Origin: Squalus acanthias
Taxonomy: Eukaryota
Length of the DNA stretch: 64,000 bases
Reading direction: 5' to 3'
NCBI GenBank assembly: GCA_030390025.1
Contig: JASTWF010000338.1
Coordinates: forward strand, 62,001 to 126,000
Shown: one piece after another, positions 1 to 64,000 of the stretch
How the letters are laid out: the number at the start of each line of letters is the position of its first letter
Position numbering within the stretch: position 1 is the first letter of the stretch
Notes under the pieces: generated by a model
Told to the model about the DNA's origin: nothing
Databases searched by the model: none
Seen by the model: the letters and a program-made list of their open reading frames with translations, nothing else
Translations under genes and position numbers: made by a program

Positions 1-35
1 AGCCCAGCTGGTTGTCTCCTTGTCCCTTTAAAGGT

Positions 36-350
36 GGAGAGCGGAGACACCCTGTCTCAAAACACACCCCACCTGTTCATACTGAGAATCCCCGGGCAAG
101 GCCCAAGGCCCATAGTGTGGACACACCCCGGGGGAAAAGAGGAGGAGAGCGGGGACACCCTGTCTCAAAACACACCCCACCTGTTCATACTGAGAATCCC
201 CAGGCAAGGCCCAAGGCCCAGAGTGTGGACACACCCCGGGGGAAAGAGGAGGAGAGCGGGGACACCCTGTCTCAAAACACACCCCACCTGTTCCTACTGA
301 GAATCCCCGGGCAAGGCCCAGAGTGTGGTCACAGCCCGGGGGAAAAGGGG
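36..350 (+). repeat. 108-bp GC-rich tandem repeat (VNTR), 3 copies
   Basis: Unit GGAGAGCGGGGACACCCTGTCTCAAAACACACCCCACCTGTTCATACTGAGAATCCCCGGGCAAGGCCCAAGGCCCAGAGTGTGGACACACCCCGGGGGAAAAGAGGA starts at 36, 144 and 251. Confidence 0.95.
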
Positions 351-663
351 AGGAGTAGGGACTGAGGGACACCAAGCTTCAGTTTTAGAGCCTGTAGACT
401 TCAGGAGGGAAGACTGAGTTCAGTAGCTTTCGGATCCAGGGAGAGAACAAGGAGCAGATGGGGAGACTGGTGTGGATTCCAGCACAGTGAGGATGTAGCG
501 GGAGGGAGATTGTGTCGGGCCGTGTATTAGGGGTGTAGGAGGGACAAGAGAGGAAAGGTCAGAGGAGCAATTACTGCAGCAGTGTCTATGAATAGTGTGA
601 GAGAGAGAAGGTGGGGGTTAGAGTGGACCATGGGCAGTCTGTTAAACTGTCTGTTTGCTGTGA

Positions 664-1285
664 CTACACAGGATTACACAGGATATACGTCACAGAAACA
701 GGCCATTCGGCCCAACCAGTCCATGCCGGCGTTTATGCTCCACTCGAGCCTCCTCCCGTCTTTCCCCATCTAACTCTATCAGCATAACCCTCTATTCCCT
801 TCTCCCTCATATGCTTGTCTAGCCTCCCCTGAAATGCATCGATACTATTCGCTTCAACCACTCCCTGTGGGAGCGAGTTCCACATTCTCCCCACTCTCTG
901 GGTAAAGAAGTTTCTCCTGAATTCCCTATTGGATTTCTTGGTGACTATCTTATATTGATGGCCTCTAATTATGCTCTTCCCCACAAGTGGAAACACTCTC
1001 TCTGTATCTACTCTATCAAAACCTTTCATCATTTTAAAGACCTCTATTAGGTCACCCCTCAGCCTTCTTTTTTCAAGAGAAAAGAGACCCAGCCTGTCCA
1101 TCCTTTCCTGACAGGTATACCCTCTCATTTCTGGTATCATCCTTGTAAATCTTCTCTGCACCCTCTCCAGTGCCTCTATATCCTTTTTATAATATGGTGA
1201 CCAGAATTGTACACAGTGCTCCAAATGTGGTCCAACCAAGGTTCGATACAAGTTTAGCATAACTTCACTACTTTTCCATTCTATA
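664..1285 (-). mobile_element. CR1-clade LINE, 5'-truncated 3' end (ORF2 C-terminus plus 3' UTR)
   Basis: ORF 733-1260: LYRTLVGPHLEHCVQFWSPY...[13 protein letters not shown]...RRLRGDLIEVFK...RRNFFTQRV..MWNSLP. The tail ends in short TCCTGTGTA-type repeats. Confidence 0.92.
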
Positions 1286-2587
1286 ACAATTCAATTCTAC
1301 AACAATCGATCCCAATAATTGAACCCAATAGGTTAAAGTCTTAAGTCCAATTTTGTCAGCACGCTGCGACATTCGATGTCTGCTGATAACGGGAGATAAA
1401 TTCTTAAAACTGCTGGATCTCTTGCTCTGCCATCAACCTCTTATCAAACTGGAGCTGGCATTGCCTAATATGGTCGTCTCTGGCTACTGCACAGTCCAGA
1501 GACACAAGTCTGCATTTTCTTCAACACACATCAACAATGTTAGAAGCAGGTAAAAACACTGTGGCCTTCCTGGGGCAGCACAAACCACTAGTCTCCAGAC
1601 TTTCCTTATCCCAACATCATATTTCTGATCGAAACATTCTATGATGAAAATATCCAAGGCCAGTTGGTTGCAAACACCAGCTGTTGCTCAGTGAAATCTC
1701 TCTCTCTCTCTAATGATACTGACCACATTTCCCCCGATATCGAATGAACTAAACATGAACACCTTTCAGAAGCTGAATTAACCGAGGTCCATATGCCAAC
1801 ACCCCTCTCATCTTCCATTCACTTCAATTGAAAGGAAACCGACAGATTGGACCAGTCAGGATTTGAAAGATATTTACAACAGATTCTAGATGTTCTTAGA
1901 GTTGGGATCTTTCTCTATTCTGTCCACTCGAGGAGTTAGATAACAGACTTTCTCCTGTGAATATAGAGCTGGGGTATTGGGCCGTGATGTGTTCACTTGT
2001 TCATCTTGTTGACTCTAAGCCTTTGCCAATTATTTGATGTGATCTGTTTACTTGTAATTATTTTTTTTTAAATACACTTGCTGAGTGGATTCAAATTTAA
2101 ATTGAAAGCAGGTTTGCAGGCGTGATGCTCTATTCACACATCGAAGGTGAGAGAGATGCTGTGGGACACACGCTAAGTCCAGTAGCTGAAAGTGATTAAC
2201 AGACTGGGTTTTGTGTTTAGTGATCCCGGGCGTGTTACCGAGACCTTCCCTGGATACCAAGGCTAGGAGAGGCACTCTGGAAGGTATGGGGAGCTGGGAC
2301 TTGTCCATGAGAGTAACCGAAGGTACGAGAACTGAAATAATCTCGAGTTAGAGAGGAGAAAAGGCCCAAAAATGGAACAGTCGGTAACAGGACATCAATT
2401 AGTCTCCTCTTATCTTGGAGACATCAAATATCGACACACTGTGTTATTTGAAATGTCAAAATATTAAACTCCAGCCCAGTTATAGGACTTAACATCAGCA
2501 GAAACAAACCCCAACTGTCAGAATGAACACGATTCAGTCCGGGATGTGATTAACAGCAGCAATAACATCAGAATCCAACCACTTCAG

Positions 2588-2707
2588 TCACTTGTGAACT
2601 TGCTGGTGTCTCAGCAGGTGGGATGATCGAGTGAATCCCTTTCCACACACAGAGCAAGTGAACGGTCTCTCCCCAGTGTGAACTTGCTGGTGTCTCAGCA
2701 GGTGGGA
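2588..2707 (-). pseudogene. Terminal fragment of a C2H2 zinc-finger exon (1.5 fingers plus stop), truncated by satellite
   Basis: My translation of the minus strand: [39 protein letters not shown]. Not in the ORF track. The adjacent putative 3' UTR (~2530-2587) resembles 27490-27536. Confidence 0.9.
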
Positions 2708-4209
2708 TGCTGTGCCTGCCCTGGTAGTGTTTGATGAGACAGTGGAGAGGGAGCTTTACTCTGTATCTAACCCGTGCTGTTCCTGCCCTGGGATTGTTTG
2801 ATGGGACAGTGTCCAGGGAGCTTTACTCTGTATCTAACCCGTTCTGTACCTGCCCTGGCAGTGTTTGATGGGACAGTGTAGAGGGAGATTTACTCTGTAT
2901 CTAACCCGTGCTGTACCTGCCCTGGGAGTGTTTGATGGGACAGTGTAGAGGGAGCTTTACTCTGTATCTAACCCCTGCTGTACCTGCCCTTGGCGTATTG
3001 GATGGGACAGTGCAGAGGGAGCTTTACTCTGTATCTTACCCGTGCAGTACCTGCCCTGGGAGTTTTTGATGGGACAGTGTAGAGGGAGCTTTACTCTGAA
3101 TCTAAGCCGTGCTGTACCTGCCCTTGGAGTATTGGATGGGACAGTGTAGAAGGAGCCTTACTCTGTATCTAACCCATGCTGTACCTGCCCTGCGAGTGTT
3201 TGATGGGACAGTGCAGAGGGAGCTTTACTCTGTATCTAACCCGTGTTGTATCTGCCCTGGGAGTGTTTGATGGGACAGTGCAGAGGTAGCTTTACTCTGT
3301 ATCTAACCCGTGCTGTACCTGCCTTGGGAGTGTTTGATGGGACAGTGTTGAGGGAGCTTTACTCTGTATCTGTCGCGTGCTGTACCTGCCCTTGGAGTAT
3401 TGGATGGGACAGTGGCAGAGGGAGCTTTACTCTGTATCTAACCCGTGCTGTACCTGCCCTTGGAGTGTTTGATGGGACAGTGTAGAAGGAGCTTTACTCT
3501 GTATCTAACCCGTGCTGTACCTGCCCTGGGAGTGTTTGATGGGACAGTGTAGAGGGAGCTTTACTCTGTATCTAAGCCGTGCTGTACCTGCCTTGGGAGT
3601 GTTTGATGGGACAGTGTTGAGGGAGCTTTACTCTGTATCTGTCGCGTGCTGTACCTGCCCTTGGAGTATTGGATGGGACAGTGGCAGAGGGAGCTTTACT
3701 CTGTATCTAACCCGTGCTGTACCTGCCCTTGGAGTGTTTGATGGGACAGTGTAGAAGGAGCTTTACTCTGTATCTAACCCGTGCTGTACCTGCCCTGGGA
3801 GTGTTTGATGGGACAGTGTAGAGGGAGCTTTACTCTGTATCTAACCCGTGCTGTACCTGCCCTGGGAGTGTTTGATGGGACAGTGCAGAGGGAGCTTTAC
3901 TCTGTAGCTAACCCGTGTTGTATCTGCCCTGGGAGTGTTTGATGGGACAGTCTCGAGCGAGCTTTACTCTGTGTCAAACCCGTGCTGTACCTGCCCTGGG
4001 AGTGCTTGATGGGATAGTGTAGATGGAGCTTTACTCTGTATCTAACCCGTGCTGTTCCTGCCCTGGCAGTGTTTGATGGGACAGTGCAGTGGGGGTTTTA
4101 CTCTGTCTCTGACACCGTGCTGTACCTGCCCTGGGAGCGACTGGTTGGACAGTGCAGAGGGAGCTTTACTCTATCTAACCCGTGCTGTACCTGCCCTGGG
4201 AGTGTTTGA

Positions 4210-4602
4210 TGGACAAAATTGAGAGGTCGCACAACACCAGGTTATAGTCCAACAGTTTTATTTGAAATCACAAGCTTTCGGAGCTATCGATTTGCTCCTT
4301 CCTCAGGTGAAGTAAATTAGATACAGAATCTCCAAAGCATATATAGATGGAAAACAAAGCATGTGTACTTTACAATTGCAGACCAATAAATTAAATCATC
4401 CTGACTATCTGCCGAGGTGTGATAAAGTTAATTAAGTCAGCCAGGAAGGTACCACATCAAAGACATAGCAAGATACAACTGAGACAATGAGGTGTAGTCG
4501 CAGGGGTTCTAACGTGTCAAATGCTGCCGTCTGTATGTAAAACGAAAAGCTTTAACATTTTTTTACTTTTTTACTGGGAAAATTTTTACTTTTTTACTGG
4601 GA
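4210..4602 (-). mobile_element. Penelope-like element terminal (pLTR) fragment inserted in satellite
   Basis: Reverse complement of ~8950-9339. Contains the hammerhead motif and AATAAA. Confidence 0.85.
4268..4310 (-). ncRNA. Minimal type-I hammerhead ribozyme motif (family A)
   Basis: Minus strand: TCAC CTGAGGA A GGAGC aaatcgata GCTCC GAAA GC TT GTGA. Confidence 0.7.
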
Positions 4603-7600
4603 GTGTTTGATGGGACAGAGTAGAGGGAGCTTTACTCTGTATCTGTCGCGTGCTGTACCTGCGCTGGGAGTGTTTGATGAGACAGTGCAGAGGGAGTTTT
4701 ACTCTGTATCTAACCCGTGCTGTACCAGCCCTTGGAGTGTTTGATGGGACAGTGCAGAGGGAGCTTTAATCTGTATCTAGCGAGTGCTGTACCTGCTCTG
4801 GGAGTGTTTGATGGGACTGTGTAGAGGGAGATTTACTCTGTATCTAACCCGTGCTGTACCTGCCCTGGGAGTGTTTGATGGGACAGTGTTGAGGGAGCTT
4901 TACTCTGCATCTAAGCCGTGCTGCACCTGCCCTTGCAGTGTTTGATGGGACAGTGTAGAAGGAGCTTTACTCTGTATCTAACCCGTGCTGTAACTGCCCT
5001 GGGAGTGTTTGATGGGATAGTGTAGATGGAGCTTTACTCTGTATCTGACGCGTGCTGTACCTGCCCTGGGAGTGTTTGATGAGACAGTGTTGAGGGAGCT
5101 TTACTCTGTATTTAACCCGTGCTGTACCTGCCCTGGGTGTGTTTGATGGGACAGTGTTGAGGGAGCTTTACTCTGTATCTAACCTGTGCTGTACCTGCCC
5201 TGGGTGTGTTTGATGGGACAGTGTCGAGGGAGCTTTACTCTGTATCTAACTCGTGCTGTACCTGCCCTGGGAGTGTTTGATGGGACAGTGTAGAGGGAGC
5301 TTTACTCTGTATCTAACCCGTGCTGTAGCTGCCCTGGGAGTGTTTGCTGGGACAGTGTGGAGGGAGCTTTACTCCGTATCTAAGCCGTGCTGTACCGACC
5401 CTGGGAGTGTTTGATGGGACAGTATAGAGGGAGCTTTACTCTGGATCTAACCCGTGCTGTATCTGCCCTGCGAGTGTTTAATGGGACAGTGTAGAGGGAG
5501 CTTTACTCTGTATCTGACCCTTGCTGTACCTGCCCTGCGAGTGTTTGATGAGACAGTGTCGAGGGAACTTTACTCTGTATCTAACCCGTGCTGTATCTGC
5601 CCTGGGACTGTTTGATGGGACAGTGTAGAGGGAGCTTTACTCTGTATCTAACCCGTGCTGTACCTACCCTGGGAGTGTTTGATGGGACACTGTAGAGGGA
5701 GCTTTACTCTGTATCTAACCCATGCTGTTCCTGCCCTGGGAGTGTTTGATGGGAAAGTGTAGAGGGAGCTTTACTCTGTATCTAACCCGTGCTGTACCTG
5801 CCCTGGGAGTGATTGATGGGACAGTGTAGAGGGAGCTTTACTCTGTATCTAACCCGTGCTGTACCTGCCCTGGGAGTGTTTGATGGGATAGTGTAGAGCG
5901 AGCGTTGCTCTGCATCTAACCCGTGCTGTACCTGCCCTGGGAGTGTTTGATGGGACAGTGTAGAGGGAGCTTTCAGCTATATCTAACACGTGCTGTACCT
6001 GCCCTGGAAGTGTTTGATGGGACAGTGTAGAGGGAGCTTTACTCTGTATCTAAACCGTGCTGTCCCTGCCTTGGAAGTGTTTGATGGGACAGTTTGGAGG
6101 GAGCTTTACTCTGTATCTAACCTGTGCTGTTCCTGCCCTGGGAGTGTTTGATGGGACAGTGTAGAGGGACCTTTACTCTGTATCTAACCCGTGTTGTATC
6201 TGCCCTGGGAGTGTTTGATGGGACAGTGCAGAGGGAGCTTTACTCTATCTAACCCGTGCTGTACCTGCCCTGGGAGTGTTTGATGGGACAGTATAGAGGG
6301 AGCTTTACTCTGGATCTAACCCGTGCTGTATCTGCCCTGCGAGTGTTTAATGGGACAGTGTAGAGGTAGCTTTACTCTGTATCTGACCCTGGCTGTACCT
6401 GCCCTGCGAGTGTTTGATGAGACAGTGTCGAGGCAACTTTACTCTGTATCTAACCCGTGCTGTATCTGCCCTGGGACTGTTTGATGGGACAGTGTAGAGG
6501 GAGCTTTACTCTGTATCTAACCCGTGCTGTACCTACCCTGGGAGTGTTTGATGGGACAGTGTAGAGGGAGCTTTACTCTGTATCTATCACGTGCTGTACC
6601 TGCCCTGGGAGTGTTTGATGTGATAGTGTAGAGCGAGCGTTGCTCTGCATCTAACCCGTGCTGTACCTGCCGTGGGAGTGTTTGATGGGACAGTGTAGAG
6701 GGAGCTTTAAGCTATATCTAACACGTGCAGTACCTGCCCTGGAAGTGTTTGATGGGACAGTGTAGAGGGAGCTTTACTCTGTATCTAAACCGTGCTGTCC
6801 CTGCCTTGGAAGTGTTTGATGGGACAGTGTAGAGGGAGATTTACTCTGTATCTAACCCGGGCTGTACCTGCCCTGGAAGTGTTTGATGGGACAGTGTAGT
6901 GGGAGCTTTACTCTGTATCTAACCCGTGCTGTAACTGCCCTGGGAGTGTTTGATGGGACAGTGCAGAGGGAGCTTTACTCTGTATCTAACCCGTGCTGTA
7001 CCTGCACTGGAGTGTTTGATGGGACAGTGTTGAGGGAGCTTTACTCTGTATCTAACCCGTGCTGTACTTGCCCTGGGTGTGTTTCATGGGACAGTGTAGA
7101 GGGAGCTTTACTCTGTATCTAACCCGTGCTGTAGCTGCCCTGGGAGTGTTTAATGGGACAGTGTGGAGGGAGCTTTACTCTGTATCTAAGCTGTGCTGTA
7201 CCTGCCCTTGGAGTATTGGATGGGACAGTGTAGAAGGAGCCTTACTCTGTATCTAAACCATGCTGTACCTGCCCTGGGAGTGTTTGATGGGACAGTATAG
7301 AGGTAGCTTTACTCTGTATCTAACCCGTGTTGTATCTGCCCTGGGAGTGTTTGATGGGACAGTGTCGAGGGAGCTTTACTCTGTATCTCACCTGTGCTGT
7401 ACCTGCCCTGGGAGTGTTTGATGGGACAGTGTAGAGGGAGCTTTACTCTGTATCTAACCCGTGCTGTAGCTGCCCTGGGAGTGTTTGATGGGACAGTGTA
7501 GAGGGAGCTTTACTCTGTATCTAAGCCGTGCTATACCTGCCCTGGGAGTGTTTGATGGGACAGTGTTGAGGGAGCTTTACTCTGTATCTAACCTGTGCTG

Positions 7601-8754
7601 TTCCTGCCCTGGGAGTGTTTGATGGGACAGTGTAGAGGGACCTTTACACTGTATCTAACCCGTGTTGTATCTGCCCTGGGAGTGTTGGATGGGACAGTGT
7701 CGAAGGAGCCTTACTCTATATCTAAACCATGCTGTACCTGCCCTGGGAGTGTTTGATGGGACAGTGTAGAGGTAGCTTTACTCTGTATCTAACCCGTGTT
7801 GTATCTGCCCTGGGAGTGTTTGATGGGACAGTGTCGAGGGAGCTTTACTCTGTATCTAACCTGTGCTGTACCTGCCCTGGGAGTGTTTGATGGGACAGTG
7901 TAGAGGGAGCTTTACTCTGTATCTGAGCCGTGCTGTACCTGCCCTTGGAGTTTTGGATGGGACAGTGGCAGAGGGAGCTTTACTCTGTATCTAACCTGTG
8001 CTGTACCTGCCCTTGGAGTGTTTGATGGGACAGTGTAGAAGGAGCTTTACTCTGTATCTAACCCGTGCTGTACCTGCCCTGGGAGTGTTTGATGGGACAG
8101 TGTAGAGGGAGCTTTACTCTGTATCTAACCTGTGCTGTACCTGCGCAGGAGTGTTTGATGGGACAGTATAGAGGGAGCTTTACTCTGTATCTAACCCGTG
8201 CTGTATCTGCCCTGGGAGTGTTTGATGGGACAGTGTCCAGGGAGCTTTACTCTGTATCTAACCCGTGCTGTACCTGCCCTCGGAGTGTTTGATGGGACAG
8301 CGTAGAGGGAGCTTTACTCTGCATCTAACCCGTGCTTTACCTGCCCTGGGAGTGTTTGATGGCACAGTGTAGAGGGAGCTTTACTCTGTATCTCAGTCGT
8401 GCTGTACCTGCCCTGGGAGTGTTTGATGGGACAGTGTTGAGGGAGCTTTGCTCTGTTTTTATCCCGTGCTGTACCTGCCCTGGGAGTGTTTGATGGGTCA
8501 GTGTAGAGGGAGCTTTACTCTGTATCTAACCTGTGCTGTTCCTGCCCTGGGAGTGTTTAATGGGACAGTGTAGAGGGACCTTTACTCTGTATCTAACCCG
8601 TGTTGTAGCTGCCCTGGGAGTGTTTGATGGGACAGTGCAGAGGGAGCTTTACTCTATCTAACCCGTGCTGTACCTGCCCTGGGAGTGTTTGATGGGACAG
8701 TATAGAGGGAGCTTTACTCTGGATCTAACCCGTGTTGTATCTGCCCTGGGAGTG

Positions 8755-9372
8755 ATTCAGCCTCGGATCTGCGGGTAAGCGTTCTCCAAGGCAACCTTAG
8801 AAACACACGACAACGCAAAATCATCGAGCAGAAACTGATAGCCAAGTTCCGCACTCATGAAGACGGTCTCAATCGGGATCTTGGGTTTATGTCACGATAC
8901 ATGACGTGATCCGGACTCGAGTCGTCGTTAGCTTGTTCACAGATGTGATTCCCAGTAAAAAAGTAAAAATTTTCCCAGTAAAAAAGTAAAAATTTTAAAG
9001 CTTTTCGTTTTACATACAGACGGCAGCTTTTGACACGTTAGAACCCCTGCGACTACACCTCATTGTCTCAGTTGTATCTTGCTATGTCTTTGATGTGGTA
9101 CCTTCCTGGCTGACTTAATTAACTTTATCACACCTCGGCAGATAGTCAGGATGATTTGATTTAGTGGTCTGCAATTGTAAGGTACACATGCTTTGTTTTC
9201 TATCTATATATGCTTTGGCGATTCTGTATCTAATTTACTTCACCTGAGGAAGGAGCAATCGATAGCTCCGAAAGCTTGTGATTTCAAATAAAACTGTTGG
9301 ACTATAACCTGGTGTTGTGCGGCCTCTCAATTTTGTCCACCCCAGTCCAACACCGGCATCTCCGCATCATGA
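8755..9372 (+). mobile_element. Penelope-like element 3' end: GIY-YIG endonuclease C-terminus, 3' UTR, hammerhead and tail
   Basis: 8754-8909 translates (D)SASDLRVSVLQGNLRNTRQRKIIEQKLIAKFRTHEDGLNRDLGFMSRYMT*, matching the R...E..LI..F.T...GLN end of the PLE GIY-YIG domain. AATAAA at 9287-9292. Confidence 0.9.
9240..9281 (+). ncRNA. Minimal type-I hammerhead ribozyme motif (family A)
   Basis: Helix I TCAC/GTGA; core CTGAGGA(+A); helix II GGAGC/GCTCC; GAAA; palindromic AGCT in place of helix III; putative CUU cleavage triplet. Confidence 0.72.
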
Positions 9373-12032
9373 CCAGTGTTTTATAGGACAGTGTAGAGGC
9401 AGCTTCATCTGTATCTAACCCGTGCTGTACCTACCCTGGGAGTGTTTGATGGGATAGTGTAGAGGGAGCGTTACTCTGTATCTAACCCATGCTGTACCTG
9501 CCCTGGGAGTGTTTGATGGGACAGTGTAGAGGGAGCTTTACGCTATATCTAACCCGTGCTGTACCTGCCCTGGAAGTGTTTGATGGGACAGTGTAGAGGG
9601 AGCTTTACTCTGTATCTAAACCGTGCTGTACCTGCGTTGGAAGTGTTTGATGGGACAGTGTAGAGGGAGCTTTACTCTGTATCTAACCCGTGCTGTACCT
9701 GCCCTGGAAGTGTTTGATGGGACAGTGTAGAGGGAGCTTTAATCTGTATCTAACCCGTGCTGTACCTGCCCTGGGAGTGTTTGATGGGATAGTGTAGAGC
9801 GAGCGTTGCTCTGCATCTAACCCGTGCTGTACCTGCCCTGGGAGTGTTTGATGGGACAGTGTTAAGGGAGCTTTCAGCTATATCTAACACGTGCTGTACC
9901 TGCCCTGGAAGTGTTTGATGGGACAGTGTAGAGGGAGCTTTACTCTGTATCTAAACCGTGCTGTCCCTGCCTTGGAAGTGTTTGATGGGACAGTTTGGAG
10001 GGAGCTTTACTCTGTATCTAACCTGTGCTGTTCCTGCCCTGGGAGTGTTTGATGGGACAGTGTAGAGGGACCTTTACTCTGTATCTAACCCGTGTTGTAT
10101 CTGCCCTGGGAGTGTTTGATGGGACAGTGCAGAGGGAGCTTTACTCTATCTAACCCGTGCTGTACCTGCCCTGGGAGTGTTTGATGGGACAGTATAGAGG
10201 GAGCTTTACTCTGGATCTAACCCGTGCTGTATCTGCCCTGCGAGTGTTTAATGGGACAGTGTAGAGGTAGCTTTACTCTGTATCTGACCCTTGCTGTACC
10301 TGCCCTGCGAGTGTTTGATGAGACAGTGTCGAGGCAACTTTACTCTGTATCTAACCCGTGCTGTATCTGCCCTGGGACTGTTTGATGGGACAGTGTAGAG
10401 GGAGCTTTACTCTGTATCTAACCCGTGCTGTACCTGCCCTGGGAGTGTTTGATGGGATAGTGTAGAGCGAGCGTTGCTCTGCATCTAACCCGTGCTGTAC
10501 CTGCCGTGGGAGTGTTTGATGGGACAGTGTAGAGGGAGCTTTAAGCTATATCTAACACGTGCAGTACCTGCCCTGGAAGTGTTTGATGGGACAGTGTAGA
10601 GGGAGATTTACTCTGTATCTAAACCGTGCTGTCCCTGCCTTGGAAGTGTTTGATGGGACAGTGTAGAGGGAGATTTACTCTGTATCTAACCCGGGCTGTA
10701 CCTGCCCTGGAAGTGTTTGATGGGACAGTGTAGTGGGAGCTTTACTCTGTATCTAACCCGTGCTGTAACTGCCCTGGGAGTGTTTGATGGGACAGTGCAG
10801 AGGGAGCTTTACTCTGTATCTAACCCGTGCTGTACCTGCCCTGGAGTGTTTGATGGGACAGTGTAGAGGGAGCTTTACTCTGTATCTAACCCGTGCTGTA
10901 CTTGCCCTGGGTGTGTTTCATGGGACAGTGTAGAGGGAGCTTTACTCTGTATCTAACCCGTGCTGTAGCTGCCCTGGGAGTGTTTAATGGGACAGTGTGG
11001 AGGGAGCTTTACTCTGTATCTAAGCTGTGCTGTACCTGCCCTTGGAGTATTGAATGGGACAGTGTAGAAGGAGCCTTCCTCTGTATCTAAACCATGCTGT
11101 ACCTGCCCTGGGAGTGTTTGATGGGACAGTATAGAGGTAGCTTTACTCTGTATCTAACCCGTGTTGTATCTGCCCTGGGAGTGTTTGATGGGACAGTGTC
11201 GAGGGAGCTTTACTCTGTATCTCACCTGTGCTGTACCTGCCCTGGGAGTGTTTGATGGGACAGTGTAGAGGGAGCTTTACTCTGTATCTAACCCGTGCTG
11301 TAGCTGCCCTGGGAGTGTTTGATGGGACAGTGTAGAGGGAGCTTTACTCTGTATCTAAGCCGTGCTATACCTGCCCTGGGAGTGTTTGATGGGACAGTGT
11401 TGAGGGAGCTTTACTCTGTATCTAACCTGTGCTGTTCCTGCCCTGGGAGTGTTTGATGGGACAGTGTAGAGGGACCTTTACACTGTATCTAACCCGTGTT
11501 GTATCTGCCCTGGGAGTGTTGGATGGGACAGTGTAGAGGGAGCTTTACTCTGTATCTAACCCGTGCTGTAGCTGCCCTGGGAGTGTTTGATGGGACAGTG
11601 TAGAGGGAGCTTTACTCTGTATCTAAGCCGTGCTATACCTGCCCTGGGAGTGTTTGATGGGACAGTGCAGAGGGAGCTTTACTCTGCATCTAACCCGTGC
11701 TGTACCTGCCCTGGGAGTGTTTGATGGGACAGTGTAGAGGGAACTTTACTCTGTATCTAACCCATGCTGTACCTGTCCTGGGAGTGTTTGATGGGACAGT
11801 GTAGAGGGGGCTTTACTCCGTATCTAACCCGTGCTGCAGCTGCCCTGGGAGTGTTTGATGGGACAGTTTAGAGGGAGCTTTACTCTGCAACTAACCTGTG
11901 CTGTTCCTGCCCTGGGAGTGTTTGATGGGACAGTGTAGAGGGGGCTTTACTGTGTATCTAACCCGTTCTGTACCTGCCCTGGGAGTGTTTGATGGGAAAG
12001 TATCGAACGAGCATTACTCTGTCTGTTACCCG

Positions 12033-12385
12033 GTAAAAAAGTAAATTTTTTAAAGCTTTTCGTTTTACATACAGACGGCAGCTTTTGACACGTTAGAACC
12101 CCTGCGACTACACCTCATTGTCTCAGTTGTATCTTGCTATGTCTTTTGATGTGGTACCTTCCTGGCTGACTTAATTAACTTTATCACACCTCGGCAGATA
12201 GTCAGGATGATTTAATTTATTGGTCTGCAATTGTAAAGTACACATGCTTTGTTTTCCATCTATATATGCTCTGGCGATTCTGTATCCAATTTACTTCACC
12301 TGAGGAAGGAGCAATCGATAGCTCCGAAAGCTTGTGATTTCAAATAAAACTGTTGGACTATAACCTGGTGTTGTGCGACCTCTCA
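12033..12385 (+). mobile_element. Penelope-like element pLTR fragment inserted in satellite
   Basis: Near-identical to ~8978-9329. Confidence 0.85.
12296..12337 (+). ncRNA. Minimal type-I hammerhead ribozyme motif (family A)
   Basis: Same sequence as 9240-9281. Confidence 0.7.
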
Positions 12386-15300
12386 GTGTTAGATGGGACA
12401 GCATAGAGGGAGCTTTACTCTGTATCTAACCCGTGCTGTACCTGCCCTGGGAGTGTTTGATGGGACACTGTCGAGCGAGCTTTACTCTGTATCTAACCCG
12501 TGCTGTACCTGCCCTGGGAGTGTTTGATGGGACAGTGCAGAGGGAGCTTGACTCTGTATCTAACCCGTGCTGTATCTGCCCTGGGAGTGTTTGATGGGAC
12601 ACTGTCGAGCGAGCTTTACTCTGTATCTAACCCGTGCTGTCCCTGCCCTGGGAGTGTTTGAGGAACAGTGTAGAGGGAGCTTTACTCTGTATCTAAGCCA
12701 TGCTAAACTGCCCTGGGAGTGTTTGATGGGACAGTGTTGAGGGAGCTTTACGCTGTATCTAACCTGTGCTGTACCTGTTCTGGGAGTGTTTGATGGGACA
12801 GTATAGAGAGGGCTTTACTCTGTATCTGACCCGTGCTGTACCTGCCCTGGAAGTGTTTGATGGGACAGTGTAGAGGGAGCTTTACACTGTTTATAACCCG
12901 TGGTGTACCTGCCTGGGACTGTTTGATGGGACAGTGTAGAGAGAGTTTACTCTGTATCTAACCTGTGCTGTACCTGCCCTGGGACTGTTTGATGCGAAAG
13001 TGTAGAGGGAGCGCTACCCTGTTTATAACCCGTGTTGTACCTGCCTGGGACTGTTTGATGGGACAGTGTAGAGAGAGTTTTACGCTGTATCTAACCTGTG
13101 CTGTACCTGTGCTGGGAGTGTTTGATGGGACAGTGTAGAGGGGGCTTTACTCATATCTAACCCCTGCTTTATCTGCCCTGGGAGTGTTAGATGGGACAGC
13201 ATAGAGGGAGCTTTACTCTGTATCTAACCCGTGCTGTACCTGCCCTGGGAGTGTTTGATGGGACACTGTCGAGCGAGCTTTACTCTGTATCTAACCCGTG
13301 CTGTACCTGCCCTGGGAGTGTTTGATGACAGTGCAGAGGGAGCTTGACTCTGTATCTAACCCGTGCTGTATCTGCCCTGGGAGTGTTTGATGGGACGGAA
13401 TAGAGGGAGCTTTACTGTGGATCTAACCCGTACTGTACCTGCCCTGGGAGTGTTTGATGGGACAGTGCAGAGGGAGCTTTACTCTGTATATAACCCGTGC
13501 TGTACCTGCCCTGGGAGTGTTTGATGGGACAGTGTAGGGGGAGCTTTACTCTGTATCTAACCCATGCTGTACCTGCCCTGGGAGTGTTTGATGGGACAGT
13601 GTTGAGGGAGCTTTACTCTGTATCTGACCAGTGCTGTCCCTGCCCTGGGAGTGTTTGATGGGACAGTGTAGAGGGAGCTTTACTCTGTATCTGACCCGTG
13701 TTGTACCTGCCCTGGGAGTGTTTGATGGGACAGTGTAGAGGGAGCTTTACTCTGTATCTAACCCGTGCTGTACCTGCCCTGGGAGTGTTTGATGGGACAG
13801 TGCAGAGGGAGCTTTACTCTGTATCTAACCCGTGCAGTACCTGCCCTGGGACAGTGCAGAGGGAGCTTTACTCTGTATCTAACCCGTGCTGTACCTGCCC
13901 TGGGAGTGTTCGATGGGACTGTGAAGAGGGAGCTTTGCTCTGTATCTAACCTGTGCTGTACCTGCCCTGGGAGTGTTTGATGGGACAGTGTAGAGGGAGC
14001 TTTACTCTGTATCTAACCCGTGCTGTACCTGCCCTGGGAGTGTTTGAGGAACAGTGTAGAGGGAGCTTTACTCTGTATCTAAGCCATGCTAAACTGCCCT
14101 GGGAGTGTTTGATGGGACAGCGTAGGGGGAGCTTTACCCTGTTTATAACCCGTGGTGTACCTGCCTGTGACTGTTTGATGGGACAGTGTAGAGAGAGTTT
14201 TACGCTGTATCTGACCCGTGCTGTACCTGCCCTGGAAGTGTTTGATGGGACAGTGTAGAGGGGGCTTTACTCTGTATCTAACCCGTGCTTTAACTGCCCT
14301 GGGAGTGTTAGATGGGACAGCATAGGAGGGAGCTTTACTCTGTATCTAACCAGTGCTGTACCTGCCCTGGGAGTGTTTGATGGGACAGTGCAGAGGGAGC
14401 TTTACTCTGTGTTTAACCCATGCTGTACCTGACCTGGGAGTGTTTGATGGGACAGTTTAGAGGGAGCTTTACTCTGTATCTGACCCGTGTTGTACCTGCC
14501 CTGGGAGTGTTTGATGGGACAGTGCAGAGGGAGCTTTACTCTGTATCTGACCCATGTTGTACCTGCCCAGGGAGTGTTTGATGAGACAGTGTAGAGGGAG
14601 CTTTACTCTGCATCTAACCCGTGCTGTACCTGCCCTTGCAGTGTTTGATGGGACAGTGCAGAGGGAGCTTTACTCTGTATCTAACCCATGCAGTACCTGC
14701 CCTGGGACTGTTTGATGGGACAGTGCAGAGGGAGCTTTATTCTGTATCTAACCCGTGCTGTACCTGCCCTGGGAGTGTTTGATGGGACAGTGTAGAGGGA
14801 GCTTTACTCTGTATCTAACCCGTGCTGTACCTGCCCTGGGAGTGTTTGATGGGACAGTGTAGAGGGAGCTTTACTCTGTATCTGACCCGTGTTGTACCTG
14901 CCCTGGGAGTGTTTGATGGGACAGTGCAGAGGGAGCTTTACTGTGTATCTGACCCATGTTGTACCTGCTCAGGGAGTGTTTGATGAGACAGTGTAGAGGG
15001 AGCTTTACTCTGTATCTAACCCGTGCTGTACCTGCCCTGGGACTGTTTGATGGGACAGTGTAGAGGGAGCTTTACCCTGTTTATAACCCGTGATGTACCT
15101 GCCCTGGGACTGTTTGATGGGACAGTGTAGGGGGAGCTTTACTCTGTATCTAACCCATGCTGTACCTGCCCTGGGAGTGTTTGATGGGACAGTGTTGAGG
15201 GAGCTTTACTCTGTATCTGACCAGTGCTGTCCCTGCCCTGGGAGTGTTTGATGGGACAGTGTAGAGGGAGCTTTACTCTGTATCTGATCTGTATTGTACC

Positions 15301-18300
15301 TGCCCTGGGACAGTGCAGAGGGAGCTTTACTCTGTATCTAACCCGTGCTGTACCTGCCCTGGGAGTGTTTGATGGGACTGTGAAGAGGGAGCTTTGCTCT
15401 GTATCTAACCTGTGCTGTACCTGCCCTGGGAGTGTTTGATGGGACAGTGTAGAGGGAGCTTTACTCTGTATCTAACCCGTGCTGTACCTGCCCTGGGAGT
15501 GTTTGATGGACAGTGTAGAGGAGCTTTACTCTGTATCTAGCCAGTGCTGTACCTGCCCTGGGAGTGTTTGATGGGACAGCGTAGAGGGAGCTTTACCCTG
15601 TATCTGATCCGTGTTGTACCTGCCTGGGCTGTTTGATGGACAGTGCAGAGGGAGCTTTACGCTGTATCTAACCGTGCTGTACCTGCCCTGGGAGTGTTTG
15701 ATGGGACTGTGAAGAGGAGCTTTGCTCTGTATCTACCCGTGCTGTACCTGCCCTGGAGTGTTTGATGGGACAGTGTAGAGGGAGCTTTACTCTGTATCTA
15801 ACCCGTGCTGTACCTGCCCTGGGAGTGTTTGATGGACAGTGTAGAGGGAGCTTTACTCTGTATCTAAGCCAGTGCTGTAACTGCCCTGGGAGTGTTTGAT
15901 GGGACAGGCAGAGGGGAGCTTTACTCTGTTTCTAACCCGTGCTGTACCTGCCTGGGATGTTTGATGGGACAGTGTAGAGGGAGCTTTACTCTGTATCTAA
16001 CCCGTGCTGTACCTGCCCTGGGAGTGTTTGATGGGACAGTGCAGAGGGAGCTTTACTCTGTATCTGACCCGTGCTGTACCTGCCCTGGAGTGTTTGATGG
16101 ACAGTGTAGAGGGAGCTTTACTCTGTATCTAACCCGTGCTGTATCTGCCCTGGGAGTGTTTGATGGGACAGCTTCGAAGGGAGCTTTACTCTGTATCTAA
16201 CCAGTGCTGTACCTGCCCTGGGAGTGTTTGATGGGACAGTGCAGAGGGAGCTTTACTCTGTATCTAACCATGCTGTACCTGCCCTGGGATATGTTTGATG
16301 GGACAGTGTAGAGGGAGCTTTACTCTGTATCTGACCCGTGTTGTACCTGCCCTGGAGTGTTTGATGGGACAGTGCAGAGGGAGCTTTACTCTGTATCTGA
16401 CCCATGTTGTACCTGCCCAGGGAGTGTTTGATGAGACAGTGTAGAGGGAGCTTTACTCTGCATCTAACCCGTGCTGTACCTGCCCTTGCAGTGTTTGATG
16501 GGACAGTGCAGAGGGAGCTTTACTCTGTATCTAACCCATGCAGTACCTGCCCTGGGACTGTTTGATGGGACAGTGTAGAGGGAGCTTTACGCTGTATCTA
16601 ACCTGTGCTGTACCTGTCATGGGAGTGTTTGATGGGACAGTATAGAGGGGGCTTTACTCTGTATCTAACCCGTGCTTTATCTGCCCTGGGAGTGTTAGAT
16701 GGGACAGCATCGGAGGGAGCTTTACTCTGTATCTAACCAGTGCTGTACCTGCCCTGGGAGTGTTTGATGGGACAGTGTAGAGGGAGCTTTACTCTGTATC
16801 TAACCCGTGCTGTACCTGCCCTGGGAGTGTTTGATGGGACAGTGTAGAGGGAGCTTTACTCTGTATCTGACCCGTGCTGTACCTGCCCTGGGAGTGTTTG
16901 ATGGGACAGTGTAGAGGGAGCTTTACTCTGTATCTTACCCTGTGCTGTACCTGCCCTGGGAGTGTTTGATGGGACAGTGCTAGAGGGAGCTTTACTCTGT
17001 ATCTAACCCGTGCTGTACCTGCCCTGGGAGTGTTTGATGGGACAGTGTAGAGGGAGCTTTACTCTGTATATAACCCGTGCTGTACCTGCCCTGGGAGTGT
17101 TTCATGGGACAGTGCAGAGAGAGCTTTACTCTGTATCTAACCCGTGCTGTACCTGCCCTGGGAGTGTTTGATGGGACAGTGCAGAGGGAGCTTTACTCTG
17201 TATCTAACCCGTGCTGTACCTGCCCTGGACGTGTTTGATGGGACAGTGCAGAGGAGCTTTACTCTGTATCTAACCCGTGCTGTACCTGCCCTGGGAGTGT
17301 TTGATGGGACAGTGCAGAGGGAGCTTTGCTCTGTATATAACCTGTGCTGTACCTGCCCTGGTAGTGTTTCATGGGACAGTGCAGAGAGAGCTTTACTCTG
17401 TATCTAACCCGTGCTGCAGCTGCCCTGGGAGTGTTTGATGGGACAGTGCAGAGGGAGCTTTACCCTGTTTATAACCCGTGATGTACCTGCCCTGGGACTG
17501 TTTGATGGGACAGTGTAGGGGGAGCTTTACTCTGTATCTAACCCATGCTGTACCTGCCCTGGGAGTGTTTGATGGGACAGTGTTGAGGGAGCTTTACTCT
17601 GTATCTGACCAGTGCTGTCCCTGCCCTGGGAGTGTTTGATGGGACAGTGCAGAGGGAGCTTTACTCTGTATCTGATCCGTATTGTACCTGCCCTGGGACA
17701 GTGCAGAGGGAGCTTTACTCTGTATCTAACCCGTGCTGTACCTGCCCTGGGAGTGTTTGATGGGACTGTGAAGAGGGAGCTTTGCTCTGTATCTAACCTG
17801 TGCTGTACCTGCCCTGGGAGTGTTTGATGGGACAGTGTAGAGGGAGCTTTACTCTGTATCTAACCCGTGCTGTACCTGCCCTGGGAGTGTTTGAGGGACA
17901 GTGTAGAGGGAGCTTACTCTGTATCTAAGCCATGCTAAACTGCCCTGGGAGTGTTTGATGGGACAGGTAGAGGGAGCTTTACCCTGTTTATACCCGTGGT
18001 GTACCTGCCTGTGACTGTTTGATGGGACAGTGTAGAGAGAGTTTTACGCTGTATCTAACCGGTGCTGTACCTGTCCTGGGAGTGTTTGATGGGACAGTTT
18101 CGAGAGGGCTTTACTCTGTATCTGACCCGTGCTGTACCTGCCCTGGAAGTGTTTGATGGGACAGTGTAGAGGGGGCTTTACTCTGTATCTAACCCGTGCT
18201 TTATCTGCCCTGGGAGTGTTTGATGGGACAGCATAGGAGGGAGCTTTACTCTGTATCTAACCAGTGCTGTACCTGCCCTGGGAGTGTTTGATGGGACAGT

Positions 18301-19968
18301 GCAGAGGAAGCTTGACTCTGTGTCTAACCCATGCTGTACCTGACCTGGGATATGTTTGATGGGACAGTTTAGAGGGAGCTTTACTCTGTATCTGACCCGT
18401 GTTGTACCTGCCCTGGGAGTGTTTGATGGGACAGTGCAGAGGGAGCTTTACTCTGTATCTGACCCATGTTGTACCTGCCCAGGGAGTGTTTGATGAGACA
18501 GTGTAGAGGGAGCTTTACTCTGCATCTAACCCGTGCTGTACCTGCCCTTGCAGTGTTTGATGGGACAGTGCAGAGGGAGCTTTACTCTGTATCTAACCCA
18601 TGCAGTACCTGCCCTGGGACTGTTTGATGGGACAGTGTAGAGGGGGCTTTACTCTGTATCTAACCCTGTGCTTTATCTGCCTGGGAGTGTTTGATGGGAC
18701 AGCATAGGAGGGGAGCTTTACTCTGTATCTAACCAGTGCTGTACCTGCCCTGGGAGTGTTTGATGGGACAGTGCAGAGGAAGCTTGACTCTGTGTCTAAC
18801 CCATGCTGTACCTGACCTGGGATATGTTTGATGGGACAGTTTAGAGGGAGCTTTACTCTGTATCTGACCCGTGTTGTACCTGCCCTGGGAGTGTTTGATG
18901 GGACAGTGCAGAGGGAGCTTTACTCTGTATCTGACCCATGTTGTACCTGCCCAGGGAGTGTTTGATGAGACAGTGTAGAGGGAGCTTTACTCTGCATCTA
19001 ACCCGTGCTGTACCTGCCCTTGCAGTGTTTGATGGGACAGTGCAGAGGGAGCTTTACTCTGTATCTAACCCATGCAGTACCTGCCCTGGGACTGTTTGAT
19101 GGGACAGTGTAGAGGGAGCTTTACGCTGTATCTAACCTGTGCTGTACCTGTCATGGGAGTGTTTGATGGGACAGTATAGAGGGGGCTTTACTCTGTATCT
19201 AACCCGTGCTTTATCTGCCCTGGGAGTGTTAGATGGGACAGCATCGGAGGGAGCTTTACTCTGTATCTACCAGTGTTGTACCTGCCCTGGGAGTGTTTGA
19301 TGGGACAGTGTAGAGGGAGCTTTACTCTGTATCTAACCTTGCTGTACCTGCCCTGGGAGTGTTTGATGGGACAGTGTAGAGGGAGCTTTACTCTGTATCT
19401 AGACCCGTGCTGTACCTGCCCTGAGTGTTTGATGGGGACAGTGTAGAGGGAGCTTTACTCTGTATCTAACCAGTGCTGTACCTGCCCTGGGAGTGTTTGA
19501 TGGGACAGTGTAGAGGGAGCTTTACTCTGTATCTAACCGTGCTGTACCTGCCCTGGGAGTGTTTGATGGGACAGTGTAGAGGGGCTTTACTCTGTATCTA
19601 ACCCGTGCTTGTATCTGCCCTGGGAGTGTTAGATGGGACAGAGGAGAGGGAGCTTTACTCTGTATCTAACCCGTGCTGGACCTGCCCTGGGAGTGTTTGA
19701 TGGGACAGTGTAGAGGGAGCTTTACTCTGTATCTAACCCGTGCTGTACCTGCCCTGGGAGTGTTTGATGGGACAGTGTAGAGGGAGCTTTACTCTGTATC
19801 TAACCCGTGCTGTACCTGCCCTGGGAGTGTTTGATGGGACAGTGTAGAGGGAGCTTTACTCTGTATCTAACCGTGCTGTACCTGCCCCTGGGAGTGTTTG
19901 ATGGGACAGTGTAGAGGGAGCTTTACTCTGTATCTAACCGTGCTGTACCTGCCCTGGGAGTGTTTGAT

Positions 19969-20177
19969 GGACAAAGTGTGAGGAGGTCGCACAAAACCAG
20001 GTTATTGCCCAACAGTTTTATTGAAATCACAAGCTTTCGGAGCTATGATTTGCTCCTTCCTCAGGTGAAGTTAAATAGATACCGTAAGCTTGTGATTTCA
20101 AATAAAACTTGTTTGGACTATACCTGGTGTTGTGGGACCTCTCAATTTTGTCCACCCCAGTCCTCACCTGCATCTCC
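19969..20177. mobile_element. Inverted pair of Penelope pLTR fragments (minus ~19969-20072, plus ~20076-20177), indel-rich
   Basis: The first half matches 4211-4325 and the second half matches 9272-9363, both with many small indels. Confidence 0.7.
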
Positions 20178-23100
20178 CTGGGAGTGTTTGATGGGACAGT
20201 GTAGAGGGAGCTTTACTCTGTTTATAACCGTGCTGTACCTGCCCTGGGAGTGTTTGATGGGACAGTGTAGAGGGAGCTTTACTCTGTATCTAACCTGTGC
20301 TGTACCTGTCATGGGAGTGTTTGATGGGACAGTTTAGAGGAGGGCTTTACTCTGTATCTGACCCGTGCTGTACCTGCCCTGAGAGTGTTGATGGGACAGT
20401 GTAGAGGGAGCTTTACTCTGTATCTAACCCGTGCTGTATCTGCCCTGGCAGTGTTTCATGGGACAGGGCATAGAGGAGCTTTACTCTGTATCTAACCCGT
20501 GCTGTACCTGCCCTGGGAGTGTTTGATGGGACAGTGCAGAGGGAGCTTTACTCTGTATAAACCCGTGCTGTACCTGACCCTGGTTAGTTTTATGGGACAG
20601 TGTAGAGGGAGCTTTACTCTGTATCTAACCCGTGTGTACCTGCCCTGGGAGTGTTTGATGGGACAGTGTGCAGAGGGAGCTTTACTCTGTATATGACCCA
20701 GTGATGTACCTGCCCTGGGAGTGTTTGATGGACAGGTGTAGAGGGAGCTTTACTCTGATCTAACCCGTGCTGTACCTGCCCTGGGGAGTGTTTGATGGGA
20801 CAGTGTAGAGGGAGCTTTACTCTGTATCTAACCCGTGCTGTACCTGCCCTGGGAGTGTTTGATGGGACAGTGTAGAGGGAGCTTTACTCTGTATCTAACC
20901 GTGCTGTACCTGCCCTGGGACAGTGCAGAGGGAGCTTTACTCTGTATCTAACCGTGCTGTACCTGCCCTGGGAGTGTTTGATGGGACAGTGTAGAGGGAG
21001 CTTTACTCTGTATCTAACCCGTGCTGTACCTGCCCTGGGAGTGTTTGATGGGACAGTGTAGAGGGAGCTTTACTCTGTATCTAACCCGTGCTGTACCTGC
21101 CCTGGGAGTGTTTGATGGGACAGTGTAGAGGGAGCTTTACTCTGTATCTAACCCGTGCTGTACCTGCCCTGGGAGTGTTTGATGGGACAGTGTAGGGGAG
21201 CTTTACTCTGTATCTAACCCGTGCTGTACCTGCCTGGGAGTGTTTGATGGGACAGTGTAGAGGGAGCTTTACTCTGTATCTAACCGTGCTGTACCTGCCC
21301 TGGGAAGTGTTTGATGGGACAGTGTAGAGGGGCTTTACTCTGTATCTAACCCGTGCTGTACCTGCCCTGGGAGTGTTTGATGGGACAGTGTAGAGGAGCT
21401 TTACTCTGTATCTAACCAGTGCTGTACCTGCCTGGGAGTGTTTGATGGGACAGTGTAGAGGGAGCTTTACTCTGTATCTGACCCCGTGCTTGTACCTGCC
21501 CTGGAGTGTTTGATGGGACAGCTGTTTAGAGGGAGACTTTACTCTGTATTCTACCCGTGCTGTACCTGCCCTTGCAGTGTTTTGATGGGACAGTGCAGAG
21601 GAGCTTTACTCTGTATCTAACCCCGTGCTGTACCTGCCCTGGGAGTGTTTGATGGGACAGTGTAGAGGAGCTTTACTCTGAATATAACCCGTGCTGTACC
21701 CTGCCCTGGCAGTGTTTGATGGGACAGTGCAGAGTGAGCTTTACTCTGTATCTAACCATGCTGTCCTGCCCTGGGAAGTGTTTGATGGGACAGTGCAGAG
21801 GGAGCTTTACTCTGTATATAACCGTGCTGTACCTGCCCTGGGAGTGTTTGATGGGACAGTGTAGAGGGAGCTTTACTCTGTATCTAACCCGTGTGTACCT
21901 GCCCTGGGAGTGTTTGATGGACAGTGTAGAGGAGCTTTACTCTGTATCTAACCGTGCTGTACCTGCCCTGGGAGTGTTTGATGGGACTGTGAAGAGGGAG
22001 CTTTACTGCTGTATCTAACCGTGCTGAACCTGCCCTGGAGTGTTTGATGGGACATGTAGAGGGAGCTTTACTCTGTATCTAACCCGTGCTGTACCTGCCC
22101 CTGGGAGTGTTTGAGGGACAGTGTAGAGGAGCTTTACACTGTATCTAACCGTGCTGTAACTGCCTGGGAGTGTTTGATGGGACAGTGTAGGGGAGCTTTA
22201 CTCTGTATCTAACCCGTGCTGTACCTGCCCTGGAAGTGTTTGATGGGACAGTGTAGAGGAGTTTTAATCTGTATCTAACCGTGCTGTACCTGCCCTGGGA
22301 GTGTTTGATGGGACAGTGCAGAGGGAGCTTTACTCTGTATCTGACCCATGTCTGTACCTGCCCTGGGAGTGTTTGATGGGACAGTGTAGAGGGAGCTTTA
22401 CTCTGTATCTAACCCGTGCTGTACCTGCCCTGGGAGTGTTTGATGGGACAGTATAGAGGGAGCTTTTCTCTGTATCTAACCCGTGCTGTACCTGCCCTGG
22501 GAGTGTTTGATGGGACAGTGCAGAGGGAGCTTTACTCTGTATCTAACCCGTGCTGTACCTGCCCTGGGAGTGTTTGATGGGACAGTGTAAAGGGAGCTTT
22601 ACTCTGTATCTAACCTGTGCTGTACCTGCCCTGGGAGTGTTTGATGGGACAGTGTAGAGGGAGCTTTACTCTGTATCTAACCCGTGCTGTACCTGCCCTG
22701 GGAGTGTTTGATGGGACAGTGAGAGAGCTTTACTCTGTATCTAACCGTGCTGTACCTGCCTTGGAGTGTTTGATGGGACAGTGTAGAGGGAGTTTACTCT
22801 GTATCTAACCCGTGCTGTACCTGCCCTGGAGTGTTTGATGGGACAGTGTAGAGGGAGCTTTACTCTGTATCTAACCCGTGCTGTACCTGCCCTGGGAGTG
22901 TTTGATGGGACAGTGTGAGGGAGCTTTACTCTGTATCTAACCCGTGCTGTACCTGCCCTGGGAGTGTTTGATGGGACAGTGTAGAGGGAGCTTTACTCTG
23001 TATCTAACCCGTGCTGTACCTGCCCTGGGAGTGTTTGATGGGACAGTGTAGAGGGAGCTTTACTCTGTATCTAACCCGTGCTGTACCTGCCCTGGGAGTG

Positions 23101-26100
23101 TTTGATGGGACAGTGTAGAGGGAGCTTTACTCTGTATCTAACCCGTGCTGTACCTGCCCTGGGAGTGTTTGATGGGACAGTGTAGAGGGAGCTTTACTCT
23201 GTATCTAAACCGTGCTGTACCTGCCCTGGGAGTGTTTGATGGGACAGTGTAGAGGGAGCTTTACTCTGTATCTAACCCGTGCTGTACCTGCCCTGGGAGT
23301 GTTTGATGGGGACAGTGTAGAGGGAGCTTTACTCTGTATCTAACCCGTGCTGTACCTGCCCTGGGAGTGTTTTGATGGGACAGTGTAGAGGGAGCTTTAC
23401 TCTGTATCTAACCGTGCTGTACCTGCTGGGAGTGTTTGATGGGACAGTGTAGAGGGAGCTTTACTCTGTATCTAACCCGTGCTGTACCTGCCCTGGGAGT
23501 GTTTGATGGGACAGTGTAGAGGGAGCTTTACTCTGTATTTAACCCGTGCTGTACCTGCCCTGGGAGTGTTTGATGGGACAGTGCAGAGGGAGCTTTACTC
23601 TGTATCTAACCCGTGCTGTACCTGCCTGGGAGTGTTTGATGGGACAGTGTAGAGGGAGCTTTACTCTGTATTTAACCCGTGCTGTACCTGCCCTGGGAGT
23701 GTTTGATGGGACAGTGTAGAGGGAGCTTTACTCTGTATCTAACCCGTGCTGTACCTGCCCTGGGAGTGTTTGATGGGACAGTGTAGAGGGAGCTTTACTC
23801 TGTATCTAACCCCGTGCTGTACCTGCCCTGGGAGTGTTTGATGGGACAGTGTAGAGGGAGCTTTACTCTGTATCTAACCCGTGCTGTACCTGCCCTGGGA
23901 GTGTTTGATGGGACAGTGCAGAGGGAGCTTTACTCTGTATCTAACCGTGCTGTACCTGCCCTGGGAGTGTTTGATGGGACAGTGTAGAGGAGCTTTACTC
24001 TGTATCTAACCCGTGCTGTACCTGCCCTGGGAGTGTTTGATGGGACAGTAAGAGGGAGCTTTTACTCTGTATCTAACCCGTGCTGTACCTGCCCTGGGAG
24101 TGTTTGATGGGACAGTGTAGAGGGAGCTTTACTCTGTATCTAACCCGTGCTGTACCTGCCCTGGTGTGTTTGATGGGACAGTGTAGAGGAGCTTTACTCT
24201 GTATCTAACCCGTGCTGTACCTGCCCTGGGAGTGTTTGATGGGACAGTGTAGGGGAGCTTTACTCTGTATCTAACCGTGCTGTACCTGCCCTGGGAGTGT
24301 TTGATGGGACAGTGCAGAGGGAGCTTTCTCTGTATCTAACCGTGCTGTACCTGCCCTGGGAGTGTTTTTGATGGGACAGTGTAGAGGGAGCTTTACTCTG
24401 TATCTAAACCTGCTGCTGGAGTTTGATGGGACAGTTTAGAGGAGCTTTACTCTGTATTCTAACCCGTGCTGTACCTGCCCTGGGAGTGTTTGATGGGACA
24501 GTGTAGAGGGAGCTTTACTTTGTATCTAAACCCGTGCTGTACCTGCCCTGGGAGTGTTTGATGGGACAGTGTAGAGGGAGCTTTACTCTGTATCTAACCC
24601 GTGCTGTACCTGCCTGGGAGTGTTTGATGGGACAGTGTGAGGGAGCTTTACTCTGTATCTAACCTGTGCTGTACCTGCCCTGGGAGTGTTTGATGGGACA
24701 GTGTAGAGGGAGCTTTACTCTGTATCTACCCGTGCTGTACCTGCCCTGGGAGTGTTTGATGGGACAGTGCAGAGGGAGCTTTACTCTGTATCTAACCCGT
24801 GCTGTACCTGCCCTGGGAGTGTTTGATGGGACAGTGTAGAGGGAGCTTTACTCTGTATCTAACCGTGCTGTACCTGCCCTGGGAGTGTTTGATGGGACAG
24901 TGTAGAGGGAGCTTTACTTTAATCTAACCCATGCTGTACCTGCCCAGGGAGTGTTTGATGGGACAGTGTAGAGGGAGATCTTACTCTGTATCTAACCCGT
25001 GCTGTCCTGCCCTGGGAGTGTTTGATGGGACAGTGTAGAGGGAGCTTTACTCTGTATCTAAACCGTGCTGTACCTGCCTGGAGTGTTTGATGGGACAGTG
25101 AGAGGGAGCTTTACTCTGTATCTAACCCGTGCTGTACCTGCCTGGGAGTGTTTGATGGGACAGTGTAGAGGGAGCTTTACTCTGTATTTAACCCGTGCTG
25201 TACCTGCCTGGGAGTGTTTGATGGGACAGTGTAGAAGGAGCTTTACTCTGTATCTAACCCGTGCTGTACCTGCCCTGGGAGTGTATGATGGGACAGTGTA
25301 GAGGATGCTTTACTCTGTATCTAACTCCTGCTGTACTGCCCTGGGAGTGTTTGAAGGACAGTGTAGACGAGCTTCACTCTGTATCATAACCCTTGCTGTA
25401 ACTGCCCTGGGAGTGTTTAGATGGGGACAGCTGTAGGGGGTCTTTTCTCTGTTTATAACCCTGTGTTTACTGCCTGGGGAGCTGTTTGATGGGACAGTGT
25501 AGAGAGAGTTTTACTCTGTTATTACCCGTGCTGTACCTGCCCTGGAGAGTTTTTGATGGGACAGTGTAGAGGGGGCTTTACTCTTAATCTAACCCTTGCT
25601 GTAACTGCCCAGGATGTGAGTGTTAGTGGGGACCGCTGTAGAGGAGCTTACTCTGTATCTACCAGTGCTGTACCTTCCCTGGAGTGTTTGATGGGACAGT
25701 GCTAGAGGGAGCTTTACTCTGTGTTTAACCCAGTGCTGTCCCTTACCTGGGAGTGTTTGATGGGACTGTTAGAGGGAGCTTACTCTGTATCTACCCGATG
25801 CTGTACCTGCCTAGAAGTGTTTGATGGGACAGTGTAGAGGGAGTTACTCTGTATCTAACCCGTGCTGTGCCTGCCCTGGAGTGTTTGATGAGACAGTGTA
25901 GAGGGAGCTTTACTCTGATTTAACCCGTACTGTACCTGCCTGGGAGTGTTTGGATGGGGACAGTGTAGAGGGAGCTTTACTCTGTATCTAACCCCGATAC
26001 TGTACCTTCCCTGGGAGTGTTTGATGGGGACAGTGTAGAGGGAGCTTTACTCTGTATCTAACCCTGCTGTACCTTCCCTGGGAGTGTTTGATGGGACAGT

Positions 26101-26423
26101 GAAGAGGGAGCTTTACTCTGTATCTAACCCGTGCTGCACCTGCCCTGGACTGTTTGATGGGACAGTGTAGAGGGAGCTTTACTCTGTATCTAACCCGTGC
26201 TGTTCCTTCCCTGGGAGTGTTTGATGGGACAATGTAGAGGGATCTTTACTCTGTAGCTAACCCATGCTGTACCTGCCCTGGGAGAATTTGATGGGACAGT
26301 GTAGAGGGGGCTTTACTCTGTATCTAACCCGTGCTGTACTGCCCTGGGAGTTCTTTGATGGGACAGTGCAGAGGGATGCTTTACTTGTATTTACTCGTGC
26401 TGTACCTGCCCTGGATTTGTTTG

Positions 26424-26650
26424 NNNNNNNNNNNNNNNNNNNNNNNNNNNNNNNNNNNNNNNNNNNNNNNNNNNNNNNNNNNNNNNNNNNNNNNNNNNNN
26501 NNNNNNNNNNNNNNNNNNNNNNNNNNNNNNNNNNNNNNNNNNNNNNNNNNNNNNNNNNNNNNNNNNNNNNNNNNNNNNNNNNNNNNNNNNNNNNNNNNNN
26601 NNNNNNNNNNNNNNNNNNNNNNNNNNNNNNNNNNNNNNNNNNNNNNNNNN
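26424..26650. other. Assembly gap (227 N)
   Basis: Run of n characters. Confidence 1.
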
Positions 26651-26942
26651 CTGTCCTTCATTCTGCCAGTAGATTTCACACTTCATTCAGCCTTAATCTG
26701 TCACATTAACACCACCTCTAGCCTTGCATATCTCTTAATGTCTCTTAATGTCTCTTCATCTCCTCCTTTGTTCCTTTATCCCCTTCCCCTTTTCCCAGCT
26801 TTACCCTGGCCTTAAATCTATTTGATTTCCAGCTCTTCCCAGTTCTGATGAAAGGTCATCGACCTGAAACGTCAACTCTCTTGCTCTCTCCACGGATGCT
26901 GCCTGGCCTGCTGAGTTTTTCCAGCGTTTTCTGTTGTTATCT
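26651..26942 (+). mobile_element. Penelope-like element 3' UTR/terminus, second family
   Basis: Pyrimidine-rich tract followed by CTGATGAAAGGTCATCGACCTGAAACGTCAAC...GATGCTGCCTGGCCTGCTGAG...CCAGC; paralog at 35581-35682. The Penelope assignment rests on the hammerhead and on recalled similarity. Confidence 0.65.
26841..26877 (+). ncRNA. Minimal type-I hammerhead ribozyme motif (family B)
   Basis: AGTT CTGATGA A AGGTC atc GACCT GAAA C GTC AACT: helix I AGTT/AACT, helix II AGGTC/GACCT, palindromic ACGT, canonical GUC triplet. Confidence 0.75.
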
Positions 26943-27400
26943 CCGCATCACAGTTCTCCGAAGTGGCTCCTTTACAAAGATGGCGGCGCACGCGCTCTAC
27001 TTCTCCATGAAGCAAGGAGGCAGCGCAAAAACCCTCAGTTTCCTTTACAATGATGGCGGCCGTTAACCCGGGCCTGTTCCCGGGAAAAAGCCTCCGAGCT
27101 GCAAACGCCCGAACCTGTCGGTTCTCATTCGGGGCTTGCGGCCTACACCAGGTGTTTATGAAGTTCACCCATCGGGTGCGTGCCCTCCCGGCGCCCCGCT
27201 GATTCGTAATCGGCCTCAATACCGCGTCAGAAATCTTTCGGCGTGTGTCGCACTCTCACAGCCCTGATCACAGTGGCACTGCGCATGCTCCAAATACAGG
27301 CGGATACTGCGCCTGCGCACTAGTCTCCTCCAGTGTGAACAGGGCACATTCTCCCCGCAGCGCATGCTGGGGAACAGCCCCGCCATTGAAAGCCCCAATT
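26943..27400. promoter_or_regulatory. CpG-rich promoter-like segment with YY1- and NRF1-type motifs
   Basis: TCCTTTACAAwGATGGCGGC twice (26968-26987, 27041-27060; YY1 core); TGCGCATGCTC 27280-27290 and TGCGCCTGCGCA 27308-27319 (NRF1-like); visibly elevated CpG. Confidence 0.6.
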
Positions 27401-27536
27401 AGTGAATGGTGAATGAGTTTCTGTGATCCCATTGAGAGAAAATTCATCAATAATTCACACAGAAACCCAAGTGCACGGGCACTCTGCCATGGTTCAGTCC
27501 TGGATGTGATTAATAACAGAATCCAAACCCCTGCAG

Positions 27537-27640
27537 TCACATGTGAACTCACTGGAGTCTCAGCAGGTGGGGTGAATTTCTTCCCACACACAGGATATTG
27601 AAACAGGCTCTCTCCAGTATCAGTGCGCTGATCGTGCATC
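27537..27640 (-). pseudogene. Degenerate terminal C2H2 zinc finger
   Basis: DQRTDTGESLFQYPVCGKKFT, then frameshifted HLLRLQ*VHM*. Aligns by eye with 2588-2707 and its downstream flank. Confidence 0.75.
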
Positions 27641-27666
27641 AGCTGCTTTGAACTTTGAAAGCTCTT

Positions 27667-28135
27667 AGAGTCATAGAGTTATACAGCACAGAAAGAGGCC
27701 CTTCGGCCCATCGTGTCCACGCCGGCCATCAAGCCTTGTCTATTCTAATCCCATTTTCCAGCACTTGGTCCGTAGCCTTGAATGCTATGGCGTTTCAAGT
27801 GCTCAGCTAAATGCTTCTTGAATGTTGTGAGGGTTCCTGCCTCTGCCACCCTTTCAGGCAGTGAGTTCCAGATTCCAACCACCCTCTGGGTGAAAAAGTT
27901 TTTCCTCAAATCCCCTCTAAACCTCCTGCTCCTTACCTTGAACCTATGCCCCCTGGTTATTGACCCCTCTACTAAGGGGAAAAGTTCCTTTCCATCTACC
28001 CTACCTATGCCCCTCATAATTTTGAACACCTCAATCAGGTCCCCCCTCAGCCTTCTCTGCTCTAAGGAAAACAACCCCAGCCTGTCCAGTCTCTCTTCAT
28101 AGCTGAAGCACTCCAGCCCAGGTAACATCCTGGTG
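27667..28135 (-). mobile_element. CR1-clade LINE 3' end
   Basis: TRMLPGLECFSYEERLDRLGLFSLEQRRLRGDLIEVFK...GKWD* plus 3' UTR. Confidence 0.9.
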
Positions 28136-29467
28136 GATAAAGGGGAACCAGTGGATGTAGTGTATTTAGACTTCCAGAAGGCATTCGACAAGGTGCCACA
28201 TAAAAGATTATTACTCAAGATAAAAAATCACTGGATTGGGGGTAATATTCTGGCATGGGTGGAGGATTGGTTATCTAACAGGAAGCAGAGAGTTGGGATG
28301 AATGGTTCATTCTTGGACTGGCAACCAGTAGCCAGTGGTGTTCCGCAGGGGTCGGTGCTGGGTCCCCAACTCTTTACAATCTATATTAACGATTTGGAGG
28401 AGGGGACCGAGTGTAACATATCAAAGTTTGCAGATGATACAAAGATGGGAGGGAAAGTAGAGAGTAAGGAGGACATAAAAAACCTACAAGGGGATATAGA
28501 CAGGCTGGGTGAGTGGGCAGAGATTTGGCAGATGCAATACAATATTGGAAAATGTGAGGTTATGCACTTTGGCAGGAAAAATCAGAGAGCAAGTTATTAT
28601 CTTAATGGCGAGAAACTGGAAAGTACTGCAGTACAAAGGGATCTGGGGGTCTTGGTGCAAGAAAATCAAAAAGTTAGTATGCAGGTGCAGCAGGTGATCA
28701 AGAAAGCCAATGGAATGTTGGCTTTTATTGCTAGGGGGATAGAATATAAAAACAGGGAGGTATTGCTGCAGTTGTATAGGGTATTGGTGAGACCGCACCT
28801 GGAGTACTGCATACAGTTTTGGTGTCCATACTTAAGAAAAGACATACTTGCTCTCGAGGCAGTACAAAGAAGGTTCACTCGGTTAATTCCGGGGATGAGG
28901 GGGTGGACATACGAGGAGAGGTTGAGTAGATTGGGACTCTACTCATTGGAGCTCAGAAGAATGAGAGGCGATCTTATTGAAACATATAAGATTGTGAAGG
29001 GGCTTGATCGGGTGGACGCGGTGAGGATGTTCCCAATGATGGGTGAAACTAGAACTAGGGGACATAATCTTAGAATAAGGGGCTCCTCTTTCAAAACTGA
29101 GATGAGGAGAAACTTTTTCACTCAGAGGGTAGTGGGTCTGTGGAATTTGCTACCCCAGGAAGCTGTGGAAGCTACTTCATTAAATAAATTTAAAACAGAA
29201 ATAGACCGTTTCCTAGAAGTAAAGGGAATCAGGGGTTACGGGGAGCGGGCTGGAAATTGGACATGAGTTTGAGTTCGGATCGGTCAAGGCCCTGTGGGTG
29301 GCGGAGCGGGCCCAGGGGCCGAGTGGCCTGGTCCTGCTCCTACTTCTTGTGTTCTTTAGAGTTGAGGTTGGATCAGATCAGCCATGATCTCATTGAATGG
29401 CGGAGCAGGCTCGAGGGGCCGATTGGTCTACTCCTGCTCCTATTTCTTATGTTCTTATGTTCTTATG
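28133..29467 (+). mobile_element. CR1-clade LINE, 5'-truncated, open reverse transcriptase frame (28133-29266) and 3' UTR
   Basis: LDFQKAFDKVPH, SGVPQGSVLGP, YINDL, KFADDTK motifs; tail of (TTCTTATG)n. Confidence 0.95.
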
Positions 29468-31590
29468 AATCTCCTCTGCACCCTCTCCAATACAATCACA
29501 TCCTTCCTATAGTGTGGCGACCAGAACTGCATACAGTATTCCAGCTGTAGCCTAACTAGCGTTTTGTACAGCTCCATCATAACCTCCCTGCTCTTATATT
29601 CGATGCCTTGGCTAATGAATGCAAGTATCCCATATGCCTTTTTAACCACCTTATCTGCCTGTCCTGCTGCCTTCAGGGATCTATGTACATGCACACCAAG
29701 GTCCCTCTGATCCTTTGTCCTTCCTAGGGTCCTACCATTCATTGTGTATTCCCTTGCCTTGTTAGTCCTCCCAAAATGCATCACCTTACACTTTTCAGGG
29801 TTAAATTCCATTTGCCACTGTTCTGCCCATCTAACCAACCCATCTATATCGTCCTGTAGCCTGAGGCTTCCCTCCTCGCTATTTACCACTCCACCAATTT
29901 TCGTGTCATCTGTGAACTTACTGATCATACCTCCTACATTCATATCTAAATCATTAATGTACACTACAAACAGCAAAGGACCCAGCACCAATCCCTGCAG
30001 TACACCACTGGACACAGGCTTCCAGTCACAAAAACAACCTTCGACCATCACCCTCTGCCTCCTGCCACTAAGCCAATTTTGGATCCAATGTGCCAAATTG
30101 CCCTGGATCCCATGGGCTCTTACCTTCTTGACCAGTCTCCCATGCGGGACTTTGTCAAAAGGCTTACTGAAGTCCATGTAGACTACATCAACTGCACTAC
30201 CCTCATCCACGCACCTAGTCACCCCCTCGAAAAATTCAATCAAATTGGTTAGACATGATCTCCCCCTGACAAAGCCATACTGACTATCCTTGATTAATCC
30301 TTGCCTCTCCAAGTGGAGACTAATTCTGTCCCTCAGAATTTTTTCCAATAATTTCCCTACCACTGATGTTAGGCTCGCTGGCCTGTAATTCCCTGGTTTA
30401 TCCCTACTACCCTTCTTGAATAATGATACTATGTTACCTGTCCTCCAGTTCTCTGGCACCTCCCCTGTGGCCAGAGACGTTCTGTAAATTTGTGTCAGAG
30501 CCCCTGCAATCTCCTCCCTTGCCTCACACAGCAGCCTGGGATACATCTCGTCAGGGCCTGGGGATTTATCCACTTTTAAGCCCGCTAAAACCGCTAGTAC
30601 CTCCTCCCTCGCAATGCTAATTTGTTCAAGTATAACACAATCCCCCTGCCTGATTTCTATGCCTACATCGTCCTTCTCGATAGTGAACACAGATGCAAAA
30701 TATTCAATTAAAACCTCACCCACATCTTCAGGCTCTACACACAGATTGCCACTTTGGTCCCTAATGGGCCCTACTCTTTCCCTGGTTATCCTCTTGCCCT
30801 TAATATACTTATAAAACACCTTGGGATTTTCCTTTATTTTGCCCACCAGTGTTTTTTCATGCCCCCTCTTCGCTCTCCTGATTTTTTTTATACTCCTTTC
30901 TATACTCCTCTAGGGCTTCCATTGTTTTTAGTCCTTTGTATCTGCCAAAAGCCTCCCTTTTTTCCCGAATCCATTCTCGTATATCTCTTGACATCCAGGG
31001 TTCCCTGGGCTTGTTGGTCCCACCCTTGACCTTTACGGGAACATGTTGCCGTTGTACTCTCTCTATTTCCTTTCTGAAAGACTCCCACTGCTCTGATGTG
31101 GATTTTCCGACAAGTAGCTGATCCCAGTCCACTTTGGCCAGATCCTGCCTTATCATATTAAAATCGGCCTTCCCCCAATTTAAAACGTTTATTTCCGGTC
31201 CATCTTTGTCCTTATCCATGACGACCTTAAATCTCACCGAATTATGGTCACTGTCACCAAAATGCTCTCCTACTGACACTTCTACCACTTGCCCGGCTAC
31301 ATTCCCTAGAATTATGTCCAGTACCGCCCCCTCTCTTGTTGGACTTTCTACATGCTGGCTCAAAAAGCTCTCCTGGATGCACTTTAAGAATTCCGCACCC
31401 ATTAAGCCTTTCACATTCTTACTATCCCAGTTAATATTGGGGAAGTTGAAATCCCCTACTATTATTACCCTATTATTTCTACACTTCTCTGAGATTTGCC
31501 TACATATCTGTTCCTCTATCTCCCCCTGACTGTTTGGGGGCCTATAGTCCACTCCCAGCAAAGTGCTTGTCCCCTTTTTGTTTTTTGATG
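29466..31590 (-). mobile_element. CR1-clade LINE ORF2 fragment: APE endonuclease plus RT, frameshifted near 30850-30890, 3' end missing
   Basis: YRPPNS, IIVGDFNFPNINW, PTREGAVLD, SDHNSVRF (endonuclease); PGNYRPASLTS, YINDL, KFTDDTK (RT). Confidence 0.95.
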
Positions 31591-31620
31591 GAAGCCATTT
31601 GGCCTGTCGAACCTGCTCCG

Positions 31621-31967
31621 AGGTAGATGCTGAGAGGATATTTCCCCTCATGGGGGAATCTAGAACGAGGGGGCACAGTCTCAGAATAAAGGGTCGCCCA
31701 TTTAAAACTGAGATGAGGAGGAATTTATTCTCTCAGATGGTCGTGAATCTGTGGAATTCTCTACCCCAGAGAGCTGTGGAGGCTGGGTCATTGAATATAT
31801 TTGAGGTGGAGATCGACAGATTTCTGAATGGTAAGGGAGTTGAGGGTTATGGGGAGCGGGCAGGGAAATGGATTTGAGGTCAAGATCAGATCAGACATGA
31901 TCTTATTGAATGGTGGAGCAGGCTCGAGGGGCCGAATGGCCGACTCCAGCTCCTACGTCTTATGTTC
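31621..31967 (+). mobile_element. CR1-clade LINE short 3' end
   Basis: VDAERIFPLMGESRTRGHSLRIKG...WNSLPQ plus GGCTCGAGGGGCCGAATGGCC tail. Confidence 0.9.
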
Positions 31968-32013
31968 AACCAACGTCCAGTCTGTGAGACTCGTGCACCT
32001 GAATCAACAGTGT

Positions 32014-32132
32014 AAATGTGGGGACTGTGGGAATGGATTCAGTTGCCCGTCTGAGGTAGAAAGTCATGGATACAGTCACACCGGGGACAGGCCATTCACT
32101 GGCTGTGTGTGGAAAGAGATGCACTCACTCAT
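32014..32132 (+). pseudogene. C2H2 zinc-finger remnant, 5' part
   Basis: [30 protein letters not shown], then frameshifted VCGKRCTHS. Confidence 0.8.
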
Positions 32133-32956
32133 AAGAACAGCAGGGAGGTTGTGCTTAAACTATATTAAACACTAGTTAGGCCTCAGCTAGAGTACTGCGT
32201 GCAGTTCTGGTCACCACATTACAGGAAGGATGTGATTGCACTAGAGGGTCCAGAGGAGATTTACGAGGATGTTGCCTAGACTGGAGAATTTTAGCTATGA
32301 GGAAAGATTGGATAGGCTGGGGTTGTTTCCTTTGGAACAGAGGAGGCTGAGGGGAGACCTTATTGAGGTGTATAACATTATATGGAGCCCAGATAGAGTG
32401 GCTAGAAAGGACTTATTTCCCTCAGCAGAGGGGTCAACATCCAGGGGGCACAGATTTAAAGTAATTGGTAGGAGGCTTAGAGGAGATTTGAGGAGAAATT
32501 TCTTCACCCACAGGGTGGTGGGGGTCTGGAACTCACTGCCTGAAAGGGTGGTAGAGGCAGAAACCCTCACCACATTTAAAAAGTACTTGGATGTACACTT
32601 GAAGAGCCGTAACCTACAGGGCTACAGACCAAGAGCTGGGAAGTGGGACTAGGCCGGAGAGCCGTAACCTACAGGGCTACGGACCAAGAGCTGGGAAGTG
32701 GGACTAGGCCGGAGAGCCGTAACCCACAGGGCTACGGACCAAGAGCTGGGAAGTGGGATTAGGCCGGAGAGCCGTAACCCACAGGGCTACGGACCAAGAG
32801 CTGGGAAGTGGGATTAGGCTGGAGAGCCGTAACCCACAGGGCTACGGACCAAGAGCTGGGAAGTGGGACTAGGCCGGATGGCTCTTTGTCGGCCGGCGCG
32901 GACACGATGGGCCGAAATGGCCTCCTTCCGTGCCGTGAATGTCTCTGATTCTATGA
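32131..32956 (+). mobile_element. CR1-clade LINE 3' end with an internal tandem amplification
   Basis: ORF 32269-32652 [31 protein letters not shown]...GKWD*. Confidence 0.9.
32603..32877 (+). repeat. 55-bp tandem repeat, 5 copies, derived from the LINE ORF2 end
   Basis: AGAGCCGTAACCyACAGGGCTACrGACCAAGAGCTGGGAAGTGGGAyTAGGCyGG at 32603, 32658, 32713, 32768, 32823. Confidence 0.95.
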
Positions 32957-33003
32957 TCAGGATCAGGAGCAGGAGTCGGCCATATGGCCCCTCGAGCCTG
33001 CCC

Positions 33004-33088
33004 CATCTCACCTACTGACACACCAGCATGTTCGTAATGGGGAGAATCCGTTCACTGCTCTGTATGTGGAAAGGGATTCAATCGATCA
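33004..33088 (+). pseudogene. C2H2 zinc-finger remnant, continuation of 32014-32132
   Basis: SHLLTHQHVRNGENPFT, then frameshifted [11 protein letters not shown]. Confidence 0.8.
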
Positions 33089-34872
33089 GAGGCTGAGACA
33101 GGAGGAATTATTCTGGGGAATAAGGAAATGGCAGAAACGTTAAATATTTTGTATCTGTCTTCACAGTAGAAGACACAAAAAGCACCAAAAATAGTGGGGA
33201 ACCAAGGGTCTAATGAGGGGGAGGAACTTAACGTAATTAATATCAGTAGAGAAAAAGTACTTGAGAAACTAATGGGACTAAAAGCCGACAAATCCCCTGG
33301 ACCTGACGGCCTACATCTGAGGGTTCTAAAAGAGGTGGCTGCAGAGATAGTGGATGCATTGGTTGTGATCTTCCAAAATTCCCCAGATTCTAGAACAGTC
33401 CCAGCGGATTGGAAGGTAGCAAATGTAACACCGCTATTCAAGAAAGGAGGGAGAGAGAAAACAGGGAACTACAGGCCAGTTAACCTGACATCAGTCGTTG
33501 GGAAAATGCTGGAATCCACTGTAAAGGAAGTGGTAATAGGACACTGAGAAAATAATAACATGATTAGGCAGAGTCAACATGGTTTTATAAGGGAAATCGT
33601 GTTTAACAAATTTATTAGAGTTTTTTGAGGATGTAACTAGCAGGATAGATAAAGGGGAACCAGTGGATGGAGTATATTTGGATTTCCAAAAGACATTCGA
33701 TAAGGTGCCACATAAAAGGTTATTACACAAGATTAGGGCTCATGGGGTTGGGGGTAATATAGCAGCATGGATAGAGGATTGGTTAACGGACAAAAAACAG
33801 AGAGTCGGGATAAACGGATCTTTTTCAGGTTGGCAGGCTGTAACTAGTGGGGTGCCGCAAGGATCAGTGTTAGGGCCTCAGCTATTTACAATCTATATTA
33901 ATGAGCTAGATGAAGGGACCGAGTGTAATGTATCCAAGTTTGCTGATGATACAAAGCTAGGTGGGACAGTAAGCTGTGAGGAGAACACAAAGAGTCTGCA
34001 AAGGGATATAGATAGACTAAGTGAGTGGGCAGTAAGGGGGCAGATGGAGTATAATGTAGGGAAATGTGAGGTTATTCACTTTGGTAGGAAGAATAGAAAA
34101 ACAGAATATTTTTTAAATGGTGAGAAACTTTCAAATGTTGGTGTTCAGAGAGATTTGGGTGTCCTCGTGCAAGACACACAGAAAGCTAGCATGCAGGTAC
34201 AGCAAGCAATAAGGAAGGCAAATGGCATGTTGGCCTTCATTGCAAGGGGTTGGAGTATAAGAGTAAGGAAGTCTTGCTACAATTGTACAGGGCCTTGGTG
34301 AGACCACACCTGGAGTACTGTGCATAGTTTTGGTCTCCTTATCTAAGTAAGGATATACTTGCCTTGGAGGCGGTGCAATGAAGGTTGACGAGATTGATTC
34401 CTGGGATGAGAGGGCTGTCCAATGATGAGAGATTGTGTAGAATGGGCCTATACTCTCTGGAGTTTAGAAGAATGAGAGGTGATCTCATTGAAACATACAA
34501 GATTCTGAAGGGGATTGACAGGGTAGATGCTGAGAGGTTGTTTCCCCTGGCTGGAGTGTCTAGAACTAGGGACATAGTCTCAGGATAAGGGGTCGGCCAT
34601 TTAAGACTGAGATGAGGAGGAATTTATTCACTCAGAGGGTTGTGAATCTTTGGAATTCTCTGCCCCAGAGGGCTGTGGATGTTCAGTCTTTGAGTATATT
34701 CAAGGCTGAGATAGATAGATTTTTGGACTCTAGGGGAATCAAGGGATATGGAGACCGGGTGGGAAAGTGGAGTTGAGGTCGATGATCAGCCATGATCTTA
34801 TTGAATGGCGGAGCAGGCTCGAGGGGCCGTATGGCCGACTCCTGCTCTTATTTCCTATGTTCTTATGTTCTT
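33089..34872 (+). mobile_element. CR1-clade LINE RT region and 3' UTR, several frameshifts and stops
   Basis: ORF pieces 33194-33547, 33663-34301 and 34385-34588 with KSPGPDG, GNYRPV, GVPQGSVLGP, KFADDTK. Confidence 0.93.
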
Positions 34873-34955
34873 CTCTGCTGGGTTTTGGCAGGAATCGAGG
34901 AAAAAACAGCTGGAAATTCCCTGATCTGTGATTTACAAGGACACTTTCCCTGGTG

Positions 34956-35535
34956 CATAAGAAACAGGAGCTGGAGTCGGCCATTCGGCCCCTCGAGCCT
35001 GCTCCGCCATTCAATAAGATCATGGCTGATCTGATCTTGGCCTCAACTCCACTTTCCTGCCCGCTCCCCATAACCCTTGATTCCCCTGTTTTTCAAAAAT
35101 CTGTCGATCTCCACCTTGAATATATTCAATGACTCCAGCCTCCACAGCTCTCTGGGGTAGAGAATTCCACAGATTCACGACCCTCTGAGAGAAGAAATTC
35201 CTCCTCATCTCCGTTTTAAATGGGTGACCCCTTATTCTGAAACTATGCCCCCTCGTTCTAGATTCCCCCATGAGGGGAAACATCCTCCCTGCATCGACCC
35301 TGTCAAGCCCCCTCAGAATCTTATGTTTCAATAAGATCACCTCATTCTTCTAAACTCCAATGAGTATCGGCCCAACCTGCTCAACCTTTCCTCATAAGAC
35401 AACCCCTTCAACTGAAGAATCAACCTCGTGAAGCTTCTCTGAACTGCCTCCAATGCAAGTGTATCCCTCCTTCAATAAGGAGAGTGAAACTGTCCGCAGT
35501 ACTCCAGGTGTGGTCTCACTAACGCCCTGTGCAGT
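34956..35535 (-). mobile_element. CR1-clade LINE 3' end
   Basis: KILRGLDRVDAGRMFPLMGESRTRGHS...WNSLPQ plus the shared 3' tail. Confidence 0.9.
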
Positions 35536-35580
35536 GGTTCCCAGCAGTTACTTTTCTTCAGTAATGTTCTCGATCACAAT

Positions 35581-35682
35581 GTTCTGACGAAAGGTCATCG
35601 ACCTGAAACGTTAACTCTGTTTCTCTCTTCACAGATGCTGCCTGACCTGCTGAGTATCTCCAGCATTTTCTGTTTTTATTTC
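35581..35682 (+). mobile_element. Penelope-like terminus, family B, with hammerhead motif at 35581-35615
   Basis: GTT CTGACGA A AGGTC atc GACCT GAAA C GTT AAC, followed by a tail paralogous to 26878-26942. Confidence 0.68.
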
Positions 35683-35894
35683 TCTATCACTAAACTGCCC
35701 CCTGCTGTTAATGATGTCATCTCTTATAGTTTCACAATTACACGTATAAACATCACACATTATAATCTGATCTATTCTATTACTCACTCTGGTTTAAGCT
35801 GATATTGTGGTTAGTAACAGACAGAACCTGTTTTTCCCCTGATCTGATTACAGACTCCAACATGTCGATTCAGAGAATGGAATGTCTTATCAGT

Positions 35895-35908
35895 GTTGCC
35901 ATGGCGAC
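35895..35908. promoter_or_regulatory. RFX X-box-like palindrome
   Basis: GTTGCCATGGCGAC, one mismatch from GTTGCCATGGCAAC. Confidence 0.4.
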
Positions 35909-36029
35909 CTGTCTGCAGTGAAAGGCCTGTTTGAGTTTCTAACTCAGACTAAACTTCTCTCTCCCACAATACACATTATATCAGACATTTAATGTCAATG
36001 TATTTTAGCCATGTTATGTTAATATCTCT

Positions 36030-36270
36030 AAAATCTACAGGGAGATCAGATACACAAATCTTTAAAAGTTGGAGGACAAGTTTATAAAGTGGTTTAAAAA
36101 TGTTACCCGAGGTTTTTTATAAATGGGGCGTAGAAAACAAAACCATCGGTTCGGCTGCAGTTAGAACAAGTTTTGGGCATCTTCCACTAGGAAGGATGTC
36201 GGGGCCACAGAGAGGCTGCAGAATCGATTCACTGAGGTTATACCACGGATGAGAGGCTTTAGTTATCAGA
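36030..36270 (+). mobile_element. Highly degenerate CR1-like fragment
   Basis: Decayed traces of the HKSLKV, FWA..RKD and LERLQNRFT blocks; seen by eye only. Confidence 0.45.
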
Positions 36271-37943
36271 GAATCAGAGAAGCATAGAAGATAGGAGCAG
36301 GAGTAGGCCATTCGGCCCCTCGAGCCTGCTCCGCCATTTAATGAGATCATGGCTGATCATCCAAATTCAGTACCCTGTCCCTGCTTTCTCCCCATATCCC
36401 TTGATCCCTTTCGCCTTAAGAAATATATCCAACTCCTTCTTGAATATATTTAATGAATTGGCCTCAACTGCCTTGTGTGGTAGAGAATTCCACAGGTTCA
36501 CCACTCTCTGGGTGAAGAAATTCCTCCTCATCTCTGTCCTAAATGGCTTACCCCTTATCCTTAGACTGTGACCTCTGGTTCTGGACTCACCTGCCATCGG
36601 GAACATCCTTCCTGCATCTAGTCTGTCTAGTCCTGTTAGAATTTTATAAGTTTCAATGAGATCCCCTCTCATTCTTCTAAACTCCAGTGAGTATAAGCCC
36701 AATCGACCCAATCTCTCTTCATACGTCATTCCTGCCATCCCAGGTATCAGTCTGGTGAATCTTCGCTGCACTCCCTCCATGGCAAGAACATCCTTCCTCA
36801 GATAAGGCGACCAAAACTGCACACAATACACAAGGTGTGGCCTCACCAAGGCCCTGTACAACTGCAGCAAGACATCCTTGCTCCTGTACTCGAATCCTCT
36901 CGCTATGAAGGCCAACATACCATTTGCCTTCTTCACCGCCTGCTGCACCTGCATGCTTACCTTCAGCGACTGGTGCACAAGGACACCCAGGTCTCGTTGC
37001 ACCTCCCCTTTTCCCAATCTATTGCTGTTCAGATAATAATCTGCCTTCCTGTTTTTGCCACCAAAGTGGATAACCTCGCATTTATCCACATTATACTGCA
37101 TCTGCCACGCTTCTGCCCAATCACCCAACCTCTCCAAATCATACTGGAGTTTCTCTGCATCCTCCTCACAGCACACACGCCCACCCAGCTTTGTGTCATC
37201 TGCAAACTTGGAGATATTACATCTAGTTCCCTCGTCTAGATCATTAATATATATTGTGAATAGCTGGGGTCCTAGCACCGATCCCTGCGGTACGCCACTA
37301 GTCACTGCCTGCCACTCGGAAAAAGACCCGTTTATTCCAACTCTTTGCTTCCTGTCTGCCAACCAGTTCTCTATCCAAGTCAATACCTTGCCCCCAATCC
37401 CATGTGCCTTAACTTTACACGCTAATCTCTTATGCGGGACCTTATCGAAAGCCTTCTGAAAGTCCAAATACACCACATCCACTGGTTCTCCCTTATCTAT
37501 TCTACCAGTTACATCCTCAAAAAATTCCAGTAGATTAGTCAAGCACAATTTACCTTTTGTAAATCCATGTTGACTTTGTCCGATCCTGTCACTGTTTTCC
37601 AAGTGCTCAGCTATTACATCTTTTATAATGGACTCTAGCATTTTGCCCACTACCGATGTCAGGCTTACCGGTCTGTAATTCCCCGCTTTCTCTCTACCAC
37701 CCTTTTTGAATAGTGGGGTAACATTGGCTACCCTCCAATCCATGGGTACAGTTCCAGATTCCATCGAACGTTGGAAGATGATCAGCAATGCATCTACTAT
37801 TTCTAGGGCCATTTCCTTAAGTACCCTAGGATGTAGATTATCAGGCCCTGGGGATTTATCGGCCTTCAATCCCGCCAATTTCCCTGACACCATTTCCCTA
37901 CAAATACTGATTTCATTCAGTTCCTCCCTCTCATTGGACCCTC
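36270..37943 (-). mobile_element. CR1-clade LINE, 5'-truncated, uninterrupted frame of >520 codons covering the RT domain to the stop, plus 3' UTR
   Basis: ORF 36367-37962: KSPGPDNLHPRVLKE, GNYRPVSLTS, LDFQKAFDKVPH, GVPQGSVLGP, YINDL, KFADDTK. The first few codons come from the neighbouring element. Confidence 0.96.
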
Positions 37944-38185
37944 TCATAGAATGAAACAGCACAAAAGGTGGCCATTCGGCCCATCATGCTTGTGCCAGCT
38001 GTTTGGGAGAGCGATCCAATTAGTCCCACTCCCCTGCTCTTTCCCCATATCCCGGTAAATGTTTTCCCTTCAAATATTTATCCAATTCTCTTTTGAAAGT
38101 TACTCTTGAATCTGCTTCCACCGCCCTTTCAGGCAGTGCATTTCAGATCATAATAACTCGCTGGGTAAAGAAATGTTTCCTCATG
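37944..38185 (-). mobile_element. CR1-clade LINE short 3' end
   Basis: Minus strand MRKHFFTQRVIMI*NALPERAVEADS plus GGGCCGAATGGCC tail. Confidence 0.8.
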
Positions 38186-38450
38186 ATGACCTGTCTGCAG
38201 TGAAGCGCCTGTTTGAGTTTCGAACTGAGGCAAACTTCTCTTTCCCAGGAGGAGAGACGAGAGAAACTGGGGCACTTCTCACTGGAACAAAGCAGGGTAA
38301 GGAGATGTGAGCGAGGTGTTTAAACTTGTTCAAGGACACCGACCAAAATATCAGAGACACTCCGTGTCGCTCAGGACCAGTGTCCAGGGGAGAAGCTGAT
38401 GGGTTTATCAGATCATCTTTGGGTTAAATGTTGTGCTCGTGGAGCTGAGC

Positions 38451-38511
38451 CCCTAGTGTCAGCATCAAACACTCTCCAGTCGGGTACAGCACGGGTTAGA
38501 TACAGAGTAAA
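38451..38511 (-). repeat. Solitary satellite-related unit with a non-satellite continuation
   Basis: Minus strand TTTACTCTGTATCTAACCCGTGCTGTACCCGACTGGAGAGTGTTTGATG then CTGACACTAGGG instead of GGACAGTG. Confidence 0.85.
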
Positions 38512-38684
38512 CCCATCAGCCGCTCCCCGACACAGATACCGAGGGACAGGGAGTGTCCGGGACAATGACATTTCTCACTCAACAAGGTATAAATTGATCC
38601 TGTACCTCTCCCCATTAATCCTGGGCTCCACACGGGGCGAATCCTGCTCCTGTTTCCCTTCCTGGAACAGCACTGAGCTAAACC

Positions 38685-38792
38685 CAGCCCATAATGAGCA
38701 GGGCTCAGGGAGGTTGGTTGCTAGGCACTGCAGTGATGTCATAAAGCAGGGCCATTCAGCCCAGCTGGTCGTCTCCTTGTCCCTTTAAAGGT
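38685..38792 (+). promoter_or_regulatory. Repeated cassette with RFX-like, CRE-like and TATA-like motifs upstream of the 108-bp VNTR
   Basis: GTTGCTAGGCAC 38717-38728, TGATGTCA 38734-38741, CATAAA, CTTTAAA. A second copy is at 47065-47173 and its 3' part is at 1-35. Confidence 0.4.
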
Positions 38793-39213
38793 GGAGAGCG
38801 GGGACACCCTGTCTCAAAACACACCCCACCTGTTCATACTGAGAATCCCCGGGCAAGGCCCAAGGCCCAGAGTGTGGACACACCCCGGGGAAAAGAGGAG
38901 GAGAGCGGGGACACCCTGTCTCAAAACACACCCCACCTGTTCATACTGAGAATCCCCGGGCAAGGCCCAAGGCCCAGAGTGTGGACACACCCCGGGGAAA
39001 AGAGGAGGAGAGCGGGGACACCCTGTCTCAAAACACACCCCACCTGTTCATACTGAGAATCCCCGGGCAAGGCCCAAGGCCCAGAGTGTGGACACACCCC
39101 GGGGGAAAAGAGGAGGAGAGCGGGGACACCCTGTCTCAAAACACACCCCACCTGTTCATACTGAGAATCCCCGGGCAAGGCCCAAGGCCCAGAGTGTGGA
39201 CACACCCCGGGGA
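38793..39213 (+). repeat. 108-bp VNTR, 4 copies
   Basis: Units start at about 38793, 38900, 39007 and 39115. Confidence 0.95.
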
Positions 39214-39424
39214 GAGATGGTGCAGTGTGGGGGGTGAGGGAGGAGTCTGCTCATTCCCGGGGGAAGATCAGACAAAGTGCTTTGAGTGGTGGGTCCAGCA
39301 GTGAAACTGAAACCAAACCAAAGGGAACAAATGAAGATCCAATCCAAGGGAACAAGCACCGGGACAATGGGGAGAAACCACAACCGGCCCAAAGTTATTC
39401 AGTGAGCGAGCATCGCCTGCTTAT

Positions 39425-39875
39425 TGTGAGAGAGCTCCACACTTCCACCATCCTTTGTGTGGAGAAGAGTTTCCAGCTTCTCTCCTGAAGGGCCTGGCTC
39501 GGATTTTAAGGTTCTGTCCCCTCGTCCCAGACTCCCCACCAGTGGAAAGAGTTTCTCTCCATCGACCCTCGCAATTGTTCCAAAATCCTCAAAACCTCAA
39601 TCAAATCAGCCTCAACTTTCTATAATCCATGGAATACAAGCTTCATTTCTGTAAACTCTCAATAGTTTAACCCTTGGAGCCCTGGTAACATGCTGGTGAA
39701 TCTGCACTGCACTCCTTCCAAGGCCAATCTATTCTTTCTAAGGTGCGGGGCCCAGAACGGTCCACAGTGCCCCAGATGTGGTCTAACCAGGGCTTTGTAC
39801 AGCTGGAGCAAAACTTCCTCCCCTCTATATTCTAGACCTCTAGTCATAAGCATTAACATTTCATGAGCCTTTTAG
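39425..39875 (-). mobile_element. Degenerate CR1-clade LINE fragment
   Basis: RGLEYRGEEVLLQLYKALVRPHLGHCGPFWAPHLRK...LEGVQCRFTSMLPGL. Confidence 0.85.
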
Positions 39876-39893
39876 TTTATATTTATTTTAAAG

Positions 39894-42800
39894 ACTCCCA
39901 GGGCAGGTACAGCACAGGTTAGATACAGAGTAAAGTTCCCTCTACACTGTCCCATCAAACACTCCCAGGGCAGGTACAGCACGGGTTAGATACAGAGTAA
40001 AGCTCCCTCTACACTGTCCCATCAAACACTCCCAGGGCAGGTACAGCACGGGTTAGATACAGAGTAAAGCTCCCTCTACACTGTCCCATCAAACACTCCC
40101 AGGGCAGGTACAGCACGGGTTAGATACAGAGTAAAGCTCCCTCTACACTGTCCCATCAAACACTCCCAGGGCAGGTACAGCACGGGTTAGATACAGAGTA
40201 AAGCTCCCTCTAACCTGTCCCATCAAACACTCCCAGGGCAGGTACAGCACGGGTTAGATACAGAGTAAAGCTCCCTCTGCACTGTCCCATCAAACACTCC
40301 CAGGGCAGATACAACACGGGTTGGATACAGAGTAAAGCTCCCTCAACACTGTCCCATCAAACACTCCCAGGGCAGGTATAGCACGGCTTAGATACAGAGT
40401 AAAGCTCCCTCTACACTGTCCCATCAAACACTCCCAGGGCAGGTACAGCACGGGTTAGATACAGAGTAAAGCTCCCTCTGCCACTGTCCCATCCAATACT
40501 CCAAGGGCAGGTACAGCACGGCTTAGATACAGAGTAAAGCTCCCTCTACACTGACCCATCAAACACTCCCAGGGCAGGTGCAGCACGGGTTAGATACAGA
40601 GTAAAGCTCCGTCTACACTGTCCCATCAAACACTCCCAGAGCAGGTACAGCACGCGTTAGATACAGAGTAAAGCTCCCTCTACACTGTCCCATCAAACAC
40701 TCCAAGGGCAGGTACAGCACGGGTTAGATACAGAGTAAAGCTCCCTCTACACTGTCCCATCAAACACTCCCAGGGCAGGTACAGCACGGGTTAGATACAG
40801 AGTAAAGCTCCCTCTACACTGTCCCATCAAACACTCCCAGGGCAGGTACAGCACGGGTTAGATACAGAGTAAAGCTCCCTCTACACTGTCCCATCAAACA
40901 CTCCCAGGGCAGGTACAGCATGGGTTAGATACAGAGTAAAGCTCCCTCTACACTGTCCCATCAAACACTCCCAGGGCAGGTACAGCACGGGTTAGATACA
41001 GAGTAAAGCTCCCTCTACACTGTCCCATCAAACACTCCCAGGGCAGGTACAGCACGGGTTAGATACAGAGTAAAGCTCCCTCTACACTGTCCCATCAAAC
41101 ACTCCCAGGGCAGGTACAGCACGGGTTAGATACAGAGTAAAGCTCCCTCTACACTGTCCCATCAAACACTCCCAGGGCAGGTACAGCACGGGTTAGATAC
41201 AGAGTAAAGCTCCCTCTACACTGTCCCATCAAACACTCCAGGGCAGGTACAGCACGGGTTAGATACAGAGTAAAGCTCCCTCTACACTGTCCCATCAAAC
41301 ACTCCCAGGGCAGGTACAGCACGGGTTAGATACAGAGTAAAGCTCCCTCTACACTGTCCCATCAAACACTCCCAGGGCAGGTACAGCACGGGTTAGATAC
41401 AGAGTAAAGCTCCCTCTACACTGTCCCATCAAACACTCCCAGGGCAGGTACAGCACGGGTTAGATACAGAGTAAAGCTCCCTCTACACTGTCCCATCAAA
41501 CACTCCCAGGGCAGGTACAGCACGGGTTAGATACAGAGTAAAGCTCCCTCTACACTGTCCCATCAAACACTCCCAGGGCAGGTACAGCACGGGTTAGATA
41601 CAGAGTAAAGCTCCCTCTACACTGTCCCATCAAACACTCCCAGGGCAGGTACAGCACGGGTTAGATACAGAGTAAAGCTCCCTCTACACTGTCCCATCAA
41701 ACACTCCAGGGCAGGTACAGCACGGGTTAGATACAGAGTAAAGCTCCTCTACACTGTCCCATCAAACACTCCCAGGGCAGGTACAGCACGGGTTAGATAC
41801 AGAGTAAAGCTCCCTCTACACTGTCCCATCAAACACTCCCAGGGCAGGTACAGCACGGGTTAGATACAGAGTAAAGCTCCCTCTACACTGTCCCATCAAA
41901 CACTCCCAGGGCAGGTACAGCACGGGTTAGATACAGAGTAAAGCTCCCTCTACACTGTCCCATCAAACACTCCCAGGGCAGGTACAGCACGGGTTAGATA
42001 CAGAGTAAAGCTCCCTCTACACTGTCCCATCAAACACTCCCAGGGCAGGTACAGCACGGGTTAGATACAGAGTAAAGCTCCCTCTACACTGTCCCATCAA
42101 ACACTCCCAGGGCAGGTACAGCACGGGTTAGATACAGAGTAAAGCTCCCTCTACACTGTCCCATCAAACACTCCCAGGGCAGGTACAGCACGGGTTAGAT
42201 ACAGAGTAAAGCTCCCTCTACACTGTCCCATCAAACACTCCCAGGGCAGGTGCAGCACGGGTAACATACAGAGTAAAGCTCGTTCGATACTTTCCCATCA
42301 AACACTCCCAGTGCAGGTACAGAACGGGTTAGATACACAGTAAAGCCCCCTCTACACTGTCCCATCAAACACTCCCAGGGCAGGTACAGCACGGGTTAGA
42401 TACAGAGTAAAGCTCCCTCTACACTGTCCCATCAAACACTCCCAGGGCAGGTACAGCACGGGTTAGATGCAGAGTAAAGCTCCCTCTAAACTGTCCCATC
42501 AAACACTCCCAGGGCAGCTGCAGCACGGGTTAGATACAGAGTAAAGCTCCCTCTACACTGTCCCATCAAACACTCCCAGGACAGGTACAGCATGGGTTAG
42601 ATACAGAGTAAAGCTCCCTTGACACTGTCCCGTCAAACACTCCCAGGGCAGGTACAGCACGGGTTAAATACAGAGTAAAGTTCCCTCTACACTGTCCCAT
42701 CAAACACTCCCAGGGCAGGTACAGCATGGGTTAGATACAGAGTAAAGCTCCCTCTACACTGTCCCATCAAACACTCCCAGGGCAGGTACAGCACGGGTTA

Positions 42801-45800
42801 GATACAGAGTAAAGCTCCCTCTACACTGTCCCATCAAACACTCCCAGGGCAGGTACAGCAAGGGTTAGATACAGAGTAAAGCTCCCTCTACACTGTCCCA
42901 TCAAACACTCCCAGGGCAGGTACAGCACGGGTTAGATACAGAGTAAAGCTCCCTCTACACTGTCCCATCAAACACTCCCAGGGCAGGTACAGCACGGGTT
43001 AGATACAGAGTAAAGCTCCCTCTACACTGTCCCATCAAACACTCCCAGGGCAGGTACAGCACGGGTTAGATACAGAGTAAAGCTCCCTCTACACTGTCCC
43101 ATCAAACACTCCCAGGGCAGGTACAGCACGGGTTAGATACAGAGTAAAGCTCCCTCTACACTGTCCCATCAAACACTCCCAGGGCAGGTACAGCACGGGT
43201 TAGATACAGAGTAAAGCTCCCTCTACACTGTCCATCAAACACTCCCAGGGCAGGTACAGCACGGGTTAGATACAGAGTAAAGCTCCCTCTACACTGTCCC
43301 ATCAAACACTCCCAGGGCAGGTACAGCACGGGTTAGATACAGAGTAAAGCTCCCTCTACACTGTCCCATCAAACACTCCCAGGGCAGGTACAGCACGGGT
43401 TAGATACAGAGTAAAGCTCCCTCTACACTGTCCCATCAAACACTCCCAGGGCAGGTACAGCATGGGTTAGATACAGAGTAAAGCTCCCTCTACACTGTCC
43501 CATCAAACACTCCCAGGGCAGGTACAGCACGGGTTAGATACAGAGTAAAGCTCCCTCTACACTGTCCCATCAAACACTCCCAGGGCAGGTACAGCACGGG
43601 TTAGATACAGAGTAAAGCTCCCTCTACACTGTCCCATCAAACACTCCCAGGGCAGGTACAGCACGGGTTAGATACAGAGTAAAGCTCCCTCTACACTGTC
43701 CCATCAAACACTCCCAGGGCAGGTACAGCACGGGTTAGATACAGAGTAAAGCTCCCTCTACACTGTCCCATCAAACACTCCCAGGGCAGGTACAGCACGG
43801 GTTAGATACAGAGTAAAGCTCCCTCTACACTGTCCCATCAAACACTCCCAGGGCAGGTACAGCACGGGTTAGATACAGAGTAAAGCTCCCTCTACACTGT
43901 CCCATCAAACACTCCCAGGGCAGGTACAGCACGGGTTAGATACAGAGTAAAGCTCCCTCTACACTGTCCCATCAAACACTCCCAGGGCAGGTACAGCACG
44001 GGTTAGATACAGAGTAAAGCTCCCTCTACACTGTCCCATCAAACACTCCCAGGGCAGGTACAGCACGGGTTAGATACAGAGTAAAGCTCCCTCTACACTG
44101 TCCCATCAAACACTCCCAGGGCAGGTACAGCACGGGTTAGATACAGAGTAAAGCTCCCTCTACACTGTCCCATCAAACACTCCCAGGGCAGGTACAGCAC
44201 GGGTTAGATACAGAGTAAAGCTCCCTCTACACTGTCCCATCAAACACTCCCAGGGCAGGTACAGCACGGGTTAGATACAGAGTAAAGCTCCCTCTACACT
44301 GTCCCATCAAACACTCCCAGGGCAGGTACAGCACGGGTTAGATACAGAGTAAAGCTCCCTCTACACTGTCCCATCAAACACTCCCAGGGCAGGTACAGCA
44401 CGGGTTAGATACAGAGTAAAGCTCCCTCTACACTGTCCCATCAAACACTCCCAGGGCAGGTACAGCATGGGTTAGATACAGAGTAAAGCTCCCTCTACAC
44501 TGTCCCATCAAACACTCGCAGGGCAGGAACAGCACGGGTTAGATACAGCGTAAAGCTCCCTCTACACTGTCCCATCAAACACTCCCAGGGCAGGAACAGC
44601 ATGGGTTAGATACAGAGTAAAGTTCCCTCTACGCTGTTCCATCAAACACTCCTGGGGGAGGTGTAGCACGGGTTAGATACAGAGTAAAGCTCCCTCTACA
44701 CCGTCCCATCAAACACTCCCAGGGCAGGTACAGCACGGGTTAGATACAGCGTAAAGCTCCCTCTACACTGTCCCATCAAACACTCCCCGGGCGGGTACAG
44801 CACGGGTAACATACAGAGTAACGCTCGTTCGGTACTTTCCCATCAAACACTCCCAGGGCAGGTACAGCATGGGTTAGATACACAGTAAAGCCCCCTCTAC
44901 ACTGTCCCATCAAACACTCACAAGGCAGGTACAGCACGGGTTAGATACAGAGTAAAGCTCCCTGTACATTGTTGCATCAAACACTCCCAGGGCAGGTACA
45001 GCACGGGTTAGATACAGAGTAAAGCTCCCTCTACACTGTCCCATCAAACACTCCCAGAGCAGGTACAGCACGGGTTAGATACAGAGTAAAGCTCCCTCGA
45101 AACTGTCCCATCAAACACACCCAGGGCAGGTACAGCATGGGTTAGATGCAGAGTAAAGCCCCCTCTGCACTGTCCCATCAAACACTCCCAGTGCAGGTAC
45201 AGCAGGTGTTAGATACAGAGTAAAGCTCCCTCTGCACTGTCCCATCAAACACTCCCAGGGCAGGTACAGCACGGGTTAGATACAGAGTAAAGCTCCCTCT
45301 AAACTGTCTCAATCAAACACTCCCAGAGCAGGTACAGCAGGGGTTAGATACAGAGTAAATTTCCCTCGACACTGTCCCATCAAACACTCCCAGGGCAGGT
45401 ACAGCAGGGTTTAGATAGAGAGTAAAGCTCCCTCTACACTCTCCCATCAAACACTCCCAGGGCAGGTACAGCACGGGTCAGATGCAGAGTAAAGCTCCCT
45501 CTACACTGTCCCATCAAACACTCCCAGGGCAGGTACAGCACGGGTTAGATACAGAGTAAAGCTCCCTCTGCACTTTACCATCAAACACTCCGAGGGCAGG
45601 AACAGCATGGGTTAGATACAGAGTAAAGCTCCATCTACACTTTCCCATCAAACACTCCCAGGGCAGGTACAGCACGGGTTAGATACAGAGTAAAGCTCCC
45701 TCCACATTGTCCCATCAAACACTCCCAGGGCAGGAACAGCACAGGTTAGATACAGAGTAAAGTTCCCTCTACACTGTTTCATCAAACACTCCCAGGCCAG

Positions 45801-47064
45801 GTACAGCACGGGTTAGATACAGAGTAAAGCTCCCTCTACACTATCCCATCAAACACTCCCAGGACAGGTACATCACGGGTTAGATACAGTGTAAACTCCC
45901 TCTGCACTGTCCCATCAAACACTCCCAGGGCAGGTACAGCACGGGTTAGATACAGAGTAAAGCTCCCTCCACACTGTCCCATCAAACACTCCCAGGGCAG
46001 GTACAGTACAGGTTAGATACAGACTAATGTTCCCTCTGCATTGTCCCAATCAAACACTGCCAGGCTATGCACAGCACGGGTTAGATGCAGAGTAAAGCTC
46101 CCTCTACACTGTCCCATCAAACACTCCCAGGGCAGGTACAGCACGGGTTAGATGCAGAGTAAAGCTCCCTCTACACTGTCCCATCAAACACTCCCAGGGC
46201 AGGTACAGCACGGGTTAGATACAGAGTAAAGCTCCCTCTGTACTGTCCCATCAAACACTCCTAGGGCAGGAACAGCATGGGTTAGATATAGAGTAAAGCC
46301 CCCTCTACACTGTCCCATCAAACACTCCCAGTGCAGGTACAGCAGGGGTTAGATACAGAGTAAATCTCCCTCTACACTGCCCCATCAAACACTCCCAGGG
46401 CAGGTACAGCAGGGTTTAGATGCAGAGTAAAGCTCCCTCTACACTGTCCCGTCAAACACGCCCTGGGCAGGTACAGCACGGGTTAGATACAGAGTAAAGT
46501 TACCTCTACACTGTCCCATCAAACACTAACAGGGCAGGTACAGCACGGGTTTGATACAGAATAAATCTCCCTCTACACTGTCCCATCAATCACTCCCAGG
46601 GCAGGTACAGCACGGGTTAGATACAGAGTAAAGCTCCCTCTGCACTTTCCCATCAAACACTCCCAGGGCAGGAACAGCATGGGTTAGATACAGAGTAAAG
46701 CTCCCTCTACAGTGTCCCATCAAACACTCCTGGGGCAGGTATAGCACTTTTTAGATACAGAGTATAGCTCGCTCTATACTGTCCTATCAAACAGTCCTAG
46801 AGCAGGTACAGCACGGGTTACATACAGAGTAAAGCTCGCTCTATACTGTCCCATCAAACACTCCCAGGGCAGGAACAGCATGGGTTAGATACAGAGTAAA
46901 GTTCCCTCTACACTGTCCCATCAAACAATCCCAGGGCAGGTACAGCACGGGTTAGATACAGAGTAAAGCTCCCTCTACACTGTCCCATCAAACACTCCCA
47001 ATGCAGGTGCAGCACGGGTTAGATACAGAGTAAAGCTCCCTCTACACTGTCCCATCAAACACTG
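39894..47064 (-). repeat. 67-bp satellite array 2, inverted orientation (~7.2 kb)
   Basis: Reverse complement of the same monomer; no Penelope insertions. Confidence 0.99.
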
Positions 47065-47173
47065 CCAGCCCATAATGAGCAGGACTGAGGGAGGTTGGTT
47101 GCTAGGCACTGCAGTGATGTCATAAAGCAGGGCCATTCAGCCCAGCTGGGCGTCTCCTTGTCCCTTTAAAGGT
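47065..47173 (+). promoter_or_regulatory. Second copy of the RFX/CRE-like cassette
   Basis: GTTGCTAGGCAC 47098-47109, TGATGTCA 47115-47122; abuts the inverted satellite. Confidence 0.4.
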
Positions 47174-47803
47174 GGAGAGCGGAGACACCCTGTCTCAAAA
47201 CACACCCCACCTGTTCATACTGAGAATCCCCGGGCAAGGCCCAGAGTGTGGACACACCCCGGGGAAACGAGGAGGAGAGCGGGGACACCCTGTCTCAAAA
47301 CACACCCCACCTGTTCATACTGAGAATCCCCGGGCAAGGCCCAAGGCCCAGAGTGTGGACACACCCCGGGGGAAAAGAGGAGGAGAGCGGAGACACCCTG
47401 TCTCAAAACACACCCCACCTGTTCATACTGAGAATCCCCGGGCAAGGCCCAAGGCCCAGAGTGTGGACACACCCCGGGGGGAAAGAGGAGGAGAGCGGAG
47501 ACACCCTGTCTCAAAACACACCCCACCTGTTCATACTGAGAATCCCCGGGCAAGGCCCAAGGCCCAGAGTGTGGACACACCCCGGGGGAAAGAGGAGGAG
47601 AGCGGGGACACCCTGTCTCAAAACACATCCCACCTGTTCATACTGAGAATCCCCAGGCAAGGCCCAAGGCCCAGAGTGTGGACACACCCCGGGGGAAAGA
47701 GGAGGAGAGCGGGGACACCCTGTCTCAAAACACACCCCACCTGTTCCTACTGAGAATCCCCGGGCAAGGCCCAGAGTGTGGTCACAGCCCGGGGGAAAAG
47801 GGG
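47174..47803 (+). repeat. 108-bp VNTR, 6 copies
   Basis: Units start at 47174, 47274, 47382, 47490, 47597 and 47704. Confidence 0.95.
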
Positions 47804-48116
47804 AGGAGTAGGGACTGAGGGACACCAAGCTTCAGTTTTAGAGCCTGTAGACTTCAGGAGGGAAGACTGAGTTCAGTAGCTTTCGGATCCAGGGAGAGAA
47901 CAAGGAGCAGATGGGGAGACTGGTGTGGATTCCAGCACAGTGAGGATGTAGCGGGAGGGAGATTGTGTCGGGCCGTGTATTAGGGGTGTAGGAGGGACAA
48001 GAGAGGAAAGGTCAGAGGAGCAATTACTGCAGCAGTGTCTATGAATAGTGTGAGAGAGAGAAGGTGGGGGTTAGAGTGGACCATGGGCAGTCTGTTAAAC
48101 TGTCTGTTTGCTGTGA

Positions 48117-48738
48117 CTACACAGGATTACACAGGATATACGTCACAGAAACAGGCCATTCGGCCCAACCAGTCCATGCCGGCGTTTATGCTCCACTCGA
48201 GCCTCCTCCCGTCTTTCCCCATCTAACTCTATCAGCATAACCCTCTATTCCCTTCTCCCTCATATGCTTGTCTAGCCTCCCCTGAAATGCATCGATACTA
48301 TTCGCTTCAACCACTCCCTGTGGGAGCGAGTTCCACATTCTCCCCACTCTCTGGGTAAAGAAGTTTCTCCTGAATTCCCTATTGGATTTCTTGGTGACTA
48401 TCTTATATTGATGGCCTCTAATTATGCTCTTCCCCACAAGTGGAAACACTCTCTCTGTATCTACTCTATCAAAACCTTTCATCATTTTAAAGACCTCTAT
48501 TAGGTCACCCCTCAGCCTTCTTTTTTCAAGAGAAAAGAGACCCAGCCTGTCCATCCTTTCCTGACAGGTATACCCTCGCATTTCTGGTATCATCCTTGTA
48601 AATCTTCTCTGCACCCTCTCCAGTGCCTCTATATCCTTTTTATAATATGGTGACCAGAATTGTACACAGTGCTCCAAGTGTGGTCCAACCAAGGTTCGAT
48701 ACAAGTTTAGCATAACTTCACTACTTTTCCATTCTATA
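48117..48738 (-). mobile_element. CR1-clade LINE 3' end (duplicate of 664-1285)
   Basis: ORF 48186-48713 has the same protein sequence as 733-1260. Confidence 0.92.
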
Positions 48739-50040
48739 ACAATTCAATTCTACAACAATCGATCCCAATAATTGAACCCAATAGGTTAAAGTCTTAAGTC
48801 CAATTTTGTCAGCACGCTGCGACATTCGATGTCTGCTGATAACGGGAGATAAATTCTTAAAACTGCTGGATCTCTTGCTCTGCCATCAACCTCTTATCAA
48901 ACTGGAGCTGGCATTGCCTAATATGGTCGTCTCTGGCTACTGCACAGTCCAGAGACACAAGTCTGCATTTTCTTCAACACACATCAACAATGTTAGAAGC
49001 AGGTAAAAACACTGTGGCCTTCCTGGGGCAGCACAAACCACTAGTCTCCAGACTTTCCTTATCCCAACATCATATTTCTGATCGAAACATTCTATGATGA
49101 AAATATCCAAGGCCAGTTGGTTGCAAACACCAGCTGTTGCTCAGTGAAATCTCTCTCTCTCTCTAATGATACTGACCACATTTCCCCCGATATCGAATGA
49201 ACTAAACATGAACACCTTTCAGAAGCTGAATTAACCGAGGTCCATATGCCAACACCCCTCTCATCTTCCATTCACTTCAATTGAAAGGAAACCGACAGAT
49301 TGGACCAGTCAGGATTTGAAAGATATTTACAACAGATTCTAGATGTTCTTAGAGTTGGGATCTTTCTCTATTCTGTCCACTCGAGGAGTTAGATAACAGA
49401 CTTTCTCCTGTGAATATAGAGCTGGGGTATTGGGCCGTGATGTGTTCACTTGTTCATCTTGTTGACTCTAAGCCTTTGCCAATTATTTGATGTGATCTGT
49501 TTACTTGTAATTATTTTTTTTTAAATACACTTGCTGAGTGGATTCAAATTTAAATTGAAAGCAGGTTTGCAGGCGTGATGCTCTATTCACACATCGAAGG
49601 TGAGAGAGATGCTGTGGGACACACGCTAAGTCCAGTAGCTGAAAGTGATTAACAGACTGGGTTTTGTGTTTAGTGATCCCGGGCGTGTTACCGAGACCTT
49701 CCCTGGATACCAAGGCTAGGAGAGGCACTCTGGAAGGTATGGGGAGCTGGGACTTGTCCATGAGAGTAACCGAAGGTACGAGAACTGAAATAATCTCGAG
49801 TTAGAGAGGAGAAAAGGCCCAAAAATGGAACAGTCGGTAACAGGACATCAATTAGTCTCCTCTTATCTTGGAGACATCAAATATCGACACACTGTGTTAT
49901 TTGAAATGTCAAAATATTAAACTCCAGCCCAGTTATAGGACTTAACATCAGCAGAAACAAACCCCAACTGTCAGAATGAACACGATTCAGTCCGGGATGT
50001 GATTAACAGCAGCAATAACATCAGAATCCAACCACTTCAG

Positions 50041-50160
50041 TCACTTGTGAACTTGCTGGTGTCTCAGCAGGTGGGATGATCGAGTGAATCCCTTTCCACA
50101 CACAGAGCAAGTGAACGGTCTCTCCCCAGTGTGAACTTGCTGGTGTCTCAGCAGGTGGGA
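50041..50160 (-). pseudogene. C2H2 zinc-finger terminal fragment (duplicate of 2588-2707)
   Basis: Same translation [39 protein letters not shown]. Confidence 0.9.
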
Positions 50161-51325
50161 TGCTGTGCCTGCCCTGGTAGTGTTTGATGAGACAGTGGAG
50201 AGGGAGCTTTACTCTGTATCTAACCCGTGCTGTTCCTGCCCTGGGATTGTTTGATGGGACAGTGTCCAGGGAGCTTTACTCTGTATCTAACCCGTTCTGT
50301 ACCTGCCCTGGCAGTGTTTGATGGGACAGTGTAGAGGGAGATTTACTCTGTATCTAACCCGTGCTGTACCTGCCCTGGGAGTGTTTGATGGGACAGTGTA
50401 GAGGGAGCTTTACTCTGTATCTAACCCCTGCTGTACCTGCCCTTGGCGTATTGGCTGGGACAGTGCAGAGGGAGCTTTACTCTGTATCTTACCCGTGCAG
50501 TACCTGCCCTGGGAGTTTTTGATGGGACAGTGTAGAGGGAGCTTTACTCTGAATCTAAGCCGTGCTGTACCTGCCCTTGGAGTATTGGATGGGACAGTGT
50601 AGAAGGAGCCTTACTCTGTATCTAACCCATGCTGTACCTGCCCTGCGAGTGTTTGATGGGACAGTGCAGAGGGAGCTTTACTCTGTATCTAACCCGTGTT
50701 GTATCTGCCCTGGGAGTGTTTGATGGGACAGTGCAGAGGTAGCTTTACTCTGTATCTAACCTGTGCTGTACCTGCCCTGGGAGTGTTTGATGGGACAGTG
50801 TAGAGGGAGCTTTACTCTGTATCTAACCCGTGCTGTACCTGCCCTGGGAGTGTTTGATGGGACAGTGTAGAGGGAGCTTTACTCTGTATCTAACCCGTGC
50901 TGTAGCTGCCCTGGGAGTGTTTGATGGGACAGTGTAGAGGGAGCTTTACTCTGTATCTAAGCCGTGCTGTACCTGCCCTGGGAGTGTTTGATGGGACAGT
51001 GCAGAGGGAGCTTTACTCTGTAGCTAACCCGTGTTGTATCTGCCCTGGGAGTGCTGGATGGGACAGTCTCGAGCGAGCTTTACTCTGTGTCAAACCCGTG
51101 CTGTACCTGCCCTGGGAGTGCTTGATGGGATAGTGTAGATGGAGCTTTACTCTGTATCTAACCCGTGCTGTTCCTGCCCTGGCAGTGTTTGATGGGACAG
51201 TGCAGTGGGGGTTTTACTCTGTCTCTGACACCGTGCTGTACCTGCCCTGGGAGTGACTGGTTGGACAGTGCAGAGGGAGCTTTACTCTATCTAACCCGTG
51301 CTGTACCTGCCCTGGGAGTGTTTGA

Positions 51326-51718
51326 TGGACAAAATTGAGAGGTCGCACAACACCAGGTTATAGTCCAACAGTTTTATTTGAAATCACAAGCTTTCGGAGC
51401 TATCGATTTGCTCCTTCCTCAGGTGAAGTAAATTAGATACAGAATCTCCAAAGCATATATAGATGGAAAACAAAGCATGTGTACTTTACAATTGCAGACC
51501 AATAAATTAAATCATCCTGACTATCTGCCGAGGTGTGATAAAGTTAATTAAGTCAGCCAGGAAGGTACCACATCAAAGACATAGCAAGATACAACTGAGA
51601 CAATGAGGTGTAGTCGCAGGGGTTCTAACGTGTCAAAAGCTGCCGTCTGTATGTAAAACGAAAAGCTTTAACATTTTTTTACTTTTTTACTGGGAAAATT
51701 TTTACTTTTTTACTGGGA
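51326..51718 (-). mobile_element. Penelope pLTR fragment with hammerhead at 51384-51426 (duplicate of 4210-4602)
   Basis: Same sequence and junctions. Confidence 0.85.
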
Positions 51719-54700
51719 GTGTTTGATGGGACAGAGTAGAGGGAGCTTTACTCTGTATCTAACCCGTGTTGTATCTGCCCTGGGAGTGTTTGATGGGACA
51801 GTGTCGAGGGAGATTTACTCTGTATCTAACCCGTGCTGTACCTGCACTTGGCGTATTGGAAGGGACAGTGCAGAGGGAGCTTTACTCTGTTTCTAACCCG
51901 TGCTGTACCTGCCCTGGGAGTGTTTGATGGGACAGTGCAGAGGGAGCTTTACTCTTTATCTAAGCCGTGCTGTACCTGCCCTTGGAGTATTAGATGGGAC
52001 AGTGTAGAGGGAGCTTTACTCTGTATCTAAGCCGTGCTGTACCTGCCCTTGGAGTATTGGATGGGACAGATTAGAAGTAGCCTTACTCTGTATCTAACCC
52101 ATGCTGTACCTGCCCTGGGAGTGTTTGATGGGACAGTGTAGAGGGAGCTTTACTCTGCATGTAAGCCGTGTTGTATCTGCCCTGGGAGTGTTTGATGGGA
52201 CAGTGTAGAGGGAGCTTTACCGTGTATCTAACCTGTGCTGTACATGCCCTGGGAGTGTTTGATGGGACAGTGTAGAGGGAGCTTTACTCTGTATCTAACC
52301 CGTGCTGTAGCTGCCCTGGGAGTGTTTGATGGGACAGTGTAGAGGGTGCTTCACTCTGTATCTAAGCCGTGCTGTACCTGCCCTTGGAGTGTTTGATGGG
52401 ACAGTGTTGAGGGAGCTTTACTCTGTATCTGTCGCGTGCTGTACCTGCGCTGGGAGTGTTTGATGAGACAGTGCAGAGGGAGTTTTACTCTGTATCTAAC
52501 CCGTGCTGTACCAGCCCTTGGAGTGTTTGATGGGACAGTGCAGAGGGAGCTTTACTCTGTATCTAGCGAGTGCTGTACCTGCTCTGGGAGTGTTTGATGG
52601 GACTGTGTAGAGGGAGATTTACTCTGTATCTAACCCGTGCTGTACCTGCCCTGGGAGTGTTTGATGGGTCAGTGTAGAGGGAGCTTTACTCTGTATCTAA
52701 GCCGTGCTGCACCTGCCCTTGGAGCTGTTGATGGGACAGTGTTAAGGGAGCTTTCAGCTATATCTAACACGTGCTGTACCTGCCCTGGAAGTGTTTGATG
52801 GGACAGTGTAGAGGGAGCTTTACTCTGTATCTAAACCGTGCTGTCCCTGCCTTGGAAGTGTTTGATGGGACAGTGTTGAGGGAGCTTTACTCTGTATCTA
52901 ACCTGTGCTGTATCTGCCCTGGGAGTGTTTGATGGGACAGTGTAGAGGGAGCTTTACTCTGTATCTAACCCGTGCTGTACCTGCCCTGGGAGTGTTTGAT
53001 GGGACAGTGTAGAGGGAGCTTTACTCTGTATCTAACCCGTGCTGTATCTGCCCTGCGAGTGTTTAATGGGACAGTGTAGAGGTAGCTTTACTCTGTATCT
53101 GACCCTTGCTGTACCTGCCCTGCGAGTGTTTGATGAGACAGTGTCGAGGCAACTTTACTCTGTATCTAACCCGTGCTGTATCTGCCCTGGGACTGTTTGA
53201 TGGGACAGTGTAGAGGGAGCTTTACTCTGTATCTAACCCGTGCTGTACCTACCCTGGGAGTGTTTGATGGGACAGTGTAGAGGGAGCTTTACTCTGTATC
53301 TATCACGTGCTGTACCTGCCCTGGGAGTGTTTGATGGGATAGTGTAGAGCGAGCGTTGCTCTGCATCTAACCCGTGCTGTACCTGCCGTGGGAGTGTTTG
53401 ATGGGACAGTGTAGAGGGAGCTTTAAGCTATATCTAACACGTGCAGTACCTGCCCTGGAAGTGTTTGATGGGACAGTGTAGAGGGAGCTTTACTCTGTAT
53501 CTAAACCGTGCTGTCCCTGCCTTGGAAGTGTTTGATGGGACAGTGTAGAGGGAGATTTACTCTGTATCTAACCCGGGCTGTACCTGCCCTGGAAGTGTTT
53601 GATGGGACAGTGTAGTGGGAGCTTTACTCTGTATCTAACCCGTGCTGTAACTGCCCTGGGAGTGTTTGATGGGACAGTGCAGAGGGAGCTTTACTCTGTA
53701 TCTAACCCGTGCTGTACCTGCCCTGGAGTGTTTGATGGGACAGTGTAGAGGGAGCTTTACTCTGTATCTAACCCGTGCTGTACTTGCCCTGGGTGTGTTT
53801 CATGGGACAGTGTAGAGGGAGCTTTACTCTGTATCTAACCCGTGCTGTAGCTGCCCTGGGAGTGTTTAATGGGACAGTGTGGAGGGAGCTTTACTCTGTA
53901 TCTAAGCTGTGCTGTACCTGCCCTTGGAGTATTGGATGGGACAGTGTAGAAGGAGCCTTACTCTGTATCTAAACCATGCTGTACCTGCCCTGGGAGTGTT
54001 TGATGGGACAGTATAGAGGTAGCTTTACTCTGTATCTAACCCGTGTTGTATCTGCCCTGGGAGTGTTTGATGGGACAGTGTCGAGGGAGCTTTACTCTGT
54101 ATCTCACCTGTGCTGTACCTGCCCTGGGAGTGTTTGATGGGACAGTGTAGAGGGAGCTTTACTCTGTATCTAACCCGTGCTGGAGCTGCCCTGGGAGTGT
54201 TTGATGGGACAGTGTAGAGGGAGCTTTACTCTGTATCTAAGCCGTGCTATACCTGCCCTGGGAGTGTTTGATGGGACAGTGTTGAGGGAGCTTTACTCTG
54301 TATCTAACCTGTGCTGTTCCTGCCCTGGGAGTGTTTGATGGGACAGTGTAGAGGGACCTTTACACTGTATCTAACCCGTGTTGTATCTGCCCTGGGAGTG
54401 TTGGATGGGACAGTGTCGAAGGAGCCTTACTCTATATCTAAACCATGCTGTACCTGCCCTGGGAGTGTTTGATGGGACAGTGTAGAGGTAGCTTTACTCT
54501 GTATCTAACCCGTGTTGTATCTGCCCTGGGAGTGTTTGATGGGACAGTGTCGAGGGAGCTTTACTCTGTATCTAACCTGTGCTGTACCTGCCCTGGGAGT
54601 GTTTGATGGGACAGTGTAGAGGGAGCTTTACTCTGTATCTAAGCCGTGCTGTACCTGCCCTGGGAGTGTTTCATGGGACAGTGTAGAGGGAGCTTTACTC

Positions 54701-55335
54701 TGTATCTAACCTGTGCTGTACCTGCGCAGGAGTGTTTGATGGGACAGTATAGAGGGAGCTTTACTCTGTATCTAACCCGTGCTGTATCTGCCCTGGGAGT
54801 GTTTGATGGGACAGTGTCCAGGGAGCTTTACTCTGTATCTAACCCGTGCTGTACCTGCCCTCGGAGTGTTTGATGGGACAGCGTAGAGGGAGCTTTACTC
54901 TGCATCTAACCCGTGCTTTACCTGCCCTGGGAGTGTTTGATGGCACAGTGTAGAGGGAGCTTTACTCTGTATCTCAGTCGTGCTGTACCTGCCCTGGGAG
55001 TGTTTGATGGGACAGTGTTGAGGGAGCTTTGCTCTGTTTTTATCCCGTGCTGTACCTGCCCTGGGAGTGTTTGATGGGTCAGTGTAAAGGGAGCTTTACT
55101 CTGTATCTAACCTGTGCTGTTCCTGCCCTGGGAGTGTTTGATGGGACAGTGTAGAGGGACCTTTACTCTGTATCTAACCCGTGTTGTAGCTGCCCTGGGA
55201 GTGTTTGATGGGACAGTGCAGAGGGAGCTTTACTCTATCTAACCCGTGCTGTACCTGCCCTGGGAGTGTTTGATGGGACAGTATAGAGGGAGCTTCACTC
55301 TGGATCTAACCCGTGTTGTATCTGCCCTGGGAGTG

Positions 55336-55953
55336 ATTCAGCCTCGGATCTGCGGGTAAGCGTTCTCCAAGGCAACCTTAGAAACACACGACAACGCAAA
55401 ATCATCGAGCAGAAACTGATAGCCAAGTTCCGCACTCATGAAGACGGTCTCAATCGGGATCTTGGGTTTATGTCACGATACATGACGTGATCCGGACTCG
55501 AGTCGTCGTTAGCTTGTTCACAGATGTGATTCCCAGTAAAAAAGTAAAAATTTTCCCAGTAAAAAAGTAAAAATTTTAAAGCTTTTCGTTTTACATACAG
55601 ACGGCAGCTTTTGACATGTTAGAACCCCTGCGACTACACCTCATTGTCTCAGTTGTATCTTGCTATGTCTTTGATGTGGTACCTTCCTGGCTGACTTAAT
55701 TAACTTTATCACACCTCGGCAGATAGTCAGGATGATTTAATTTAGTGGTCTGCAATTGTAAGGTACACATGCTTTGTTTTCTATCTATATATGCTTTGGC
55801 GATTCTGTATCTAATTTACTTCACCTGAGGAAGGAGCAATCGATAGCTCCGAAAGCTTGTGATTTCAAATAAAACTGTTGGACTATAACCTGGTGTTGTG
55901 CGGCCTCTCAATTTTGTCCACCCCAGTCCAACACCGGCATCTCCGCATCATGA
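55336..55953 (+). mobile_element. Penelope 3' end with GIY-YIG tail (55335-55490) and hammerhead at 55821-55862 (duplicate of 8755-9372)
   Basis: Same translation and junctions. Confidence 0.9.
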
Positions 55954-58680
55954 CCAGTGTTTTATAGGACAGTGTAGAGGCAGCTTCATCTGTATCTAAC
56001 CCGTGCTGTACCTACCCTGGGAGTGTTTGATGGGATAGTGTAGAGGGAGCGTTACTCTGTATCTAACCCATGCTGTACCTGCCCTGGGAGTGTTTGATGG
56101 GACAGTGTAGAGGGAGCTTTACGCTATATCTAACCCGTGCTGTACCTGCCCTGGAAGTGTTTGATGGGACAGTGTAGAGGGAGCTTTACTCTGTATCTAA
56201 ACCGTGCTGTACCTGCGTTGGAAGTGTTTGATGGGACAGTGTAGAGGGAGCTTTACTCTGTATCTAACCCGTGCTGTACCTGCCCTGGAAGTGTTTGATG
56301 GGACAGTGTAGAGGGAGCTTTAATCTGTATCTAACCCGTGCTGTACCTGCCCTGGGAGTGTTTGATGGGATAGTGTAGAGCGAGCGTTGCTCTGCATCTA
56401 ACCCGTGCTGTACCTGCCCTGGGAGTGTTTGATGGGACAGTGTTAAGGGAGCTTTCAGCTATATCTAACACGTGCTGTACCTGCCCTGGAAGTGTTTGAT
56501 GGGACAGTGTAGAGGGAGCTTTACTCTGTATCTAAACCGTGCTGTCCCTGCCTTGGAAGTGTTTGATGGGACAGTTTGGAGGGAGCTTTACTCTGTATCT
56601 AACCTGTGCTGTTCCTGCCCTGGGAGTGTTTGATGGGACAGTGTAGAGGGACCTTTACTCTGTATCTAACCCGTGTTGTATCTGCCCTGGGAGTGTTTGA
56701 TGGGACAGTGCAGAGGGAGCTTTACTCTATCTAACCCGTGCTGTACCTGCCCTGGGAGTGTTTGATGGGACAGTATAGAGGGAGCTTTACTCTGGATCTA
56801 ACCCGTGCTGTATCTGCCCTGCGAGTGTTTAATGGGACAGTGTAGAGGTAGCTTTACTCTGTATCTGACCCTTGCTGTACCTGCCCTGCGAATGTTTGAT
56901 GAGACAGTGTCGAGGCAACTTTACTCTGTATCTAACCCGTGCTGTATCTGCCCTGGGACTGTTTGATGGGACAGTGTAGAGGGAGCTTTACTCTGTATCT
57001 AACCCGTGCTGTACCTACCCTGGGAGTGTTTGATGGGACAGTGTAGAGGGAGCTTTACTCTGTATCTATCACGTGCTGTACCTGCCCTGGGAGTGTTTGA
57101 TGGGATAGTGTAGAGCGAGCGTTGCTCTGCATCTAACCCGTGCTGTACCTGCCGTGGGAGTGTTTGATGGGACAGTGTAGAGGGAGCTTTAAGCTATATC
57201 TAACACGTGCAGTACCTGCCCTGGAAGTGTTTGATGGGACAGTGTAGAGGGAGCTTTACTCTGTATCTAAACCGTGCTGTCCCTGCCTTGGAAGTGTTTG
57301 ATGGGACAGTGTAGAGGGAGATTTACTCTGTATCTAACCCGGGCTGTACCTGCCCTGGAAGTGTTTGATGGGACAGTGTAGTGGGAGCTTTACTCTGTAT
57401 CTAACCCGTGCTGTAACTGCCCTGGGAGTGTTTGATGGGACAGTGCAGAGGGAGCTTTACTCTGTATCTAACCCGTGCTGTACCTGCCCTGGAGTGTTTG
57501 ATGGGACAGTGTAGAGGGAGCTTTACTCTGTATCTAACCCGTGCTGTACTTGCCCTGGGTGTGTTTCATGGGACAGTGTAGAGGGAGCTTTACTCTGTAT
57601 CTAACCCGTGCTGTAGCTGCCCTGGGAGTGTTTAATGGGACAGTGTGGAGGGAGCTTTACTCTGTATCTAAGCTGTGCTGTACCTGCCGTTGGAGTATTG
57701 GATGGGACAGTGTAGAAGGAGCCTTACTCTGTATCTAAACCATGCTGTACCTGCCCTGGGAGTGTTTGATGGGACAGTATAGAGGTAGCTTTACTCTGTA
57801 TCTAACCCGTGTTGTATCTGCCCTGGGAGTGTTTGATGGGACAGTGTCGAGGGAGCTTTACTCTGTATCTCACCTGTGCTGTACCTGCCCTGGGAGTGTT
57901 TGATGGGACAGTGTAGAGGGAGCTTTACTCTGTATCTAACCCGTGCTGTAGCTGCCCTGGGAGTGTTTGATGGGACAGTGTAGAGGGAGCTTTACTCTGT
58001 ATCTAAGCCGTGCTATACCTGCCCTGGGAGTGTTTGATGGGACAGTGTTGAGGGAGCTTTACTCTGTATCTAACCTGTGCTGTTCCTGCCCTGGGAGTGT
58101 TTGATGGGACAGTGTAGAGGGACCTTTACACTGTATCTAACCCGTGTTGTATCTGCCCTGGGAGTGTTGGATGGGACAGTGTAGAGGGAGCTTTACTCTG
58201 TATCTAACCCGTGCTGTAGCTGCCCTGGGAGTGTTTGATGGGACAGTGTAGAGGGAGCTTTACTCTGTATCTAAGCCGTGCTATACCTGCCCTGGGAGTG
58301 TTTGATGGGACAGTGTAGAGGGAGCTTTACTCTGCATCTAACCCGTGCTGTACCTGCCCTGGGAGTGTTTGATGGGACAGTGTAGAGGGAACTTTACTCT
58401 GTATCTAACCCATGCTGTACCTGTCCTGGGAGTGTTTGATGGGACAGTGTAGAGGGGGCTTTACTCCGTATCTAACCCGTGCTGCAGCTGCCCTGGGAGT
58501 GTTTGATGGGACAGTTTAGAGGGAGCTTTACTCTGCAACTAACCTGTGCTGTTCCTGCCCTGGGAGTGTTTGATGGGACAGTGTAGAGGGGGCTTTACTG
58601 TGTATCTAACCCGTTCTCTACCTGCCCTGGGAGTGTTTGATGGGAAAGTATCGAACGAGCATTACTCTGTCTGTTACCCG

Positions 58681-59033
58681 GTAAAAAAGTAAATTTTTTA
58701 AAGCTTTTCGTTTTACATAAAGACGGCAGCTTTTGACACGTTAGAACCCCTGCGACTACACCTCATTGTCTCAGTTGTATCTTGCTATGTCTTTTGATGT
58801 GGTACCTTCCTGGCTGACTTAATTAACTTTATCACACCTCGGCAGATAGTCATGATGATTTAATTTATTGGTCTGCAATTGTAAAGTACACATGCTTTGT
58901 TTTCCATCTATATATGCTCTGGCGATTCTGTATCCAATTTACTTCACCTGAGGAAGGAGCAATCGATAGCTCCGAAAGCTTGTGATTTCAAATAAAACTG
59001 TTGGACTATAACCTGGTGTTGTGCGACCTCTCA
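58681..59033 (+). mobile_element. Penelope pLTR fragment with hammerhead at 58944-58985 (duplicate of 12033-12385)
   Basis: Same sequence and junctions. Confidence 0.85.
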
Positions 59034-62000
59034 GTGTTAGATGGGACAGCATAGAGGGAGCTTTACTCTGTATCTAACCCGTGCTGTACCTGCCCTGGGA
59101 GTGTTTGATGGGACACTGTCGAGCGAGCTTTACTCTGTATCTAACCCGTGCTGTACCTGCCCTGGGAGTGTTTGATGGGACAGTGCAGAGGGAGCTTGAC
59201 TCTGTATCTAACCCGTGCTGTATCTGCCCTGGGAGTGTTTGATGGGACACTGTCGGGCGAGCTTTACTCTGTATCTAACCCGTGCTGTCCCTGCCCTGGG
59301 AGTGTTTGAGGAACAGTGTAGAGGGAGCTTTACTCTGTATCTAAGCCATGCTAAACTGCCCTGGGAGTGTTTGATGGGACAGTGTTGAGGGAGCTTTACG
59401 CTGTATCTAACCTGTGCTGTACCTGTTCTGGGAGTGTTTGATGGGACAGTATAGAGAGGGCTTTACTCTGTATCTGACCCGTGCTGTACCTGCCCTGGAA
59501 GTGTTTGATGGGACAGTGTAGAGGGAGCTTTACACTGTTTATAACCCGTGGTGTACCTGCCTGGGACTGTTTGATGGGACAGTGTAGAGAGAGTTTACTC
59601 TGTATCTAACCTGTGCTGTACCTGCCCTGGGACTGTTTGATGCGAAAGTGTAGAGGGAGCGCTACCCTGTTTATAACCCGTGTTGTACCTGCCTGGGACT
59701 GTTTGATGGGACAGTGTAGAGAGAGTTTTACGCTGTATCTAACCTGTGCTGTACCTGTGCTGGGAGTGTTTGATGGGACAGTGTAGAGGGGGCTTTACTC
59801 ATATCTAACCCCTGCTTTATCTGCCCTGGGAGTGTTAGATGGGACAGCATAGAGGGAGCTTTACTCTGTATCTAACCCGTGCTGTACCTGCCCTGGGAGT
59901 GTTTGATGGGACACTGTCGAGCGAGCTTTACTCTGTATCTAACCCGTGCTGTACCTGCCCTGGGAGTGTTTGATGGGACAGTGCAGAGGGAGCTTGACTC
60001 TGTATCTAACCCGTGCTGTATCTGCCCTGGGAGTGTTTGATGGGACGGAATAGAGGGAGCTTTACTGTGGATCTAACCCGTGCTGTACCTGCCCTGGGAG
60101 TGTTTGATGGGACAGTGCAGAGGGAGCTTTACTCTGTATATAACCCGTGCTGTACCTGCCCTGGGAGTGTTTGATGGGACAGTGTAGGGGGAGCTTTACT
60201 CTGTATCTAACCCATGCTGTACCTGCCCTGGGAGTGTTTGATGGGACAGTGTTGAGGGAGCTTTACTCTGTATCTGACCAGTGCTGTCCCTGCCCTGGGA
60301 GTGTTTGATGGGACAGTGTAGAGGGAGCTTTACTCTGTATCTGACCCGTGTTGTACCTGCCCTGGGAGTGTTTGATGGGACAGTGTAGAGGGAGCTTTAC
60401 TCTGTATCTAACCCGTGCTGTACCTGCCCTGGGAGTGTTTGATGGGACAGTGCAGAGGGAGCTTTACTCTGTATCTAACCCGTGCTGTACCTGCCCTGGG
60501 ACAGTGCAGAGGGAGCTTTACTCTGTATCTAACCCGTGCTGTACCTGCCCTGGGAGTGTTTGATGGGACTGTGAAGAGGGAGCTTTGCTCTGTATCTAAC
60601 CTGTGCTGTACCTGCCCTGGGAGTGTTTGATGGGACAATGTAGAGGGAGCTTTACTCTGTATCTAACCCGTGCTGTACCTGCCCTGGGAGTGTTTGAGGA
60701 ACAGTGTAGAGGGAGCTTTACTCTGTATCTAAGCCATGCTGTATCTGCCCTGGGAGTGTTTGATGGGACGGAATAGAGGGAGCTTTACTCTGTATCTAAC
60801 CCGTGCTGTACCTGCCCTGGGAGTGTTTGATGGGACAGTGCAGAGGGAGCTTTACTCTGTATCTAACCCGTGCTGTACCTGCCCTGGGAGTGTTTGATGG
60901 GACAGTGTAGGGGGAGCTTTACTCTGTATCTAACCAGTGCTGTACCTGCCCTGGGAGTGTTTGATGGGACAGTGTAGAGGGAGCTTTACTCTGTATCTAA
61001 CCAGTGCTGTACCTGCCCTGGGAGTGTTTGATGGGACAGTGTAGAGGGAGCTTTACTCTGTATCTGACCCGTGTTGTACCTGCCCTGGGAGTGTTTGATG
61101 GGACAGTGTAGAGGGAGCTTTACTCTGTATCTAACCCGTGCTGTACCTGCCCTGGGAGTGTTTGATGGGACAGTGTAGAGGGAGCTTTACTCTGTATCTA
61201 ACCCGTGCTGTACCTGCCCTGGCAGTGTTGATGGACAGTGCAGAGGGAGCTTTACTCTGTATCTAACCCGTGCTGTACCTGCCCTGGGAGTGTTTGATGG
61301 GACTGTGAAGAGGGAGCTTTGCTCTGTATCTAACCTGTGCTGTACCTGCCCTGGGAGTGTTTGATGGGACAGTGTAGAGGGAGCTTTACTCTGTATCTAA
61401 CCCGTGCTGTACCTGCCCTGGGAGTGTTTGAGGGACAGTGTAGAGGGAGCTTTACTCTGTATCTAAGCCAGTGCTGTACCTGCCCTGGGAGTGTTTGATG
61501 GGACAGTGTAGAGGGAGCTTTACTCTGTATATAACCCGTGCTGTACCTGCCCTGGGAGTGTTTGATGGGACAGTGTAGAGAGAGCTTTACTCTGTATCTA
61601 ACCCGTGCTGTACCTGCCCTGGGAGTGTTTGATGGGACAGTGTAGAGGGAGCTTTACTCTGTATCTAACCCGTGCTGTACCTGCCCTGGGAGTGTTTGAT
61701 GGGACAGTGTAGAGGGAGCTTTACTCTGTATCTAACCAGTGCTGTACCTGCCCTGGGAGTGTTTGATGGGACAGTGTAGAGGGAGCTTTACTCTGTTTAT
61801 AACCCGTGCTGTACCTGCCCTGGGAGTGTTTGATGGGACAGTGTAGAGGGAGCTTTACTCTGTATCTAACCCGTGCTGTACCTGCCCTGGGAGTGTTTGA
61901 TGGGACAGTGCAGAGGGAGCTTTACTCTGTATCTGACCCGTGCTGTACCTGCCCTGGGAGTGTTTGATGGGACAGTGTAGAGGGAGCTTTACTCTGTATC

Positions 62001-64000
62001 TAACCCGTGCTGTACCTGCCCTTGCAGTGTTTGATGGGACAGTGCAGAGGGAGCTTTACTCTGTATCTAACCCGTGCTGTACCTGCCCTGGGAGTGTTTG
62101 ATGGGACAGTGCAGAGGGAGCTTTACTCTGTATCTAACCCGTGCTGTACCTGCCCTGGGAGTGTTTGATGGGACAGTGTAGAGGGAGCTTTACTCTGTAT
62201 CTAACCCGTGCTGTACCTGCCCTGGGAGTGTTTGATGGGACAGTGTAGAGGGAGCTTTACTCTGTATCTGACCCGTGTTGTACCTGCCCTGGGACTGTTT
62301 GATGGGACAGTGCAGAGGGAGCTTTACTCTGTATCTGATCCGTATTGTACCTGCCCTGGGACAGTGCAGAGGGAGCTTTACTCTGTATCTAACCCGTGCT
62401 GTACCTGCCCTGGGAGTGTTTGATGGGACAGTGAAGAGGGAGCTTTGCTCTGTATCTAACCTGTGCTGTACCTGCCCTGGGAGTGTTTGATGGGACAGTG
62501 TAGAGGGAGCTTTACTCTGTATCTAACCCGTGCTGTACCTGCCCTGGGAGTGTTTGATGGAACAGTGTAGAGGGAGCTTTACTCTGTATCTAAGCCATGC
62601 TAAACTGCCCTGGGAGTGTTTGATGGGACAGCGTAGGGGGAGCTTTACCCTGTTTATAACCCGTGGTGTACCTGCCTGTGACTGTTTGATGGGACAGTGT
62701 AGAGAGAGTTTTACGCTGTATCTAACCGGTGCTGTACCTGTCCTGGGAGTGTTTGATGGGACAGTTTCGAGAGGGCTTTACTCTGTATCTGACCCGTGCT
62801 GTACCTGCCCTGGGAGTGTTTGATGGGACAGTGTAGAGGGAGCTTTACTCTGTATCTAACCCGTGCTGTACCTGCCCTGGGAGTGTTTGATGGGACAGTG
62901 TAGAGGGAGCTTTACTCTGTATCTAACCAGTGCTGTACCTGCCCTGGGAGTGTTTGATGGGACAGTGCAGAGGAGCTTTACTCTGTATCTAACCCGTGCT
63001 GTACCTGACCTGGGAGTGTTTGATGGGACAGTTTAGAGGGAGCTTTACTCTGTATCTGACCCGTGCTGTACCTGCCCTGGAGTGTTTGATGGGACAGTGT
63101 AGAGGGAGCTTTACTCTGTATCTAACCCGTGCTGTACCTGCCCTGGGAGTGTTTGATGGGACAGTGTAGAGGGAGCTTTACTCTGTATCTAACCCGTGCT
63201 GTACCTGCCCTGGGAGTGTTTGATGGGACAGTGTAGAGGGAGCTTTACTCTGTATCTAACCCGTGCTGTACCTGCCCTGGGAGTGTTTGATGGGACAGTG
63301 TAGAGGGAGCTTTACTCTGTATCTAACCTGTGCTGTACCTGCCCTGGGAGTGTTTGATGGGACAGTATAGAGGGAGCTTTACTCTGTATCTAACCCGTGC
63401 TTTATCTGCCCTGGGAGTGTTAGATGGGACAGCATCGGAGGGAGCTTTACTCTGTATCTAACCAGTGCTGTACCTGCCCTGGGAGTGTTTGATGGGACAG
63501 TGTAGAGGGAGCTTTACTCTGTATCTAACCCGTGCTGTACCTGCCCTGGGAGTGTTTGATGGGACAGTGTAGAGGGAGCTTTACTCTGCATCTAACCCGT
63601 GCTGTACCTGCCCTGGCAGTGTTTGATGGGACAGTGCAGAGGGAGCTTTACTCTGTATCTAACCCATGCTGTACCTGCCCTGGGAGTGTTTGATGGGACA
63701 GTGTAGAGGGAGCTTTACTCTGTATCTAACCTGTGCTGTACCTGTCCTGGGAGTGTTTGATGGGACAGTATAGAGGGGGCTTTACTCTGTATCTAACCCG
63801 TGCTGTACCTGCCCTGGGAGTGTTTGATGGGACAGTGTAGAGGGAGCTTTACTCTGTATCTAACCTGTGCTGTACCTGCCCTGGGAGTGTTTGATGGGAC
63901 AGTGTAGAGGGAGCTTTACTCTGTATCTAACCCGTGCTGTACCTGCCCTGGGAGTGTTTGATGGGACAGTGTAGAGGGAGCTTTACTCTGTATCTAACCC

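Follow-up and report, generated by a model that had tools for sequence, protein, structure and literature searches.

Minimal hammerhead motifs in a shark satellite most probably belong to the end repeats of truncated Penelope-like insertions

In the 64,000-nt stretch of Squalus acanthias DNA analysed here (the window), minimal type I hammerhead motifs very probably sit in the end repeats (pLTRs) of a shark Penelope-like element (PLE), likely Neptune, four copies of which, all 5'-truncated, lie within a 67-bp satellite and were likely inserted there by target-primed reverse transcription. The anatomy of the motifs, the end of the element's ORF, the truncation, an inverted copy, the tail and the duplication of three of the copies are shown by the analysis.

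Results

Hammerhead motifs in the window

Read letter by letter, the motif at 9240..9281 (plus strand) pairs TCAC with GTGA in helix I, runs through the core CTGAGGA and one extra A (A9251), and builds a helix II of GGAGC/GCTCC that closes an 8-nt loop with ATCGAT inside; its 3' side consists of GAA, a palindromic AGCT (9273-9276) and U17. The core of a minimal hammerhead (min-HHR), CUGANGA ... GAA ... UH plus helices I and II, is present, as are the min-HHR traits of an extra base at 9/10.1 (A9251), a G10.1-C11.1 pair (G9252-C9269) and the palindrome AGCT. The predicted fold contains helices I and II (-12.2 kcal/mol) and the predicted cut falls after 9277 at a CUU triplet, a slower cleavage triplet than GUC, while AATAAA, a putative signal only, stands 10 nt past this cut at 9287..9292 on the plus strand. 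A preliminary description of this DNA had given the same layout in each of its parts (helix I, core, extra A, helix II, AGCT and the downstream AATAAA) and had also placed the predicted cuts correctly, after 9277 and, 3056 nt further on, after 12333.

A specific pattern matched five times in the window and never in 100 shuffles, and a generic minimal-hammerhead descriptor gave eight matches, where dinucleotide-matched random sequence (n=100) gave 0.02 on average and never more than 1. The hammerhead-shaped motifs are real, and chance is excluded as their source. Rfam covariance models run against the whole 64 kb returned no hammerhead match at E<=1 and one unrelated weak match.

Seven of the eight descriptor matches make up the main family, at 4268-4310 (minus), 9240 (plus), 12296 (plus), 20027 (minus), 51384-51426 (minus), 55821 (plus) and 58944 (plus). 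Four of these copies share one sequence, a further two carry an additional A in loop II, and 20027 is without the ATCGAT palindrome; an earlier count of six clean copies is thus one short of the family, albeit fair once the palindrome-less 20027 is set aside. The loop II palindrome is not common to all copies, being missing from 20027 and from related motifs elsewhere. As a candidate dimer interface it was tried and rejected: it yields the lowest-energy dimer, but one without helix III, and it is absent from 20027 and from loci L005, L007 and L009. The eighth match is a second-family minimal hammerhead motif (26841..26877, plus strand) with an ACGT palindrome and a GUC triplet, a single copy outside the satellite and beside an assembly gap, in which every helix letter differs from the first family.

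Four truncated insertions and their duplicates

Inserts were delimited by masking the 67-bp satellite, after which 0.2-0.6 kb remain around each motif. The longest is insertion 2 (8755..9374, plus), a 5'-truncated Penelope-like copy comprising ORF end, pLTR, hammerhead and tail, with AGTG on either side, a flank that within a tandem array fits target-site duplication and deletion alike. Insertion 3 (12026..12385, plus; hammerhead 12296-12337) consists of pLTR only and is 96.7% identical to insertion 2, and insertion 1 (4210..4602, minus), also pLTR only, holds a hammerhead whose loop is longer by one base (4268-4310). Insertion 4 (19968..20178) is a head-to-head inverted pair with two arms, of which the minus arm (19968-20081) has the hammerhead 20027-20068, the plus arm (20082-20178) begins within the hammerhead, and both 3' ends point outward; its RNA is predicted to form a long hairpin of about -81 kcal/mol that would bury the 3' half of the motif. 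Insertions 1, 2 and 3 recur as duplicates at 51326..51718 (minus; hammerhead 51384-51426), 55336..55955 (plus; hammerhead 55821-55862) and 58674..59033 (plus; hammerhead 58944-58985). The motifs at 51384, 55821 and 58944 being duplicates of those at 4268, 9240 and 12296, the family represents four independent insertions.

The 3' part is common to all inserts and the points of 5' loss differ (8755, 8950, 8971 and 9226 in insertion 2 coordinates; on that scale, the 3' ends are 9329, 9339 (twice), 9363 and about 9371). Beyond the commonest 3' end lies a tail extension of about 32 nt (9340..9371, plus strand), present in insertion 2, in part in the plus arm of insertion 4 and in none of the remaining inserts; contig depth falls after 9370 in four of four mapped runs, and a scan of viral contigs for the tail gave 0 matches. 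Three marks of PLEs are all seen here: 5' truncation at variable points, an inverted copy alongside and a tail of 30-40 bp on one side only. The pLTR also contains an exact 23-bp tandem duplication (8949-8996), whose CCC(A/G)GT motif matches the satellite and is the point of 5' truncation in two of the four inserts. A tblastn search for a full pLTR-ORF-pLTR element found no full copy within the window.

The open reading frame and the clade of the element

The last codons and stop of an ORF for a reverse transcriptase with a GIY-YIG nuclease occupy 8757..8909 on the plus strand, where 45 of 49 residues (92%) are identical to residues 595-643 of P0002, a 643-aa shark protein with a reverse transcriptase domain, the match lying at its C-terminus. 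In insertion 2 the motif thus lies 3' of where a PLE ORF ends, and the link to PLEs drawn in the preliminary description holds. Used as a query, the 49-residue ORF end matched 21 of 29 candidate proteins, and those named are all from sharks (Heptranchias, Mustelus, Scyliorhinus). The GIY-YIG Pfam cut-off is passed by a shorter homologue, P0005, whereas P0002 itself has no GIY-YIG score but contains the GIY-YIG core motif. Of five homologues examined (P0002 and four others), four match an expression for that core in which two cysteines are included. A CX4CXXC linker precedes the nuclease in all five, including P0002 (residue 505), and is a property of these relatives, the window itself holding only 49 aa. 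According to Craig et al. (2021, PMC8557442), a CX2-5CXXC linker is a mark of Neptune and Nematis and is absent in Penelope/Poseidon. The element appears to be an EN+ PLE, and likely Neptune, a clade placement drawn from the 92% relative.

Several shark gene models (P0003, P0019, P0021 and P0008; models of XRCC5, FAM210B, FAM204A and a pyrin-domain protein) end in the PLE nuclease C-terminus, and are likely annotation chimeras or exonised fragments. Elsewhere in the window, at 27745-37983, at least six LINE fragments, which we take to be CR1-like, are clustered on both strands, with reverse transcriptase frames of up to 538 aa and RVT_1 in both of the two scanned.

The satellite and the duplicated block

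All four insertions lie in a plus-strand array of about 354 units of the 67-bp satellite (2708..26414), the unit of which is without a hammerhead; the consensus of 142 full-length units contains no hammerhead core. This array has four motifs per about 354 units rather than a hammerhead in at least two consecutive units, the arrangement by which retrozymes are recognised. A second array of about 107 units (39890..47068, minus) has neither insertion nor hammerhead, and further satellite (50161..64000, plus) lies within a duplicated block. Positions 32-2750 recur at 47486-50203 with 99.8% identity, and identity is 99.5-99.7% between the 51k, 55k and 59k inserts and their counterparts at 4k, 9k and 12k, with satellite blocks that vary in their number of whole units. 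Overall, the block 32-15000 is 99.5-99.8% identical to 47486-64000, as either a true duplication or an uncollapsed haplotype.

Other features of the repeat landscape were observed alongside. A 107-108-bp tandem repeat at 32-355, 38789-39213 and 47170-47808 (three, four and six units) precedes or borders each satellite block, and the array at 39.9-47.1 kb, between two of these repeats, runs on the opposite strand. Shortened 54-bp units with a 13-bp deletion at one phase occur at 13793, 15252, 17640, 20863, 60443 and 62303, and their recurrence is a marker of higher-order amplification. The first array ends at an assembly gap of 227 N (26424-26650), and the satellite near 19.8-26.4 kb has many one-base indels, possibly sequencing noise. 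By eye, 2590-2710 and 27530-27640 (minus) resemble decayed C2H2 zinc-finger repeats, and the satellite array begins at the first of these.

Occurrence and variation in other sequence data

Parts of the insert were found in 20 of 24 sequencing runs, all of them as contigs, and 18 contained half or more of its words. Four DNA-type runs from three coded organisms were mapped, taking sequences of at least 85% identity and without reading depth as copy number, and all 30 bins of the insert were covered in each of the four, which points to a widespread family. The within-motif variants listed are one change in helix II, A9254G, by which an A-U pair becomes G-U, one change in the loop, A9257G, and indels on the loop side at 9256; among the variants listed, none falls in the core or at U17. 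The variable sites listed number two in the 42 nt of the motif, compared with about 29 across 485 nt upstream of it; the motif is not measurably more conserved than its surroundings, and in so young a family its conservation is hardly informative.

Beyond the family, the helices are kept with other letters in locus L009 and in the motif at 26841, both of which were picked by pattern or descriptor. A degenerate pattern found 13 loci in metagenome contigs, none of which has the 67-bp satellite; three pass the descriptor, and the other ten were set aside. Two of the 13 (L005 and L007, one family) match P0002 by tblastn at 48-51%, and L007 has a nuclease end, about 790 nt and then a hammerhead on the same strand, which is the order of the shark insert.

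Junctions in the satellite unit

With the A of AGTGTTTGA in the 67-bp unit taken as phase 0, the 3' junctions of plus-oriented inserts lie at 0, 0/1 and -7 to -5, and those of minus-oriented inserts at +8 to +11 twice; the 5' junctions lie at +4, about +48 and 0 to -5. The five 3' junctions are all confined to 19 of the 67 unit bases, for which a uniform null gives 0.036 (five junctions), 0.099 (four events) or 0.004 (strand-aware), with windows chosen post hoc. Among the joints listed, run X5 contributes a further 3' joint (9330 to 8684) that also lies at phase 0 but is made of different letters, together with 5' joints at +11 and +50; two of the three element-satellite joints listed from the mapped runs carry uncertain intervening sequence. 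Adding the X5 3' joint brings the plus-end null to 0.001-0.006, post hoc and for the listed joints only. The tail was also considered as an RNA guide to the satellite, and this candidate was rejected: in local alignments against 1000 shuffled units, p was 0.86 and 0.56 for the tail, 0.23 for the body and 0.34 for the whole.

Discussion

Minimal hammerheads in the pLTRs of metazoan PLEs were reported in 2014 (Cervera and De la Pena, PMC4209133), mostly as solo copies from truncated elements and, in fishes, in Xena, Poseidon and Neptune elements. The motifs described here are like those in being type I with a 4-bp helix I, an extra base before helix II and a G10.1-C11.1 pair, in having a palindromic 15.2-16.2 without helix III and in occurring mostly as solo copies; they are unlike the cases in that report in their 5-bp helix II (7-8 in Schistosoma), CUU triplet and satellite setting. 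Sharks are not named in its results or discussion, and its supplements may list shark examples. The element shares with Neptune/Nematis EN+ PLEs a C-terminal GIY-YIG nuclease with core cysteines and a CX2-5CXXC linker, as seen in the 92% relative, as well as the 5' truncation, inverted copy and one-sided tail of EN+ PLEs (PMC8557442); the repeat bias described there for Neptune and Nematis concerns microsatellites such as (TA)n, whereas the host repeat here is a 67-bp unit. There is also a likeness to the hammerhead satellites and non-LTR retrozymes known from newts, axolotl and coral, which are type I, are set in tandem repeats, are thought to be derived from PLE pLTRs and occur in one cartilaginous fish sampled (PMC7229834; bioRxiv 10.64898/2026.07.22.740005). 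In those systems, however, every unit (51-972 bp) has a ribozyme (PMC7229834; bioRxiv 10.64898/2026.07.22.740005), whereas the 67-bp unit is without one and the spacing of the motifs is 3-8 kb.

A comparison for the mechanism is PAc, the Poseidon element of Anolis carolinensis, which nicks and extends both strands and starts reverse transcription at two internal sites bounding its tail (Frangieh et al. 2024, PMC11167929). Like PAc, the shark element has a hammerhead upstream of the reverse-transcription starts and two main 3' ends a tail apart, and double-strand nicking and extension would fit the head-to-head hairpin at 20k; PAc differs in being a Poseidon without the cysteine linker, and its own ORF start lies inside its hammerhead (PMC11167929). 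Target-primed reverse transcription would likely have placed the PLE copies into the satellite, with the GIY-YIG nuclease nicking the two strands close to the unit's T-run (AGTGTTTGA), and such nicking would account for clustered junctions. In an intact tandem element, where the motif would serve if it serves at all, AGCU pairing between two motifs would create helix III, and the precursor RNA would then be cut weakly, probably aided by the element's protein. This accords with the in vitro behaviour of minimal hammerheads, for which monomers gave no cleavage and dimers weak cleavage (PMC4209133), so that the dimer idea of the preliminary description agrees with the literature, and with the PAc hammerhead, which cleaves only with the element's protein and is dispensable for insertion in vitro (PMC11167929). 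In the solo, promoter-poor fragments seen here the motifs would be passengers that do nothing for the satellite.

The clustering of 3' junctions by phase and strand, together with the X5 joint at phase 0, raises the question of whether the element truly prefers one phase of the unit, with nicks flanking AGTGTTTGA, either as a weak T-rich by-product or as true satellite targeting. Such a preference would add to the main explanation, and a bias of insertion toward repeats has been proposed for the Neptune linker (PMC8557442). We hold it only tentatively, at somewhat below an even chance: there are four events, the windows were picked after the data had been seen, both minus junctions share CCA microhomology that may have caused their likeness, and the 7-kb array at 39890-47068 has no insertion. 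Furthermore, the unit has just two T-runs, and a weak preference like that of Anolis PAc for ATT (PMC11167929) would already cluster junctions. The simplest reading, and a likely one, is that a weak endonuclease preference met a repeated target. In the mainly open-access papers covered, nothing relevant was found on a satellite-targeting PLE or a 67-bp shark satellite. Microhomology also bears on the idea that the array acquired the inserts as copies of pLTRs located elsewhere, made by recombination or repair and not by retrotransposition, since TCCCAG occurs at the junction at 4597-4602, CCC is found near 12030, and the satellite stretch before insertion 3 is degenerate. Short microhomology at truncated 5' ends is, however, usual for retroelements, and each insert retains its 3' end and loses its 5' end, while the copy at 20k has two outward 3' ends, the pattern expected of PLE integration; a recombinational origin is very unlikely.

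The preliminary description had further inferred that the copies at 9240 and 12296 could pair in a read-through satellite RNA and free a defined linear or circular RNA; this would be 3056 nt long and released in the manner of a retrozyme. The two copies do lie on one strand with intact cores and identical sequence, minimal hammerhead dimers cleave weakly in vitro (PMC4209133), the Anolis PLE hammerhead cleaves with protein help (PMC11167929), protein help could change the folding of the shark motifs, and circular RNAs in animals are reported to arise from tandem hammerhead repeats. They sit, however, in separate truncated insertions with unlike 5' and 3' ends, AATAAA follows the first cut by only 10 nt, and the 3-kb segment is duplicated only within the larger block with unique flanks and not as a unit of its own. 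Retrozymes by definition have a ribozyme in each tandem unit, whereas here the unit is without one, the first array having four motifs in about 354 units and the 107-unit array 0. Folding predictions also favour other states, as the dimer with a 4-bp helix III is placed at -21.9 kcal/mol, less stable than two monomers (-24.4) and far less so than a dimer that swaps strands at loop II and has no helix III (-35.3). Xenopus hammerhead dimers were inactive in vitro in eight of nine cases, and the Anolis RNA-seq described by Frangieh et al. has no reads starting or terminating at the PAc hammerhead cut site (PMC11167929). The inferred pairing is thus unsupported, and such a satellite RNA is extremely unlikely. 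It is just as improbable that the PLE family homes to one satellite phase while pairs of its hammerheads excise satellite-filled RNAs (here of 3056 nt) that its own reverse transcriptase reinserts, spreading the satellite as a composite retrozyme.

Penelope-like insertion by target-primed reverse transcription into the satellite accordingly remains the preferred reading. If paired solo pLTRs could excise the intervening DNA and make it mobile, satellites would gain a way to spread, of which nothing here gives a sign. The element adds one more PLE family to those already known to have a minimal hammerhead, and as it stands this matters little. If the phase bias is real, the tandem array would read out where a Neptune-type nuclease nicks each strand, a little-studied aspect of these elements.
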